Below, piece after piece: positions 1-64,000 of a DNA stretch of 64,000 nucleotides. Origin of the DNA: Candidatus Babeliales bacterium (GTDB lineage: Bacteria > Babelota > Babeliae > Babelales > JANWKD01); the NCBI GenBank assembly GCA_963722075.1, contig CAVRJM010000001.1:672001-736000 (forward strand), in the 5' to 3' direction. The notes beneath the pieces are model-generated. The model had not been told where the DNA came from, did no database searches, and saw only the letters and a program-made list of their open reading frames with translations. Made by a program: the position numbers and the translations under genes. Numbering within the stretch: position 1 is the first letter of the stretch; every line of letters begins with the position of its first letter.

Positions 1-43
1 ATTCCGAGTGAAACGTGGGAATCCATTAATAAATAAAAAAGTC
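1..43 (+). repeat. GTC-tagged REP-like hairpin unit (cut by window edge) plus AT-rich tail
   Basis: ATTCCGAGTGAAACGTGGGAATCCATTAATAAATAAAAAAGTC closely matches the copy at 48822-48863. Confidence 0.85.
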
Positions 44-50
44 ATTACAT

Positions 51-76
51 AAAAAAAGGCGAGTAAAAACTCGCCT
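51..76 (-). terminator. intrinsic terminator after rplM
   Basis: AGGCGAGT-aaaa-ACTCGCCT stem with an A-run on + (U-run on -), 28 bp below the rplM stop. Confidence 0.75.
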
Positions 77-104
77 CAAACTTCTTACCAAAAGAGCTCA
101 TTCG

Positions 105-557
105 TTACGCTGCAGATGCAGCTGCTTTCTTTTCTGTATTAACTTGTGCTTGATGTGGATGCTCAGCTCCAGGGTAAATTTTTAATTTTTTAATAATAAC
201 GCGGCTTAACTTTGATTTAGGTAACATACGACGAACAGCCAACTCAATAATCTGTGTTGGATCTTTTGCCATCATCTCTTTTGCCGTCATTGTTTTATAG
301 CCACCAATCCATCCTGAATAACGATCATAAATTTTCATTTCCATTTTATCACCACTTAATACAACCTTAGCCGCATTAGTAACAATAATATAATCACCGG
401 TATCAGTATGTGGAGTGTAATTTGGCTTATGTTTACCACGTAACATATCAGCAATTTGGGTAGCTAATCTACCTAAAATTTTACCTTCAGCATCTAACTC
501 AACCCAACGTGGGTTTCTATCTTCTTTTCTTACATAGAAGGTTCGATTCATATCCAT
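105..557 (-). CDS. rplM: 50S ribosomal protein L13
   Basis: W..LDAEGKILGRLA..IA..LRGKHKP.YTPH.DTGD and AVRRMLPK...HPH.AQ motifs. Confidence 0.98.
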   Translation of the reverse strand: MDMNRTFYVRKEDRNPRWVELDAEGKILGRLATQIADMLRGKHKPNYTPHTDTGDYIIVTNAAKVVLSGDKMEMKIYDRYSGWIGGYKTMTAKEMMAKDPTQIIELAVRRMLPKSKLSRVIIKKLKIYPGAEHPHQAQVNTEKKAAASAA

Positions 558-761
558 TAAATATCCTTAAATCACTTAAAAAGACTTTTGAGTGCTAAAA
601 AACAAACAGGGTAATACTAAGAGTAAAGAAAAACAGGTAAGAGGTCAATATTGGTAATTCTGTAAAAAACGCATCTTCTTAACGACAAATTTATTTTTAT
701 TTCAAATATACAATATTTATGGTAAAATGTAAATAAGAATTAATAATTGAGCGGAGAAAGT

Positions 762-3440
762 ATGCATTTAAAAAAAATTAGCACTTATTTTATTAGGTTA
801 TTATTTTTATTGTTAATAAATAATAATCTAATAGCAATGGAAAGCCCTACTTCAATAAATACATTGCCTTATTATAAAAAAGAGCATTTAGAAGAATTAA
901 AGAACAACAATATTCAACATCATACACCATGCGTTATTATTCTAGATGTCAAATTTGATGAAACACCCGAGCAATATAATATAGGGAACTTAACCTCAAC
1001 CCTCGCTGATGCAATTACATTAAAAATACCAACCATCGTTAGTTCATCAGTTCTTCATAATTTAATCGTAAGAAAACAACAAAAAGTTGATTCTAAACAT
1101 CCTGAAAATATAGATTTAATAAATAAAGCCAATAATTTAACAGAAGACGAATGGTTTTTATTTACCACCAGGTTAAGCAATTTTTTTATTCTTATTCCTA
1201 AATGGTATTTTGATATTTATGGAGATAATAAAGAGTTAGGTTTTGACCTATATAATCTTATTGGTGAGCCCACCGCATTACCTTCATCAAAAAACCTTGA
1301 TTTTACCAGCCTTATTTCTATAACTGATCTGCCTATTGATACAAACCAAACTGTTATTCTTGAAGCATTTAACGATATCTTTATAAAAAAACAAAAAAAA
1401 ACTGAAACTTATGTTCCAGAGAAAACACCATTCTGGGATTTTTTTGTTATTGGTCATGGAGATACCGATACAGCAATTGCTGGCGTTAAACCATTTATTT
1501 TTCGTAAAATTTTAAAATTTTTTAATGATTATATTGTAACTAACGTGGCTTACGTCACCTCATGTAACGCGGCTGGTAAAAACTTAAAACTTATACAATT
1601 TGCTAACACAGGTGCCGCGCAATTATTAAATTATATCTTAATTATAGGCGCCACAACTGATGCACCTGTATACGGACATATAGATTTAATAAGCTTTTTT
1701 GATGGTGCTGCTTCTTTAGAAGATAAAAGCAATAGCTTAGACAGATTGCTCACCAAAGTTCTGCCTGAAACAGAAATGGAATTGTCTCAATTTATTTCAA
1801 ATATTCCGCAAATATGGTTACCAGGAGGGTTAGGGTTTCAAACATATAATATTCATAATCGCATTGAGAACATTGGTTTAGTGAAAAATCTGGTACATGA
1901 AATTGAACATAAACCATTTGAAATTAATAAAAAACTTGCTGTTCTTATTTATCCATCAAAAATTAACGTACCAATGGAAGTTAATGTAGCAAGCACGCCC
2001 GTGCATTCTGAGGAAAAACGCGAATGGATATCATTATCGGTATCGTTTGGCGGACAGATTTTTGAAAAATATCCTACTTTCATATCAATGTTGCCGGGGG
2101 ATGCCATACATTTCTTTAAACATATAACGGTGGTAACACCTTCATTTGAACGTATGGGGCTCTTAACATTTATGAGAGATTCATTTTTAAATATTTCTGG
2201 TAGAGAAACAAAGAAAACAACCCTTATTGACACATTACATGGCAATAACGATTTTGAAGATATTTTAATGGCAGAAAGAAGAAAAAGGGTCAAAAGGGTC
2301 GGAAAAACAGCAATAAAAGAACCGCTTCATGAACTCGTAAATTTACCAAGCGATTTAGAATTAAAAAAAGTTATTATTGAGTCAAGCGGGAAATTGCTTT
2401 ATAATCCATCTGCCGAAACCGAACAGCAACAATTCTTATTTCATATTTATATTGCATTTGAATTTCAGGGAAATGCTTGGGAATTCACAGCAACTCAAGA
2501 CACCATTAAAAATGAACCTATAGGCTGGAATTTTAAAAAAATAGATGTATTGCAACATCAACAATATTATAACAAATTACAAAAAAAACTTGATTATCAA
2601 ATCCGTGAACGAGAAATCATACCTGTACCGACATTATTTAAGAAATTTGATTGGAATAAGTTTATTATCGTTGAGGCACTTAAATTAATACGCTCTACAG
2701 AAGAATTTAATAAGATTTCAAAACAACCCAAAATATACCCCGCATTAAATAGTTTTTTAAGAATCGTACGTGATCCTTCTCAAACATTCTATGCACAACT
2801 TTTTTCACCAAACATTGGTATCTTTGATGTTAATGAAGAAGTTAATAATTATCATTTATTTTCAACAAAAAAACAAAAACCAACAACAATTTTTAATATT
2901 ATTACCTGGTTAAGTTATTGGATCCAAATGCAACGTGAAGATTTTAAAAAACAGATTTTTTTCAGTAATCAATTACCATTGTATAATGATCTTTCTTCAA
3001 CATTAGAACTCAATAGATTACTTTCTGGTAGAATTAATATCCCCACAAAGGATACTTATCTTTTAGAAGAACTATTAAATCCAGAAATTGGCAAGCCAAT
3101 TATACTGGCACCTTTTATTGTTGAAATAACCCATTATCATGACACTATTTCATTTAATTTAGAATTTATTTTTAAAGAGCTTGGTTGGCAACTATCTACA
3201 AGCGTTTATAAAAAAGATAAAAGAGGATTGCCAGCTTATTATCCATGGGTTGTCAAACAAATCTCCGCTGAAGATGTTGCTCATAAATTTAATAGATACA
3301 AGCAACAAATCCTTGTTTATAAATTTCAAAGATATAAGCAGCAAATCGAAGAACCTCAAGAAAAAAAACCACAAAAATCGCTAAAGGACATTATTCTTAA
3401 AAAGTTAAAAGAATATAAGGAAAGTAGTAAAAGTGAATAA
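762..3440 (+). CDS. large secreted protein with putative clan CD cysteine protease domain; paralog of 14771-17686
   Basis: long ORF; GGAG before ATG 762; signal peptide ending LIA-ME; WDFFVIGHG...VTSC motif; extensive shared blocks with paralog. Confidence 0.75.
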   Translation: MHLKKISTYFIRLLFLLLINNNLIAMESPTSINTLPYYKKEHLEELKNNNIQHHTPCVIILDVKFDETPEQYNIGNLTSTLADAITLKIPTIVSSSVLHNLIVRKQQKVDSKHPENIDLINKANNLTEDEWFLFTTRLSNFFILIPKWYFDIYGDNKELGFDLYNLIGEPTALPSSKNLDFTSLISITDLPIDTNQTVILEAFNDIFIKKQKKTETYVPEKTPFWDFFVIGHGDTDTAIAGVKPFIFRKILKFFNDYIVTNVAYVTSCNAAGKNLKLIQFANTGAAQLLNYILIIGATTDAPVYGHIDLISFFDGAASLEDKSNSLDRLLTKVLPETEMELSQFISNIPQIWLPGGLGFQTYNIHNRIENIGLVKNLVHEIEHKPFEINKKLAVLIYPSKINVPMEVNVASTPVHSEEKREWISLSVSFGGQIFEKYPTFISMLPGDAIHFFKHITVVTPSFERMGLLTFMRDSFLNISGRETKKTTLIDTLHGNNDFEDILMAERRKRVKRVGKTAIKEPLHELVNLPSDLELKKVIIESSGKLLYNPSAETEQQQFLFHIYIAFEFQGNAWEFTATQDTIKNEPIGWNFKKIDVLQHQQYYNKLQKKLDYQIREREIIPVPTLFKKFDWNKFIIVEALKLIRSTEEFNKISKQPKIYPALNSFLRIVRDPSQTFYAQLFSPNIGIFDVNEEVNNYHLFSTKKQKPTTIFNIITWLSYWIQMQREDFKKQIFFSNQLPLYNDLSSTLELNRLLSGRINIPTKDTYLLEELLNPEIGKPIILAPFIVEITHYHDTISFNLEFIFKELGWQLSTSVYKKDKRGLPAYYPWVVKQISAEDVAHKFNRYKQQILVYKFQRYKQQIEEPQEKKPQKSLKDIILKKLKEYKESSKSE

Positions 3441-3567
3441 ATAATTTGCGTCATCGCCTCATTTTTATTACACTTAGATAATAATTATTTTTAACATATT
3501 TTAAGGTCGAAAACGCATTTAAATATCAAATTCAAAAGGTTTGATTAGAATAAGATTAATTTTGTAG

Positions 3568-3716
3568 CTGGATTGCTTAAGCAAGCCATGTCCGCCAAAG
3601 CCCCATCGGGCAAAGGCTGGATCGCAATGACGTTCTTTAAAATTCTTGGGTCAGTCGTCATTTCGAGCGTATCCGCCGTCGCCAAGAGCTATATCGGAGA
3701 TGAGTGCGGGATCCAG
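3568..3716. repeat. inverted REP doublet (3568-3631, 3657-3716), each unit carrying an inserted TCCGCC-type hairpin module
   Basis: CTGGATTGC...TCGCAATGAC and GTCATTTCGAG...GGGATCCAG termini; inserts at about 3587-3621 and 3672-3703. Confidence 0.8.
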
Positions 3717-3767
3717 GCTTAATTGTTTATCATTTAATGCGTTTATCACTGGATTTTAAGGTTTTCT

Positions 3768-5342
3768 ATGCAAGATTCATGGATCGTGTTGTTACCCCCG
3801 TTGGTAGTCCTTTGTTTGGCATTTATAACGAAAAGAATAATCCTTTCTCTTTTTGTAGGTATTGTTTTAGCCTCGGCCATAAAGGCAGATTTTATTATAC
3901 TTCCAACCATAGCGGTAATTAAAAATGCATTCATGAACCAGCTCATCAACTGGGATAATATTTATATTTTTTCATTTTTAATTGCTATCGGAATAATTAT
4001 ATCGTTAGTAACGTTAATTGGCGGGACACAGGCATATGCCCGGCTCATTAAAAAAAAGATTAAAACGGCTCGCGGTGCTGAATCGGCAAGCATTGTACTA
4101 TCGCTACTCTTATTATTTGATGACTTTTTTAGCAGTATCACGGTAGGCTCTATTATGCGGCCATTAACCGAGCATTTCTCGATACCGCGCGCTAAATTGG
4201 CTTTCTTAATTGATTCTATGGCGGCCCCATTAGTGGTAATAATGCCTATATCAAGTTGGATTGCTACCATGACTATGCAACTGGCTAAAGGCGGCGTTTC
4301 AGCAACAATGCAACCAGGTACCCTTATCATGAGCGAGCCATATTCGTTATACTTAAAAATAATCCCCTTTATTTTTTACTCCTTTATTTTGATAGCCTCA
4401 GTCATTTTTATTGTCCAATTTCGTATTTCATATGGACCTATGAAAAAGCATGAATTAGAATGCTATAAAGAGAATATCTCGAATGCCCCGATAAATTTGG
4501 CAGTAACAAAAAAGGGCAGTATTCTTGATTTCCTCATTCCAATGGGATTACTACTAGGCACTATTTTTGTTGCTATCTTATATGCAGGTAATTATCATCT
4601 TTTTGGAGGTAATAATTCATTTGTAATGGCTTTACAGCAAACTAATATCTTTTTAGCGCTTTTTATGGGAAGCACCATTTCGCTAATTATTTCTTTGGTC
4701 TTCTTTTTAGTAACACAGAAAGTTTCAATTAATAAAATACCCCTGTTGGTGAAGGAAGGCTTTTTATTAATGTATTCTTCCGTTACTATTCTCTTTTTTT
4801 CATGGGCTTTTAGTAATCTTCTTTTGGTAGATTTGCATAGTGGGGATTATTTGGCACAACTATTAAGTGGAAATATACCGCTCTTTTTACTACCTGCCCT
4901 CTTTTTTATAGTTTCTGCTGTTACTTCAATTGGCATTGGATCATCCTGGGGTACTATTGCTATTATGGTTCCGCTGGCTATTCCATTACTGGTACATCTT
5001 ATGAATATTCAAGTACCCGCCATGCCTCTTGATGTTCCCTTACTTTTTCCTACTCTTGGCGCCATATTTGCCGGAGCCGTAGCAGGAGACCATATTTCTC
5101 CGCTTTCAAGCACCACCGTAATGTCGGCTATGAGTAGCGGAACACCGTTGGCGCATCATGTACAAACGCAAATTCCCTATGCGCTTCCATCAATTATTTC
5201 ATCTATTATCGCCTATATTATTGCAGGTCTCTTAGTGCAGAAATCAATTGTCCTCAGTGCTATTCTTTCTTTAACCGTGGGGATAATCATTTGTTTTATT
5301 TTTCTATTAGTGCTTAATAATTGGTACAAAAAAAGAATCTAA
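3768..5342 (+). CDS. Na+/H+ antiporter NhaC family transporter
   Basis: polytopic membrane protein; FDDF, RAKLAFLIDSMAAP..PISSW, GSSWGT, GAVAGDHISPLSSTT motifs. Confidence 0.9.
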   Translation: MQDSWIVLLPPLVVLCLAFITKRIILSLFVGIVLASAIKADFIILPTIAVIKNAFMNQLINWDNIYIFSFLIAIGIIISLVTLIGGTQAYARLIKKKIKTARGAESASIVLSLLLLFDDFFSSITVGSIMRPLTEHFSIPRAKLAFLIDSMAAPLVVIMPISSWIATMTMQLAKGGVSATMQPGTLIMSEPYSLYLKIIPFIFYSFILIASVIFIVQFRISYGPMKKHELECYKENISNAPINLAVTKKGSILDFLIPMGLLLGTIFVAILYAGNYHLFGGNNSFVMALQQTNIFLALFMGSTISLIISLVFFLVTQKVSINKIPLLVKEGFLLMYSSVTILFFSWAFSNLLLVDLHSGDYLAQLLSGNIPLFLLPALFFIVSAVTSIGIGSSWGTIAIMVPLAIPLLVHLMNIQVPAMPLDVPLLFPTLGAIFAGAVAGDHISPLSSTTVMSAMSSGTPLAHHVQTQIPYALPSIISSIIAYIIAGLLVQKSIVLSAILSLTVGIIICFIFLLVLNNWYKKRI

Positions 5343-5433
5343 TAATTTTTGTACTCTAGTAGCATTTTGTGTATAATTATCGTTATTGTTGCTATTAAAA
5401 GTAAATAACAGTATTCATTACTCAAAGGATTAT

Positions 5434-5850
5434 ATGAAAAAAATAGCTCTATTTATTATGCTTGCCTCCCTAATGACTCTCAATATGCACGCGGAAACTC
5501 CTTATACGCCCTACCAGGTATCTACTACCTCAACACCCATAATTCCTGACCATGCATTACCAAGCAGTAGCTTGCGCGTAATTGGCTTAGTAGCAGCAGG
5601 TGGTGGTATCCTTTGTGTATGTACCGCAGTTTTGAAAAATCTTTTTGATAAAGTGTTTGAAGAGAATATAGGCGCAAATGAAGCTACTTTAAAACAGAAA
5701 CTTATTACTGCAGTACGCTATACCCTTGGATGCTCAGCTGCTGTAGCAGGAATTATAGTAGGATTGGTTACCATAGCTAATGCGGATACACCAAACTTCT
5801 TACTAGTAAATAAAGCTCCTACCATAGCTCCATCAGTAACAACTAACTAA
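5434..5850 (+). CDS. small exported membrane protein, paralog of 5974-6321
   Basis: AAGGA before ATG 5434; signal peptide plus two hydrophobic helices. Confidence 0.7.
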   Translation: MKKIALFIMLASLMTLNMHAETPYTPYQVSTTSTPIIPDHALPSSSLRVIGLVAAGGGILCVCTAVLKNLFDKVFEENIGANEATLKQKLITAVRYTLGCSAAVAGIIVGLVTIANADTPNFLLVNKAPTIAPSVTTN

Positions 5851-5876
5851 AATAATAATTTGCTTCAATAGTATGT

Positions 5877-5906
5877 AGGCCAAAGAAAATTCTTTGGCCT
5901 TTTTTT
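5877..5906 (+). terminator. intrinsic terminator
   Basis: AGGCCAAAGAA/TTCTTTGGCCT perfect stem followed by T-run. Confidence 0.85.
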
Positions 5907-5973
5907 CTTGAACTCTGCACCTTTTTAGATTAATGTATAAACAATTAATATCATCAATAAAAAAGAGCTGTCA

Positions 5974-6321
5974 ATGAAAAAAACTATTTTATTATTTCTG
6001 TTATTATCCATTTTAATCCCTAGCCATTTATTCTCAGTTAGCCCGATTTCAAACAATTCGCTCATGTATGATGCACGTTGTGTGATATCAACAACAATAA
6101 GTACCTCTCTTGGTATTTTAGGAATATGGATCATCAAAAAAAGTATCGATAAGATGCTTGATACGTGCTATGAAAATGAATCAATACCCATGAAAGAAAA
6201 GCTCGTAGCGTTGAGCGCTGAATCGTTTGCAACATTCATAGGATTACTCTGTAGCGTAGGCGGTAGTTTATTAGTAGTTATGGATTCCTACAAAGTTAAA
6301 TGTAAAGGCACCAATTACTAA
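5974..6321 (+). CDS. small exported membrane protein, paralog of 5434-5850
   Basis: signal peptide, two hydrophobic helices; DKMLD..NE..MKEKLV resembles DKVFE..NE..LKQKLI. Confidence 0.7.
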   Translation: MKKTILLFLLLSILIPSHLFSVSPISNNSLMYDARCVISTTISTSLGILGIWIIKKSIDKMLDTCYENESIPMKEKLVALSAESFATFIGLLCSVGGSLLVVMDSYKVKCKGTNY

Positions 6322-6323
6322 CC

Positions 6324-7628
6324 TTATTTTCTTCTTCGTGCATCTAGTATTGATTTTTCAATATCGTTCGGTTCTTTAGGCAACTGTTCGCTTAAACAAA
6401 TAGCGCCATCTGGAACAATCCAATAATCATCTTCAATACGAACACCTATTGATTCTTCAGGAATATAAATGCCGGGTTCGATGGTAATAACATCGCCTTC
6501 TTCAAGCGGTTGCGCATAATCACCAACATCATGCACTTCTAATCCTAGGAAATGCCCAATACCATGCAAGAAGTAATGTCCATAATGACGGTCTTCAAGA
6601 TATTTTTTTGCTAAATGATTTAATGATTTATCGGGATAATTTTTATTAGAAAGCCACATACCGGGTTTAGCAAGCGATGCTATATATGTTTGTGTTTCCA
6701 AGACCAAGGAATATATTTCTCTTTGGCGCGCTGAAAAAGTTCCTGAAACCGGATAGGTTCTAGTTAGATCAGCACAATAATGATTGTAACGAGCACCAAT
6801 ATCTATTACTACCAGATCACCTGAACTTATGATTGCTTCATTTTTTATATAATGCAAGATCGTACCATTTTTACCCGTTGCAACAATGCTAGTAAATGCA
6901 GCACTCGAGCCTGATGCAATGAAGGTATATTCTATTGCTGCTTGTACTTCACATTCCTTTTTACCCGGTTGAAACACTGAAAGCGCTGATTCATAAGCAT
7001 CGACTGTAATTTCAATTGCTTTATATAAATATTCTATTTCTCGTTTACTTTTTTTTCTACGCATCTGAGCAACTACCAATGAAATATCAATAAGAATCTC
7101 ATTAAACCATGGATTTTGTTGGGCAATACGTTGTAATACAAAGCGTTGTTCCATATAATCTGCGCCGTTGGTTGGATTCAACGTAAAAATTGTATACCCT
7201 TCAGCTGCCCATTTTTCTAGTAACTGCAACAAATTCTCATATTCTCGATGAGTAAAAAACGGATTACATTGGTAACCAGTACACTGATTGCCCAAATATT
7301 CAATTGAAGATAGCTGTAGTTCCTGTGCTTTTTGTTTATCTGGCGCAATAGCATCAGCTACCCATTTTTCGCGTTCTTTACCAAAATTAGGAACAAATAA
7401 GGTAGAAGAACCTTCTTCAACATCAATACTTACTACCGCAGCCGGCTCTTCAACACCCGTAAAGTAATAAAAGGAAGCATCTTGCCTAAATGGCCAGCCA
7501 TCGCGCTCAAAATTGGCAAACAAAAGAACTTTCGCCTTTTTAATATGCTTATATTGTTGTTGTATTAGCGTAATTAATTTCTGACGCCGCTCTGCAAAGA
7601 GAAAAAAATCAATTTTTTTATATACCAT
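6324..7628 (-). CDS. pepP: Xaa-Pro aminopeptidase (M24B)
   Basis: FRQDASFYYFTG N-domain; DIGA, ADLTRT, HGIGHFLGLEVHD, TIEPGIY, GVRIEDD metal ligands. Confidence 0.93.
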   Translation of the reverse strand: MVYKKIDFFLFAERRQKLITLIQQQYKHIKKAKVLLFANFERDGWPFRQDASFYYFTGVEEPAAVVSIDVEEGSSTLFVPNFGKEREKWVADAIAPDKQKAQELQLSSIEYLGNQCTGYQCNPFFTHREYENLLQLLEKWAAEGYTIFTLNPTNGADYMEQRFVLQRIAQQNPWFNEILIDISLVVAQMRRKKSKREIEYLYKAIEITVDAYESALSVFQPGKKECEVQAAIEYTFIASGSSAAFTSIVATGKNGTILHYIKNEAIISSGDLVVIDIGARYNHYCADLTRTYPVSGTFSARQREIYSLVLETQTYIASLAKPGMWLSNKNYPDKSLNHLAKKYLEDRHYGHYFLHGIGHFLGLEVHDVGDYAQPLEEGDVITIEPGIYIPEESIGVRIEDDYWIVPDGAICLSEQLPKEPNDIEKSILDARRRK

Positions 7629-7684
7629 AAAAAGCCCTCATGTAATAGTAGATGTTACTAATTATCGCATGAGGGCTTTTTTTT
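7629..7684 (-). terminator. terminator-like hairpin between ankyrin cluster and pepP
   Basis: AAAAAGCCCTCATG...CATGAGGGCTTTTT inverted repeat abutting the pepP start. Confidence 0.6.
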
Positions 7685-7714
7685 GCAAAGTACGTTATTT
7701 GTTTTTTAATATTT

Positions 7715-7880
7715 TTATTTATCGGTTAAGGCATCTTGTGATCTACGTAAAGCATCATATTTCTCAAACAATTCCACAAATGCCTTAGCGTTGAATAACT
7801 GAGCATACGTTCGCGGCGTGAATATTGAACCTTCCTCCCCTTGAAAAAATAAATCCGGATTTGCCCCATGTTGCAATAAT
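7715..7880 (-). pseudogene. C-terminal remnant of an ankyrin-cluster paralog
   Basis: LLQHGANPD...TPRTYAQ...AFVELFEKY matches the C-termini of the four upstream paralogs; the 5' part is absent and the fragment abuts a terminator. Confidence 0.75.
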
Positions 7881-7920
7881 AAAAAAGCCTCATGAGCTAT
7901 ATTACTCATGAGGCTTTTTT
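7881..7920 (-). terminator. intrinsic (possibly bidirectional) terminator
   Basis: AAAAAAGCCTCATGAG...CTCATGAGGCTTTTTT. Confidence 0.8.
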
Positions 7921-7936
7921 AATTTCTTAGCGTATC

Positions 7937-9238
7937 TTAATTATTCTTATATTCATTGAACAATTCTACAAATGCTTGTTTATCTGCATCATGTTCGGCA
8001 AACTTCAGTGGCGTAGTAATTATTTCGTCACCACCATCTTCTGTTTCATATGCTTGATCCATATTAGCTCCTGCTTTAATTAAAAATCGGGCTAATTCTT
8101 CATCATCAGTAACAATAGCAAATGCTAGGAATGGCATCCTAATATCTTTGTAATCGCCAATAACCAATGAGTTAGCACTTAATCCTGCATTTACAAGCTG
8201 TATAATAACATTAGAATAAACCTCGGCACCCCGCATACCATGAGTTGGCATATACCCTGGTATATAAAATTTAATATGTAAATTATTATCACAATCATTA
8301 GTATCAAACGCTCCATTATTCAAAAGATGTAAGGCACTATTAACGTTTGAACTACTAAGCGCTTTTGATAATAAAGTCTCCGTTTCTGAATATTTATTAA
8401 AACATAATGCCTGGTTAACATTTAGTCCGTTTTCTAAAAATAACTCCAGGGATTCTTGCCATGCTTCATTGAACGTTTTAAGCTGTTCATCTCCTAACTT
8501 GCCTCTAGATGCAGGTTTTTCATTCATCAATGTTAAAAGCTTTTTAACTAGGCATTTAAATTCGGGTAACAATTCAGGCTTCTTGTTAGCAGCATTAGCA
8601 TTTGTTTTTAATTCTTTCTTCAAATCTGATATCAATTCTAATACCATTCCATTTTTCATTGCAGCTAATAAATATTTCAATAAAGCGCCCATAGTAGATT
8701 CATCAACAACAAGTCGATAATGCGCCCTGCTTGATAGTGCAAAATTATGTAAAGCAATCATGGAATCAGCTAATTTACCTCCTTTAGCAACTCCCAATAA
8801 AATCTCATACACTATTTCAGCGGGTAATACATCATTTCCTATCGGCTGTTCATTTTCTATCGAATCTAATAGAATAGTGCTTTTATTGCATAGTGGATTT
8901 GGCTTTTTGATCATTTTTACATAAGAGATTGATTCCGGTACAGCATTGCCAATAAGCTGCCTTTCTTCTTTATTAACCTTTTTGGCTAAAGCTGTTCCTA
9001 CAACACCCAATTGCAATGCATTGGTTACTTGTGAGCCTTGCGGATGGTGTAACACATCGGTTTTAGAATCATTTGCTTGCGTTCGTCTCTGCCTCTGAAC
9101 AATAACAGGAACTTCGTCCTCACTTCTTGTACTTTCAGAAATTCCACTTACAATTTTGTTCCATAACCACATTGGAGAAGTATGGTGCATTATATTGATA
9201 GCAAATAATGTAATTAAAATAAAAATACGTTTATTCAT
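7937..9238 (-). CDS. secreted F-box-like/ankyrin-repeat protein
   Basis: signal peptide; VLPAEIVYEILL; LLENGLNVN, LIKAGANMD, TPLKFA ankyrin-like repeats. Confidence 0.85.
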   Translation of the reverse strand: MNKRIFILITLFAINIMHHTSPMWLWNKIVSGISESTRSEDEVPVIVQRQRRTQANDSKTDVLHHPQGSQVTNALQLGVVGTALAKKVNKEERQLIGNAVPESISYVKMIKKPNPLCNKSTILLDSIENEQPIGNDVLPAEIVYEILLGVAKGGKLADSMIALHNFALSSRAHYRLVVDESTMGALLKYLLAAMKNGMVLELISDLKKELKTNANAANKKPELLPEFKCLVKKLLTLMNEKPASRGKLGDEQLKTFNEAWQESLELFLENGLNVNQALCFNKYSETETLLSKALSSSNVNSALHLLNNGAFDTNDCDNNLHIKFYIPGYMPTHGMRGAEVYSNVIIQLVNAGLSANSLVIGDYKDIRMPFLAFAIVTDDEELARFLIKAGANMDQAYETEDGGDEIITTPLKFAEHDADKQAFVELFNEYKNN

Positions 9239-9262
9239 GTTTTTTCCTTTAATAATAATAAC

Positions 9263-10255
9263 TTAAAAATTATTTAATTTGTTGGAATATTGGTCAAATA
9301 GTGCTATAAATTCTTGCGCCTCATTTTGTTGAGCATATTTATAGGGTGTAACAAGTTTCAGCTCACGATCCCTATATTGAAGATGAGGATCAGCGCCATT
9401 TTTCAATAGAAATTCTGCTAAGTCTAGTAATTCGTACTCTACCGCATAACTCAGAAATGGGACACCTCCCCATTGAGTTTCATTCATTATGAGATTTCCA
9501 TTGGCCGTTAATCCTTTTTCAATTAATACTTTAAGTTGAGTCGCTGTAGCTGTAGGATTACTATACCGAGTATCTATTCTACAAGCATAATTAACCCCAG
9601 AATTTTTTCCATCTGCACCTTGCTCAAGAAGCTTTACTGCTAAATTCTGACAATCTAAATACAATGCTTTTGCTAGCAATGTCATTTTAATCATCTTCTC
9701 GTTTTCCCGCCGCATAGTCTCGACGTCTGTTAACCCCTGTTCATACAATACATAATTTTTATTAAGGCCTTGCTCTATTAACTTTAGAGCTAATTCTTGA
9801 AATTCCTGAATACCTTTCTTGTTGCTTTTTCTCACTCCACTTAACTTAATTAAGATTTCTAAATCTTTGAATATAGGTACTAACCTATGCTTATGTGCCA
9901 ATACATTTTCTGCCTCCTGAGCAGCTTGATGGTTTGATATAGAGGATAGTAATTTTTTTCGTATAGCCGCTCTGGTATGTTCATCCTTAATAAGATTTTT
10001 ATTTTGAGCACAGGTACACGCAAGATTATTTAATGCTTCTAAGATTTTTACCAAATTTTCGCCCGTTTTTATTTGCGGCTCTATTACATGCAACATTACC
10101 TTCGTTAATAGTTCCGGCGGTAATTCCATAAGAAAACACTTATTATTGATAGGTTTAGGACTGAAATAATCAACCATTTTTTGCCACATAGGATAGCTAT
10201 ACTGCATTCCACTCATAGCTATAGTAATAAATAAGATAAAAATACGTTTATTCAT
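9263..10255 (-). CDS. secreted F-box-like/ankyrin-repeat protein
   Basis: signal peptide; LMELPPELLTKVML F-box-like; LLEQGAD, FLLKNGADP, TPYKYA. Confidence 0.85.
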   Translation of the reverse strand: MNKRIFILFITIAMSGMQYSYPMWQKMVDYFSPKPINNKCFLMELPPELLTKVMLHVIEPQIKTGENLVKILEALNNLACTCAQNKNLIKDEHTRAAIRKKLLSSISNHQAAQEAENVLAHKHRLVPIFKDLEILIKLSGVRKSNKKGIQEFQELALKLIEQGLNKNYVLYEQGLTDVETMRRENEKMIKMTLLAKALYLDCQNLAVKLLEQGADGKNSGVNYACRIDTRYSNPTATATQLKVLIEKGLTANGNLIMNETQWGGVPFLSYAVEYELLDLAEFLLKNGADPHLQYRDRELKLVTPYKYAQQNEAQEFIALFDQYSNKLNNF

Positions 10256-10432
10256 ATGAGACCCCCTTTTTAAAATATTAATAACTGTAATTATATATTA
10301 CTATTATAATACAATTGTTTTCACATAGGGTCAACAGGGGGGAAGGCCATTTTCTCTGGAAACAGCTATAAAACAGTATATTTTCATTATTTTATGAGTT
10401 AAAGTGTGCTTTTTTGCATATCAGAAGATTTA

Positions 10433-10663
10433 GAGCCTATCTGAAAACTCGGGGCTGTTGAAAAAATAAATAAAAAAAATAAACCCCGAATTACGCAGGA
10501 TAAAGATTCAATTCGGTGGGTTGTTGAAAGAACATTTTCTTGGATAAATCGATTCAGACGTGTTTCCATTCGTTATGATAAGCTATCTAAAAACTTTCTT
10601 GGATTAGTTCAATTTGCTTGTCTAATCATTGTTTTTAGAAAAATTTAGTTTTCAGACAGGTTC
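10433..10663 (+). mobile_element. internally deleted IS5-family element (MITE-like, 231 bp)
   Basis: TIRs GAGCCTATCTGAAAACT / revcomp GAACCTGTCTGAAAACT (15/17); TTA direct repeat at 10430-10432 and 10664-10666; transposase C-terminus inside. Confidence 0.9.
10502..10648 (+). pseudogene. IS5-family transposase C-terminal fragment
   Basis: manual translation KDSIRWVVERTFSWINRFRRVSIRYDKLSKNFLGLVQFACLIIVFRKI*, the typical IS5 RWVVERTF.W...RR...RY motif. Confidence 0.88.
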
Positions 10664-11847
10664 TTATTGAATAGTTCCACAAAAGCTTGCTTATCTGGAT
10701 CATCTACCGCTTGCTTTTGCGCAAATTCCCTCGGTGTCATAGTTATTCGCTCGCCACCTGACTCTGCAGTATATTCTTCATCAATAGTAGCTCCTTTTTC
10801 AATTAAAAAACGGGCTAAGTCAAGGTGATTTGTAGCAATAGCAAATACCAAAAATGGGTCATTAAACCCTTTATAAAAACCGTAAGGACCGGTCACACAT
10901 GAATTTGGACTTAAGCCCGCATTTACAAGCTGTTTAATAGCATCGGCATAAAATTCGCTCCGATACATATCATCTCCTAAATTATATCCTGGAACAAAAA
11001 AGATATGATGACACTGCAAATCATTTTTACCGTTCACACCCTTATTTAACAAATATATTACGCTATCAATGTTTGAACAAATAAGTGTTTTTGATAAAAA
11101 AGTTTCTGCTTTTTCGTTTTCATAAGATATAACATGATTAATGTCTAAACCATTTTGTAATAATAATTTTAGTGATTGTTGCCATGAGTTATTCAAACCT
11201 CTAAGCTTCTTTTCTTGGCTACCATTATCTCTAGGTCTTTCCTCAATAAATATTAAAAGCTTTTTAATTAAAAACTGAAACTCCGGTAATAACGTCGTCG
11301 TTGCTTTTGATTTTTGGTCGCGCATTGTTTTTTGTAAATCAGGTAGTGTGTTATTTTGTAAAGAAGCCAATAGTTGTTTTAATAAATTGCTCATTGTGCA
11401 TACATCAATAACACATCGATAATGAGCTCTACAGGAACGTGCAAAATTGGTTAAAGAAGTCATAGAATCAAATAACTTATTGCCTGTAGCAGTTTGTAAT
11501 AAAATCATCATAACTATTTCAGAAGGAAATATACCATCTCCTATGCACTGCTCTTTTTCGTGTTGATCTAATATGATTTTACTTTTACCGGACAATGTGT
11601 TGTTCGCTAAAGTCACCCCTAAAACAATCATATTTTCCGAATTATTTAGGCGTAGAGCTGGATTTACTTGTGGATCCCATCGCCACCGATGTGGTAACGA
11701 AAATTCTTTTTGTGGCTTGAAGGTAAGGAGTTTTTCGAATTTCTCCCGTAAAAACTTAGGAGTTTCCCATAACCACATTGAAGCACTATACTGGAATGAA
11801 CCAGTAGTGATTGCAACAAATAAAATAAATATATACTTATTCACCAT
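10645..11847 (-). CDS. secreted F-box-like/ankyrin-repeat protein; last codons supplied by IS end
   Basis: paralog of 11906-13183; FPSEIVMMILL; LLQNGLDIN, FLIEKGA; stop lies at the IS right TIR. Confidence 0.85.
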   Translation of the reverse strand: MVNKYIFILFVAITTGSFQYSASMWLWETPKFLREKFEKLLTFKPQKEFSLPHRWRWDPQVNPALRLNNSENMIVLGVTLANNTLSGKSKIILDQHEKEQCIGDGIFPSEIVMMILLQTATGNKLFDSMTSLTNFARSCRAHYRCVIDVCTMSNLLKQLLASLQNNTLPDLQKTMRDQKSKATTTLLPEFQFLIKKLLIFIEERPRDNGSQEKKLRGLNNSWQQSLKLLLQNGLDINHVISYENEKAETFLSKTLICSNIDSVIYLLNKGVNGKNDLQCHHIFFVPGYNLGDDMYRSEFYADAIKQLVNAGLSPNSCVTGPYGFYKGFNDPFLVFAIATNHLDLARFLIEKGATIDEEYTAESGGERITMTPREFAQKQAVDDPDKQAFVELFNKNLSEN

Positions 11848-11905
11848 TTTTCCCTATTTAATTACCATAATAAAATATGATGCGTACTATATTGAAGCTT
11901 ATAAA

Positions 11906-13183
11906 TCACTCTTCATTAATCTTATAATGATCAAACAAATCAATAAAAGCTTGTTTAGCAGGATCATTTTCAACTTCATTTTGAGCAAATTGCCTCGGCG
12001 TCATATTTTCTATGACTCGTGCATCCTCAGCAGTATATTTTTGATCAATATTAGCCCCGTTTTCAATTAAAAAACGCGCTAAGCTTAAGCTATCTATCGC
12101 TATAGCAAATGCAAGAAATGGTTCTTTAAGATTTTTTTGGATACCAAAACCCCCTGTCACTAATGCATTCGGGCTTAATCCGGCATTTACTAACTTCTTA
12201 ATAGCATCTTCATAAAATTCACCTCGATTGCCCGCAAGACCATTTCCTGGCTGATATCCTGGAACATAAAATGTATAATAATCCTGCAAATCAACTTTAT
12301 GATTTAATAGAAGTAAGGCTCCTTCAACATTTGATAGAAGAAGCGCTTTTGATAATAAAGTTTGCGCTTCATTACGTTCGTCGTAATATAAAACGTGATT
12401 AATACTTAATCCATTCGGTAAGAGTAATTCTAATGACTCTTGCCATGATTTATTCAAAATTCTAAGATTCTTTTCTTCGCTACCTATCTTACCTTTATTT
12501 TCAGGTCTTCCATTTATAAGTGTTAAAAGCTTTTCAATTAAAAATTTAAATTCAGGTAATAATGGCGGTTTTTCATTAACAACTATTTTTTCTTTTAAAT
12601 CAACTAACGCACATTCTTTCATAGAACCTAATAAACGCTTTAATAGATGACTCATCGTGCTTTCATCAATAATAAATCGATAATAGGCCCTACCAGCTCG
12701 TGCTAAACTGGTTAAAGAACTCATAGAATCAAATAATTCATTGCCCTTAGCAGCCTGAAGTAAAATCATCATAACTATTTCCGCGGGGATTACATCATTT
12801 CCTACTGGCTGCTCATTTTCTTTAATAGCTAATTGAATACTGCTTCTATTACACAGCAAATTAAATTTTGCATCAGAATTTGGTGCTTGTTCATAATTAG
12901 AATCTAATTCTTGTTTAGTTTTTTCTTCACGCAGTTTCTTAGCTGAAGCTACCCCCAAAGCAACCATATTTTCCGGATTATTTAATTGTAGAGTTGGATT
13001 TACTTGTGAATCCCATCGCCACCTATGTAGTATTTGAACTTCGTTATCTACTTCACGACTGGTAAATAATTTTTCGAATTTCTCCCGTAAAAACTTGGGT
13101 GTTTCCCATAACGAAATTGGAGAAGTATGCTGTATTGCATTGATAGCAAAAAATATGCTTAAAATAAAAATAATTCTATTCAT
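11906..13183 (-). CDS. secreted F-box-like/ankyrin-repeat protein
   Basis: signal peptide; IPAEIVMMILL; FLIENGANID, TPRQFA. Confidence 0.85.
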   Translation of the reverse strand: MNRIIFILSIFFAINAIQHTSPISLWETPKFLREKFEKLFTSREVDNEVQILHRWRWDSQVNPTLQLNNPENMVALGVASAKKLREEKTKQELDSNYEQAPNSDAKFNLLCNRSSIQLAIKENEQPVGNDVIPAEIVMMILLQAAKGNELFDSMSSLTSLARAGRAYYRFIIDESTMSHLLKRLLGSMKECALVDLKEKIVVNEKPPLLPEFKFLIEKLLTLINGRPENKGKIGSEEKNLRILNKSWQESLELLLPNGLSINHVLYYDERNEAQTLLSKALLLSNVEGALLLLNHKVDLQDYYTFYVPGYQPGNGLAGNRGEFYEDAIKKLVNAGLSPNALVTGGFGIQKNLKEPFLAFAIAIDSLSLARFLIENGANIDQKYTAEDARVIENMTPRQFAQNEVENDPAKQAFIDLFDHYKINEE

Positions 13184-13309
13184 GTGCTTTTCTCTTTAAA
13201 ATATTAATAACTGTAATTAATCTATTGAGGATAATAATACCATATTTTCAAATAAGTTCAAAAGGCGGGGCTTTTTGGTCCCAAAAATAGTTGAAAATAG
13301 TAAATTTAG

Positions 13310-14698
13310 CTATTTTATAAGTTTCTGTACTAATTTATTTATTTTACCGGCACCCTGCAAAAGCACCAAATCATCAGGCACAATATGGGCATCGAGCTCT
13401 TTTTTTATATGATAAAATTCATTGTCAAAGGGAACATATTCAACGCTAAAAGAAGGCTGTAGTTTCTTTAATTCTTGCACAAAACGCTGTGCCGTAATAG
13501 TAGGTATGGGTTGTTCGCTGGCCGCATAGATATCAGTTACGATCAAATTATCGATTGGAAGCTCTCTAAATGTTTCTAAAAATAACTGCCATAATTTATC
13601 AGTACGTGTATAGCGATGCGGTTCAAATATGAGCGTTAGTTTATTTTTTTTACGTTTTGCTGCTACCATAACTGTGTTCTTAATTTCTTCCGGATGATGC
13701 CCATAATCATCAAACAACTCAGCACCTTTATATAAACCATTATAGCTAAAGCGCCGCTCAACGCCTTTAAAGGTAGTAAGCCCTTCTTGAATTTGCGCAA
13801 ATGGAATTTTTAATTCACGTGCTACGGCAATTGCAGCCAGTGCATTAAGTACATTATGGCGCCCGGGCATATTAATTTTGATAACTCCCAATTGCTCCTG
13901 CTTATAATACACCGTAAAAATAGAATGATCAGGATATAATGCTACATCATCAGCATAAATATCTGCCCATGATTCTAAACCATATTTAATGGTTTTTATA
14001 TGCGGCAGGGGCAATAACGAACGCACCTGTTCATTATCGATGCATACGATTGCAGTACCATAAAAAGGTAGATTTTCTAAAAATTGTTTAAAAGTATTTT
14101 TAATATCCTCAATATCGTGATATGTATCTAGATGTTCTAAATTAATATTAGTAACAATGGCGATTGTAGCTTGCAAATGAGTTAATGATCGATCACTTTC
14201 ATCAGCTTCTGCTACTAAAAAATCCCCTGCACCATACTGTGCATTGGTAGAGATTGTTTTAAGCCGCCCACCTATTATTACCGTAGGATCTTTTTTAGCT
14301 TCAATCAATATATGAGAAATGAATGAAGTAGTTGTGGTTTTGCCATGGCTTCCGGCAATAGCAATGCTGTATTTCGTGCGCATTAATTCTGCTAGCATTA
14401 AGGCGCGTGAAATAGTTGGTATATTGCGCTGCTGCGCAGCAATAATTTCAGCATTAGTTGCTTGAATGGCAGAAGAATATACTAATATATCAATAGCTGC
14501 TGATTTGCAATACACACTATTATTACCCTCAACAATAGTGCATCCTAATTTTTCTAACTCCTTAACACTTTGCTGATCAATATCTGCATCACACCCCGAA
14601 ATGGTATATCCTTGATAGCGTAATATTTTTGCAATACCACTCATGCCAATACCACCAATGCCCACAAAATGAATATGAATTTCTTTTCTATACATCAA
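13310..14698 (-). CDS. murC: UDP-N-acetylmuramate--L-alanine ligase
   Basis: HFVGIGGIGMSG, AGSHGKTTT, AEADESD, GVERRF, DDYGHHP. Confidence 0.97.
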   Translation of the reverse strand: MMYRKEIHIHFVGIGGIGMSGIAKILRYQGYTISGCDADIDQQSVKELEKLGCTIVEGNNSVYCKSAAIDILVYSSAIQATNAEIIAAQQRNIPTISRALMLAELMRTKYSIAIAGSHGKTTTTSFISHILIEAKKDPTVIIGGRLKTISTNAQYGAGDFLVAEADESDRSLTHLQATIAIVTNINLEHLDTYHDIEDIKNTFKQFLENLPFYGTAIVCIDNEQVRSLLPLPHIKTIKYGLESWADIYADDVALYPDHSIFTVYYKQEQLGVIKINMPGRHNVLNALAAIAVARELKIPFAQIQEGLTTFKGVERRFSYNGLYKGAELFDDYGHHPEEIKNTVMVAAKRKKNKLTLIFEPHRYTRTDKLWQLFLETFRELPIDNLIVTDIYAASEQPIPTITAQRFVQELKKLQPSFSVEYVPFDNEFYHIKKELDAHIVPDDLVLLQGAGKINKLVQKLIK

Positions 14699-14770
14699 AA
14701 TTTCCTAAATTCTTGTTACTTATTATTGTATTAAAAATAGCAAAAAATTAGGATTAGAGAAAAAGTTAAT

Positions 14771-17686
14771 CTAAGATTTATCTATAATTTCTTTATAGTG
14801 TTTAAAATTGTTATGCAGGGTATTCACATCCGATGCTTGCACCTTCCATGGGATAGGCACATTTAATGCTTTTGGTTTAAGACTTGCTTCTAGTTTCCAC
14901 GCTTTATTATTATATTCAAATTCTATTGTCACCATTAATTCTTTTGGTAAAGCATGTATCGAAAGGATTACATTTTCTATTTCAAATTGATTTACATTTG
15001 AAGGTAATAATTTTTCTAAATCAGAAAACCTCAATTCGTTATTATAAAGACGATTCAACTCTAAAATATAGGAAAGATCATTAAGGCCAATCCCATTTTT
15101 TATAATAAAAATTTCTTTAGTTAAAACCGTGGTGCGATTAGTAATGAATTGCTTTAAAAATTGAATAATATTACTAAATAAAAATCCTGTTGGATCATCA
15201 ATTGTTAATTCATGAAATATTCTTGCTTCTTTAATAATTGAAACAGTTGGTTTTTTAGGTAGCTTCAAATTGATCGTCTTATACATTAATTGATTCAAAA
15301 CAAAAACTAAAATACTTTCTGTATCGGCATGCTTCTTTTCTAACTCTTTATATAGTTTATCTGATTCAACTGGATCAATGAAAAGAAATTCTGCTGCATC
15401 TAAAGCAACATTTTCTAATTTATTTAAAACAAACTGCGCCATATTAAAATAATAACCTGTTTTTAAAGAGAGTATTCCCTTTAATAAATAACTTTGTGAC
15501 ATATATATTTCTCTATAGGTTGCTGCCCATGAAGACACGTCTACCGCTGGAATACCCTTAGCAAGTAATCGTTCAGATATATGTTTTATTTTTAATTCCA
15601 AAGCATTATTCAGTAACTTATAAAATTCAAATTTGCTCTCATTACTTTTTAACAGCTCTAAAGAATTTATAAAGGTTGAAAGAAGCGGAAAATAATCTTT
15701 ATTATCTTTTATAAAGATCCATTCTTTAGGTTTCAAATTTAAAATAGTGTCATAATTTATTAGTAAATATGGTTGAAATTTTTGTGCATAAAAATATTTT
15801 TTTGTTGGTGCTAATTCTTGCTGATAGTGTCTTTGAGATAATTTTTCTAATAACTGAGTAAATTGTTGTTTATGGGTGCTAACCTCTTTAGATTTAAAAT
15901 ACCACGCATATGGTTCTGCATTTAACGATTCTTTTGATACATTAAATTGCCAAGCACTATTTTTATATTTAAAACTTAGTCTTATTTTATATCCTAACTG
16001 CTTATTTCCTTTTGTTTTAATAATAACTTTTTTTAATTTTATCTGTTCGCTTTGTAATGCTTGTTCTAATTCGTGTGGTATTTCAATACTTTTTTGTATT
16101 CGTTGTTTTTCAATAATATTTCTAATATCATTGAAACCTTCTAAGTTATTTATAAGCACCTTTTTTTTACTAACTCTTCCGGCGATATTAAAAAATGCAT
16201 CACGAATAAAATGTAAAACGCCACTTTCGGTTTTTTCAGTCGCTAGAGAACTTTTATGGACAATCACTTTTTGTAGTTGCTGTATGGTATTACCATGAAC
16301 CATGGAAATAAATTGTGGATATAAATAGTTGTAGATTGGTTTAATTGATAGATCAGACCATTCAAATTTCTCTTCAGATAGTAAGGATAAATTTTGTGGA
16401 TAAACGTGTAAAGGAACTGTGATTTGTAATGGGTACATAAGAATTGCCATCGCATCTTTTACAATTATTGGTTTTTTTGATAATTCATGGGTCCTTTTTT
16501 TAACTAATCCAATCGAGATTACGTAATTATTAAGAGCAACAGTTTGAAACCCAATCCCACCTGGTAACCACACTTGCGGTAAATTTGATATATATTCTGG
16601 TTCTTTAATTATTAAATCAGTTACCAATTTATTAAGCGAATCAGATTTATTGATAAGGTTTTTGGCATTGTTAAAATAATTACCTAAATAACCTGACAAT
16701 CTCATCCTTTGTGTATACAGAAGCTTAGTTGGAGAATCATCAATGGATTCTACCACCAAAATATAATTAAATGACCGACTAATACCACTTTTTCTCCATT
16801 GCACTAAATCTAAATTATTCCCTCCAATACTACATGTTGATAAGTTAACAACATTAGTAATAATCATATCATTAAAAAATTGTAATAATTTATTTAACTG
16901 AGCTGGTAATAGCCCCGCGATTTCCAAAGCTCTCATATCAGCTGAACCATGCCCATTGATATAGATATCCCATATTGTTGAGGGGCTTTCTTTCTTTTGC
17001 TTAAAAAGTGATATAATTGAAGGTAATACATTGATACCTTGATAGCGATCTATTTGATCAATTACCATTTCTAAATTCTGTTCTGTTGTTAATGGCAGAA
17101 TATACGTTATCTCTTCCAAAACAGCTCTATTAAAATTATGTAAAGGATAATTAGCGGGCACTAAAAAAAACATTGCTTGATCTGGGTTCAGTACATAAAG
17201 TTTCCAATCAGTACTTGTTAGGTTAACTGAAGATAAAAATTGATGCTCTTGTTCCCAAGATTGTTCATAGGGTTTTAACGAAGTAAGAGTTTCTTCGATA
17301 ATTTCTTTTACCCCAGGATATGATTCCATTCCTGCTAAACTTTTTTTAATTTCTTCAATGGTCTTTAAAGCATCCTGATATAAAGCAAAGTTTTTAAAAT
17401 AACTGCCAATAGATACTATTGTTTGCTTTCTTCTTAAAAAATTAAGCAAAATCGATTTACTTACTAAAATAGGAAATGAATTACTTTGTAACCCGGCAAT
17501 AAAATTTGCCGTAATTGACCTTACTACAATATCTTTCTCAGATTCACTATTAAATTGATCAATAAGAATTAACAATGGCTCATGATGTTTTTCAGTTGTT
17601 TGCTTTATTTCAGATGTAGGTTTTTCCATACCAACTAGAGAAAAACTCGATACTATCAAAAAGCTAAAAATATAGAAAAATCTCAT
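14771..17686 (-). CDS. large secreted protein with putative clan CD cysteine protease domain; paralog of 762-3440
   Basis: signal peptide ending LVG-ME; WDIYINGHG...LSTC; ISNLPQVWLPGGIGFQT shared with paralog. Confidence 0.75.
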   Translation of the reverse strand: MRFFYIFSFLIVSSFSLVGMEKPTSEIKQTTEKHHEPLLILIDQFNSESEKDIVVRSITANFIAGLQSNSFPILVSKSILLNFLRRKQTIVSIGSYFKNFALYQDALKTIEEIKKSLAGMESYPGVKEIIEETLTSLKPYEQSWEQEHQFLSSVNLTSTDWKLYVLNPDQAMFFLVPANYPLHNFNRAVLEEITYILPLTTEQNLEMVIDQIDRYQGINVLPSIISLFKQKKESPSTIWDIYINGHGSADMRALEIAGLLPAQLNKLLQFFNDMIITNVVNLSTCSIGGNNLDLVQWRKSGISRSFNYILVVESIDDSPTKLLYTQRMRLSGYLGNYFNNAKNLINKSDSLNKLVTDLIIKEPEYISNLPQVWLPGGIGFQTVALNNYVISIGLVKKRTHELSKKPIIVKDAMAILMYPLQITVPLHVYPQNLSLLSEEKFEWSDLSIKPIYNYLYPQFISMVHGNTIQQLQKVIVHKSSLATEKTESGVLHFIRDAFFNIAGRVSKKKVLINNLEGFNDIRNIIEKQRIQKSIEIPHELEQALQSEQIKLKKVIIKTKGNKQLGYKIRLSFKYKNSAWQFNVSKESLNAEPYAWYFKSKEVSTHKQQFTQLLEKLSQRHYQQELAPTKKYFYAQKFQPYLLINYDTILNLKPKEWIFIKDNKDYFPLLSTFINSLELLKSNESKFEFYKLLNNALELKIKHISERLLAKGIPAVDVSSWAATYREIYMSQSYLLKGILSLKTGYYFNMAQFVLNKLENVALDAAEFLFIDPVESDKLYKELEKKHADTESILVFVLNQLMYKTINLKLPKKPTVSIIKEARIFHELTIDDPTGFLFSNIIQFLKQFITNRTTVLTKEIFIIKNGIGLNDLSYILELNRLYNNELRFSDLEKLLPSNVNQFEIENVILSIHALPKELMVTIEFEYNNKAWKLEASLKPKALNVPIPWKVQASDVNTLHNNFKHYKEIIDKS

Positions 17687-17782
17687 TACATTTCTTTCAA
17701 TATTAAAATATGTTATTTCTAATATACATTAATATTGTATGATTTTTCTATATTTTTATCGTTCATGGTTGTACCGTATACG

Positions 17783-18154
17783 TTATGCAAGCAATTGGCT
17801 CAATTTAATAAGGCATTGTCGAAGCGTTTTTAGCTGATCAAAAAATGCTCCTTTTTGCTCATCAAGTAAAGGAACTACTTCTTTATCCATAGTAGTTTTT
17901 TGCGCTGCTACGGTATATGATTTTTCCGTTTTTAACGCTTCTTTGGCCCCTGCAATAGTAAATTTTTTTTCATACAATAACTCTTTAATTTTTGTAAAGG
18001 TTACTAAATGCCTCTCATCATAAAAACGCTGCCCGCCTTCCGAACGAGATGCTTTAATATTAAATTCCTTTTCCCAAAAGCGAATAACAAAAGACTCTAC
18101 ACTTAAATTATGCGCTAATTCGCCAATTCTAAACCGTTGTTTGGCAATTTTCAT
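17783..18154 (-). CDS. MerR-family transcriptional regulator
   Basis: FRIGELA...VIRFWEKEF...RSEGGQRFY...FTIAGAK; AGGAG before ATG 18154. Confidence 0.88.
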   Translation of the reverse strand: MKIAKQRFRIGELAHNLSVESFVIRFWEKEFNIKASRSEGGQRFYDERHLVTFTKIKELLYEKKFTIAGAKEALKTEKSYTVAAQKTTMDKEVVPLLDEQKGAFFDQLKTLRQCLIKLSQLLA

Positions 18155-18276
18155 AATAACTCCTTTTGTAATTATGTACTCCTTAATAACGTAATTTCCT
18201 TCTAGCCCAAAAAGCAATTCTTTGCTATCTTGATTGAGTTATTTAAAAATATAAAAATCGAATAAAAGGTCATTTC

Positions 18277-19830
18277 ATGAGTTTTAGAGAGCTGCTGGTT
18301 CCTTTATCCCTTGCATTAATTACTACCTGGGCATTTCAATATTTCTTTAATGCACGCAAACCCAATCCCGAACAACAAACTACCATAGAGTCAGGGCAAC
18401 ATTTTTCTGCCCCCACCACTACGCAAGTAGAAGTCCATAAACCGCTTAATCTTGAAGTGGATCTTTTTGATAAAACAGCAAAAAAACCAGTACTCACCAA
18501 GATTGAAACCCCTGAAGCGCATTATCTATTTTCAACGGAAGGCGCTTCATTAGAGCATATTGAATTCAAACGTAAATGGGGTGGAAAAGAAGGTTATTTA
18601 AGTACGGTATTTGCGCCATCGGTTATTGATCGGGAACGACGCTGCTTTTTAGTGGTATTTAATGAACCAACGCCCTTTTCCTTTGATTTACTAAACAAAA
18701 AAGAAGATGACGAGCATATATATGTAGAATATGGCGCTTCTTTTGAACAAGGAACAATCCGAAAAGAATTTGTTATTTTTAAAAAACAATATCGCATTGA
18801 TCTTACTCTATCAATCGAACCGGTATCTAATAAATCATTGCAACCGCGCATTTTCTTCCCTTCCCCCTTTATCCCTGAACTTGGTAAAGATGATTGGATA
18901 AAAGGGATTGTTAATGAAGGAAATTCCGTTCATATATATGATAAAAATGATGAAACATTAAACGGCTATTGGTCAAAACCAACGCTTTTTGGTACTCAAG
19001 ATCGCTATTTTATTCATGCATTGGTAAATGACAAGGATGATTTTACCCAACGTGGTTACTTTAAGATTGTTGATTTAGAACATATGTATTCTATAGTAGA
19101 AGGCCCTGAAATAACAGCGCCTACCAGCTGGCAACTTTCATTTTATTTTGGTCCTAAAGAGCAACATGCTATTAAAGAGGTTGATGAGCGGTTGATTGCC
19201 GTGCTCAATTATGGTTGGCTATCTGCCATTTCACGTCCGGTTTCTAAAATACTCTTAGATATATTGAATTACCTCTATGACTACGTACATAATTATGGCG
19301 TTGCCATTATTATCCTAACGATTTTAATGAAACTTATTATGGTACCCTTCACCTTTAATAGTGAACGCTCAATGAAAAAGCGCCTTGAGTTTCAAAAGAG
19401 GTTACAACATTTACAAGACAAATATAAAAATGATAAAGAAACACTGGCTGCTGCTCGTGCTGACCTTATACGGAAACATGGCATGCCCGGACTGGGGGGT
19501 TGTTTACCGCTGTTAATGCAAATTCCACTCTTTATTGCGTTAAGTTGGGTATTAGGAAATTCTATTGAACTCTACAAAGCACCTTTTTTATGGATTAATG
19601 ATCTTTCTGCTGCCGATCCTTATTATATATTGCCAATCTTAGTAGGCATAAGCATGCTATTTCATAATCCAACCCAAACAATTGACCCAAAACAAAAAGT
19701 ATCTGTATTTGCAATGGCACTTATTTTTGCCGCATTTACCGCAAATTTATCAGCAGGATTAGTACTGTATATTCTAACCAGCACGCTTCTTGGTATTTTA
19801 CAAAGTACTATCGCTAGGCGTTTTTCATGA
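18277..19830 (+). CDS. yidC: membrane protein insertase YidC
   Basis: YFGPK, NYGW, NYGVAIIILT, GGCLPLLMQIP, WINDLSAADPYYILP. Confidence 0.95.
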   Translation: MSFRELLVPLSLALITTWAFQYFFNARKPNPEQQTTIESGQHFSAPTTTQVEVHKPLNLEVDLFDKTAKKPVLTKIETPEAHYLFSTEGASLEHIEFKRKWGGKEGYLSTVFAPSVIDRERRCFLVVFNEPTPFSFDLLNKKEDDEHIYVEYGASFEQGTIRKEFVIFKKQYRIDLTLSIEPVSNKSLQPRIFFPSPFIPELGKDDWIKGIVNEGNSVHIYDKNDETLNGYWSKPTLFGTQDRYFIHALVNDKDDFTQRGYFKIVDLEHMYSIVEGPEITAPTSWQLSFYFGPKEQHAIKEVDERLIAVLNYGWLSAISRPVSKILLDILNYLYDYVHNYGVAIIILTILMKLIMVPFTFNSERSMKKRLEFQKRLQHLQDKYKNDKETLAAARADLIRKHGMPGLGGCLPLLMQIPLFIALSWVLGNSIELYKAPFLWINDLSAADPYYILPILVGISMLFHNPTQTIDPKQKVSVFAMALIFAAFTANLSAGLVLYILTSTLLGILQSTIARRFS

Positions 19831-20426
19831 TTGATAAACTACCTACCTTGGTACAATTAATTCGCCAGTTACAGCAAATGCCCTACCTTGCATCTAAAAA
19901 TATTTATCGCGTTGCTGACTTTTTATTAGCGCTTGAACCGCAACGCGCACAGCAACTGTGTCAAGCTATTTTAGATGCAAAAAGCAATATCATTAAATGT
20001 GAACAGTGCTGCACGTGGAAAGAGAAAAATCAGCCTTGTATGTTTTGTGCTTCCCCTAAACGGGATGCCTCAATTATTTGTGTCGTGGAAACATGGCAAG
20101 AGTTAATGAGCATAGAAAAAACAGGCGGCTATCAAGGCATGTATCATGTACTTGGCGGCGCTATCAGCCCCTTGGACGGTATTGGCCCTGAGCAATTGAG
20201 TATCGATGTATTGATTAGCCGCATAACAGAAAATACCAAAGAAATTATCTTAGCTACCAATCAAACGCCCGAAGGTGAAGCTACTGCAGCGTATATTGCA
20301 AATCGGCTAAAAAGATTCTCAGTCTCAATCTCTTGCTTAGCGCGCGGTATCCCGGTGGGTTCATCACTAGAATTTATGGATAAATTAACAGTTTATAAGG
20401 CCTTATCAGAGCGGCGACCGTTTTAA
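19827..20426 (+). CDS. recR: recombination mediator RecR
   Basis: C4 zinc finger, ICVVE, YHVLGGAISPLDGIGP, EIILATN..PEGEATA, ARGIPVG. Confidence 0.97.
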   Translation: MIDKLPTLVQLIRQLQQMPYLASKNIYRVADFLLALEPQRAQQLCQAILDAKSNIIKCEQCCTWKEKNQPCMFCASPKRDASIICVVETWQELMSIEKTGGYQGMYHVLGGAISPLDGIGPEQLSIDVLISRITENTKEIILATNQTPEGEATAAYIANRLKRFSVSISCLARGIPVGSSLEFMDKLTVYKALSERRPF

Positions 20427-20480
20427 ACTAGCATCTCATCAAGAAAAATCATTTGCATATTATAAGGCAAAATTTAATAA

Positions 20481-20561
20481 CTGGATTCTTTCGCTAATGC
20501 TCAGAATGACAAATGTACCTCTGAATGTCATCCTGAGGAACGAAGTGACGTGAGGATCCAG
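20481..20561. repeat. inverted REP doublet (20481-20510, 20527-20561)
   Basis: CTGGATTCT...AGAATGAC and GTCATCCTGAG...AGGATCCAG between convergent genes. Confidence 0.85.
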
Positions 20562-20571
20562 GCACATTTCA

Positions 20572-21159
20572 TTATGACTTCTGAGATACTTGCGCAATCT
20601 TCCTACCCAAAATAACGTAAAAGCACACAGCAACAATAACATAGGTTATTAATTCAATTATATGAACGCGCAATAACCCTGCTCTCATGACGGCGTTTGA
20701 TATAGCCATAGTCGCTCCTGGTTTGTTCATAATTATACTATTAATTAAATTAGAATCGGTTGCAGCTGCATAAGCAGTTTTATTAAGAAACAGTATGAGA
20801 AACAATCCAAAAATAATCCACAGTAACAAACCAATTGAAAAGAACACGAGTATTCGTACGCCTACGGGGAATCCCAAACAGATAAACCGTTCAATAAAGT
20901 TTTTATTATCACCTTGTTTATTAATAATAAAGCAATGATATATTCCCCAAACGGTAACCCCAACAATAATGCCAAAAAAGAGTGATTGAATTAATACTTC
21001 AGTATTAGTTACTGGCATAAATTGTATAAACCCAGGACCATTCATAAGCGAAAAAAGCTGCAATAAGGTGGTTGCTAATAAATATTTCATTTTTTCATAT
21101 TCACTAATGGTTCCCGCTTTTAATTCTTGTACTAAGCCATCAATATTCCAAAAATACAT
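20572..21159 (-). CDS. hypothetical membrane protein
   Basis: about 4 TM segments; GGAGG before ATG 21159; NKQGDNKNFIERFICLG. Confidence 0.75.
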   Translation of the reverse strand: MYFWNIDGLVQELKAGTISEYEKMKYLLATTLLQLFSLMNGPGFIQFMPVTNTEVLIQSLFFGIIVGVTVWGIYHCFIINKQGDNKNFIERFICLGFPVGVRILVFFSIGLLLWIIFGLFLILFLNKTAYAAATDSNLINSIIMNKPGATMAISNAVMRAGLLRVHIIELITYVIVAVCFYVILGRKIAQVSQKS

Positions 21160-21174
21160 ACTAAGCCTCCACAA

Positions 21175-21372
21175 TTATTTAGGATAGTTCTTACATTCAG
21201 CACATGCTTGGTCATTATACATATAACAACCATTGCAATACTTACAGCATTCAGAAGAGACCGCATGGCCTGATTGACAACATTCAGCACAATCAATAGT
21301 TTCATAAGGACATTCAGCAATAAGTGCGCCAGTAGAAACTGCTAAAAGAAAGAAATAAGATATCATTTTCAT
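21175..21372 (-). CDS. small secreted cysteine-rich peptide
   Basis: GAGAGG RBS, signal peptide, 10 Cys in about 46 mature residues. Confidence 0.7.
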   Translation of the reverse strand: MKMISYFFLLAVSTGALIAECPYETIDCAECCQSGHAVSSECCKYCNGCYMYNDQACAECKNYPK

Positions 21373-21591
21373 AATTCACCTCTCATTTTAAATAATATTA
21401 TTTATATCAAATAATATATTTTTACCCAGCTGCTTCCCTGTTAAAAAACAATTTCCCTTATTATAGTTTACTAAATTTGATTTTCAGATTGCAACAAAAT
21501 ATATAATAATTAACTCATTTATCCCAAGGCATTCTTGATAAATAAGATAACTTGCAATTTAGATTAATAAAGGATTTTTATAGCTCACTAC

Positions 21592-22713
21592 TCATTTATT
21601 TAAATTAATGCCATTTTTTTTAGCCCACTTACTAATCTCATTACTAATATCGTTATAGTTATTTTTTCGTGCATTATCATATGCTTTTTGTAATACAGTA
21701 CCATCTGTAGTACCCGGATCAGCATAATCAAGGATTAATGTTACCAACCTCCTATTATTATTTTTAACGGCTAAACTTAAAGCAGAATCTCCCTCAGCAT
21801 TTTCTTCGGTACTATCTGCTCCATACTCTAATAATAGTTCAGCTATCTTATATTTATTTTCATCAAAATAATAAACTACTTGTGCCGCAATAATCATTAA
21901 TTTAGTAAATTCATTGTTGTCTTCTTGATTGGGATCAGCACCATAATGTAATAATAATTTTACTATCTGAGGATTCTCAGTAAAAAATAAATATGAATTA
22001 CCAATTGAAGTACGTGCGGTAACATCAGCTCCATAATCAATCAATAATTTAATAATTTGATAGCCTCTATTGAGATTTATCGATAATGCGCGTAGTAAAT
22101 CTGATTCATCTATTCGTGCGCCATGTTCTAATACCATTTGAATGAACGGAATATTTGCTTTTTCTATTGCATAATTTAATAGTGATTGTTCGCTTGAAAA
22201 TGGTATATTTCTAATTTTTATCCTAGGCAATTTTAGTTTAACTAAATCTAGTCGATCATTAATTACTGCTCTTAGTAAATCGTTATAGTTCTGATATTCT
22301 AATTGAATATAGAATAATATATTTATAAATTCTTTCGGTGCATTTTTTTCAAACAGTAATGCACTAAGTGTACCCAATTCTTTTAAGGTAACTTCTTTAC
22401 CACGCATTATTCTCTTAAAAACAGATTTTGCTATTTTACCTTGGACATATTCCCATTTTAATAATAAATCAAAAGACCGTGAGGACTTGCTGGTAGCTCG
22501 TAAAAGCGTAAGCTCCTTAATAAACGTTTTAATTTGATCGATTGTTTCAATTTTTTTTGGCATTAATCCTTTTATAATCTGTAATAATATAATTTCATGC
22601 ATTGCACTTAATTCGGGTGATTCTTTTTGACCAACTTCAGCTATCGGTGCCTCCATACTATTTAAACAAGAGATTCCGAGAATAATACCCAATAAATAGC
22701 ATTTTTTATCCAT
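21592..22713 (-). CDS. secreted ankyrin-repeat protein
   Basis: signal peptide ending LNS-ME; LLIDYGADV, LLLHYGADPN, GDSALSLAV. Confidence 0.9.
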   Translation of the reverse strand: MDKKCYLLGIILGISCLNSMEAPIAEVGQKESPELSAMHEIILLQIIKGLMPKKIETIDQIKTFIKELTLLRATSKSSRSFDLLLKWEYVQGKIAKSVFKRIMRGKEVTLKELGTLSALLFEKNAPKEFINILFYIQLEYQNYNDLLRAVINDRLDLVKLKLPRIKIRNIPFSSEQSLLNYAIEKANIPFIQMVLEHGARIDESDLLRALSINLNRGYQIIKLLIDYGADVTARTSIGNSYLFFTENPQIVKLLLHYGADPNQEDNNEFTKLMIIAAQVVYYFDENKYKIAELLLEYGADSTEENAEGDSALSLAVKNNNRRLVTLILDYADPGTTDGTVLQKAYDNARKNNYNDISNEISKWAKKNGINLNK

Positions 22714-22820
22714 AAAAATCCCTTTTTTAAAACAATCTTTCCTAATTATATATCTTATAACAATTAATTTTCAAAATGCAATATTTTTATTATAATAAAA
22801 ATATGTTATTTTCAGCATTA

Positions 22821-22850
22821 TTGACAAATATGATAATAGAAAGTTATACT
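22821..22850 (+). promoter_or_regulatory. putative sigma70 promoter
   Basis: TTGACA-18 nt-TATACT upstream of AGGAG RBS and ATG 22896. Confidence 0.55.
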
Positions 22851-22895
22851 AAATTATGAATTTAAGCCGTTAAATTCAAACTACAGGAGTATATT

Positions 22896-23414
22896 ATGAA
22901 ACGTTTAGTACCTATATTATTTATTTTTATCTCGTTATTTCCTCTATCTTCTATAGATGCTCGAGGTTTTGGCAGCAGTTTTGGGGGTAGTTTTTTAGGC
23001 GGTTTTAGCGGAAGCCTTATTGGTAATGCTATGAGCCAACCACGTCAACAACCCCGTGAATGTTATCAACAGCCCGTTTATTATCAACAACCAGTGCAAA
23101 CTCGCGTTATTGAACGTCCCATATATATAGAAAGCCCATCAAGAAAACGCAAACGAGGATATGAGGAAGAAGATTCTTATATTGCAAAAAAACGTCGTAC
23201 TCAATCTCAAGAAGAAGATCTTATACGCGAACAACGATTGCTAGAAATTCAAGAACGCAATAAAGCTATCGCACCAAAAATTGAACTAGAGAAACAAATA
23301 CAAGAATTGGAAATTCAAAAAAAAGAATTAGAGTTACAACGTGCACAAGCAGAACTTGAAAAAACTAAAGCCGAAAATGAACGCTTACGAATTGAACTAA
23401 AACAAAAGTCATAA
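22896..23414 (+). CDS. secreted protein with Gly-rich segment, basic cluster and coiled coil
   Basis: signal peptide, FGGSFLGGFSG, RKRKR...KKRR, E/K/Q heptads. Confidence 0.75.
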   Translation: MKRLVPILFIFISLFPLSSIDARGFGSSFGGSFLGGFSGSLIGNAMSQPRQQPRECYQQPVYYQQPVQTRVIERPIYIESPSRKRKRGYEEEDSYIAKKRRTQSQEEDLIREQRLLEIQERNKAIAPKIELEKQIQELEIQKKELELQRAQAELEKTKAENERLRIELKQKS

Positions 23415-23524
23415 GATTTAAATCTTTTTGACAATCCCCCTTTTTGTGCAGTAATGTAATCAGGAGCAAATGCAGAAAATAATAAGTAGCTGAGCCAAAA
23501 AGTTAAAATGATATTACTTTTAGC

Positions 23525-23834
23525 CTGGATCAGCCTTCGCTCTTGGTAGAGCTACGGCGGACGCGGTCCCCACGCCATGTCCGACATAGCCCTCGGGCGA
23601 CGGCGAATGCGCTCGGGACGACAATATTTCAAATTAAGTCAACGTCGTTGCGAGCTTGTCGAAGCAATCCAGTATTTAAACTTTTGAATTCAATACTTTA
23701 AATGCATTTACCCGGTAATTAACAAAAAATTATTGCAAACAACAAATGTCATTCCGAACGAAGTGTGGAAATCCATTAATATGAATTCTCATTTTATTGC
23801 TGGATCCTCACGTCGCTTTGCTCCTCAGGATGAC
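23525..23834. repeat. cluster of four REP units (23525-23622 doubly interrupted, 23644-23672, 23748-23776, 23800-23834)
   Basis: alternating CTGGAT...GAC / GTC...ATCCA units; inserts at 23530-23566 and 23576-23607. Confidence 0.85.
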
Positions 23835-23855
23835 AAGGTCAAGAGGGAGATTTTT

Positions 23856-25334
23856 TTGAGCATTTATTTTCTTATCGTTCTATTATTTTTATCCCCCTTT
23901 ACTATCTATTCCCGTACTTATCATGATCAGCGCTGGGATTGGAGCACCATTGATCTTTCCCCAATTATTTTCCCTCGCAATTTTATTATCGGAACCGCTG
24001 CTTCTGCAATGCAAACTGAAGGAATCGTGACGGTGAATAACCAAAACACCATTAATAGCTGGACGGTTTGGGAATCACAACATATCTTTAAAGACGGTAT
24101 TTTACAACCTCGTTTTGAAGCAAAACGCCGCGTCGGTGCCGCTTGTGATCATTGGAATTTATATGGAGTTGATTTTCAACTTGCTGCTGAAATTGGGATA
24201 AAAGCACACCGATTCTCTCTTGAATGGAGTAAAATAGAGCCACAAAAAGGAGTTTTTGATGAGCAAGCAATGCAGCATTACATTGATTACACCTGGGAAT
24301 TAATAAAAAATAAGATTATTCCTATCCCAACTCTTTTCCATCATACCTGGCCATTATGGTTTGATTATCCTGATCAGGATAATCATGAAAAAAATCCTCG
24401 CAAACCAGGCTTTCAAGACTCACGTAATATTGCTGATTATGTGGAATATGCGATCTATGTTTTTACTGCGTATCAAAAAGCAGGCTTACTTAATTATGTA
24501 AAATTATGGCTTACCTTTAATGAACCCGTAGCGCACACTCTTGCCGCGTATATTTATTCAAAATATCCTCCGGGCAAAAAGTATCGCTTCAGATTATGCG
24601 GTATTGTAACCAAAAATATGCTTGATGCACATATTGCAGTATATGAAGCATTTAAAAGCATCGATCCAACAGTTAAAATAAGTTTTGCTCATATGATGCA
24701 ACCAATTCAACCATACCATACGTGGAATCCGTTAGATCAACTCCCCGCTATCATTTTTGATTACTTACTAAATGATGTTGCACTTCTATATTTTAAAACG
24801 GGCTATTTCAATTGGATGTGGCTTGTGCGCGGATTTAATGAAAATGCCCGTAATAAACTTGATTTTATTGGCGTTAATTATTATACCCATACCCTATTAA
24901 AAATGTTTAATGAAGCTACGCGACCTGATGAACAATTATCAGATCCCTATGATGATAAACAAGGAAAAGCGATATATGCAGAGGGCCTTTATTATTCTCT
25001 GCAAAAAGCAGCACAATTAAACGTACCAATTATCATTACTGAAAATGGTTTTGCCACTGACGATAAAGATCTGCGTGAAGAATATATCCGAAAACATCTC
25101 TATGTAATCTTGAAAGCAATGGAAGAAGGTATTGATATTCGCGGCTATTTATTTTGGACACTTACCGATTGCTTTGGCTGGAATAGCGCTCTTCATAGTA
25201 AACACGGTATTTTTAAAGTTAACTTTGAAACGCAAGAACGCATTTTAAAAGAAAGTGCACAATGCCTCATTGATATTATAAGAGAAAGCGTTCAATCACC
25301 AATTGCAATTGAGCCCTTAACACCGTTATTTTAA
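23856..25334 (+). CDS. secreted glycoside hydrolase family 1 (copy 1)
   Basis: QTEG, HRFSLEWSKIEP, TFNEP, ITENG; likely TTG start at 23856 after GAGGGAG, since the longer ORF runs through REPs. Confidence 0.9.
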   Translation: MSIYFLIVLLFLSPFTIYSRTYHDQRWDWSTIDLSPIIFPRNFIIGTAASAMQTEGIVTVNNQNTINSWTVWESQHIFKDGILQPRFEAKRRVGAACDHWNLYGVDFQLAAEIGIKAHRFSLEWSKIEPQKGVFDEQAMQHYIDYTWELIKNKIIPIPTLFHHTWPLWFDYPDQDNHEKNPRKPGFQDSRNIADYVEYAIYVFTAYQKAGLLNYVKLWLTFNEPVAHTLAAYIYSKYPPGKKYRFRLCGIVTKNMLDAHIAVYEAFKSIDPTVKISFAHMMQPIQPYHTWNPLDQLPAIIFDYLLNDVALLYFKTGYFNWMWLVRGFNENARNKLDFIGVNYYTHTLLKMFNEATRPDEQLSDPYDDKQGKAIYAEGLYYSLQKAAQLNVPIIITENGFATDDKDLREEYIRKHLYVILKAMEEGIDIRGYLFWTLTDCFGWNSALHSKHGIFKVNFETQERILKESAQCLIDIIRESVQSPIAIEPLTPLF

Positions 25335-25410
25335 GCGCTCTAATTGTATAAACCGCTATTATATGGTACTATAAATATGATTTTCTTATTTAAATCACAT
25401 GGAGGTTTTC

Positions 25411-26943
25411 TTGAAAAATAAATTCTATTTGCCAATATTGGCTGGATTCCTTTCAACTTCTCTTTTTTCTATAGGCGTTAATGATTTTATTCCGCGCCTG
25501 GATTTCTTATATGAAGAACGCTTTGATTGGGATTCTATTGATACCAAAGCAGTGCTCTTTCCTGAAAATTTTATATGGGGAACTGGTGATTCAGCCTTTC
25601 AAACAGAAGGTATTGTAACGGCCAATGGAAAAACTATACAAAATAGCTGGACTGCCTGGGAAGAACAAATGATAGTTAAGAACGGAATCACCCAACCGCG
25701 CACCCCCGAAGGAAAAAGAGCAGGAAAAGCCTGTAACCGCTGGCATCTTTTTAAAGAAGATATCAATCTTGAAAAAGAGCTGGGGTTAAATGCACACCGC
25801 TTTTCAATTGAATGGAGTAAAATTGAGCCTCAAAAAGGTGTTTTTGATGAAGCTGCCATGCAACATTACATCGATTATGCCCGTGAAATGATTAATAACG
25901 GCATTCAACCAATACCAACCCTGTGGCATCACACCTGGCCCCTTTGGCTTCCTGATGGATTTGAAACTGAAGAGGCAAAAGAAGAATTTGTTATTTATGC
26001 CCTTTATGTAATCAATGCATTCAAAGAAGCTGGATTACTTGATACGGTTAAAATATGGCTTACGCTTAATGAACCAATTGGTTACGTTATGGCAGCTTAC
26101 ATTCAAGGCAAATATCCGCCCGGTAAAAAATATTACTTTGATTTATGTGGTAAAGTAGCAAAAAATTTACTTGATACACATATTGCCGTCTATGATGCAT
26201 TTAAAAAAATTGATCCATCGTTACAAATAAGTTTTGCACATATGATGAATCCTATGCAGCCTTACCATCCATGGAATCCACTTGATTATTTTCCTGCAAA
26301 AATTTTTGATTTTATTACCAATGATGTTGCACTCGAATATTTTAAAACAGGGATCTTTCATTGGTTAAATCTTTCTAATTTACCCGATTTAACGCCATAC
26401 AATTTCCTCAAAAAAATTATTAACTTAGATATTTCGTTAAGTGTATTTACCAAACAATATAACCCGCAAGCGATTGGCAAAATCGATTTTGTAGGCGTAA
26501 ATTACTATACGCATACCTTACTCAAAATGTTTGCACCCTCTGCTCGCCCTGATGAAAAATTAGCAGATAATTATCCAGTCCCTATGATTAAAGCAATGTA
26601 CCCTGAAGGCTTTTACGAATGCCTTAAAAAAGCATCGCAACTTAACCTTCCTATTTTGATTACTGAAAACGGGTTCTCTGCAACTGACTCTTTACGCGAA
26701 GAATATTTACAAAAGCATATATACATAATATATAAAGCACTACAAGAAGGTATGGATATCCGCGGATATCTTTTCTGGACGCTTACTGATTGTTTTGGCT
26801 GGAATAGCGGGCAACATAGCAGGCATGGTATATTTGCTGTAGATTTTAAAACACAAAAAAGAACATTCCGCCGCGGCGTTCAATATTTAATTGATGTAGT
26901 GAAATATAAATCGTACGCACCGCCGATTGCGCCATTAGCATGA
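25411..26943 (+). CDS. secreted glycoside hydrolase family 1 (copy 2)
   Basis: TLNEP, ITENG; GGAGG then TTG at 25411 (ATG 25399 alternative); signal peptide. Confidence 0.9.
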   Translation: MKNKFYLPILAGFLSTSLFSIGVNDFIPRLDFLYEERFDWDSIDTKAVLFPENFIWGTGDSAFQTEGIVTANGKTIQNSWTAWEEQMIVKNGITQPRTPEGKRAGKACNRWHLFKEDINLEKELGLNAHRFSIEWSKIEPQKGVFDEAAMQHYIDYAREMINNGIQPIPTLWHHTWPLWLPDGFETEEAKEEFVIYALYVINAFKEAGLLDTVKIWLTLNEPIGYVMAAYIQGKYPPGKKYYFDLCGKVAKNLLDTHIAVYDAFKKIDPSLQISFAHMMNPMQPYHPWNPLDYFPAKIFDFITNDVALEYFKTGIFHWLNLSNLPDLTPYNFLKKIINLDISLSVFTKQYNPQAIGKIDFVGVNYYTHTLLKMFAPSARPDEKLADNYPVPMIKAMYPEGFYECLKKASQLNLPILITENGFSATDSLREEYLQKHIYIIYKALQEGMDIRGYLFWTLTDCFGWNSGQHSRHGIFAVDFKTQKRTFRRGVQYLIDVVKYKSYAPPIAPLA

Positions 26944-28538
26944 TGACTATTAATAAAACCTGGATCCTTACGCATTCGCTCAGGATGACATTTTGTCATT
27001 ATGAGGAGCATATGCGACGTAATAATCCAGTTATAAAAAGATATATTCCATATTTTTTATTTTTATTGGCATTTACTAGTACTTGCCAATCAAAAGTAAC
27101 TGATTATATTCCAGAAACAATCAAAGCCCATCCTTATACCACCGCATTGTTCAGCACCGCAGCATTAGGAACAACTTATTGTGCATATAAACATTTTTAT
27201 GGTTATGAGCCACGCTGGGATTGGGCGACTATTGATAAAAATACCCAGGTAATGGCATTTCCAGCAGGTTTTTTATGGGGAACCGCCTCATCAGCATTGC
27301 AAACTGAAGGAATAATAACAGCAGATGGTAAGACAATTAGTAATAGCTGGACTGCTTGGGAAGATCAAAAAAATATTCCTAACCAAAATAGAATGAATAA
27401 TGCCTGTAATCATTGGAATCATTATAAAACAGATATTACATTAGCAGCAGATTTATCGATGAATTGTTATCGATTCTCTATTGAATGGAGCAAAATCGAA
27501 CCCGAGCGTGGTGTTTTTGATAGAGCGGCAATGGATCACTACATCGATTATGTTAAAGAATTAATCGCACAAGGATTAGCACCCATGCCGACTCTTTTCC
27601 ATCATGCATGGCCACGGTGGTTAAAAAACGGTTTTGAAACTACAGAAAGTATTGAAGCCTTTACTGAATTTGCTCTTTATGTATTTAATGCATTTAAAGA
27701 AGCAAATTTACTAGAACATATTCCTTATTGGCTCACCTTTAATGAACCTGCCGGATACGCTTTAGCAGCATATATGTCGGGTATGTACCCTCCGGGCAAA
27801 AAATATTGCATTAAACTTGCTGGTACGGTATTAAAAAATATGCTTGATGCACATGTTGCTGTATACAATGCCTTTAAAGCCATTTATCCAAATACTCAAA
27901 TTAGCTTAGCACACATGATGCACCCTATTAAACCATATGACCCGGTAAATCCGGCTGATTTATTATTGGCTGGCTTAATGGATTATCTGCTTAATAATGT
28001 TACCCTTACTTATTTACATACGGGAAAATTTAATTGGGCATATCTTATTAATGAATATAATCCTCAAGCAAAAGGCACCTTAGATTTTATAGGGATCAAT
28101 TACTATTCGCTCACTTTATTACATAACTTTCATGAAGCAAAACGGCCTTATGAATTATGCGCTGATGGCGATGAAGGAGCGCACGGCAAAGTTATTTACG
28201 CTGAAGGCTTTTATACATCATTAAAGCGTACACAAACATTATTACCAAATATTCCTATTATCGTAACGGAAAATGGATGCGCTACAAATAATACCCAAAT
28301 CAGAGACCTGTATCTAAAACGGCACTTATATGCAATGCATAAAGCGATGCAAGAGGGCGTTGATATTCGCGGATATTTAGTATGGACGCTTACTGATTGT
28401 TATGGATGGAATAGTGGGAACAATAGTAAATATGGTATGTATTACATCGATCGCACTACCAATAACAGAATACTAAAAGAAGGTTTTGAATATTTTCTTA
28501 ATGTAGTATATAAAAATCGTTATTTTGCGCTCGAGTAA
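26940..28538 (+). CDS. secreted glycoside hydrolase family 1 (copy 3) with REP doublet in its 5' end
   Basis: TFNEP, VTENG; ATGA overlap with copy 2; alternative ATG at 27012. Confidence 0.9.
   Translation: MMTINKTWILTHSLRMTFCHYEEHMRRNNPVIKRYIPYFLFLLAFTSTCQSKVTDYIPETIKAHPYTTALFSTAALGTTYCAYKHFYGYEPRWDWATIDKNTQVMAFPAGFLWGTASSALQTEGIITADGKTISNSWTAWEDQKNIPNQNRMNNACNHWNHYKTDITLAADLSMNCYRFSIEWSKIEPERGVFDRAAMDHYIDYVKELIAQGLAPMPTLFHHAWPRWLKNGFETTESIEAFTEFALYVFNAFKEANLLEHIPYWLTFNEPAGYALAAYMSGMYPPGKKYCIKLAGTVLKNMLDAHVAVYNAFKAIYPNTQISLAHMMHPIKPYDPVNPADLLLAGLMDYLLNNVTLTYLHTGKFNWAYLINEYNPQAKGTLDFIGINYYSLTLLHNFHEAKRPYELCADGDEGAHGKVIYAEGFYTSLKRTQTLLPNIPIIVTENGCATNNTQIRDLYLKRHLYAMHKAMQEGVDIRGYLVWTLTDCYGWNSGNNSKYGMYYIDRTTNNRILKEGFEYFLNVVYKNRYFALE
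26960..27030. repeat. inverted REP doublet (26960-26989, 26995-27030) within the GH1 open frame
   Basis: CTGGATCCTTACG...CAGGATGAC and GTCATTATGAG...ATAATCCAG. Confidence 0.85.
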
Positions 28539-29621
28539 TTATTGCTTTAACTCACATTCAATAATTGATACCAATGATTCAGTTTTATATACATTCGTTA
28601 TCGTGAGACCAGCTTTATGAATAATATTCTTATACGCCTCATAAGTGCGTTCGCCACCACCAAAAATAGCAAGTAATAACAGGTCAACCTGTGCTAGCAA
28701 CTTTGATTTATCGCTCACTTCATTAGTAATAAGTGCCTCAATAATTAGCAATTTATTTGAAGAAGACATAGTAGCAGCAATATTACGTAATATCCCTAAT
28801 GCTTTTTCATCATCCCAATCATGAAGAATTCGTTTAAGAATAAATAAATCGGCATTAATTGAAATAGGCTTAAATAGATCCAATGCATGAAGTGAAAAAC
28901 GATCTGAAAATGAGTCCGATAAACAATGCTTTTCAATTACTTCAGGAAGATCTGCCAAAATGACCTGTGCCGTATTATGCTCTTTTAAAATTTTATTTAG
29001 CATTCCTCCGCTACCACCACCCAAGTCCGCAATTATAGGAAAATTACCAAATGTGTATTTGCTCACAATATCTTTTTCTTCAAAATCTGAAATTACTTTC
29101 ATTGCGTTATTGAAACGCTCATTCAATACTGGATGTAAAGCAGTATAAGAAAAATAAGACATATCATATATTTCATCAAATGCTGGTTTTCCTGTTGTAA
29201 TCGACAATTTAAGATTTCCTAAAGCATTCCAACGCGTTTCATCTTCGTGAAGCAATAATGGTTGTACCGTTTCAGGATGATCAGAACGCATATATGCTGA
29301 TCGTTCAGAATTATGGTACTGATTATTATCATCACAATAAAAAATATTATAGAGTTGTAGAAGATGCATTAATCGACTTAATGCATCTTCGTTTGTTTGA
29401 GTTTTTATGGCTAATTCATGAATTGTGCATGGGCTATCTGCTAAAATATCAGCAATTGCTAAATCAGCAGCTACATACAGTACCCGCTGTACAATAAATG
29501 CAGTTGAAATATCTTGAAAAAAGTGATGATGATTCTCATTTGATGCTGATATAGTTAACCATGATTGTGTGCTAAATATGCAAAAAAATAATATGTTCTT
29601 TATATTCATTGATATATTCAT
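28539..29621 (-). CDS. SAM-dependent O-methyltransferase (Methyltransf_2, with dimerisation domain)
   Basis: ADLGGGSG, LKRILHDWDD, GGERT motifs. Confidence 0.9.
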   Translation of the reverse strand: MNISMNIKNILFFCIFSTQSWLTISASNENHHHFFQDISTAFIVQRVLYVAADLAIADILADSPCTIHELAIKTQTNEDALSRLMHLLQLYNIFYCDDNNQYHNSERSAYMRSDHPETVQPLLLHEDETRWNALGNLKLSITTGKPAFDEIYDMSYFSYTALHPVLNERFNNAMKVISDFEEKDIVSKYTFGNFPIIADLGGGSGGMLNKILKEHNTAQVILADLPEVIEKHCLSDSFSDRFSLHALDLFKPISINADLFILKRILHDWDDEKALGILRNIAATMSSSNKLLIIEALITNEVSDKSKLLAQVDLLLLAIFGGGERTYEAYKNIIHKAGLTITNVYKTESLVSIIECELKQ

Positions 29622-29633
29622 TTTCGTTATTAA

Positions 29634-31100
29634 TTACTCGGTCTCTAACTCTGTTTCAGATTCTAAATGATCTTTTTTACGTACAAATGAAAGCGCTTTT
29701 TTATTATCGTACCAATAACACAGTGGTATCGTAATTAACGGAATTAAACCCAGCACATAAAATGCATAATGGAAAATGTGCGCAAGATTTACTCCTACAG
29801 TATCTTGAAGATTTTGGATACCATAATATTGCATGCCAATTGAAACAATCATGGTAGAAAGGGCAACGCCAACGGTGGCTGATAGTTGCTTTCCTAATGC
29901 ATAAATTGCACTACCATCGCTTTTTAGATCTGAAGGAATCTCCGAAAAAATTGCTATTACATTTGGCGTTTGAACAATTGCAGATGAAGCACCTTCTAAG
30001 AAAATAAGAAAGGCGATTAGTAATGATGATGTTTGTGCCGTTACAAAAGTTAGTCCAAACATTGAAATTGCCATTCCTAATAAACCAGGAATAATAAATG
30101 GTAATGGCCCAAGACGATTATAATATCGTGAAACTATTGGCAAAATACAAATCATGCCAGGCGTAATTGCCGAAAGGATCCACCCTACCATAACGATATC
30201 CATATGCAAAGCATCTTGCAGGTATAACCCGGTAATAAACGTTGCACCAAGAAAAATAATATTTGCAGCGCATTGCACTATATTACCGATACTAAAAAGT
30301 TTAAACTTGAAAATTGACAATGAAAGCATAGGATTTTTACAACGCAGTTCGTTATATATAAAAAAGATCCCTGTTAAGAGAGAAATAATAATTAATAAGC
30401 CGAGCGTATAAATACTAACATGCGATTTTCCGATTTCTGAAAGCGCTATAAATAATGTTGATAAACTACCAGTTAATAATATAAATCCAAGCCAATCGAA
30501 TCTGCCTGTCTTTTTATTGGCAAGATATTCTTTTACCCATAGGTAACTCAATAGTAAACATACGAGCGACAACGGAATTTTACTAAAAAATAACCAACGC
30601 CATCCCCACATATTAGTAATATAACCTGCTAATAATGGGCCAACCGCTGGTGCAATAAGCGTTACTAAATTCATCCGTGAAGTAATAGCTGACCATTTAT
30701 ATTTGGGGATACTTTGAATCAATAGAGTCATACCAATAGGTATTAACAATCCGCCAGCAGCCCCTTGTATGATACGAAAAGTAATCAATTGGCTCAATGA
30801 AAAGGCAAATCCACATGCTAATGATGCTATCGAATACAGAACTTGCGAAAATAAAAAAGTTCTTCTCAAGCCATAGACATTGCCTAGCCAACTACTAATT
30901 GGAATTGCTATCGTTAACGCAAGCAGAAATCCAATAATAGTCCATTCTGCATTAGTCGGATCAATATTAAATGCTTGCGCAATATTGGGTAATGCTACGT
31001 TAAGCATCGATGCATCTAAGAGATCTATAAACCACACAATGCTATACAATATTGCAATTTTTATACCATATGAATCGAATTGGCTTTTTTGAGTATTCAT
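29634..31100 (-). CDS. DHA2 (EmrB/QacA) MFS efflux transporter
   Basis: LDASMLNVALPNI, RIIQGAAGG, APAVGPLLAG, WRWLF, FDWLG. Confidence 0.92.
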   Translation of the reverse strand: MNTQKSQFDSYGIKIAILYSIVWFIDLLDASMLNVALPNIAQAFNIDPTNAEWTIIGFLLALTIAIPISSWLGNVYGLRRTFLFSQVLYSIASLACGFAFSLSQLITFRIIQGAAGGLLIPIGMTLLIQSIPKYKWSAITSRMNLVTLIAPAVGPLLAGYITNMWGWRWLFFSKIPLSLVCLLLSYLWVKEYLANKKTGRFDWLGFILLTGSLSTLFIALSEIGKSHVSIYTLGLLIIISLLTGIFFIYNELRCKNPMLSLSIFKFKLFSIGNIVQCAANIIFLGATFITGLYLQDALHMDIVMVGWILSAITPGMICILPIVSRYYNRLGPLPFIIPGLLGMAISMFGLTFVTAQTSSLLIAFLIFLEGASSAIVQTPNVIAIFSEIPSDLKSDGSAIYALGKQLSATVGVALSTMIVSIGMQYYGIQNLQDTVGVNLAHIFHYAFYVLGLIPLITIPLCYWYDNKKALSFVRKKDHLESETELETE

Positions 31101-31109
31101 CTTTTTCCT

Positions 31110-31784
31110 TTATATGAATTTATTTTTTTTTAATGAACTAATAATGTGCTCAAGTGAACCCATAATATGGTTGTTCATAAGTAAGGATGCTGTCTTAAAA
31201 TCTCTTTTTAAAACCGCGTCAGCGAGTTGTTCATGGTCTTTTTGATTATGCTCAAGATTATTTTTAATCATGGTAAATCCCATACGGCAATATCGATCAA
31301 ACCGGCGATAAATATCATGCCTCATTTGAAGGAGCGTTGGGGAATTACAACCGGCAATAAGCGCATAATGAAAAGCATAATTACGCTTAATCCATTCAGT
31401 ACAATCAGCACCGCTTTTTTCTTTTTCAATGAGTGATAATTCATACAAAGCAGCTACAATTGAAGCAGCCCATTTATCATCACCCTGTTCAATTGACTTT
31501 TTTAACGCAAGATTTTCAATATCAGCAAAAGTTTTATAAATATCACGGATATTTTCTTCTGAAATATCAGCAACATAAAATCCTTTATTATGTTGTATCT
31601 CAACCAAACCCAAACCTACTAACCGAGAAAGTGCTTCTCGAATTGGGCTTCCACCAATACCAAATCGTTGTTTTAGCTCCTCAATACGCAGTTTTTGACC
31701 TGGCTTTAAAGCAGTATCGATAATTTCTTGTTCTAACTGATCAAAACAGTGTTCCACTAAATTTGCATTATTCTCATTAAGCAT
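31110..31784 (-). CDS. GntR-family (FCD) transcriptional regulator
   Basis: LKPGQKL...FGIGGSPIREALSRL..GLV HTH; N.AFH..LI and H..L FCD motifs. Confidence 0.92.
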   Translation of the reverse strand: MLNENNANLVEHCFDQLEQEIIDTALKPGQKLRIEELKQRFGIGGSPIREALSRLVGLGLVEIQHNKGFYVADISEENIRDIYKTFADIENLALKKSIEQGDDKWAASIVAALYELSLIEKEKSGADCTEWIKRNYAFHYALIAGCNSPTLLQMRHDIYRRFDRYCRMGFTMIKNNLEHNQKDHEQLADAVLKRDFKTASLLMNNHIMGSLEHIISSLKKNKFI

Positions 31785-31801
31785 TTTAACCCTTTTATAA
31801 A

Positions 31802-31848
31802 ATTGCTATTTTATCGATATTATATAATTTTATCGATAAAATAGCAAT
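31802..31848. promoter_or_regulatory. palindromic operator upstream of GntR operon
   Basis: perfect 18-bp inverted repeat ATTGCTATTTTATCGATA-11 nt-TATCGATAAAATAGCAAT. Confidence 0.7.
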
Positions 31849-31957
31849 ATAATTATTTTTTTGGAAAATTAGGTCTCTAAATAGCCGGTTAAACCTGACT
31901 TTTGGAATATATGTTGTATAAGCTTCCCAATAACCCGACAAGGAATCCAATTTATAA

Positions 31958-32202
31958 CTGGATTCTTACGGCCTAAAAGGCCTCAGAATGACGAAAGGAG
32001 CTATGCATGTCATCCTGAACGAAGTGTAAGGATCCAGCAAATAAATCAAAACATTTTTCTCCGAACCTGGATTGCTTCGATCCGTCTTCGTTAATCCGGC
32101 CGTCGCTAAAAGCTATGGCGGAGTAAACAACTACGCCGGACAGGCATGCTTCTTGACGGAATCCGGCGAAGCCTTGGCGAAGTCGGACGCATTCGCAACG
32201 AC
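31958..32202. repeat. REP doublet (31958-31992, 32009-32037) plus composite nested REP (32067-32202)
   Basis: simple units plus CTGGATTGCTTCGA[107-bp cargo 32081-32187]...TCGCAACGAC. Confidence 0.88.
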
Positions 32203-32323
32203 GTACATTAATAATTTTATACCATTTGAGCAAGATTTTTTGCTTAAATACTTATTATTTGGAACATCTGCCCGTCATCATCCCGGAGAAACAATGCAAG
32301 GTTATTGTTAAATGAGAAACTAA

Positions 32324-32746
32324 TTATGCTGAAACATCATGAAATTTTTGACCCATAAAGATAATAATGCGGGATATCTTTTTAAGTGGGCGGATGGATA
32401 TAGAGCAATATTTATTTGGCTTTTCGAAGTTTAAGAGAGATTCAGAACCCTTAAATGCATTGGTTTGCCACCAACCAAGCCGCTCCATTTCTTCTTGATA
32501 AAAGTTAGTTGCATGTTGATAATCAATCGGAACTTCATAGGTAATTAAAGAGCTCTCATCAACACAAGCACTATTATTAATATTTTGTACCAGTTGCGCA
32601 TTCATAAGGACCGGTACATCATATAATTTTGCTTCTAAATGCTTACTTTGCCAGCGCTCAGAAAGAAGATCCTGATTATTTCGTTTACATGAGGAAAAAA
32701 AAGCCAGGAATATAAAAAGCCCTGGCCACCATATTTTATTCAGCAT
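32324..32746 (-). CDS. hypothetical lipoprotein
   Basis: lipobox-like FLAFFSS-C; start overlaps rplS stop. Confidence 0.7.
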   Translation of the reverse strand: MLNKIWWPGLFIFLAFFSSCKRNNQDLLSERWQSKHLEAKLYDVPVLMNAQLVQNINNSACVDESSLITYEVPIDYQHATNFYQEEMERLGWWQTNAFKGSESLLNFEKPNKYCSISIRPLKKISRIIIFMGQKFHDVSA

Positions 32747-33168
32747 TACTCAGCGATCATTTCTGTTTCACCAGGAACATTAGGAATAAAGTTGCTCTCT
32801 TGGGATATTGCTTTCTTAGGCTGTACACGTGCTGCTTTACCTATACGTTTTCTCATATAGTATAATTTTGCGCGTCTTACCTTGCCGGAACGAACAAACT
32901 TAATAGAAGCTATTAAGGGAGAGAAATAGGGGAAAATCTTTTCAACTGATACTGAATTTGCCCCAATACGGCGCACGGTAAAGGTTGTTGAAATACCACT
33001 ATTATTAAAGGCTATTACATCCCCTTCAAAATCTTGTAAGCGTTCTTTTTCGCCTTCTTTGATCTTTTGGGAAATAATAATAGTATCACCGATGGTAAAT
33101 GCGGGGAACTTACGGTCGATCATATCAACATTTTTAATGGTTTCTTTAGTATATTTTTTAGCCTTCAT
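32746..33168 (-). CDS. rplS: 50S ribosomal protein L19
   Basis: F..GDT....KIKEGEKERLQDFEG.VI, TFTVRR, GKVRRAKLYY. Confidence 0.97.
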   Translation of the reverse strand: MKAKKYTKETIKNVDMIDRKFPAFTIGDTIIISQKIKEGEKERLQDFEGDVIAFNNSGISTTFTVRRIGANSVSVEKIFPYFSPLIASIKFVRSGKVRRAKLYYMRKRIGKAARVQPKKAISQESNFIPNVPGETEMIAE

Positions 33169-33334
33169 GGGGATTAATCCTTTGAATTATCTAGAAAAAA
33201 GCTCTTTAAAATTAGAAATATATATACTAGTATAGGGAAAAATTGCAATTATGCCAATATGGAGTCTTTATAAAAGAATCATTAAATTATTTCCTAATTG
33301 AATTTTTATATTAGAAATCCCAAGGGAGTCACTT

Positions 33335-34174
33335 ATGAAAGCCACCTATTTATTAATTTTGGTGTTTAATATATCAATGCTGACCGCAATGGAAAATGGT
33401 CATCATCAAAGCACGTATGTTGCAAATGATTTTTACTTTCATAAGAAATATAAGCTGCACCAAAATACCGATTTTTTTACCGTAGTTATAAACATTTTAA
33501 AAAGAAGAATAAAAAACTTTACCCAAAAGAAATTATGCAACGAATTTACTATTATTTCACAACATTCATTAGAAACAGTCCCCTCTATATCATTTACCAT
33601 AGAAGATATTAAAGAGGACCCGAAGAAAAAGCATCAGCGATTGATCATTGATATGCGTAATTATAACAAGGCAATTATTACTCCCTATTTGGCAGAACTT
33701 GAACAACTTAGGCATAAAAATAAATTGCTCGTAGAAATGGCACAAAGGGCTGAAAAACAGGGAGAAGAACTTACACAAGAATGGAAAAGTAGAATAAGTA
33801 AACTTGAACACATAGTGCTATTACAAAATGAGGCTGCAGGAAAAGACACAGAACTACTCAGTAAAGAATGGCAAAGAAGGTTAAACGAACTTAATGAAAA
33901 TCATAAAAAAGAACTTGTAGAATTCCAACAACAACATGATGATGAAATTATAAAATTAAATAAGCTTGTTAATTCTTATATGCATTCCGCTAAATCACCC
34001 GACACAACTCTTCAAATTGCTCAACCAATAAAAAGCAGTTTTCATCCTGCTCCAATTCAAAGTAACTTCTTCCAAAAACATCCTTACATAACTCCCTTAA
34101 CAACCTTATGCTTAGGCATCGCTGGTACGTTTGTATGGATGAAATATGCAGATCATTTAAAGAGCTTTTTATAA
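33335..34174 (+). CDS. secreted coiled-coil protein with C-terminal TM
   Basis: signal ending LTA-ME; heptad region; C-terminal hydrophobic helix. Confidence 0.75.
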
Positions 34175-35145
34175 TACCCAAAGCCTTCTTTTTCTGGATC
34201 TTCAACGGGAATAAACCGCATTGCGGCGGAATTCATACAATAACGCAATCCCGTTGGCGCCGGGCCATCATTAAATACATGTCCTAAATGAGAATCACCT
34301 TTTTTACTGCGTACCTCAGTTCGCGGAGAAATTCCGGTCGTATCTTCCTTTTGAATAATATTCTTTGGTTCAATTGGTTGAGTAAAACTTGGCCACCCAG
34401 TACCCGAATCATATTTATCTAAAGAACTAAAAAGTGGTTCACCAGTAACAACGTCAACATATATGCCCGGTCTTTTATTATCCCAGTATTCATTATCAAA
34501 TGGCTTTTCAGTTTGATCTAATTGCGTAACTTCGTATTGCAGTGGTGTTAACTTCTTTTGCAATTCTTGTTCAGAAGATGATGTCGGTTGCTTTTCAATC
34601 TTATTTGCCCATGCTTGGCTAATAAAACTATCACGCCCAGAATTGGATCGATATAATGAATAGCCCTGAGGATTTTTTTTATAATAATCTTGGTGATATT
34701 CTTCGGCCTTATAAAATGGGGATTCTTTGAGAATTTCAGTAACAATCGGTTTTTTAAATCTACCTGATTGTTGTAATTCTTGTTTTGATTTTTCAGCGAG
34801 TTCCTTTTGATGCTCATCATGATAAAAAATAGCTGATCTATAGTGTGGCCCTCGATCAACAAATTGCCCGCCAGAATCAGTGGGATCAATCTGCTGCCAA
34901 AAAGTATCAAGTAATTTTTCATATGAGATTATGGATGGGTCATAAATAATTTGATTGGCCTCAATATGACCCTTTTGAGCATAATCATTGTAGGTGGGAT
35001 TTTCTCCGGTGCCACCCGTATAACCAGCAACCACACTCACCACACCGTTTAATTTTTCAAACGGTGATTGCATACACCAAAAACAACCACCAGCAAACGT
35101 AGCTTTTTCAAGCTTTTTATTAGTATCCGTTGTATTAGCTACCAT
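34153..35145 (-). CDS. msrAB: bifunctional methionine sulfoxide reductase MsrA/MsrB
   Basis: [42 protein letters not shown]. Confidence 0.96.
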
Positions 35146-35456
35146 CGTATCACCTCTCTACAAAACTAAAAACGGGCGAATAGAAATTTGAATATTAGTT
35201 ATTGAGTACAATACAAAATTGTATACGGTCATTGCAATTAAGAAATATATAAAATCATACTGTTACTCGATTTAAATAAAGGCTTTGATATAATTTAAGT
35301 AAAATTCTATAAATTGGGGTAACGGGAGCATCCTTAGATGCTCAATTAATTAAATTGATTATCTGCAATTATATTTATTTCTTACGCATATTTCTTAACC
35401 GTATGCTTGGAAAAAACTAATATCTATTTTTTAACCACTATTTTTTGAGGAATTCA

Positions 35457-37325
35457 ATGAATTACAATTATAATTATAATGTTGTTCGTTTTTGCTTTTT
35501 TATATTATTACTTTTTCATCATGCATGCTCAAGCTGTGAGGCATCCGATCGTTGTCATTCGGGTTTAAGCACATCGGTTATAACAAAAAATGAAGAGCGG
35601 GATTTGGAGCTTTTTGACTCTCTTAACCAGTCTCATCAAGGCATTTTTTCGGTTTTTGATAAAACCTACACTGCATCAGGTAAATTACGCTTGATGTATC
35701 ATTTAAAAAACCCAACAACTGATGTTTCACTTCTTAAATTACGGCAAGAGCAGATTAAGTTTTTACTTGAAAATCCTACATTACTTGAAGAAATAAAAGG
35801 ACTGCTTGCACGCATTAAAGCTGCTGAACCCGATCTATTATATTTTATTAATAACCAAGAAGATCCGGTTGCGCATACTATTATTGATACCTTCTACTTC
35901 AAGAATACCCTGTTAAAAGATTTAAATGAAAGTAGTATTGCTCTTGATGTACGTAACTACCTAAAGCAGCTTGGCTTATTTAGCCCGGTAATTGAGCATC
36001 TCGTGTTTCATTTTGCTCTTTCCTTTATTCAGGAAAAATTAACGCAGAATCCTACTGAGCATCACCACCATCATCACGATCATGAGGCTCATCATGATCA
36101 CGCCCATAGCAATTGCTCTCATTATTGCGTAAGTAGTCTTAAAGCACCCGCTGATTCTTCAACTTTTGTTAAAGGTGCTTTTACTGCATTAAAAGCTGCT
36201 CACTTTGGCATGCACTTACTGGGTATCAAGGAAATGATTCAGCAAATGGGCGCAGAATTAGCTGTCGTAAATCAACTGTATAAAAAAGTTGCCTCGGTAA
36301 AAGAAGGTCTCCATGCAATTATTACGTTACATAATCGTATGCAAGAGAGTAATTATGTATACAATTCCTTCGCCTCTCAGCTGGTAGATAGTGATACTCT
36401 TAACATTGAATCAAATATAAAATTTTTTGCTCCGCTTCTTGATAGTACCTATTTTGACAGCAACAGCTCACTAGGATATTTCTCTCCTATTGGTAACACC
36501 GTATACAACTATCAGCTACTCAAGAATAATGCGAGTTTATTGCAATCTTTTATGGCAGCTGTAGCAGATATAGATGCACTGGTTTCTATTGTCGAATGGT
36601 GTAAAGAACAGACAACTAAAAAAGCGCCTGTTTGTTTTGTAGATTTTGTTACTGGGGTTTGTACACCGGTTATTGTACTAGAAGGCATGCGGCATGTGGG
36701 GCTTTCTCCAGACGATGCAGTTATGAATGATATTGAATTGAGTGCTGATAAAGGGGCTTATAAGTTTATTATCACCGGTCCGAATAAGTCAGGTAAATCG
36801 ACCATTATAAAAGCAGTAGGTCTCAATATTATTCTTGCACAAACTTTTGGTATTGCCGCGGCACATAATGCAAAAATTACCGTGTTTCGTAAATTATTAA
36901 CGTACATCACCATAACTGATGATATAGTACAAGATCGTTCACTGTTTGTGGCTGAATTATTACGTGCAGAAGAATGCATCCAGGCATTACAATCATTACC
37001 AACAGATGAGCTTGCGTGTATATTACTTGACGATTCATTATTTAAAGGTACCAGCCTTGAGAAATCGCAGGATATAGCACTTCGTTTTTTAATTAAGATA
37101 GGTAGTTATTCTAATAGTTGTGCTCTCATTGCTACTCACTGTGCTGCATTGACACAATTGGAGGAAGAAAACCCTACTATTTTTAAGAATTATCGCATTA
37201 AGATAGGCGCTGATGCACAGGGTAACGCCGAAAGTCTATTTATATTAGAAGAAGGGATTGCTAATCAAGCAGCTGTTTTTGATGTTATTAAAGGACAGCG
37301 CACGGCTTCTTTTTTAGATAACTAA
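35457..37325 (+). CDS. MutS-related (domain III/V) ATPase with signal-like N-terminus and His-rich insert
   Basis: TYTASGKLRL...P, ITGPNKSGKST, LAQTFG, SLFVAE, IATH. Confidence 0.8.
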   Translation: MNYNYNYNVVRFCFFILLLFHHACSSCEASDRCHSGLSTSVITKNEERDLELFDSLNQSHQGIFSVFDKTYTASGKLRLMYHLKNPTTDVSLLKLRQEQIKFLLENPTLLEEIKGLLARIKAAEPDLLYFINNQEDPVAHTIIDTFYFKNTLLKDLNESSIALDVRNYLKQLGLFSPVIEHLVFHFALSFIQEKLTQNPTEHHHHHHDHEAHHDHAHSNCSHYCVSSLKAPADSSTFVKGAFTALKAAHFGMHLLGIKEMIQQMGAELAVVNQLYKKVASVKEGLHAIITLHNRMQESNYVYNSFASQLVDSDTLNIESNIKFFAPLLDSTYFDSNSSLGYFSPIGNTVYNYQLLKNNASLLQSFMAAVADIDALVSIVEWCKEQTTKKAPVCFVDFVTGVCTPVIVLEGMRHVGLSPDDAVMNDIELSADKGAYKFIITGPNKSGKSTIIKAVGLNIILAQTFGIAAAHNAKITVFRKLLTYITITDDIVQDRSLFVAELLRAEECIQALQSLPTDELACILLDDSLFKGTSLEKSQDIALRFLIKIGSYSNSCALIATHCAALTQLEEENPTIFKNYRIKIGADAQGNAESLFILEEGIANQAAVFDVIKGQRTASFLDN

Positions 37326-37380
37326 ATATATAAATGAATGACATGAAGCAAAAAATACTTTTGCCTGTTTTTTTGCTTCA

Positions 37381-38691
37381 TCAGAGGTCCATTTTGGATA
37401 TATTGATTCCCAGCCAACGGTCAAAAATGATGGCCGCTGCTGAACGTACCGATAAATGATTAAAGGAAGAGAACCCTTCAATAGGAAGAAATAAATAATC
37501 ACATCTTTCTATTACTGATGGTGCTAAACCACGTCCTGTACCAAATATAAATAGCACCGGGCGTTTTTCATGCCACACCTTAGATTGATCATAATAAGTA
37601 ATAGAAGGAGCACCCTGCTCATTAGTATGTGCTGAAGTTGCTATGATAATTGGCTTTTTATCTTCTTTTTGCTCGATAGTCTTAATAGCCTCATCTAACG
37701 ATGAAACTACGTGCACGGCATTCACTGCTTGATGGCGATGGGGATTATAATCGATGCCCACGCCTGTTTTCCAAAATTCAAGAAGTCGATTAACAATTTT
37801 TTGTTGGTCTATTAAAGGCGTAACAATAAAATATTCTTTAATGCCATACGTTTTTGCCGAACGTGCAATATCATGAATATCTAAGGAAGTTACTGAGGTT
37901 GTTCCTTTTTGATCATGCGGCAAAAGAATCTCATCATGCATTAATACACAATAATGTGGGGGAATATATGCTTGAGCAATCGATCGTTGCTTTGCTGATG
38001 TTGGATACGAGCGTAACCATTCAAAATGATGTAACACGGTTTTTTGAGCTGCCTGTTCCTGCCGCCACTGTTCAATTTTTTCATGATTACCTGAGCGAAC
38101 TATCTCAGGCACTTGATGCCCCTTCCAGACTACCGGTGCTGTGTATTCAGGATAATCAACAAAGGGTCCTGAAAATGATTCTCGTTCAATAGATTCTTTT
38201 TTTCCTACCACCTCTGGCAATAATCGTACCATTCCTTCTAACAGCACCATGGCTGCCAAATCGCCTGCCATAATAACAAAATCACCCAGAGAAACGGTAA
38301 GATCTTCATACTCCAATTCAACACGTGCATCCATCCCTTCATAGCGGGCCGGAAACAGCATAAGATGATTCGTTTCTTGTGCTTTTTTTGTTATATACGC
38401 TAAAAGTGGTTGATTAAGTTTTTTGCCTTGAGGCGAAAAAAAAACTCTAAACCCACGCCCATACTTGCTCTCCTGGTTGGTAACAAATTGCTCAACAAGA
38501 TCCGGGCGCAAAAGCATTCCTGGGCCGGGGCCAAACGTGGGGGAATCAATACGTTCTTTAGGTTGTACTAAAGAAAAATAAGAAATAATATCATAATGAA
38601 CTAACGATTTTTCTTGAGAACGACCCATAAGACTCGTTTTTAAAAAAACATCATATAGATCAGGAAAAACCGTAATAAGAGAAATATTCAC
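37381..38691 (-). CDS. trmD: tRNA m1G37 methyltransferase TrmD fused to a second SPOUT (DUF2168-like) domain
   Basis: ITVFPD, FGPGPGML, SPQG, RYEGMD.R, SGNH; then LDIHDIARSAKTYG and FNHLSVRSAAAII.DR. Confidence 0.92.
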   Translation of the reverse strand: MNISLITVFPDLYDVFLKTSLMGRSQEKSLVHYDIISYFSLVQPKERIDSPTFGPGPGMLLRPDLVEQFVTNQESKYGRGFRVFFSPQGKKLNQPLLAYITKKAQETNHLMLFPARYEGMDARVELEYEDLTVSLGDFVIMAGDLAAMVLLEGMVRLLPEVVGKKESIERESFSGPFVDYPEYTAPVVWKGHQVPEIVRSGNHEKIEQWRQEQAAQKTVLHHFEWLRSYPTSAKQRSIAQAYIPPHYCVLMHDEILLPHDQKGTTSVTSLDIHDIARSAKTYGIKEYFIVTPLIDQQKIVNRLLEFWKTGVGIDYNPHRHQAVNAVHVVSSLDEAIKTIEQKEDKKPIIIATSAHTNEQGAPSITYYDQSKVWHEKRPVLFIFGTGRGLAPSVIERCDYLFLPIEGFSSFNHLSVRSAAAIIFDRWLGINISKMDL

Positions 38692-38924
38692 TGAGTACTA
38701 TCTAAATTAATTTCAATATTGTCGCGGCTATCTATACTATTAACTAAAGCACGAATTGCTCGTACTACACGCCCTTCTTTACCGATAATTCGCTTAAGAT
38801 CAGGATGGGCTACTCGTACTTCTATAATAGTCTTAGGACCTGAATCAGGTTTTTCTCTTACAAGAACTAGCTGTGGGTTATCTACCAACTGCTTTACAAT
38901 ATATTCAACAAGATCGGTTACCAT
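38688..38924 (-). CDS. khpA: KH-domain RNA-binding protein
   Basis: LVEYIVKQLVDNP...DLKRIIGKEGR..AIR; position after rpsP. Confidence 0.88.
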   Translation of the reverse strand: MVTDLVEYIVKQLVDNPQLVLVREKPDSGPKTIIEVRVAHPDLKRIIGKEGRVVRAIRALVNSIDSRDNIEINLDSTQ

Positions 38925-38935
38925 TCTATCCTATA

Positions 38936-39190
38936 TTATGCCGCAGCTGTCTTTTGCTTATTATATTTTTTTTGTAATTTAGAAACTGATTCAGTTGGAA
39001 TAGCACCTTTAGAAATCCAATCATTGATTCGCTCTTGATGGAATTGGATAATTTCACCCGTAAGCGGGTTATACGTACCAAGATCCTCAATAAACATCCC
39101 ATCCCTTTTTCTGCGAGAATCGATCGCTACAATTCTATAAAATGGGGCCTTTTTTTTGCCAATGCGCGATAGACGTATCTTAACGGCCAT
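38936..39190 (-). CDS. rpsP: 30S ribosomal protein S16
   Basis: VKIRL.R.GKKK.PFYRIVA.DSR..RDG..IE.LG.YNP. Confidence 0.98.
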   Translation of the reverse strand: MAVKIRLSRIGKKKAPFYRIVAIDSRRKRDGMFIEDLGTYNPLTGEIIQFHQERINDWISKGAIPTESVSKLQKKYNKQKTAAA

Positions 39191-39285
39191 CAATAATTCC
39201 TTTCAATAAGTGTACTATTTAGATAAGGTAAATATACCATAAATACTCTTTTTTTCAAATGTTAACCAAAATGAGGTATTAATTA

Positions 39286-39467
39286 ATGGATTCCCATCCG
39301 TCTACGTTAATCCAGCCGTCACTAAAAGCTATGGCGGAGTAAATAACTACGCCGGACAGGCATGCTGTTAACGGAATCCGGCGAAGCCATAGGCGAAGTC
39401 GGACGCGTTCGGAATGACAATCAGAACGACAATTGTCATGGCGAATTTGCGCTGAGCTTCCATTAAT
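39286..39467. repeat. composite nested REP (39286-39418) with degenerate inverted partner (39435-39467)
   Basis: ATGGATTCCCA[cargo 39297-39403]...TTCGGAATGAC. Confidence 0.88.
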
Positions 39468-39501
39468 AAAATCATTCATCTTGATATATTTTCTATTTGA
39501 A

Positions 39502-40839
39502 TTAAAACATGCCGGGCATGCGTCCAAGTTTTTTGAACATCTTTAAAAATTGCTGACTTTTTTCAAATTTATCCAAGAATTCATGTATCTGCGTCACGCT
39601 AACGCCCGCCCCTTTAGCAATACGCTGTTTTCGAGATCCATTCAGTATTTGTGGGCAAAGCCGTTCTTTTTTATTCATCGAATTAATAATTGCCTGAAAT
39701 CGTTTTAACTCAGCTTCTCCTTTTTCAATCATTTCTGGAGAAATTTGTTTGGTTGAAACACCAGGTAGATAGTTCATGATCTGAGAAAGCGAGCCCATTT
39801 TATTAACCATCTGCAACTGTGTTGCAAAGTCCTGAAGGGTCATTTTTCCTTTATGAATTGAGCGCTCTAAGGCATCATGATCAGTTTGTTTTATTTTTTC
39901 TTGTGCTTGTTCAATAAGCGTTTGAATATCACCCATTCCTAATATGCGACTTGCCATTCGTTCAGCACGGCAATATTCCAAATCAGTAACTTTCTCACCA
40001 CTTCCCATAAAAACGATCGGTTTTTTTATAACATAGCGAAAAGCAAAGGCAGCGCCACCACGCGTCTGACTATCCATTTTGGTTAAAATAGCACCAGTAA
40101 ATCCAATACTATCTTCAAATGCTTGCGCAATACGCAATGATTCTTGCCCGGTCATAGCATCAAGTACTAAATATTTGTATTTAGGTTCAATTTTTTCATC
40201 AATAAGCTGTAATTCGCGTAGCATCGTATTATCAATATGCATTCTACCTGCAGTATCAAAAATCAAATGCTCAAACCCATTATTTTTATAATAATTATAG
40301 ATATCTTGAGTGGCCGCAAGAACTTCTTTATAGGCAGATCGGTAAAAAACCACCTCTAATTGCGCGGCTAAAATTTCTAATTGATCAAGAGCTGCTGGAC
40401 GGTAAAAATCTACTGAAGCAAGTAGAATCTTTCTTTTTTTGCCTCTTTTTTCCGCTTGCTTTTGAATAAAATAGGCTAATTTAGCAGCCGTCGTTGTTTT
40501 TCCTGAACCTTGCAAACCCATGAGCATTATTACTGAAGGGATCTGAAACGTAATGGTGTCAGGCCCACTCGTGCCCCCTAATAACGCCACAAATTTATCA
40601 TTAATAATTTTTATTAATTGTTCACCCGGCTTTATTGAACTGGTAATTAACTTTTGTCCCACCACTTCAGCGGTTACTTCTTGTATAAAAGTCTCAACCA
40701 GCTGATAAGGCACATCGGCTTCTAATAATGCCTCTTTTACCTTTTGTAAGGTATCCTGAATATTATGCTCAGTTAATTTATGTTGGCCGGTTAACCGAGA
40801 AAAGAGATGAGAAAATTTATTAGATAAGAAATCGAACAT
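39502..40839 (-). CDS. ffh: signal recognition particle protein
   Basis: ALLEADV, GLQGSGKTTT, DTAGR, DAMTGQ, TKMD, RILGMGD, M domain. Confidence 0.97.
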   Translation of the reverse strand: MFDFLSNKFSHLFSRLTGQHKLTEHNIQDTLQKVKEALLEADVPYQLVETFIQEVTAEVVGQKLITSSIKPGEQLIKIINDKFVALLGGTSGPDTITFQIPSVIMLMGLQGSGKTTTAAKLAYFIQKQAEKRGKKRKILLASVDFYRPAALDQLEILAAQLEVVFYRSAYKEVLAATQDIYNYYKNNGFEHLIFDTAGRMHIDNTMLRELQLIDEKIEPKYKYLVLDAMTGQESLRIAQAFEDSIGFTGAILTKMDSQTRGGAAFAFRYVIKKPIVFMGSGEKVTDLEYCRAERMASRILGMGDIQTLIEQAQEKIKQTDHDALERSIHKGKMTLQDFATQLQMVNKMGSLSQIMNYLPGVSTKQISPEMIEKGEAELKRFQAIINSMNKKERLCPQILNGSRKQRIAKGAGVSVTQIHEFLDKFEKSQQFLKMFKKLGRMPGMF

Positions 40840-40848
40840 ATAGGTTAC

Positions 40849-41184
40849 TCAATATAAAGCTTTAAGAATAAAATGAATACTAACCAAAGTTAACGCGCAT
40901 GTTGAAATTGCAGGCAATATAGTTTTTTTATATTTTGCATACGATGATTGTGTTTTTTTACTTAATTGCTCTAAATTACATGATTTTATTTCTTTTAATG
41001 AAAACTCATTAGCATTCTTGTTTGGTATTTTTTTTAACTTTTTTTTAGTTTTTTGTAATGAGCAATAAGCACCATAGCCAAAGGCCATCCCTATGCCCGA
41101 AAAAATAACAGAATCTATTATGCAATAAACTGATGAAGAACAAAGTAAGATAGATAAAAATAATAAGGTTTTCTTTAATAACAT
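40849..41184 (-). CDS. hypothetical membrane protein
   Basis: signal-like N-terminus and two hydrophobic helices; 9 bp upstream of ffh. Confidence 0.65.
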   Translation of the reverse strand: MLLKKTLLFLSILLCSSSVYCIIDSVIFSGIGMAFGYGAYCSLQKTKKKLKKIPNKNANEFSLKEIKSCNLEQLSKKTQSSYAKYKKTILPAISTCALTLVSIHFILKALY

Positions 41185-41335
41185 ACAGTTTCCTATAAAA
41201 TATTATTTTTTATTTTACCAATTGTATCAAATATCACAAGGAACATATTGTCCCTTTTTTAAACTCTTGCGATAACCATTAAAAAAAAGTTACTATTAAA
41301 CATATATTTTCTTTAAAAGGGACAAAAAGGGGAAT

Positions 41336-42334
41336 ATGGGACAATCAATAATGAATGCTATTCAGCATTCAAAAATTATCCAATCAGGGGCCGATTACGT
41401 TAAACGATTAGGAAATCATTTTTCAATTGCCCTACTCAATCCTATTTGTAAATTTTTTAGTATTCCTTCCGTGGATGGTATTATTGGCTATAAAACGTTC
41501 GCCAATTGTGCCATTGTGATGGGGGATCCGTTATGTAACAACCCTGAAGATATTCCTACGCTTACCATGGCCTTCCATGATTATTGCCAAAAGTACAAAA
41601 ATATTATTTACGTAGTTACCTCTGAAAATTTTACCAATTGGTCGTTAAATAATACCTGTACTCTTGCACTTCAAATTGGTAATGAGCTTATTTTAGATCC
41701 TCGCATTAATTATAAAGAACGTTCTGGAAGAAAAGCATCTCAATTGCGTAATAAATTTAATCAATCAATTCGCTGTGGTCTTGTAGTTAACGAGTATAAA
41801 GAGCACAATGCGCAGTTAGAAAAGGAAATCGAACAAGCAGGAGCCAGCTGGCTTAATAACCGATCGGGAATACAGCTTTTTAATTTACCCATCAACATTT
41901 TTGCTGGTCGTTCAGGTAAACGATGGTTTTATGCGCAACATAATAATAAAGTAGTGGGTATCCTTATTCTTAATAAATTAGAATTTTATCAAGGATGGGT
42001 ACTTAATGTGGTAATGCTAACACCCGACGCTCCTAACACCACCTCAGAATTCTTAGTCTTAAACATGTTAGAAACATTACGGGCCGAAGGATGTCCTTTT
42101 TTTTCAGTAGGAACACTGCCTACCGCTCAACTAGGACGTATAGAAGGATTTGGTACCATTGGCCAAAATCTAGTACAATGCTCATTTAAAGTTACTCAAT
42201 TACTACAATTACATGAACGGCAACGCTATTGGCAAAAATTCCAACCCGAGAGTAAACCCTCTTTTCTTCTTTTTAGCAAACCACGTATCCGACTCCGTGA
42301 AGCCTGGGCTATTGTGCGGGCATTCAGTTCATAA
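41336..42334 (+). CDS. DUF2156 / aminoacyl-phosphatidylglycerol synthase C-terminal (GNAT-like) domain protein
   Basis: IGY.....AIVMGDPL, IG.E..LD, PDAPN.TSEFL, QKFQP...P.FL. Confidence 0.8.
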   Translation: MGQSIMNAIQHSKIIQSGADYVKRLGNHFSIALLNPICKFFSIPSVDGIIGYKTFANCAIVMGDPLCNNPEDIPTLTMAFHDYCQKYKNIIYVVTSENFTNWSLNNTCTLALQIGNELILDPRINYKERSGRKASQLRNKFNQSIRCGLVVNEYKEHNAQLEKEIEQAGASWLNNRSGIQLFNLPINIFAGRSGKRWFYAQHNNKVVGILILNKLEFYQGWVLNVVMLTPDAPNTTSEFLVLNMLETLRAEGCPFFSVGTLPTAQLGRIEGFGTIGQNLVQCSFKVTQLLQLHERQRYWQKFQPESKPSFLLFSKPRIRLREAWAIVRAFSS

Positions 42335-42436
42335 ATTTTAACAATAACCCTTTGTGGCCAGCTTTTTCATAATGTAATAAATTATGATAAGCTTAGTGTT
42401 AAGTTAACCTAACTTAAGCCAAATTATACTACATCA

Positions 42437-42537
42437 GTCATTCTGAGATCTTGCCTGTGCAAGATCGTAAGAATCCAGTTATAAAAATAATGACTTTCTA
42501 TTCATTCACTGGATCCTCACGCTTCGCTCAGGATGAC
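42437..42537. repeat. inverted REP doublet (42437-42478, 42509-42537)
   Basis: GTCATTCTGAG..GTAAGAATCCAG and CTGGATCCTCACGCTTCGCTCAGGATGAC. Confidence 0.88.
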
Positions 42538-42634
42538 ATTTGAATATTTTATATCGCTGGTTTAACAAGTTAATATAATGTAAAATAGAAATCGAATCAC
42601 CATAATATTATATTTCCCCCGGAACCTTATTTAT

Positions 42635-43741
42635 ATGAAAAAGAAAGCTGAAAGCTTAGAAATTTACCGCCCTAAACTGTTACTAGTTGGCATCCATGCA
42701 CCGTATAATAGCACTCCCAATATTCAGTCCTATTATGAAGAATTTGTTAATCTGGTTAAATCAGATAATTTAACCTTTGATGAAGCAATTTTTTTTAAAT
42801 TACGAGATATTGACCCGAGCACCTTTATTTCCAAAGGTAAATTAGAAGAAATTGCTGAAATATGTGAAAAATATGATATTGATGAAATTATTATTTCAGA
42901 ACCGCTTACCCCACAACAAGAACGTAATTTGCGCGACTATTTACATCGCAAAGTATTTGATCGCACACAACTTATTTTAGAAATTTTTGAAAAAAATGCT
43001 CATTCAGCCGAAGGTAAGTTGCAAGTAGAAATTGCCATGCTCCAGCACAAAAAATCACGCTTGGCAGGCAAAGGAATCTCATTATCGCAGCAACGCGGTC
43101 GTGGCGTTATTGGAGGCGCTGGTGAAACGGGCAAAGAACGGGAACGTCGCCATATTGAAGAAGAGATTTTAAAACTAAAAAGAGAACTGAAACAACTGGA
43201 AAAAACAAAAGAAACGCAACGCAAGCAACGATTACAAAGTAAAGTTCCATTGCTTTGCTTAATTGGTTATACAAATGCTGGTAAATCAACCATTCTTAAT
43301 GCGCTCACCAAAAGCAATGTACTCGCTGAAGATAAATTATTTGCCACCCTTGATACTACCACCCGTCAACTTTTTATTGATGATCTCAAAGTTGGTACCC
43401 TCTCTGATACCGTAGGATTTATACAACTATTACCACATAATTTAATTGAAGCATTTAAATCGACGCTATCAGAACTTAATTACGCTGATCTGTTATTACA
43501 TGTCATCGATGTTTCTGATCGCAATTGGCAAAACCATATTCATGTTGTACATCATATTATTGAAGATTTAGGCATAGAAAAACCAATGCTCTATGTCTTT
43601 AATAAGGCAGATGCTGCGCAAATTACTCCCGCATTAACTGATTTGATAGAAAGCTTTAATCCTCACGTGCTTATAAGCGCTACCTCAAAAGAAGGAATTC
43701 AGCCCTTGAAAGACTTTTTAATTACCTGGAAATCGGATTAG
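42635..43741 (+). CDS. hflX: GTPase HflX
   Basis: DRTQLILEIF..NA.SAEGKLQVE, GYTNAGKST, LFATLD, DTVGFI, NKAD. Confidence 0.97.
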   Translation: MKKKAESLEIYRPKLLLVGIHAPYNSTPNIQSYYEEFVNLVKSDNLTFDEAIFFKLRDIDPSTFISKGKLEEIAEICEKYDIDEIIISEPLTPQQERNLRDYLHRKVFDRTQLILEIFEKNAHSAEGKLQVEIAMLQHKKSRLAGKGISLSQQRGRGVIGGAGETGKERERRHIEEEILKLKRELKQLEKTKETQRKQRLQSKVPLLCLIGYTNAGKSTILNALTKSNVLAEDKLFATLDTTTRQLFIDDLKVGTLSDTVGFIQLLPHNLIEAFKSTLSELNYADLLLHVIDVSDRNWQNHIHVVHHIIEDLGIEKPMLYVFNKADAAQITPALTDLIESFNPHVLISATSKEGIQPLKDFLITWKSD

Positions 43742-43751
43742 TTTTTTATTA

Positions 43752-43843
43752 ATGGATCCGCCTACGTTAAAACTACGGCGGACACAGTCCCCCACACCTC
43801 TGTCCCGGCATAGCTTTAGCGACGACGGATTCGTTCGGGACAA
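43752..43843. repeat. REP unit interrupted by two oppositely oriented hairpin modules
   Basis: ATGGA[43757-43787]TCCCCCACAC[43798-43829]TTCGTTCGGGAC. Confidence 0.82.
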
Positions 43844-43945
43844 GAAGGAAAATTAAATAAATAACATAAGACTCTTTAAACTTTCATCAAAATATACTAT
43901 TGTTTGGTAAGTTGTAAAAAAAACACTTTTTTACTTAGGAGTCGT

Positions 43946-44947
43946 ATGAATAAATTAACAACTAGCTTACTCGTTGTAGCTTCACTCAATTTTTGCGCAC
44001 AAGCAATGGAACAGCAGCAACAAGTACAAACCATAACCCTTATGACAGAAACACCAAAATTATCTAAGAATCAAAAGAATAAATTTGAAAAAAAGTCACC
44101 ACAAGAGCTCGGCACTAGTTTTATGAATTTATCAGATCAATTAGCCAAGGCACACAAAAACGCTGTTGATGTAGCAAAAGATCCTCGCAGGTCCCAAAGA
44201 GCTGAGATTTGGAATCTTTTAAAAATTAAAGTTGGTAAGGATAAAGCACGAGAATATGCATATGGATACGCCGATGATTTTAGCGATGAAGAAAAAGACT
44301 TTGAGCAAATAGATAAGGATGATTATTCATGGAAACGCTTTTATGAAAACTCAAAGCGTAAAACCGATACGGTTATTTCTGGAATTGGCACCAAAAAAGA
44401 AGTTGCTGAAACTAGTATAATTGCTGCTCAACAACGAGAAAAAGTAATTGAAGAAAAAACACGAAATGTAAAAGAACAAAATGATGCAGCAATAAAAATT
44501 CTTAACGCTAAAATTGAAGAACTTGAATTATTAAGCAAAAAACATGAAGATGTCGCGGAAAAAGAATTAGAAGAAATTGCTCATGAAGTAGGAGTTTTAC
44601 AATCTTCAGTTGAGAAATATACCAAAGCAATTGTTCACCACACCAATACAAAGAAGCAGAATGAGGCAGTATTGATGAAAGTGAAAGAAGAACGCACAAA
44701 AGAATTAGAAGAACTAGATAAAACTATTGAGCAATTTAATGGCGAGCTAGAAGCGTTATTACTTAATAATCAGCAGTCAAATTATGCAAAAATTAAAACC
44801 GATCTTGAAGGTTCCAAACAAAAAGCAGTTCAACGAAAAAAAGATTTGCATGCAGAATTGGATGATATTAATTACCGTTTACCAAAAATTAATGAACCCG
44901 GTTCAAAAACACGTTATTTAACAGGCTGGTTTTATTCAACAAAATAA
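43946..44947 (+). CDS. secreted coiled-coil protein
   Basis: AGGAG before ATG 43946; signal ending AQA-ME; long E/K heptads. Confidence 0.75.
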   Translation: MNKLTTSLLVVASLNFCAQAMEQQQQVQTITLMTETPKLSKNQKNKFEKKSPQELGTSFMNLSDQLAKAHKNAVDVAKDPRRSQRAEIWNLLKIKVGKDKAREYAYGYADDFSDEEKDFEQIDKDDYSWKRFYENSKRKTDTVISGIGTKKEVAETSIIAAQQREKVIEEKTRNVKEQNDAAIKILNAKIEELELLSKKHEDVAEKELEEIAHEVGVLQSSVEKYTKAIVHHTNTKKQNEAVLMKVKEERTKELEELDKTIEQFNGELEALLLNNQQSNYAKIKTDLEGSKQKAVQRKKDLHAELDDINYRLPKINEPGSKTRYLTGWFYSTK

Positions 44948-44968
44948 ATTCATAATCAACTTATTAAT

Positions 44969-45002
44969 AAAAAAGGCACATGCACAAACGTGTGCCTTTT
45001 TT
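44969..45002 (+). terminator. intrinsic terminator
   Basis: AAAAAAGGCACA...TGTGCCTTTTTT. Confidence 0.85.
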
Positions 45003-45074
45003 ATTGCCTAAATTTTTAACATCTCGTACACTTAAAAAAGTTTTCATATAATCATTTATAATTTTCATCTTCTT

Positions 45075-47327
45075 ATGCAACAAAATTTCAACGAATTCTT
45101 AAATCAACAACTGAATGCGCAACAACAACAAGCCGTGTTACAAAAAGATGGTGCATTATTAGTTATTGCTGGTGCTGGTTCAGGAAAAACGCGCATTATT
45201 ACCGCGCGTATTATAAATCTTATTGTTAATGAAAAATGCAATCCTGCTTCGATTGTAGCACTCACCTTCACTAATAAAGCCGCACAAGAAATGAAAGAAC
45301 GCATCACGCACTTTTTAGGCGCAGCCGCATCATCTATATTTATAGGTACCTTCCATTCATATTGCCTTTTACTATTGCGAAGCAATGCTCAGTTTCTTAA
45401 GATGCCAATTTTTACCATTTTGGATGCCGATGATCAACAGCAACTATTACAATCATTGATTAAAAGAAACGTATTACAAAAGAAAATCACTGCTAAAAAT
45501 CTTGCATACTCTATTTCATTTAAAAAAAATAATCTCAATAAAGGTGTAAATGATACGAACGCTGATGATCCGGTGATTGATCAGTTATATAAAGCATATG
45601 AAAAAGAAAAAAGAGTAAGTAAATCATTAGATTTTGATGATTTATTATTAGAAGTTTTAAATCTTTTTTCTACTCAAGAAACTTTTAAAACTATATTCCA
45701 ACAGCGCGTTCGCCATATTTTAGTAGATGAATATCAAGACACTAATACCGTACAGCATGAACTATTAAAACAAATGACCTTATCTGAAAAAAGATTAGCA
45801 GTCGATTCATTATGTGCCGTTGGCGATGAAGATCAATCAATCTATTCATGGCGCGGCGCTACCGTAGAAAATATGGTGAATTTTAAAAAAGATTTTCCTG
45901 ATACCATTACCATAAAAATTGAACAAAATTATCGCTCAGTGCAACCTATTTTAACTATTGCCAATCAAATAATACAACATAATAGTAACCGTAACGAAAA
46001 AAATTTATGGTCTGCGCGCGATGCCCAAAATAGAAGTCATACCATTACGTGCGTATCGGACTATCAAGAAGCAGACCTTATTGCGCAAGCAGTAAAAGCA
46101 TATCATCGTACTAAGAGAAAGAGTGCCATTGGCATTTTGTATAGAGCGCATTACCAATCGCGTATTATTGAAGAAACATTATTAAAAAATGGTATTGCCT
46201 ACACCATTATTGGCGGTATTCAATTCTATGAACGTAAAGAAATTAAAGATCTTTTAGCCTATTTAAAATTAATTGCTAATCCTTTTGATCGGGTCTCATT
46301 TTTTCGCGTTATTAATATACCGGCACGCGGCCTAGGTGAAAAGTTTGAAGAAGATGTACAAAAAATATGGAATACGCAACCTCTTTATGCATTTAATGAC
46401 GTACTTAATCATCTGATTGCAACCGGACAGGTGAGCGGAAAAAAAGCCGGACAAGTAAAAAAGTTTATTTCCTTACTAGCGCACATAGCGCATGATCATA
46501 AGCCAAGTAGTACCCTTACTCATGTTATCTATGAGACTGATTATTATGCCTATTTAAAAGAGCAATTTGAGCCAAAAGAAGCTGAGTCTCGTATCGATAA
46601 CGTTAAAGAATTATTACGTGCAGCAAAACATTTTGAAGATCAATCAATTAAATCAACCACACTCGATTTTTTACACGAAATTGCCTTAATGCAGGAAAAG
46701 ATAAAGGAGCATACTGATAATGAAGAACAGCTATTCCTGATGACCTTGCATAGCGCAAAAGGGTTAGAATTTGATTTTGTATTGTTGGCCGGATTAGAAG
46801 AAGGTATTTTCCCTTCTAACCATTCCTTATACAATCCTGAAGCAATTGAAGAAGAGCGACGCCTTTTATATGTAGGGATTACCCGAGCAAAAGAATATCT
46901 GGTAATCACTCATGCCCGTTATCGCTATAGCTTTGGTTCAATGTCTGATCAACGCGCTTCACGATTTTTATCAGAAGTTCCTGAACAATTATCAAAAAAG
47001 GTGGAAGTTTCTCGATCAAGCCAATTAGAACAGTATCAATTATTTGATCGTTGGTTTAATAATAAAACAGAAGCGGTGCGCCCTGCCATTATTACCTTTT
47101 CAATGCCTGGTTCTACTGGGCAGAAACAATCATCAACTTCCGTTACTCAAAAAACGTCTGCTGCCACAAACCAGTCATTTAAGAAATTGCAATCAGTTAA
47201 CCATGCAAAATTCGGAGTTGGCATTATCCAAGAAGTGGAAGAAAAAAATCCTTCCACTATTTATATTACTGCCAAATTTAAATCGGGCGTCAAAAAAATC
47301 AAATCAGATTTTGTAGAACGGGTGTGA
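45075..47327 (+). CDS. pcrA: UvrD/PcrA ATP-dependent DNA helicase
   Basis: AGAGSGKT, TFTNKAA, VDEYQDTN, VGDEDQSIYSWRGA, TLHSAKGLEF, EERRLLYVGITRA, C-terminal HAKFGVG. Confidence 0.95.
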   Translation: MQQNFNEFLNQQLNAQQQQAVLQKDGALLVIAGAGSGKTRIITARIINLIVNEKCNPASIVALTFTNKAAQEMKERITHFLGAAASSIFIGTFHSYCLLLLRSNAQFLKMPIFTILDADDQQQLLQSLIKRNVLQKKITAKNLAYSISFKKNNLNKGVNDTNADDPVIDQLYKAYEKEKRVSKSLDFDDLLLEVLNLFSTQETFKTIFQQRVRHILVDEYQDTNTVQHELLKQMTLSEKRLAVDSLCAVGDEDQSIYSWRGATVENMVNFKKDFPDTITIKIEQNYRSVQPILTIANQIIQHNSNRNEKNLWSARDAQNRSHTITCVSDYQEADLIAQAVKAYHRTKRKSAIGILYRAHYQSRIIEETLLKNGIAYTIIGGIQFYERKEIKDLLAYLKLIANPFDRVSFFRVINIPARGLGEKFEEDVQKIWNTQPLYAFNDVLNHLIATGQVSGKKAGQVKKFISLLAHIAHDHKPSSTLTHVIYETDYYAYLKEQFEPKEAESRIDNVKELLRAAKHFEDQSIKSTTLDFLHEIALMQEKIKEHTDNEEQLFLMTLHSAKGLEFDFVLLAGLEEGIFPSNHSLYNPEAIEEERRLLYVGITRAKEYLVITHARYRYSFGSMSDQRASRFLSEVPEQLSKKVEVSRSSQLEQYQLFDRWFNNKTEAVRPAIITFSMPGSTGQKQSSTSVTQKTSAATNQSFKKLQSVNHAKFGVGIIQEVEEKNPSTIYITAKFKSGVKKIKSDFVERV

Positions 47328-47329
47328 AA

Positions 47330-47827
47330 TTATTCCTTTTTCAATGGATTTTTTGGTAAAAATGCACGCAACATCCATGCCATTTTTTCATGTTTTTCAA
47401 GTACTTCAAGTAAGAAATTATTCGTTCCTAAATCATCATACTTATCTAACACCTTTGGCGCTTCATCGCGAATCAATCTAATAACGGTTTCTTGATCTTT
47501 AGCAAGCTGCTCAATCATTTGTAATGCATTTTTGCCACCACCAAAAAGTTCATCTTCAACCTTTGATAATTTTGCAAATTCTTTGAGAGAAGCTATCGCT
47601 TTACAACCAACCGAACGAACGCGCTCAGCAGTATCATCTACCATATCAAGTAGTTGCTCATATTGTTGTTCAAAAAATATATGCAACGCATGAAAATCAG
47701 CACCTTCAACATTCCAATGATAATTTAATGTTTTGGTATATAAACTATATTGATTTGCTAAGATCTTATTTAATATAGCAGCTACCTCATTGCGATTTTT
47801 TTCTGAAATTCCTATATCAACTTTCAT
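47330..47827 (-). CDS. dps: DNA starvation/stationary phase protection protein
   Basis: KT.NYHWNV.G..F..LH..FE.QY, D..AER, HEK.AWML. Confidence 0.95.
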   Translation of the reverse strand: MKVDIGISEKNRNEVAAILNKILANQYSLYTKTLNYHWNVEGADFHALHIFFEQQYEQLLDMVDDTAERVRSVGCKAIASLKEFAKLSKVEDELFGGGKNALQMIEQLAKDQETVIRLIRDEAPKVLDKYDDLGTNNFLLEVLEKHEKMAWMLRAFLPKNPLKKE

Positions 47828-47996
47828 AGTAATCCCTCTTATTATTAATTTTGTATTTTCTACAGTATAAGTAAATTACTTTTTTAACTGCAATATTTTT
47901 ATACTACAACTAGAATCAAAAGCAGTTACCGCTGTTGACGCTTTTTAATAACTGAGTAGACTTTTTCATATTACCATAAACATAAGAAAGGAATTT

Positions 47997-48638
47997 ATGA
48001 AAAAAATCAGCGTTTTATTAATAACCTCGGGCATGTTAACTGCATATGCAGATTTAAAAATGGATACTCCTCGCGTACCAGCAGGCCCTAGCGTTATTGC
48101 AAAAGATTCAACAAAATCTGTTCCTGAAACCGTAAAAATCCGTTATATCGATCCCTATAAAATTGTCCCTAATTTAGAACAATGGAAAGATGAACGTAAT
48201 ATCGTTCAAGCTGATTTAGATGCTCGCGCTAAACAAATTGAAGAATTACGTACCCTATACACCACTAAGACAAATGAAATTCAAAGCATGGGCTCAATGG
48301 CCAAAGATAAGGCTAAAGAAAGTGCTATAGAAGAACTCAGGCAATTAGAAACAAGTATTCAAATTAAACAACAAACATTCCAAGAACATGCTGAACGCGC
48401 TGGTCAAGAAGCACAAATGAAGATTTTTAAAGAAATAGAAACAGTAGCTAAAGAATATGCACAAGAAAATAATATTGATTTTATCTTTGCCGGTGGCGCT
48501 ATTTACGTAGCTGATGCTTATGATATTAGCGATGAAATTGCTCAGCGCATGAATAAGAAGTATCTAGCACAAAGAAAGACACCTGCAGTAACACCAAAGT
48601 TTGAATTACCTAAATCTGCTGGACCGCAGTTGAAATAA
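47997..48638 (+). CDS. OmpH/Skp-family periplasmic chaperone
   Basis: signal peptide; KI.YID; coiled coil; A....IDFIF....Y....DIS.EI...MN. Confidence 0.75.
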   Translation: MKKISVLLITSGMLTAYADLKMDTPRVPAGPSVIAKDSTKSVPETVKIRYIDPYKIVPNLEQWKDERNIVQADLDARAKQIEELRTLYTTKTNEIQSMGSMAKDKAKESAIEELRQLETSIQIKQQTFQEHAERAGQEAQMKIFKEIETVAKEYAQENNIDFIFAGGAIYVADAYDISDEIAQRMNKKYLAQRKTPAVTPKFELPKSAGPQLK

Positions 48639-48648
48639 AACTATAATA

Positions 48649-48863
48649 CTGGATCCTCACGTTCCGTCTCCGTTAATCCAGCCGTCGCTAAAAGCTATGG
48701 CGGAGTAAACAACTCCGCCGGACACGCGCTTGCTATTACGGAATCCGTCGTAGCCTTGACGAAGTCGGACGCGCGCTCCTCAGGATGACATAGTCTGCGT
48801 TGTAAGTTGAGGTTGAATGTCATTCCGAGTTTACGTGGGAATCCATTAATAAAATAAAAAGTC
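48649..48863. repeat. composite nested REP (48649-48789) plus simple inverted partner (48819-48846) and tail
   Basis: CTGGATCCTCACGT[cargo 48663-48769]...GCTCCTCAGGATGAC. Confidence 0.9.
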
Positions 48864-48868
48864 CTACA

Positions 48869-49402
48869 ATGAATCAACCAATCTCCCTCAAATCGATCAA
48901 AGCAATTATCGGGCTAGGCAATCCTGGCCCTAAATTCTATTACAATCGCCATAATATTGGGTTTCGCGTGGTAGAAGAATTAGCTAAACGGTATAACGGT
49001 GCTTTTAAGAAGAACGATCAAATGGAACTAGCACAAATTACCATTCATGATAAACCGTATATACTCATCATGCCGCAAACATTTATGAATTCATCGGGGA
49101 ACGTATTACCCTATTTAACCAAAAAAGGAATTGCTGCCAATGAAATCTTAGTAATTCATGATGAATTGGAGCTTCCTTTTAACAAGCTAAAATTGAAATA
49201 TGGCGGTAGTGCCAAGGGGCATAATGGCTTGAAATCTATTATTTCACGAATTGGATCTGATTTTTATCGATTGGCAATTGGTATTGATAGACCTGATAAC
49301 CGAGAAGACGTACCTGATTATGTTTTAACTAATTTTCAGGATGCCCGTGCAGTTGATGATGTTATAAATCAGGCAGTTGATATCATTGAAAAAAATAGCT
49401 GA
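48869..49402 (+). CDS. pth: peptidyl-tRNA hydrolase
   Basis: IGLGNPG...RHNIGF, PQTFMNSSG, HDELE, GHNGLKSI, YVL. Confidence 0.97.
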   Translation: MNQPISLKSIKAIIGLGNPGPKFYYNRHNIGFRVVEELAKRYNGAFKKNDQMELAQITIHDKPYILIMPQTFMNSSGNVLPYLTKKGIAANEILVIHDELELPFNKLKLKYGGSAKGHNGLKSIISRIGSDFYRLAIGIDRPDNREDVPDYVLTNFQDARAVDDVINQAVDIIEKNS

Positions 49403-49412
49403 AAATTAATCA

Positions 49413-49712
49413 TTAATACTGATCAAATAACATAGAAACCACACCAGCAATACCATATAATACAGATATATATGCTATTGTATAACAATTTTCATTGAAA
49501 AATTCTTTAAATTCTTGCGATCGGGTTTTAGGAATAAGTTGAATTGCTTCTGGATCATAATTTTGAATCCATTCTTGTCGCATACGCTGATTAAATTCCA
49601 AAAGTTGCCCCGTTTCTTTTGCTGATTTCTTAATAAATCCTTCCTGCTTTTTTTGCATTGAAGACAACGGCAATACACATAATAAAAACATTATTAAATA
49701 ATATTTGCTCAT
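49413..49712 (-). CDS. small secreted protein with C-terminal TM (tandem family, divergent member)
   Basis: signal ending PLSS-MQ; C-terminal hydrophobic helix. Confidence 0.65.
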   Translation of the reverse strand: MSKYYLIMFLLCVLPLSSMQKKQEGFIKKSAKETGQLLEFNQRMRQEWIQNYDPEAIQLIPKTRSQEFKEFFNENCYTIAYISVLYGIAGVVSMLFDQY

Positions 49713-49743
49713 ATTTTTAATTCCTTAGCTGAATAATTTACTT

Positions 49744-50085
49744 TTAAGATTGCAGGTATTCAAGTACCATTAACCCTACTCCTGCTGCAATGCCACCACT
49801 AATACCGCTGGTCAGGAAAACAGCAAAATAGAAACAACATGGATTTTTCATTATTGCATTACCTCCATTAATAATAAAATTTTTGCCAATTGAAGCTTTT
49901 TTTTGCACAGGACGATGATAATGGGCTTCTTCGGTATCATAATTAGGGCTATCGATTGCATATGCTCTTCGCTCTCGGATATAGTTTATCAAAATCTCTT
50001 CATTAGATAATTGTTCTTTGCCAATTTCCATTGAATACAATGGAACTATGGATAATAAAGTCATGAGCAAATAACATGCACGCAT
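49744..50085 (-). CDS. small secreted protein with C-terminal TM (tandem family)
   Basis: AAGGAG before ATG 50085; NYDTEEA, GNAIMKNPC, YLQS shared with 50115-50465. Confidence 0.75.
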   Translation of the reverse strand: MRACYLLMTLLSIVPLYSMEIGKEQLSNEEILINYIRERRAYAIDSPNYDTEEAHYHRPVQKKASIGKNFIINGGNAIMKNPCCFYFAVFLTSGISGGIAAGVGLMVLEYLQS

Positions 50086-50114
50086 AGTTTCACTCCTTAA
50101 TTCTTTAAAAATTT

Positions 50115-50465
50115 TTAAGATTGTAAATATTGAAGTATCAATGAAGTTATTGTATACGATATAAGGGCTGAAATACCGCCACTTATACTTCCTATTGCCC
50201 CCAGAATACAAAGATTGCGACAGGGATTTTTTATTATTGCATTACCTTCTTTAATAATATGTTTCTTACACCATGGTTCATTTCTTAGTGCAGTATAATG
50301 GAACGTGGCTTCCTCAACATCATAATTACTGCTATTACTTACAAAGGCTTTATGAGTTCGGATATATTTTCTTATTGGCTCTTGATCATACTCCATCGAA
50401 AGTAAATTCCCAACAATAGGAATAACACAACCTAATAATAGTAAAATGCAATATAGCTTTTTCAT
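50115..50465 (-). CDS. small secreted protein with C-terminal TM (tandem family)
   Basis: NYDVEEA, GNAIIKNPC, ISGGI, YLQS. Confidence 0.75.
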   Translation of the reverse strand: MKKLYCILLLLGCVIPIVGNLLSMEYDQEPIRKYIRTHKAFVSNSSNYDVEEATFHYTALRNEPWCKKHIIKEGNAIIKNPCRNLCILGAIGSISGGISALISYTITSLILQYLQS

Positions 50466-50477
50466 AATATTAACTCT

Positions 50478-51368
50478 CTAATCTTTTAATAATTTCATTA
50501 TCTGTTTAAACTGTTCTTTTTTTTCAGCGTTATTTTTGTTTATTTTTTTCTGTTTACGTGCCGTTTCATACGCATCTTTACTATTTGCACCCTTACTCAA
50601 TAATAGTTGCACCACCGTAATCTGCCCTGCAAACACAGCGCTCATCAAAGCAGTAGGCCCTTGCTCAATTTTTCCATGTGGCCACATAGAGCGCTTACCG
50701 CGTTCATCAATACCGGCACCATGTCGTAAAAGCAAATCTACAATCAATGAAAAACCTTTTGAAGCAGCTTCTTGTAAATGTCTAAAGTCATCATATTCAT
50801 TATCAATTGTAACTGGGGCGCCTGCGTTTAATAATAATTCTACTATTGTTACATTCCCCTTCATTGCTGCACATGTAAGCGGGTTATTAGTAAATCCGCC
50901 ATATTGTCGTATATCATGAACTGGACCTTCATCGGTAAAGTATTTTTCAAAATTAGGATTTTGCGTAAGAAAGTAGGCAACCACTGGCGTTTGACCCGTT
51001 TGAATCGCATAATTAAGAGCAGGTCTGCCAAAAAAATCTTTTTGATAGAGGTCAGCCCCTTGTTCTACTAACAATTTAATCGCTTCTAATCGACCTTTAT
51101 CGGCGGCATACATGAGTGCAGTACGATCTTTATATTTCTGATTAACGTCAATTTTATGACCAAGCAATACTTCTATAAAATCAACCTCTCCCTTTTTTGC
51201 TGCTTTATGAATGAGCGGCAATTTTTTTTTGCCTACTCGTACATCCTTTAGATTATTGGTATCAAAGCTAGATTCTTGCAGTTCTTTTTTTACCTGTTTA
51301 TATGAATGCATAGCAAAACTAACATAAGGAATTGTGCATGCAAGTAATAATTTTTTTATCATTACCAC
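50478..51368 (-). CDS. secreted ankyrin-repeat protein
   Basis: canonical repeats TALMYAA.KG..E.IKLLVEQGAD, PLTCAAMKG, TALMSAV.AG. Confidence 0.92.
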   Translation of the reverse strand: MVMIKKLLLACTIPYVSFAMHSYKQVKKELQESSFDTNNLKDVRVGKKKLPLIHKAAKKGEVDFIEVLLGHKIDVNQKYKDRTALMYAADKGRLEAIKLLVEQGADLYQKDFFGRPALNYAIQTGQTPVVAYFLTQNPNFEKYFTDEGPVHDIRQYGGFTNNPLTCAAMKGNVTIVELLLNAGAPVTIDNEYDDFRHLQEAASKGFSLIVDLLLRHGAGIDERGKRSMWPHGKIEQGPTALMSAVFAGQITVVQLLLSKGANSKDAYETARKQKKINKNNAEKKEQFKQIMKLLKD

Positions 51369-51382
51369 TCCCTTTTTAATAA

Positions 51383-52105
51383 CTATTTATTATTTTTTTC
51401 GTGCTCTATAAATTTTTCCAGATCGTGGATTAACATTTCAACATTATCGGTAGGATATTTTTTATTTATTTCTTTTAAAAATTCAAGCTTCTGTTGATGA
51501 GTTTCATTACAGCGACCTTTAGTATTAATGAGTGCTTCGCTTGCCATATGAGTAAGAATTTGAATTATCTGCGCAAATTCAGCTTGATTAGTACTATGTA
51601 AATTCTTCATATAAGCATCAAATTCATTAACATTTTCATGGTGCCCAAATACATCAGCACATATTTCATAATTTTTATTAACAAAACATTCCTTATTGTG
51701 ACAATCTAATTTTTCTTTAATTTTTATTAAGCTATCATAAGATTCTTTGGAAATAGTATCTTTATATGCATCTAAAATATAGGTCTCATCAACATTATAG
51801 AGAGTTGCTCGATTAACATGAGCTCCTGCAGCAAATTCCATAAATAAAGCATATTTTATATCACCCGGATTTGTTACATTATTTTTTGTTTCTTCTTTAA
51901 ATGCTTTTTTAAGCTTCTTTAATTTCTTGCACCCATCTTCATTGTTGTTTTGATAACATTCTTTAGATTGTTCGCCCATCTGCTCATAAAAATATCCTAA
52001 TCGCACAATAAATTCTCTTGTGGGGTTTTTATCTTCAGCATGGGCTGTATTAAAGCCGATTAAAAAACTGAACGCTAAACTATATATGAGTGATTTTTTT
52101 TGCAT
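51383..52105 (-). CDS. secreted hypothetical protein
   Basis: AAGGAG RBS; signal peptide AHA; paired Cys. Confidence 0.75.
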   Translation of the reverse strand: MQKKSLIYSLAFSFLIGFNTAHAEDKNPTREFIVRLGYFYEQMGEQSKECYQNNNEDGCKKLKKLKKAFKEETKNNVTNPGDIKYALFMEFAAGAHVNRATLYNVDETYILDAYKDTISKESYDSLIKIKEKLDCHNKECFVNKNYEICADVFGHHENVNEFDAYMKNLHSTNQAEFAQIIQILTHMASEALINTKGRCNETHQQKLEFLKEINKKYPTDNVEMLIHDLEKFIEHEKNNK

Positions 52106-52262
52106 AAAAGCTCCTTAGGAAAATTAACTATAAATCCATTCAAGTATAAGCATTTTTAATAGCTACTCAACTAATGTTTCTTATTAAAAAGACTCTTTTT
52201 TCTTTAACTACTAATTATGATAAAATTATCATTATAACATCCCCACATTTTCTGGAGCATTC

Positions 52263-53246
52263 ATGAAAATTTTTATAAAAACCTTACTGTTATCCTCCAT
52301 TTTCCTGCAATTAATTCAAGCCATGGACCCGCAAAAAGGAATATTCCCATTTTTAGATGCACCCATAGAAATGCAACAATTAATTGTTAGTGACTTAATG
52401 AGTAGCATACCTTCCATTGCCGCTATTAAAACATATCTCAGCTTTAATAGATGTAGTAAACATTGCCGTGCCTTGATAACAGGTGATCACTTTATTACGC
52501 AAGTAGCTACCGCATGGGCCACCGACGCTGCTACGCTCGCACTCATTTTTGGTGATTTTGAATCGCCTTTGTATAAAGAAAAAAAAGAACAATTAGAACA
52601 ATTATCAAAAATAGAACGTTTAGAAGATGTTATTAATTCTAAATGTAGCTATTCTAGGGAACCTCAAAGAACTCTTAACAATTTCAAATATTCACCATTA
52701 GGTCTTTTGGTTCTACTTAAATTACGTTTACCCTATGACATAAAAGCAGGATTTAGAACTGCAGCAAAGGTAAATGATCCTAATCTTGTGCAATTTTTTA
52801 CAACTATGAACAATATCACTCAATCTGATCTTAATCAGGCTTTACAAGCCGCTGCCAAAAAATTAGCTTTTAAAACTATGCGCCAATTAATCGAATTAAA
52901 TGCGGATATTACTACTCGTAATCGATCAGAAAATACCGTACTCTTAAGAACAATACGCGACTACTACAGAAATAAAACAGTAAAATCGACCAGAGTTGAT
53001 TCCTCTTTTGATAAGTTTCTTTCGATTTTAAATCTGCTTATCACTCCTTCCACTATTAATGAGAGAAATGATTATAGATTTTCTCCTATTGATCATGCAT
53101 TGCTTGAAGAAGATTCCGTTTTAGCACAGTTCTTAATTAATAACGGCGCTGATACTTCCGAATGCGATGAAGAAAAGCTATCAGATCTTTTAAAATCAGA
53201 TAATAAATTCGATGCAAGGGCCTCAAAGAGATCCCTATGCAATTGA
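52263..53246 (+). CDS. secreted F-box-like/ankyrin-repeat protein
   Basis: signal ending IQA-MD; FLDAPIEMQQLIV; LIELNADI, SPIDHAL, FLINNGAD. Confidence 0.82.
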   Translation: MKIFIKTLLLSSIFLQLIQAMDPQKGIFPFLDAPIEMQQLIVSDLMSSIPSIAAIKTYLSFNRCSKHCRALITGDHFITQVATAWATDAATLALIFGDFESPLYKEKKEQLEQLSKIERLEDVINSKCSYSREPQRTLNNFKYSPLGLLVLLKLRLPYDIKAGFRTAAKVNDPNLVQFFTTMNNITQSDLNQALQAAAKKLAFKTMRQLIELNADITTRNRSENTVLLRTIRDYYRNKTVKSTRVDSSFDKFLSILNLLITPSTINERNDYRFSPIDHALLEEDSVLAQFLINNGADTSECDEEKLSDLLKSDNKFDARASKRSLCN

Positions 53247-53467
53247 TTTTGGTTGAGATGCTCAAATAAAAAACCTCAAGGACACTAAGCAGCAGTATAT
53301 TCAGCAATATTTAATCGATTTTTCCTCAGAATACACTTCAAGATGCAGAAGATGATTACCATAGACAATTAGAAATTCTTAAAACAAGAAAATATGCAGA
53401 TGAAGTAGTACAACGTATGCGAGCAGAATGGTCTATGAGACCAGAAGGTTCTAATTTTCAATATTAA
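53212..53467 (+). pseudogene. possible degraded gene remnant
   Basis: protein-like reading MQGPQRDPYAIDFG*DAQIKNLKDTKQQYIQQYLIDF / frameshift in T-run / PQNTLQDAEDDYHRQLEILK...NFQY*. Confidence 0.35.
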
Positions 53468-53498
53468 ATTATTAATTTTCTAGTAGATAGGAAACAAC

Positions 53499-54182
53499 AT
53501 GAAAATTATTATAAAAGTATTTATTTTATCATTAGTAGTTTTTACTTCATTGCATGGTATGGAGAAAGATATAATCCATGGTTTTTTATTTTCAACCTCC
53601 AGGAATAATGTACAGCAAGATTCAATTCGTAGCTTTTATAAAGCAGTACAAAATAATGATGCTCAGACAGTGGATTTTCTCACCGCTAACGCAGCTCAAT
53701 TACCGCTCAGTACCAAGAGGCTAAATAAAGCCTTAAAGAAAGCTACCGACCTTAATGTTTATAGTTATGATGTTATTCCGGTTCTTATTAATCGCGGTGC
53801 AGACATTTCTACTAAAGACAAAAGAAAATACACACCGCTTATGCGCGCAATCGAACAATTTAATACACTTCAACATAGCCGATCATCCCAGAGACCTAAT
53901 GTAACTTATGATGAATTGTTTAAAACATTACTGTTATTAATCAATGAAAATACTATAAATGAAGCCGCGCCTAAAACGGTAACTTATAGACCTGCGCCAA
54001 CTCCCTTAGCACTTGCAATATTATACAGAGATCCATTATTAGTAGAATTTCTTATTGAACATGGTGCTGATAAAAAATCGCTTGTTGATGTGTGGAGACA
54101 ACAAAGACCCCTTTCAGAATATGCTCAAGGAGTAGAAATGCCTAAGGAAGACAAAGAAAAAATAGTTAAGTTATTAGAATGA
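53499..54182 (+). CDS. secreted ankyrin-repeat protein
   Basis: signal ending LHG-ME; LINRGADI, TPLMRAI, TPLALAI..LVEFLIEHGAD. Confidence 0.88.
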   Translation: MKIIIKVFILSLVVFTSLHGMEKDIIHGFLFSTSRNNVQQDSIRSFYKAVQNNDAQTVDFLTANAAQLPLSTKRLNKALKKATDLNVYSYDVIPVLINRGADISTKDKRKYTPLMRAIEQFNTLQHSRSSQRPNVTYDELFKTLLLLINENTINEAAPKTVTYRPAPTPLALAILYRDPLLVEFLIEHGADKKSLVDVWRQQRPLSEYAQGVEMPKEDKEKIVKLLE

Positions 54183-54196
54183 TGCAAAAAATGATG

Positions 54197-54436
54197 TTAT
54201 TGCGTTAAAATTACCGTGGCTTGTTCACGGGTAATATGTAGAATGCCCCCGGCGATAGTAGTAGATTCTTGTTCACCATTTTGCAAACAATAAATCAGCG
54301 GCTTATTGGGAGAAAGTACTAAAATCATGGGTGCATGCCCACGTTGCATAACAAAGTTACCCACCGGGGTATTTACTTCAAGCCACGCAATATCAACTAT
54401 TTTTTTATCCCCTAAACTCACCATAAAAAGCTTCAT
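54197..54436 (-). CDS. atpC: F1 ATP synthase epsilon subunit, N-terminal domain only
   Basis: TPVGNF...GHAPMI..L, IAGGILHI; directly downstream of atpD. Confidence 0.8.
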   Translation of the reverse strand: MKLFMVSLGDKKIVDIAWLEVNTPVGNFVMQRGHAPMILVLSPNKPLIYCLQNGEQESTTIAGGILHITREQATVILTQ

Positions 54437-54438
54437 AT

Positions 54439-55902
<1,464 letters not shown>

Positions 55903-56059
55903 TTAAATTTATATAGTAATAACCTTAATTTAAGCCTAGTAAATTGTAAAGTTTTTAACGTTGTAAAGTATATTCTCTTGTAATTAAACGTACTAACAGC
56001 CTATTCTATCAACATGAAAAGAATTAACCAATTATTTAAAAAGCAATAAGGAATATCGT

Positions 56060-57529
56060 ATGAAATTACTTTTTTACAGCCTTATTTTCTGGGTTATTCC
56101 CCTGATGAGCGCCCCTCAAATTGCCCAACCAAAAGAAAAAACTGCTCCTCAAGAGCTTCCTGATTATGACAAAGTTATTTTCCAATGGTCAAAATCGTTT
56201 GCTGAAGTAATACATATTATTAATAAAAAATACCATGAACCTATTAACCCCGAAAAAGGTATGATTAATGCTATTAATGCATTCTTGAATACGCTTGACC
56301 CTCATTCAGACTTCATGGATAAAAAAAAATACAAAGATATTATTGAAACAACCCAAGGAGAGTTTTATGGTATCGGCGTCATCATTGATTATATGAAGGA
56401 AAACGATCAGGAATTTTTAAAAATAATTGATATTGTGCACGGAGGTCCTGCTGATAATGGTGGTGTTAGGGCTGAAGATCTTATTGTGCAAGTTAATAAT
56501 GAATCGCTTAAAGGAATGTCTGTTGAAGAAATAGTGGCAAAGTTAAAAGGTAAAAAAAATACTGAAGTTCATATAAAAATTAAACGTGCCAATAATCCTG
56601 AACTCCTTTCTTTCACTTTAAAACGAGACGTAGTTAAAGAACAAGACGCCCTTTGCTACTATTTCAAAGACCATGCCATATACTATTTATCTCTGCGCAT
56701 GTTTACTGAAAACTCAGTAAAACAATTAGAACAACTATTAAAAAAATGTCAGCAAACTACTAAAGGCTTAATTCTTGATTTACGTAATAATTCTGGCGGT
56801 CTTTTAAGTGCTGTTACTGATATTGCCGGCCTCTTTTTACCAATTAATAGTTTAGTGGTAACTACCAAAGAACGTGAGCGGCAGGTTGATTATAAAACCA
56901 CTCGAGAACCTATTAATAAATGCACCATGCCCATTTTTATTCTTATTAACAATTTTACCGCTTCTGCAGCAGAAATTTTAGCTGGATGCCTACGCCATCA
57001 TTCTGAAACTAATAATAAAATACCTTTTGTATTCCTGGTGGGTAGTAAAACATTTGGTAAAGGTTCAGTACAAGAGGTAATTCCTATTAATAATGATTGT
57101 GCTGCTAAAGTGACCACTTCTCTTTACTATCTGCCTAATGATATTTCTATTCAAAGTGTCGGTATAGAACCTGATTTTTCTATTGAGCAACGTATTGCTC
57201 CTACTAAAGAAATGCAATGGTTTAATAAATTTTTTGGGTATGAAAGCAGTTTAAAAAATGCAATAAAAAACAAAGATGTACCTCCCCTCACTCAAAAAGA
57301 TGATGCTGTTACTGATGCCAAAGAAAAAGAAAAAACCTGGCAAGAAAAAAAGAAAGAACAGATTGGAACTGATTATATCATTTTAAGCACCTTACGATTA
57401 ATTGAAATGTACTCCATGGCAAAAAAAGCATATCCTCAGGAACTTACCACGCGCAAAGATGTTGTTTCTTTTTTACGCAAAAATTATATTACTTCCGACG
57501 CTTTGACCATGGAAGAAATTACTGTTTAA
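56060..57529 (+). CDS. S41 C-terminal processing protease with PDZ domain
   Basis: LDPHS, GIG, LILDLRNNSGG, TASAAEI, TFGKGSVQ, GIEPD. Confidence 0.93.
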   Translation: MKLLFYSLIFWVIPLMSAPQIAQPKEKTAPQELPDYDKVIFQWSKSFAEVIHIINKKYHEPINPEKGMINAINAFLNTLDPHSDFMDKKKYKDIIETTQGEFYGIGVIIDYMKENDQEFLKIIDIVHGGPADNGGVRAEDLIVQVNNESLKGMSVEEIVAKLKGKKNTEVHIKIKRANNPELLSFTLKRDVVKEQDALCYYFKDHAIYYLSLRMFTENSVKQLEQLLKKCQQTTKGLILDLRNNSGGLLSAVTDIAGLFLPINSLVVTTKERERQVDYKTTREPINKCTMPIFILINNFTASAAEILAGCLRHHSETNNKIPFVFLVGSKTFGKGSVQEVIPINNDCAAKVTTSLYYLPNDISIQSVGIEPDFSIEQRIAPTKEMQWFNKFFGYESSLKNAIKNKDVPPLTQKDDAVTDAKEKEKTWQEKKKEQIGTDYIILSTLRLIEMYSMAKKAYPQELTTRKDVVSFLRKNYITSDALTMEEITV

Positions 57530-57577
57530 TTTTAAGTTAGTTATCGCATACACTAATATTTGAGTAGATAAATGAAT

Positions 57578-57660
57578 GTCATTCTGAGGCGAAGCCGTAA
57601 GAATCCAGTTATAAATTTTCATTTTCTGGATCCTTACGTCGCATTGCTCCTCAGGATGAC
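57578..57660. repeat. inverted REP doublet (57578-57608, 57626-57660)
   Basis: GTCATTCTGAGGCGAAGCCGTAAGAATCCAG and CTGGATCCTTACG...CTCAGGATGAC. Confidence 0.88.
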
Positions 57661-57689
57661 GGTAGGAAATATTTTTTATTAGGGGTCTT

Positions 57690-58544
57690 ATGAAAAAGTA
57701 TCATATTTTTATTATTATTAATTTATTACACCTATATTCATATGCTGCTGAAAAACCTATCGTACAAGATGCTAAAGAGATTGAGCGCATTATAGAAAAA
57801 AATTCTGAACTTGCTAAAGAAGCACAAAAAAAAGCATACGAAGCTGAACAAGCAGAAATGACGGCAAAAACGGAAAAAGAAAAATATAAAACAATAATGG
57901 ATGATACTTCTTTACCCGCTGAAAAACAAGAAGCAGCACGCACTGAATATATTATATGGGGGGGCAAAGAACAAGAATACGCTAAAACTAAAATTCAAGA
58001 ACAAACCAAAGCAAATGATTTAATAACCGATAATACAAAATTAACTCAATCGCAACAGGAGGTGCAAAAAGAATTCACTGCAGAACCAACACCAGAAACA
58101 AATATATTAAAAGAGCAATTTGAATCTTGTATAAAATCCGATATTCTGACCTTATTTCAAAGCCAAAAATTACAAAATTTAAATAGCCCGCAAATGATAG
58201 AGTATATGAAAGAATTAAGCCAACAGCTTGCAGATCTTACACAATATGAGCGCACAAACTTTTATCAAAGTTATACATACACGGAGCAACAATGGAAGCA
58301 GATTCATAATGATGTTCTACAAAATCCTAATAAATATGACCCACGCTATAGAAAATTAATCCAATCACTAAATGAATTAAAGAAAAAAATTGAAGCGAAC
58401 CTCAAACAAAATAATATTGAAATACCAACTACCGCTAATACCGATAGATGTTTTGTCAAAATATATGCAGATGTTAATGCAAAAATAATTAAAATGGAAA
58501 AATTGATGGGCAAAGATATTGATTCATCAATTATTTGGGATTAG
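57690..58544 (+). CDS. secreted helical hypothetical protein
   Basis: signal peptide SYA; E/K/Q-rich coiled coil. Confidence 0.75.
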   Translation: MKKYHIFIIINLLHLYSYAAEKPIVQDAKEIERIIEKNSELAKEAQKKAYEAEQAEMTAKTEKEKYKTIMDDTSLPAEKQEAARTEYIIWGGKEQEYAKTKIQEQTKANDLITDNTKLTQSQQEVQKEFTAEPTPETNILKEQFESCIKSDILTLFQSQKLQNLNSPQMIEYMKELSQQLADLTQYERTNFYQSYTYTEQQWKQIHNDVLQNPNKYDPRYRKLIQSLNELKKKIEANLKQNNIEIPTTANTDRCFVKIYADVNAKIIKMEKLMGKDIDSSIIWD

Positions 58545-58792
58545 AACAAGGTAAAACAGGAGAAGTACGAAAACGTGGATCTTTTTTATGCGGCGGATAG
58601 TTATTAGTAAGGATAAAAATGAACAGAAAAATAAGTGTTGATGTTAGTGAAACAACTATGCGATATTTATTTTTTCTACACATACAATTTAATCGTTAAA
58701 TACAACCTCTTATAATATCATATGCCTAATTAATTTTTTGTCAAAAAGGGTAATTACTTTTCATCTACTCTCTGTTCAAAAAGGAAATAGCA

Positions 58793-60208
58793 ATGAGATT
58801 ACCGCTTGTGCCTCTGTACATCTCTTTAATTTTATTTACAAATAGCCATTCAAAGCCGCCATTGGGAGAAATTCTCAATGTAGCAGCTCATGACGATCAG
58901 CAACATGACGCTCAACAACCTTATGAGCTATCCGCATGGCGTGGTATTGTAGCAATCGAAAGCAGTCTCATAAAAAATATCTGGCTGTATGCTCATACCG
59001 CTCATGCTACTACCCAACTTAGTAAAAAACTGTTTCATGTAGAAGTTGATGAAGAACTCTTCATTACCAGTTATGAACCATATGCTCGATTTACCCTTGA
59101 AACTATCATTTCCTTAATTCAATCGCTCCATAATGGCTCATTATGTAAAAGCAGTAGTTCATATAAATATAAATACACTCACATATTAGCTTTAACCACT
59201 ACCTTTCAAGGAAATAAATCACCGGCACGACTTAAGAAATTAATAAAATTAATTAAGAATTCCCTAACAGAAGAACAGCATTATTATCCCACGGGAACTA
59301 CTATGCAAATATTATTAGCGTTACTCTATCTTAAAAGCCAAGGAACCAAAGAAATGAGTTGTATCATGGTACCAAAAGAAGCTATCTATCACCCTCTTGA
59401 ACATAACATGGTCCCGGTGATTGTTCCCCTCATTTATACTCATTATTATAAACCAAACCATCCCCCAAAAGTAGCATGGGCGCGACGCGTAGTATATAAA
59501 GATTATCCACCTATCTCTGATTGTGTTGAAACCGCAATAAGAAATGTTATTAATGAACTTATGTTCGATGATACTAAAAAACAGTTTTTGCTAGAATACG
59601 TGCCACCACACATATCTGAACAAGTTAAAGAATTTTATGTAAATTTTGCATCAGCAAAAACATATGATGAAGTTAACCATCCTGATTTACATCAAGATTG
59701 GCTTACCCGTGTTTCCAATTTAGAATCGTGTATATATAGAAAAGAAGGTTTTGAGATTCATCCCAGTGCTGATAATTTTTTTTCAACACTCTGTATTTTA
59801 TTAGGTATAGAAAAAGCTGGAACTAACGATATACCATCTTTAATTAATAAGTTCTGCGCTGAATGCTCTAGAAACCCCTTTATAACCATTAATTTTTTAG
59901 GATGTTCAACAAAAACCGACACCTATAATCATTTCAGCTTTAGTCTATATAATAAAAATAACTCACTCATCAAAAGATATATTACCGTTCATATCAAAAA
60001 GGACCATGCCTGGATGACACAAGAGACTAAATCTGATGACGCAATAATTAGTGATAATCCTGCACCATCAACAATTAGCAACCTCATTGATTATGATAAA
60101 GCACTTATGCATATCATGCCTCGTAACTTTGAGACAGATCCTCCGTTTACACAAAATAGCTTATTTTTTTCTTTATCTTCTGGTGCACCAGAAGGGGTAA
60201 AAATCTAA
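58793..60208 (+). CDS. secreted hypothetical protein with SDCVETAIRN motif
   Basis: 471-aa ORF, signal peptide, AAGGA RBS. Confidence 0.75.
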   Translation: MRLPLVPLYISLILFTNSHSKPPLGEILNVAAHDDQQHDAQQPYELSAWRGIVAIESSLIKNIWLYAHTAHATTQLSKKLFHVEVDEELFITSYEPYARFTLETIISLIQSLHNGSLCKSSSSYKYKYTHILALTTTFQGNKSPARLKKLIKLIKNSLTEEQHYYPTGTTMQILLALLYLKSQGTKEMSCIMVPKEAIYHPLEHNMVPVIVPLIYTHYYKPNHPPKVAWARRVVYKDYPPISDCVETAIRNVINELMFDDTKKQFLLEYVPPHISEQVKEFYVNFASAKTYDEVNHPDLHQDWLTRVSNLESCIYRKEGFEIHPSADNFFSTLCILLGIEKAGTNDIPSLINKFCAECSRNPFITINFLGCSTKTDTYNHFSFSLYNKNNSLIKRYITVHIKKDHAWMTQETKSDDAIISDNPAPSTISNLIDYDKALMHIMPRNFETDPPFTQNSLFFSLSSGAPEGVKI

Positions 60209-60226
60209 AGCCATTAGGCGTGAACC

Positions 60227-63200
60227 TTATCTTCGCGGATGTTCTAATAAATATGCCCCATAAAGTGCCGAACTTATTATTAAGATAATTCCTAATAAGC
60301 CACCAAATAATACTCCTGGATAAGCGCCAAAAACCATTTGCTGAATAATAGCAAGAATCACTTTAACCGCTGCTAAAATAATGATCGCACTACGCATAAA
60401 ACGAATTGCATAGGCGTACACAAAACAAAGTGCAATACCCATAGCCAATCCTACCAATAGCCACAACCATATTGATGCTATTTCCGGTAGATCAATACTC
60501 ATCAAACTTGATAAAATAAGGACCATTACTGCAAGCCATCGATGTTTTTTCCATCCATCAGTAATATATTCAAGCGCCGTATAAATAAGCAACAAGAATA
60601 TGCCCATTTCCATGAACTTCGTCCATTGCGCAAGCGCTTCACTGAGCCATGGCAGATAAGCTCCTGCCGCAGTAAAATCAGGCCACAGGGGTTTATTATG
60701 AGGTATTACCAGTTTTAAAATGGCTAATAAGCCCGCTAAAAAGACGCCAATGGAACATGCATAGCCAACAATATTTAAAAGAGATGATTTCAACTGCGCT
60801 GATTTAAAGAAACAGTAGTATAGAAATCCAGCAAGGATACCGAATAAAAAAGATTTAAAAAAGGCATACATAAACCAAAAACCAATTACACGCCACAATT
60901 GGAAACTGTATGGTTCAGTAGTATTAAAGTAAATGGTAGCAGTTGGCAAAATATTAACCATTTGAATACAGGATTTAATAAATAATGATCCCATAACTAG
61001 CGCACATAATTTTATACTAAATACCCCTCGTTGCCATGCATGAGTAATAACAATGCTACCCGCAAGAATAAGGAGTAAATAAAAAATGAGTCCCGTTGCT
61101 GTTATCATCAATGCAATAAACGATTTTTCATCTTTATAATCGCGTTCCCATTGCTCAGGCACAAAAATGGACCGCTGAAAATCCATTACCTGTGTACCGT
61201 CAATCTGTATCTTAATACGTGCTTGACCCGATCCTATTTGTTGATGAATATCACTATAGGTAAGTACCCAATCAACCCTATCAGGTTGTTTAGTTGGAAT
61301 TACTGAGATTTCTTTAAGATCTTCTGGTAATAAACCATATTTTTGCTCAATAAATACTAATGCCTTCTGTTTTGCTTCATCAATTGAGAGCGATTCTAAC
61401 TGTTTACTTTCAGGTAACGTATGTTCAAACCGATACAATGCTGCTTTATCATGAACATCATTAAAATAGAGATTATATTCCTCTGCGCGATCGGTAACAG
61501 TTCCTTCAAAAGTAACGATTCTCGTTTTGTATACCGTTGGCATAAGATATGAGGAAAGCAACTTTTTATATAATGTTTTACCCTGTGTTCTCCAAATATA
61601 AATATGTTGCATCTCGGCATCGCCATATTCCGGCGTCTCTACGCCGATAAGCGGTGTCCATGATGTATTTTTTATTTCGGTAACTTCTTGCGCATAGGTA
61701 ATCGCTTGGGCACGAGGATTTGCTAATGGCAGCATGTCAGCAGAAAATCGGGTACACAGTAACCATACAATGAACCCGCCAAATCCTAATAATGAAAAAA
61801 TTATTTTCTTCTTATGAGAAAATGAAATAGTATGCATTGGCTCTTCATTAATTTCTGGATGGCGCATGCTACTTACCTGCGGTGGATGCCAAGCGGCATT
61901 ATAATAAGAAGCCTCAAGAGTATGCCATCTTTTTGCTTTTGACCATCGGTACATAATAATACCTAATGGGATCAAGCAGATACTGATTATAAGTGTTTTA
62001 TCAAGCCAAATTTCGGGAGCAGTTGAAATAAAAATAGGCAATGCAAACCATACCACATCATAAATAAAATGTAATAAAATCGCTGGCATTAGCCCATACC
62101 ACAAATACAAGATCCCAAAAATAGCTGAAGGGATCAGTAATTCAATTAAACGCGCATATGCAGGCTGTGCAGGATAATTTGCATGTGCTGCACTAAAGAT
62201 AATTGCTTGGATAATAAAAGCTGCTGCAATCCATAGATTTTTTTTACCAAATCGTTTACCTAGAAGAGCTGCGCCTGCAAGTGGAATAGCACGAAATAAC
62301 GTTTCTTCTAAAACCCCGGCGCTTAATGATGCAGCAATTGGATGAAGCCACGGCAAGAACATTGCGAGAACATTGGGGTTATACAATGTTTCTGATGGTG
62401 ACCACCACCCAAAATACCGTATTGCAAAGTAATAGACAAGAATAACGTAAGCAAAAAATATTCCTAACCATAAATAAGCACTGAGCGTTCTGCCAAGTAC
62501 CTGCAATGATGAGCCGGCACCGGGTGACCATAACCGCCATAATTGAATTTTATGAGGAAATGCCTTACGCGTTAAACTTTCTGCTACCATAAGAAACATA
62601 GTCGCTAAGCTCGTAGAAATAAGAAATTGAATAATTACTTGCAGAAGCTGTAACCCTAAAAATTTATATAATGAAACGGCAGTATCATAATAAAACCATA
62701 CTAATGGAATTTGGTTAATGGTATCGGCAGCTTGAAAAAGCCCAATTACAAGTCCCCATATAAAAGCAGGACGCCAAAGCAACCAACGATTACGCAGTAA
62801 ATAATAAAACCCAATGAGACAACCACCAAAAACATATAGGAAAACAACCGCAATAAATGCAATTAAGGCAATAAATTCATTTAAAGAACGCATTTCCTCA
62901 TATTTTCGCGTAAATCTTTCTGGCACCTTTACTGACAATTTTAATTCCGTTAAGGTGTCACCGCTTACCACCAGCTTTAACCGATACGGTGCATCAGCAA
63001 TTTTTTTGTCGGTACGTTCAAAAACAAAGGTATGATCAATACGACCACTGGGTGAAACTTCTTGAGATTCTTCCACGCTATGATACAGCGAAAAATCAAC
63101 ATGCCAAAAATCTGCCGCTTCTTTTATGGCAATTGATCGCGCTTGTTCTTGAGATAAAGCCGCCCCTGGTGATAATTGAGAAACCTTTTTTTCAAATCCG

Positions 63201-63598
63201 TACGGAACACCTTCTGGCGTAAAAAATATTTTAGTCTCAGTTGGATCAAGCTCTTTGAAATGGCGCACTGCCCAGGTATAGGGAGCATAATATTTTTCTT
63301 TTAAAACCTGCCCAAAAGCATCAGGGCCGCCGCCTTCTAATTCAATAAAATATTGCGTCTTCGCATCCACATCAAAAGAAGCTGCTTGGTGATAATCAAC
63401 CGGTCCCCATTTAAATTGTTCATCAAGTTCATGTGCCTTTTTTAAGGCAGCACGTCGATCCATGGTAATATGTAAATCTACAATGGGAAATGCGCGGGAG
63501 AAATAATGATAGGAAAAATATATGCCAAGCGCGGAAGCAGCGGTAAAAATAATCCAAAACAGTGGTGTGCGTGTGATTGACTTAGAATCAAGAATCAT
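60227..63598 (-). CDS. large CPBP/Abi (type II CAAX) intramembrane glutamic protease
   Basis: EETLFR, FSAAHANY, HFIYD motifs; two related extracytoplasmic domains. Confidence 0.88.
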   Translation of the reverse strand: MILDSKSITRTPLFWIIFTAASALGIYFSYHYFSRAFPIVDLHITMDRRAALKKAHELDEQFKWGPVDYHQAASFDVDAKTQYFIELEGGGPDAFGQVLKEKYYAPYTWAVRHFKELDPTETKIFFTPEGVPYGFEKKVSQLSPGAALSQEQARSIAIKEAADFWHVDFSLYHSVEESQEVSPSGRIDHTFVFERTDKKIADAPYRLKLVVSGDTLTELKLSVKVPERFTRKYEEMRSLNEFIALIAFIAVVFLYVFGGCLIGFYYLLRNRWLLWRPAFIWGLVIGLFQAADTINQIPLVWFYYDTAVSLYKFLGLQLLQVIIQFLISTSLATMFLMVAESLTRKAFPHKIQLWRLWSPGAGSSLQVLGRTLSAYLWLGIFFAYVILVYYFAIRYFGWWSPSETLYNPNVLAMFLPWLHPIAASLSAGVLEETLFRAIPLAGAALLGKRFGKKNLWIAAAFIIQAIIFSAAHANYPAQPAYARLIELLIPSAIFGILYLWYGLMPAILLHFIYDVVWFALPIFISTAPEIWLDKTLIISICLIPLGIIMYRWSKAKRWHTLEASYYNAAWHPPQVSSMRHPEINEEPMHTISFSHKKKIIFSLLGFGGFIVWLLCTRFSADMLPLANPRAQAITYAQEVTEIKNTSWTPLIGVETPEYGDAEMQHIYIWRTQGKTLYKKLLSSYLMPTVYKTRIVTFEGTVTDRAEEYNLYFNDVHDKAALYRFEHTLPESKQLESLSIDEAKQKALVFIEQKYGLLPEDLKEISVIPTKQPDRVDWVLTYSDIHQQIGSGQARIKIQIDGTQVMDFQRSIFVPEQWERDYKDEKSFIALMITATGLIFYLLLILAGSIVITHAWQRGVFSIKLCALVMGSLFIKSCIQMVNILPTATIYFNTTEPYSFQLWRVIGFWFMYAFFKSFLFGILAGFLYYCFFKSAQLKSSLLNIVGYACSIGVFLAGLLAILKLVIPHNKPLWPDFTAAGAYLPWLSEALAQWTKFMEMGIFLLLIYTALEYITDGWKKHRWLAVMVLILSSLMSIDLPEIASIWLWLLVGLAMGIALCFVYAYAIRFMRSAIIILAAVKVILAIIQQMVFGAYPGVLFGGLLGIILIISSALYGAYLLEHPRR

Positions 63599-63655
63599 GT
63601 TACTAAACCCTTATATTTTTTCATGTTTATTTTTTTTATCATACTCATACCAAAT

Positions 63656-63687
63656 AAAAAAGGCCACCTAAAAAATTTTAGGTGGCC
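63656..63687 (-). terminator. intrinsic terminator
   Basis: GGCCACCTAAAA/TTTTAGGTGGCC stem with A-run on + (U-run on -). Confidence 0.8.
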
Positions 63688-63709
63688 ATATAATCAATTT
63701 ATTGAAAAA

Positions 63710-64000
63710 TTATTTTTCCTGATCTTTAGGAAATTTAGGCTTTCTCTTAAGCATGTGAATAATAGACTTATAGGGAATAGTATTCCTTATATTAGTTTCT
63801 TTCTTAATTATTTTCTTCTTTGGTTTATTAAATGGATTTTGATAGCGTTCAGAATGTTCCGTTGAGGGACGACCTTCAACTTGCATTTCCGGATTTATTG
63901 ATTCATTTCCATCTATGAGGGCTTCAATTCCATCCCATTCACTTTGAAATTCACTAACATTTTCAGGAACAATTTCTTCACCATCTCTAGATTGAAAAAG
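63710..64000 (-). CDS. 3' end of a hypothetical protein entering from the right edge
   Basis: 96 open codons ...SEWDGIEALIDG...KPKKKIIKK...KFPKDQEK* followed by terminator. Confidence 0.65.
   Translation of the reverse strand, partial: LFQSRDGEEIVPENVSEFQSEWDGIEALIDGNESINPEMQVEGRPSTEHSERYQNPFNKPKKKIIKKETNIRNTIPYKSIIHMLKRKPKFPKDQEK

Follow-up and report, generated by a model that had tools for sequence, protein, structure and literature searches.

It has long been asked how short palindromic repeats can multiply when no transposase is evident. The closest described systems are the Ssn nucleases with their Ssn-related motifs (SRM/NTS; Chenal et al. 2025, PMC11893778), the CGTC-tagged REPs (Di Nocera et al. 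2013, PMC3733652) and the REPINs with their RAYT enzymes (Bertels and Rainey 2011, PMC3116915). The genome of Candidatus Babeliales analysed here shares traits with each of them. About 200 repeats, called shells in the following, show a GTC tag, a hairpin and an ATCC end and flank, as an inverted pair, the genes of 96-residue single-domain GIY-YIG proteins, in line with the Ssn paper (PMC11893778). They also have the SRM/NTS form: a 5' (C)GTC tag, a palindromic stem, a C after the stem and a defined orientation. They differ, however, in having internal loops and in not fitting the search string as published. None of the 171 empty shells matched the degenerate SRM string exactly (58 did within 2 mismatches), and 2 exact matches were found genome-wide. 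Because of this mismatch we regard the shells as SRM-like rather than as strict members. Nesting, a second family of hairpins and a test of mobility are absent from the sections of the Ssn paper compared here, and the word 'nested' does not occur in its main text.

With the CGTC-tagged REPs, as far as the excerpted text of PMC3733652 goes, the shells share the tag followed by a stem-loop, the stem variants and the heterodimers with spacers. There, the additional DNA and small stem-loops lie between the partners, in the spacers, and not as hairpins at fixed points inside the REP. As for REPINs, inverted pairs seem to be the copying units and a repeat group stands beside its own enzyme gene, but the enzymes are of the GIY-YIG type and not Y1. 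According to a brief mention (PMC3116915), some REPIN clusters arise when one REPIN inserts within or beside another; here a lone hairpin from a different family is inserted, at exact recurring points and up to three levels deep. Our literature search found no paper on this hairpin family, termed B, or on the nesting.

The window is the whole stretch of 64,000 nucleotides that was analysed (contig CAVRJM010000001.1, positions 672,001 to 736,000). An initial annotation had reported three similar cargos of 107 bp in three shell types, and their coordinates proved exact: 32081-32187, 39297-39403 and 48663-48769. They are 87-92% alike, with 99/108, 97/109 and 95/109 identical columns in pairwise comparison. 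Curated Rfam models gave no match within the window, which contains the following features.

23526..23622, minus strand: CCC-stem shell carrying two B insertions, absent from the initial annotation
23644..23672, plus strand: empty TGC shell
23748..23776, plus strand: empty TCC shell, one stem mismatch
23800..23834, minus strand: empty CCT long-loop shell
31958..31992, minus strand: empty neighbour shell, TCT stem
32009..32037, plus strand: empty neighbour shell, CCT stem, paired in inverted orientation with the filled shell at 32067..32202
32067..32202, minus strand: Ssn-type shell, filled, TGC stem, motif read on the minus strand with its GTC tag on the right
32081..32144, plus strand: B1, outer B hairpin with CAGG tail, interrupted by the inner module
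32095..32128, plus strand: B2, inner B hairpin, 34 bp, GTAAAC tail, in the B1 loop at GTTAA^AAC
32145..32161, no strand: cargo linker, variable
32162..32187, minus strand: B3, reversed B hairpin
39286..39418, minus strand: filled shell, TCC stem, 3' of ffh (SRP54); cargo 39297-39403, B2 39311-39344, B3 39377-39403
39435..39463, plus strand: inverted partner shell, decayed, GGC type
43753..43842, minus strand: shell carrying two separate B insertions, one on the plus strand at GGA^T (43757-43787), the other a reversed B with its end at 43829
48649..48789, minus strand: filled shell, CCT stem, long-loop class, between ompH and pth; cargo 48663-48769, B2 48677-48710, B3 48744-48769
48819..48846, plus strand: empty inverted partner shell, TCC stem

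The proposed three-level nesting holds, and cargo-free shells are present at the three places named for them (23644, 23748 and 23800), the TCC one with its stem mismatch. The inner hairpin is nested as described but measures 34 bp and not 28, since only a removal including the GTAAAC tail restores a junction known elsewhere (6 times). A third, reversed module indeed follows; all three modules of the cargo, however, are one family, B. The hairpin at 43757-43787, formerly taken as an empty form, is itself an insertion within a shell that also holds a second, reversed B, and its site class is a different one. In the long-loop class, the start of the linker appears to be made of shell-derived bases.

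B is a DNA hairpin of roughly 30 bases with 107 copies counted. Its pattern matched 80 times in the genome, well beyond chance, as two order-3 Markov copies of the main contig gave 0 matches each, and the inner stem was perfectly paired in 73/81 B (shuffled mean 25). In shells, B occupies a few exact points (GGA^T, stem-CA^, stem-GA^, inner-loop^); further sites are the loop of B itself and the CCA ends of tRNAs. Each junction class was present under 5 to 8 stem types: S1 with 16 copies under 6 stem labels, S2 with 31 under 8, S3 with 17 under 5 and S4 with 10 under 6. Excision of B with a tail of 4-6 nt restored junctions found elsewhere up to 18 times, and such a junction, at a remainder of 4-5 nt, was obtained for 23/102 B matches. 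Target-site duplication, a trait of classical MITEs, is absent where B joins shells or lies in the loop of another B; a short GCC(A) repeat at the tRNA ends may or may not be one. The left junction bases vary (TGGA, CCCA, GCGA, GCTT, CGAA, TTAA, GGCA, ACGT). Single B classes had no strand bias.

B subtype and tail are largely constant within each junction class, which fits few founder insertions with later copying rather than frequent fresh insertion. This constancy would also be expected if a few old accidental B insertions had been shuffled by ectopic gene conversion among the roughly 200 repeats, without any targeting role for a nuclease encoded beside B (group B, see below). Of the recurrent inner loops, 8/26 are shared by two or more stems even where the shells are empty, which points the same way, as would a cargo older than the split from genus g3. 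We nevertheless consider such passive shuffling rather unlikely: the many distinct junction classes all start precisely with the 5' TCC of B, next to 1-4 matching bases on the left side, and free-standing B is almost missing from unique DNA. B2, moreover, was found in four kinds of loop (17 copies), always immediately ahead of the inner stem's 3' strand, and in genome G154, from another family, B occupies the identical shell point in the opposite orientation.

The cargo exists in 21 copies under 8 stem labels. It consists of two B hairpins and the linker, with the inner module as a third B in 8/21 copies; the 13/21 cargos without it are located outside the window. Copies bearing the inner module are scattered on the cargo tree, a single clade being rejected by the AU test (p 0.0007), and cargos 435663 (with B2) and 1176068 (without B2) are sisters with support of 97/95. 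What inserts at a wide range of site types is a lone B hairpin and not the composite of 107 bp. Whole composites folded modestly better than shuffles (z -1.1 to -1.9).

The initial annotation had the cargo moving between shells independently of shell sequence and suggested a search for incongruence between shell and cargo trees. Transfer itself is borne out by a twin pair, filled shell C1:804402 and empty shell C1:375761, in which 52/54 left and 39/40 right flank bases are identical (91/94) and 4 loop bases are swapped for 79; the cargo therefore did change shells. Independence was too strong a term. The tree (75 columns, 13/18 inner branches open) follows the inner-loop class of the shell with 1 change (shuffled mean 6.6), and incongruence with the stem is partial, 11 changes against 14.0 when shuffled (P 0.008), so that some stem signal remains. 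Much of the spread was thus whole-unit copying. One may go further and suppose that the cargo never changes shells, composites duplicating whole while correction templated by the hairpin replaces the three stem bases in both arms. Besides the tree, the complementary arms in 19/21 cargo copies and the absence of whole units from orthologous sites would agree with this. We find it improbable, as the filled/empty twins already strain it. The two TGC cargos have mutually unrelated flanks (score -8) and each its own empty relative (29 and 56), and the TTCG loop start, limited to TGC shells (63/63), is retained beside the cargo. Loss of cargo by back-conversion would, too, be an exchange with another shell.

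Flank-matched empty relatives of their own stem type were found for 2/3 window cargos, the CCT cargo having none (score -1.5, null mean -2.4). The best flank match was an empty shell in 15/17 cases, a figure given no weight because the pool of 171 empty and 16 filled shells is unbalanced. Cargo shells with the TGGAT strand leading numbered 5/21 (p 0.027, one of about 7 post hoc tests), a bias on which nothing is built here.

Each hairpin family adjoins its own group of small GIY-YIG nuclease genes. Shells flank all 3/3 group A genes of the genome on both sides; one group A gene spans C1:1398408-1398695, and an intact group B gene lies at C1:371244. The group A protein, with 96 residues, a single GIY-YIG domain and Y7, Y18 and E64, corresponds to single-domain Ssn (about 94 residues; Y6, Y17, E64). 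The group B protein is a stand-alone domain of 79 residues, 33% identical to group A over 55 residues, and the catalytic positions Y, Y, R, H and E are retained in both groups. In relatives, B lies at 24/29 group B loci, a tRNA gene at 23/29 and a shell, the SRM-type flank of Ssn nuclease genes, at 0/29, figures that describe neighbourhood and not movement itself. Group A loci had a shell in 16/28 cases by pattern, B in 6/28 and a tRNA in 1/28. B-type hairpins cap 27/36 tRNA genes. Rfam searches at four loci, with E up to 1, returned tRNA alone plus one weak overlap on a tRNA, and NCBIfam gave no match over cut-off.

The predicted model of the group B protein (pLDDT 95; 53, hence poor, when predicted without alignment) comes closest to the Slx1-type domain 7wme (Z 8.4, rmsd 2.4, 78 residues), followed by 6seh (Z 7.8), I-TevI (6.9) and 7cq2 (6.7). 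The best sequence match was the UPF0213 protein 1zg2, with Slx1-type among the best profile matches. Structure-specific Slx1-type nucleases (7wme, 6seh, 7cq2) may be its nearest solved folds, with Z within about 1.5 of I-TevI; unlike them, the predicted group B nuclease stands alone, beside tRNA genes and its cognate hairpin.

Among the flanking enzyme genes proposed at first, the GIY-YIG type agrees with the data, as two separate groups, but Y1 does not. IS200/IS605 elements move without target duplication, have hairpin ends and use a fixed target word. The first two traits recall B, and one Y1_Tnp gene is present, in single copy (C1:156495). That a Y1 enzyme of the IS200/RAYT type or another transposase moved B in place of the GIY-YIG enzyme is nonetheless very unlikely: neither B nor shells occur in the 350-400 nt flanking this gene, which departs from the REPIN/RAYT arrangement, the left junction bases of B are variable, and across the phylum B tracks group B GIY-YIG genes.

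Judged from sequence, B was likely written into fixed points of Ssn-type shells and into itself by nuclease nicking and templated copying, a reading we hold with some reserve. Shells, singly or in pairs, would reach new intergenic sites as complete units, probably by means of the group A enzyme, which is Ssn-like. Nicks in single-stranded hairpins beside a helix might be made either by the enzyme of group B or by a nuclease of the host that hairpin shape guides; a B copy would be joined by its 5' TCC end and the other end resolved in a few bases of shared sequence. The composite could be converted from filled into empty shells likewise, as in homing among dispersed repeats. More tentatively, B and the Slx1-like 79-residue nuclease may form an undescribed mobile system whose unit is one 30-base hairpin, residing at tRNA CCA ends, inserting by shape at helix junctions in other single-stranded hairpins and so parasitising Ssn repeats, with composites homing between repeats. 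If true, a second family of hairpin-specific single-strand nucleases would extend the Ssn toolkit; if B is copied in by nuclease-triggered copying, it would be a tiny parasite of other repeats. In this genome the insertion points are mapped, twins with and without insert exist, and both candidate enzymes keep their catalytic residues.

A comparison of filled and empty orthologous sites in relatives had been proposed. At two sites the whole shell was missing in 4/4 relatives, with no empty shell there, which indicates that whole units also move. G003 contains 8 homologous cargos, with a compensatory stem change, and homologous cargos are found in a one-contig genome of another genus; by sequence comparison the composite was apparently assembled before the split from genus g3. 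Nesting created by collapsed repeats during assembly is hardly conceivable given this one-contig genome and the sequence differences among all cargos (21/21 distinct). Repeats do assemble poorly, and among the matches listed no public contig bridges any of the three cargos. A 452-base contig from a public run, however, equals 43511-43962 with zero differences across the double-B shell, although the run may be related to the source sample. Skips of 34 bases in public contigs were considered as strain variation and rejected, paralogous copies without B2 explaining them.

Heavy nesting is patchy, as the S3 junction pattern occurred in 0/150 other genomes of the phylum and the TGC-junction pattern in 1/220 genomes. 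The latter had no match in metagenome contigs, and the B2 pattern gave 7 matches in 5 related genomes, none a clear B-in-B at the GTTAA site. The S3 pattern was found in 5 stretches of metagenome contigs, of which one locus (L171) was by eye the only real composite; it carries B variants at the S1 and S3 points.

The hairpin nesting at the window loci is real and constitutes a variant of known repeat systems. The genome (G000; four contigs, 1.47 Mb, 35% GC), of which the window spans C1:672001-736000, probably belongs to Dependentiae, since the closest named relative found for one protein carries that label. The positions of the three cargos and of the empty shells in the initial annotation were borne out on re-reading the window, and an artefact is hardly credible. 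Each 107-bp cargo, a composite of the B hairpin family (~30 bases) inside an Ssn-like hairpin repeat (the shell), could be parsed into an outer module B1 (left arm 14 bp, right arm 12 bp) enclosing the 34-bp inner module B2, followed by a 4-bp tail, a linker and a reversed module B3.

Modules of the first cargo (window positions)
32081-32094, B1 left arm
32095-32128, B2
32129-32140, B1 right arm
32141-32144, tail
32145-32161, linker
32162-32187, B3, reversed

A common design underlies all cargo modules, with TCC(A)GCC/GGCGGA as the stem, an internal loop of 3x3 bases, an inner stem of 3 bp and, at the 3' side, a short tail. Of 81 copies located without requiring pairing, 73 had a perfectly paired inner stem, compared to a shuffled mean of 25. 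The module at 43757, previously taken for an empty form, is in fact inserted in a shell. A GTPase gene (window 42635-43741) ends at 43741 and is directly followed by a double-B shell. An ORF called from a TTG at 23733 (window 23733-25334) passes through two shells, and its called start is probably too early.

A pattern for complementary arms yielded 214 shells, 171 empty and 43 filled once five false flags had been reassigned; one locus appears twice in the count. Along the GTC strand, a shell consists of a tag and a stem in which three paired bases vary, together with internal loops and the end sequence ATCC. Of the enzyme genes suggested for a search beside these repeats, GIY-YIG was found: all three group A genes of the genome, one intact (96 residues), one open but divergent and one broken, lie between inverted shells. 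Ssn genes and their motifs are arranged in this way in PMC11893778. The search string for the Ssn-related motif (SRM) given there matched exactly in none of the 171 empty shells, and we therefore term the shells SRM-like. Group A was found in 25 of 151 genomes of the phylum; at the 28 best-scoring loci from other genomes, 16 had a shell, six a B core and one a tRNA gene. At L127 (G154 C1:866009), a third type of GIY-YIG gene lay between copies of a different inverted hairpin repeat.

Group B genes were found in 91 of the 151 genomes. Among the 29 best-scoring loci from other genomes, a B core was present within -300/+200 bases at 24 and a shell at none; tRNA genes occurred at 23. The four group B genes of G000, two of them broken, are preceded by B-type hairpins, in three cases directly after a tRNA gene. 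Movement of B by a Y1 transposase is very unlikely in our estimation. In G000, 27 of the 36 tRNA genes bear a B-type hairpin with a stem that pairs with the CCA, shortened in 16 cases; of 26 pattern matches one was false, and two long-loop copies were added by eye. Many of these hairpins are followed 40-60 bases further on by a reversed B, like gene-less remnants of a group B cassette. Slx1 cleaves at single-strand/duplex junctions. The group B protein is predicted with confidence to adopt a GIY-YIG fold, closest, by a narrow margin over I-TevI, to Slx1-type domains; SLX1-like proteins are called the sparsely characterised sister clade of Ssn in the peer-review file of PMC11893778.

A B-type hairpin was also present at C1:1218384, at a 3' end which we take to be tmRNA-like. 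At L126, L131, L136, L145, L146 and C4:5471, group B genes are preceded by conserved stretches that end in CCA or a similar sequence but do not resemble tRNA ends, perhaps the 3' ends of unannotated RNAs. Beside group B genes of other genomes (L053, L054, L029), hairpins are inserted in loops of partial tRNA copies.

Counted by their arms, B copies numbered 107: 71 in or beside a shell by automatic classing, 23 partial (15 of which lie in shells by eye), ten within 300 bases of a tRNA gene and three others. Of the 300 kb not covered by long ORFs, shells make up ~7 kb, B copies not being independent of one another. Excision of B with a tail of 4-6 bases restored junctions known from empty repeats, and comparison with these revealed no target duplication.

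Insertion points of B
S1, GGA^T, 16 copies
S2, after stem+CA, +TTCGA or +YACGT, 31 copies
S3, stem+GA^GC, 17 copies
S4, inner loop, 10 copies
B loop, four loop types, 17 B2 copies

By inspection, most points lay at most one base 5' of a helix strand, with exception of the TGC S2 point. Each junction class occurred under several stem types. The tails of B were specific to the class, and this points to a small number of founders with extensive copying. Passive recombination following a few old insertions would be a rather unlikely account. In G154, next to a group A gene, B occupies the S3 point in the opposite orientation; together with the metagenomic locus L171, this suggests independent use of the same points.

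The proposal that the cargo moves independently of its shell was upheld in part. On a tree of 21 cargos under eight stem labels (complementary arms in 19), built from a short alignment with B2 removed, loop class changed once, and the tree tracks loop class; no stem signal was detected within either loop class (p 0.64 and 0.31). Stem changed 11 times (minimum 7, shuffled 14.0) and B2 presence seven times (shuffled 6.7). The AU topology test rejected a single clade for B2-bearing (p 0.0007), CCT (0.037) and CCC (0.048) cargos and did not reject one for TCC cargos (0.44). Because of the short alignment, and because conversion violates the tree model, the flank test outweighs the tree. Six cargos were scored against empty shells with the same stem; of these, the window TGC and TCC cargos reached 29 and 26 (shuffled maxima 5.5 and 8); the window CCT cargo had no flank-matched empty relative. 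The shells at C1:804402 and C1:375761 are twins with 52/54 and 39/40 identical flank bases, one containing CAAG, the other 79 bases of cargo and an additional B in the partner shell. The left cargo junction coincided exactly with the first base of B1, and the right one fell within a few shared shell bases. Turnover of stems without cargo transfer appears distinctly improbable. From these sequence comparisons, we cautiously favor a mechanism in which entire shells would multiply through an Ssn-like system, B would insert at nicked hairpin junctions, probably through the action of a group B enzyme, and composites would reach empty shells by conversion.

G003, from another genus, has eight homologous cargos in long-loop shells, all lacking B2, with a compensatory change in B3 (TCCT/AGGA instead of TCCG/CGGA). 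Empty orthologous sites were sought at the ompH-pth interval and 3' of ffh, where all four relatives have short spacers with no repeat; at 57-74% protein identity these are too distant to show empty shells, and their repeat-free spacers indicate that whole units were gained at the present loci. In G001, the sole relative read at the 32067 site, a different, cargo-free shell pair was found, and gntR was absent from that locus.

Searches of the open-access literature yielded no description of B, its tRNA-linked genes or the nesting. PMC3733652 and PMC3116915 report, respectively, CGTC repeats with their dimers and REPINs inserted into or beside REPINs. The present locus contributes a map of junctions and a reciprocal test of genes against repeats, besides a filled/empty twin and evidence for exchange of a multi-module cargo.

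Some further observations concern other repeats. Module C, a 22-base mini-hairpin, occupies the B2 position within B loops (C1:270021, 1089091, 200147 and others); 13 of 15 pattern matches were real by eye, four with B2 right behind, and G003 cargos contain it too. At least two further repeat families host B (C1:200250, 270011; 209844, 270361, 1365568; L011), and G001 has an apparent empty form of one of these families. On C1, the TGGAT strand led in 13/42 filled versus 85/169 empty shells (p 0.026, post hoc). Seven near-identical insertion-sequence-like elements with short inverted ends lie at C1:143336, 242546, 292720, 865027, 1133250, 1259970 and 1412280.
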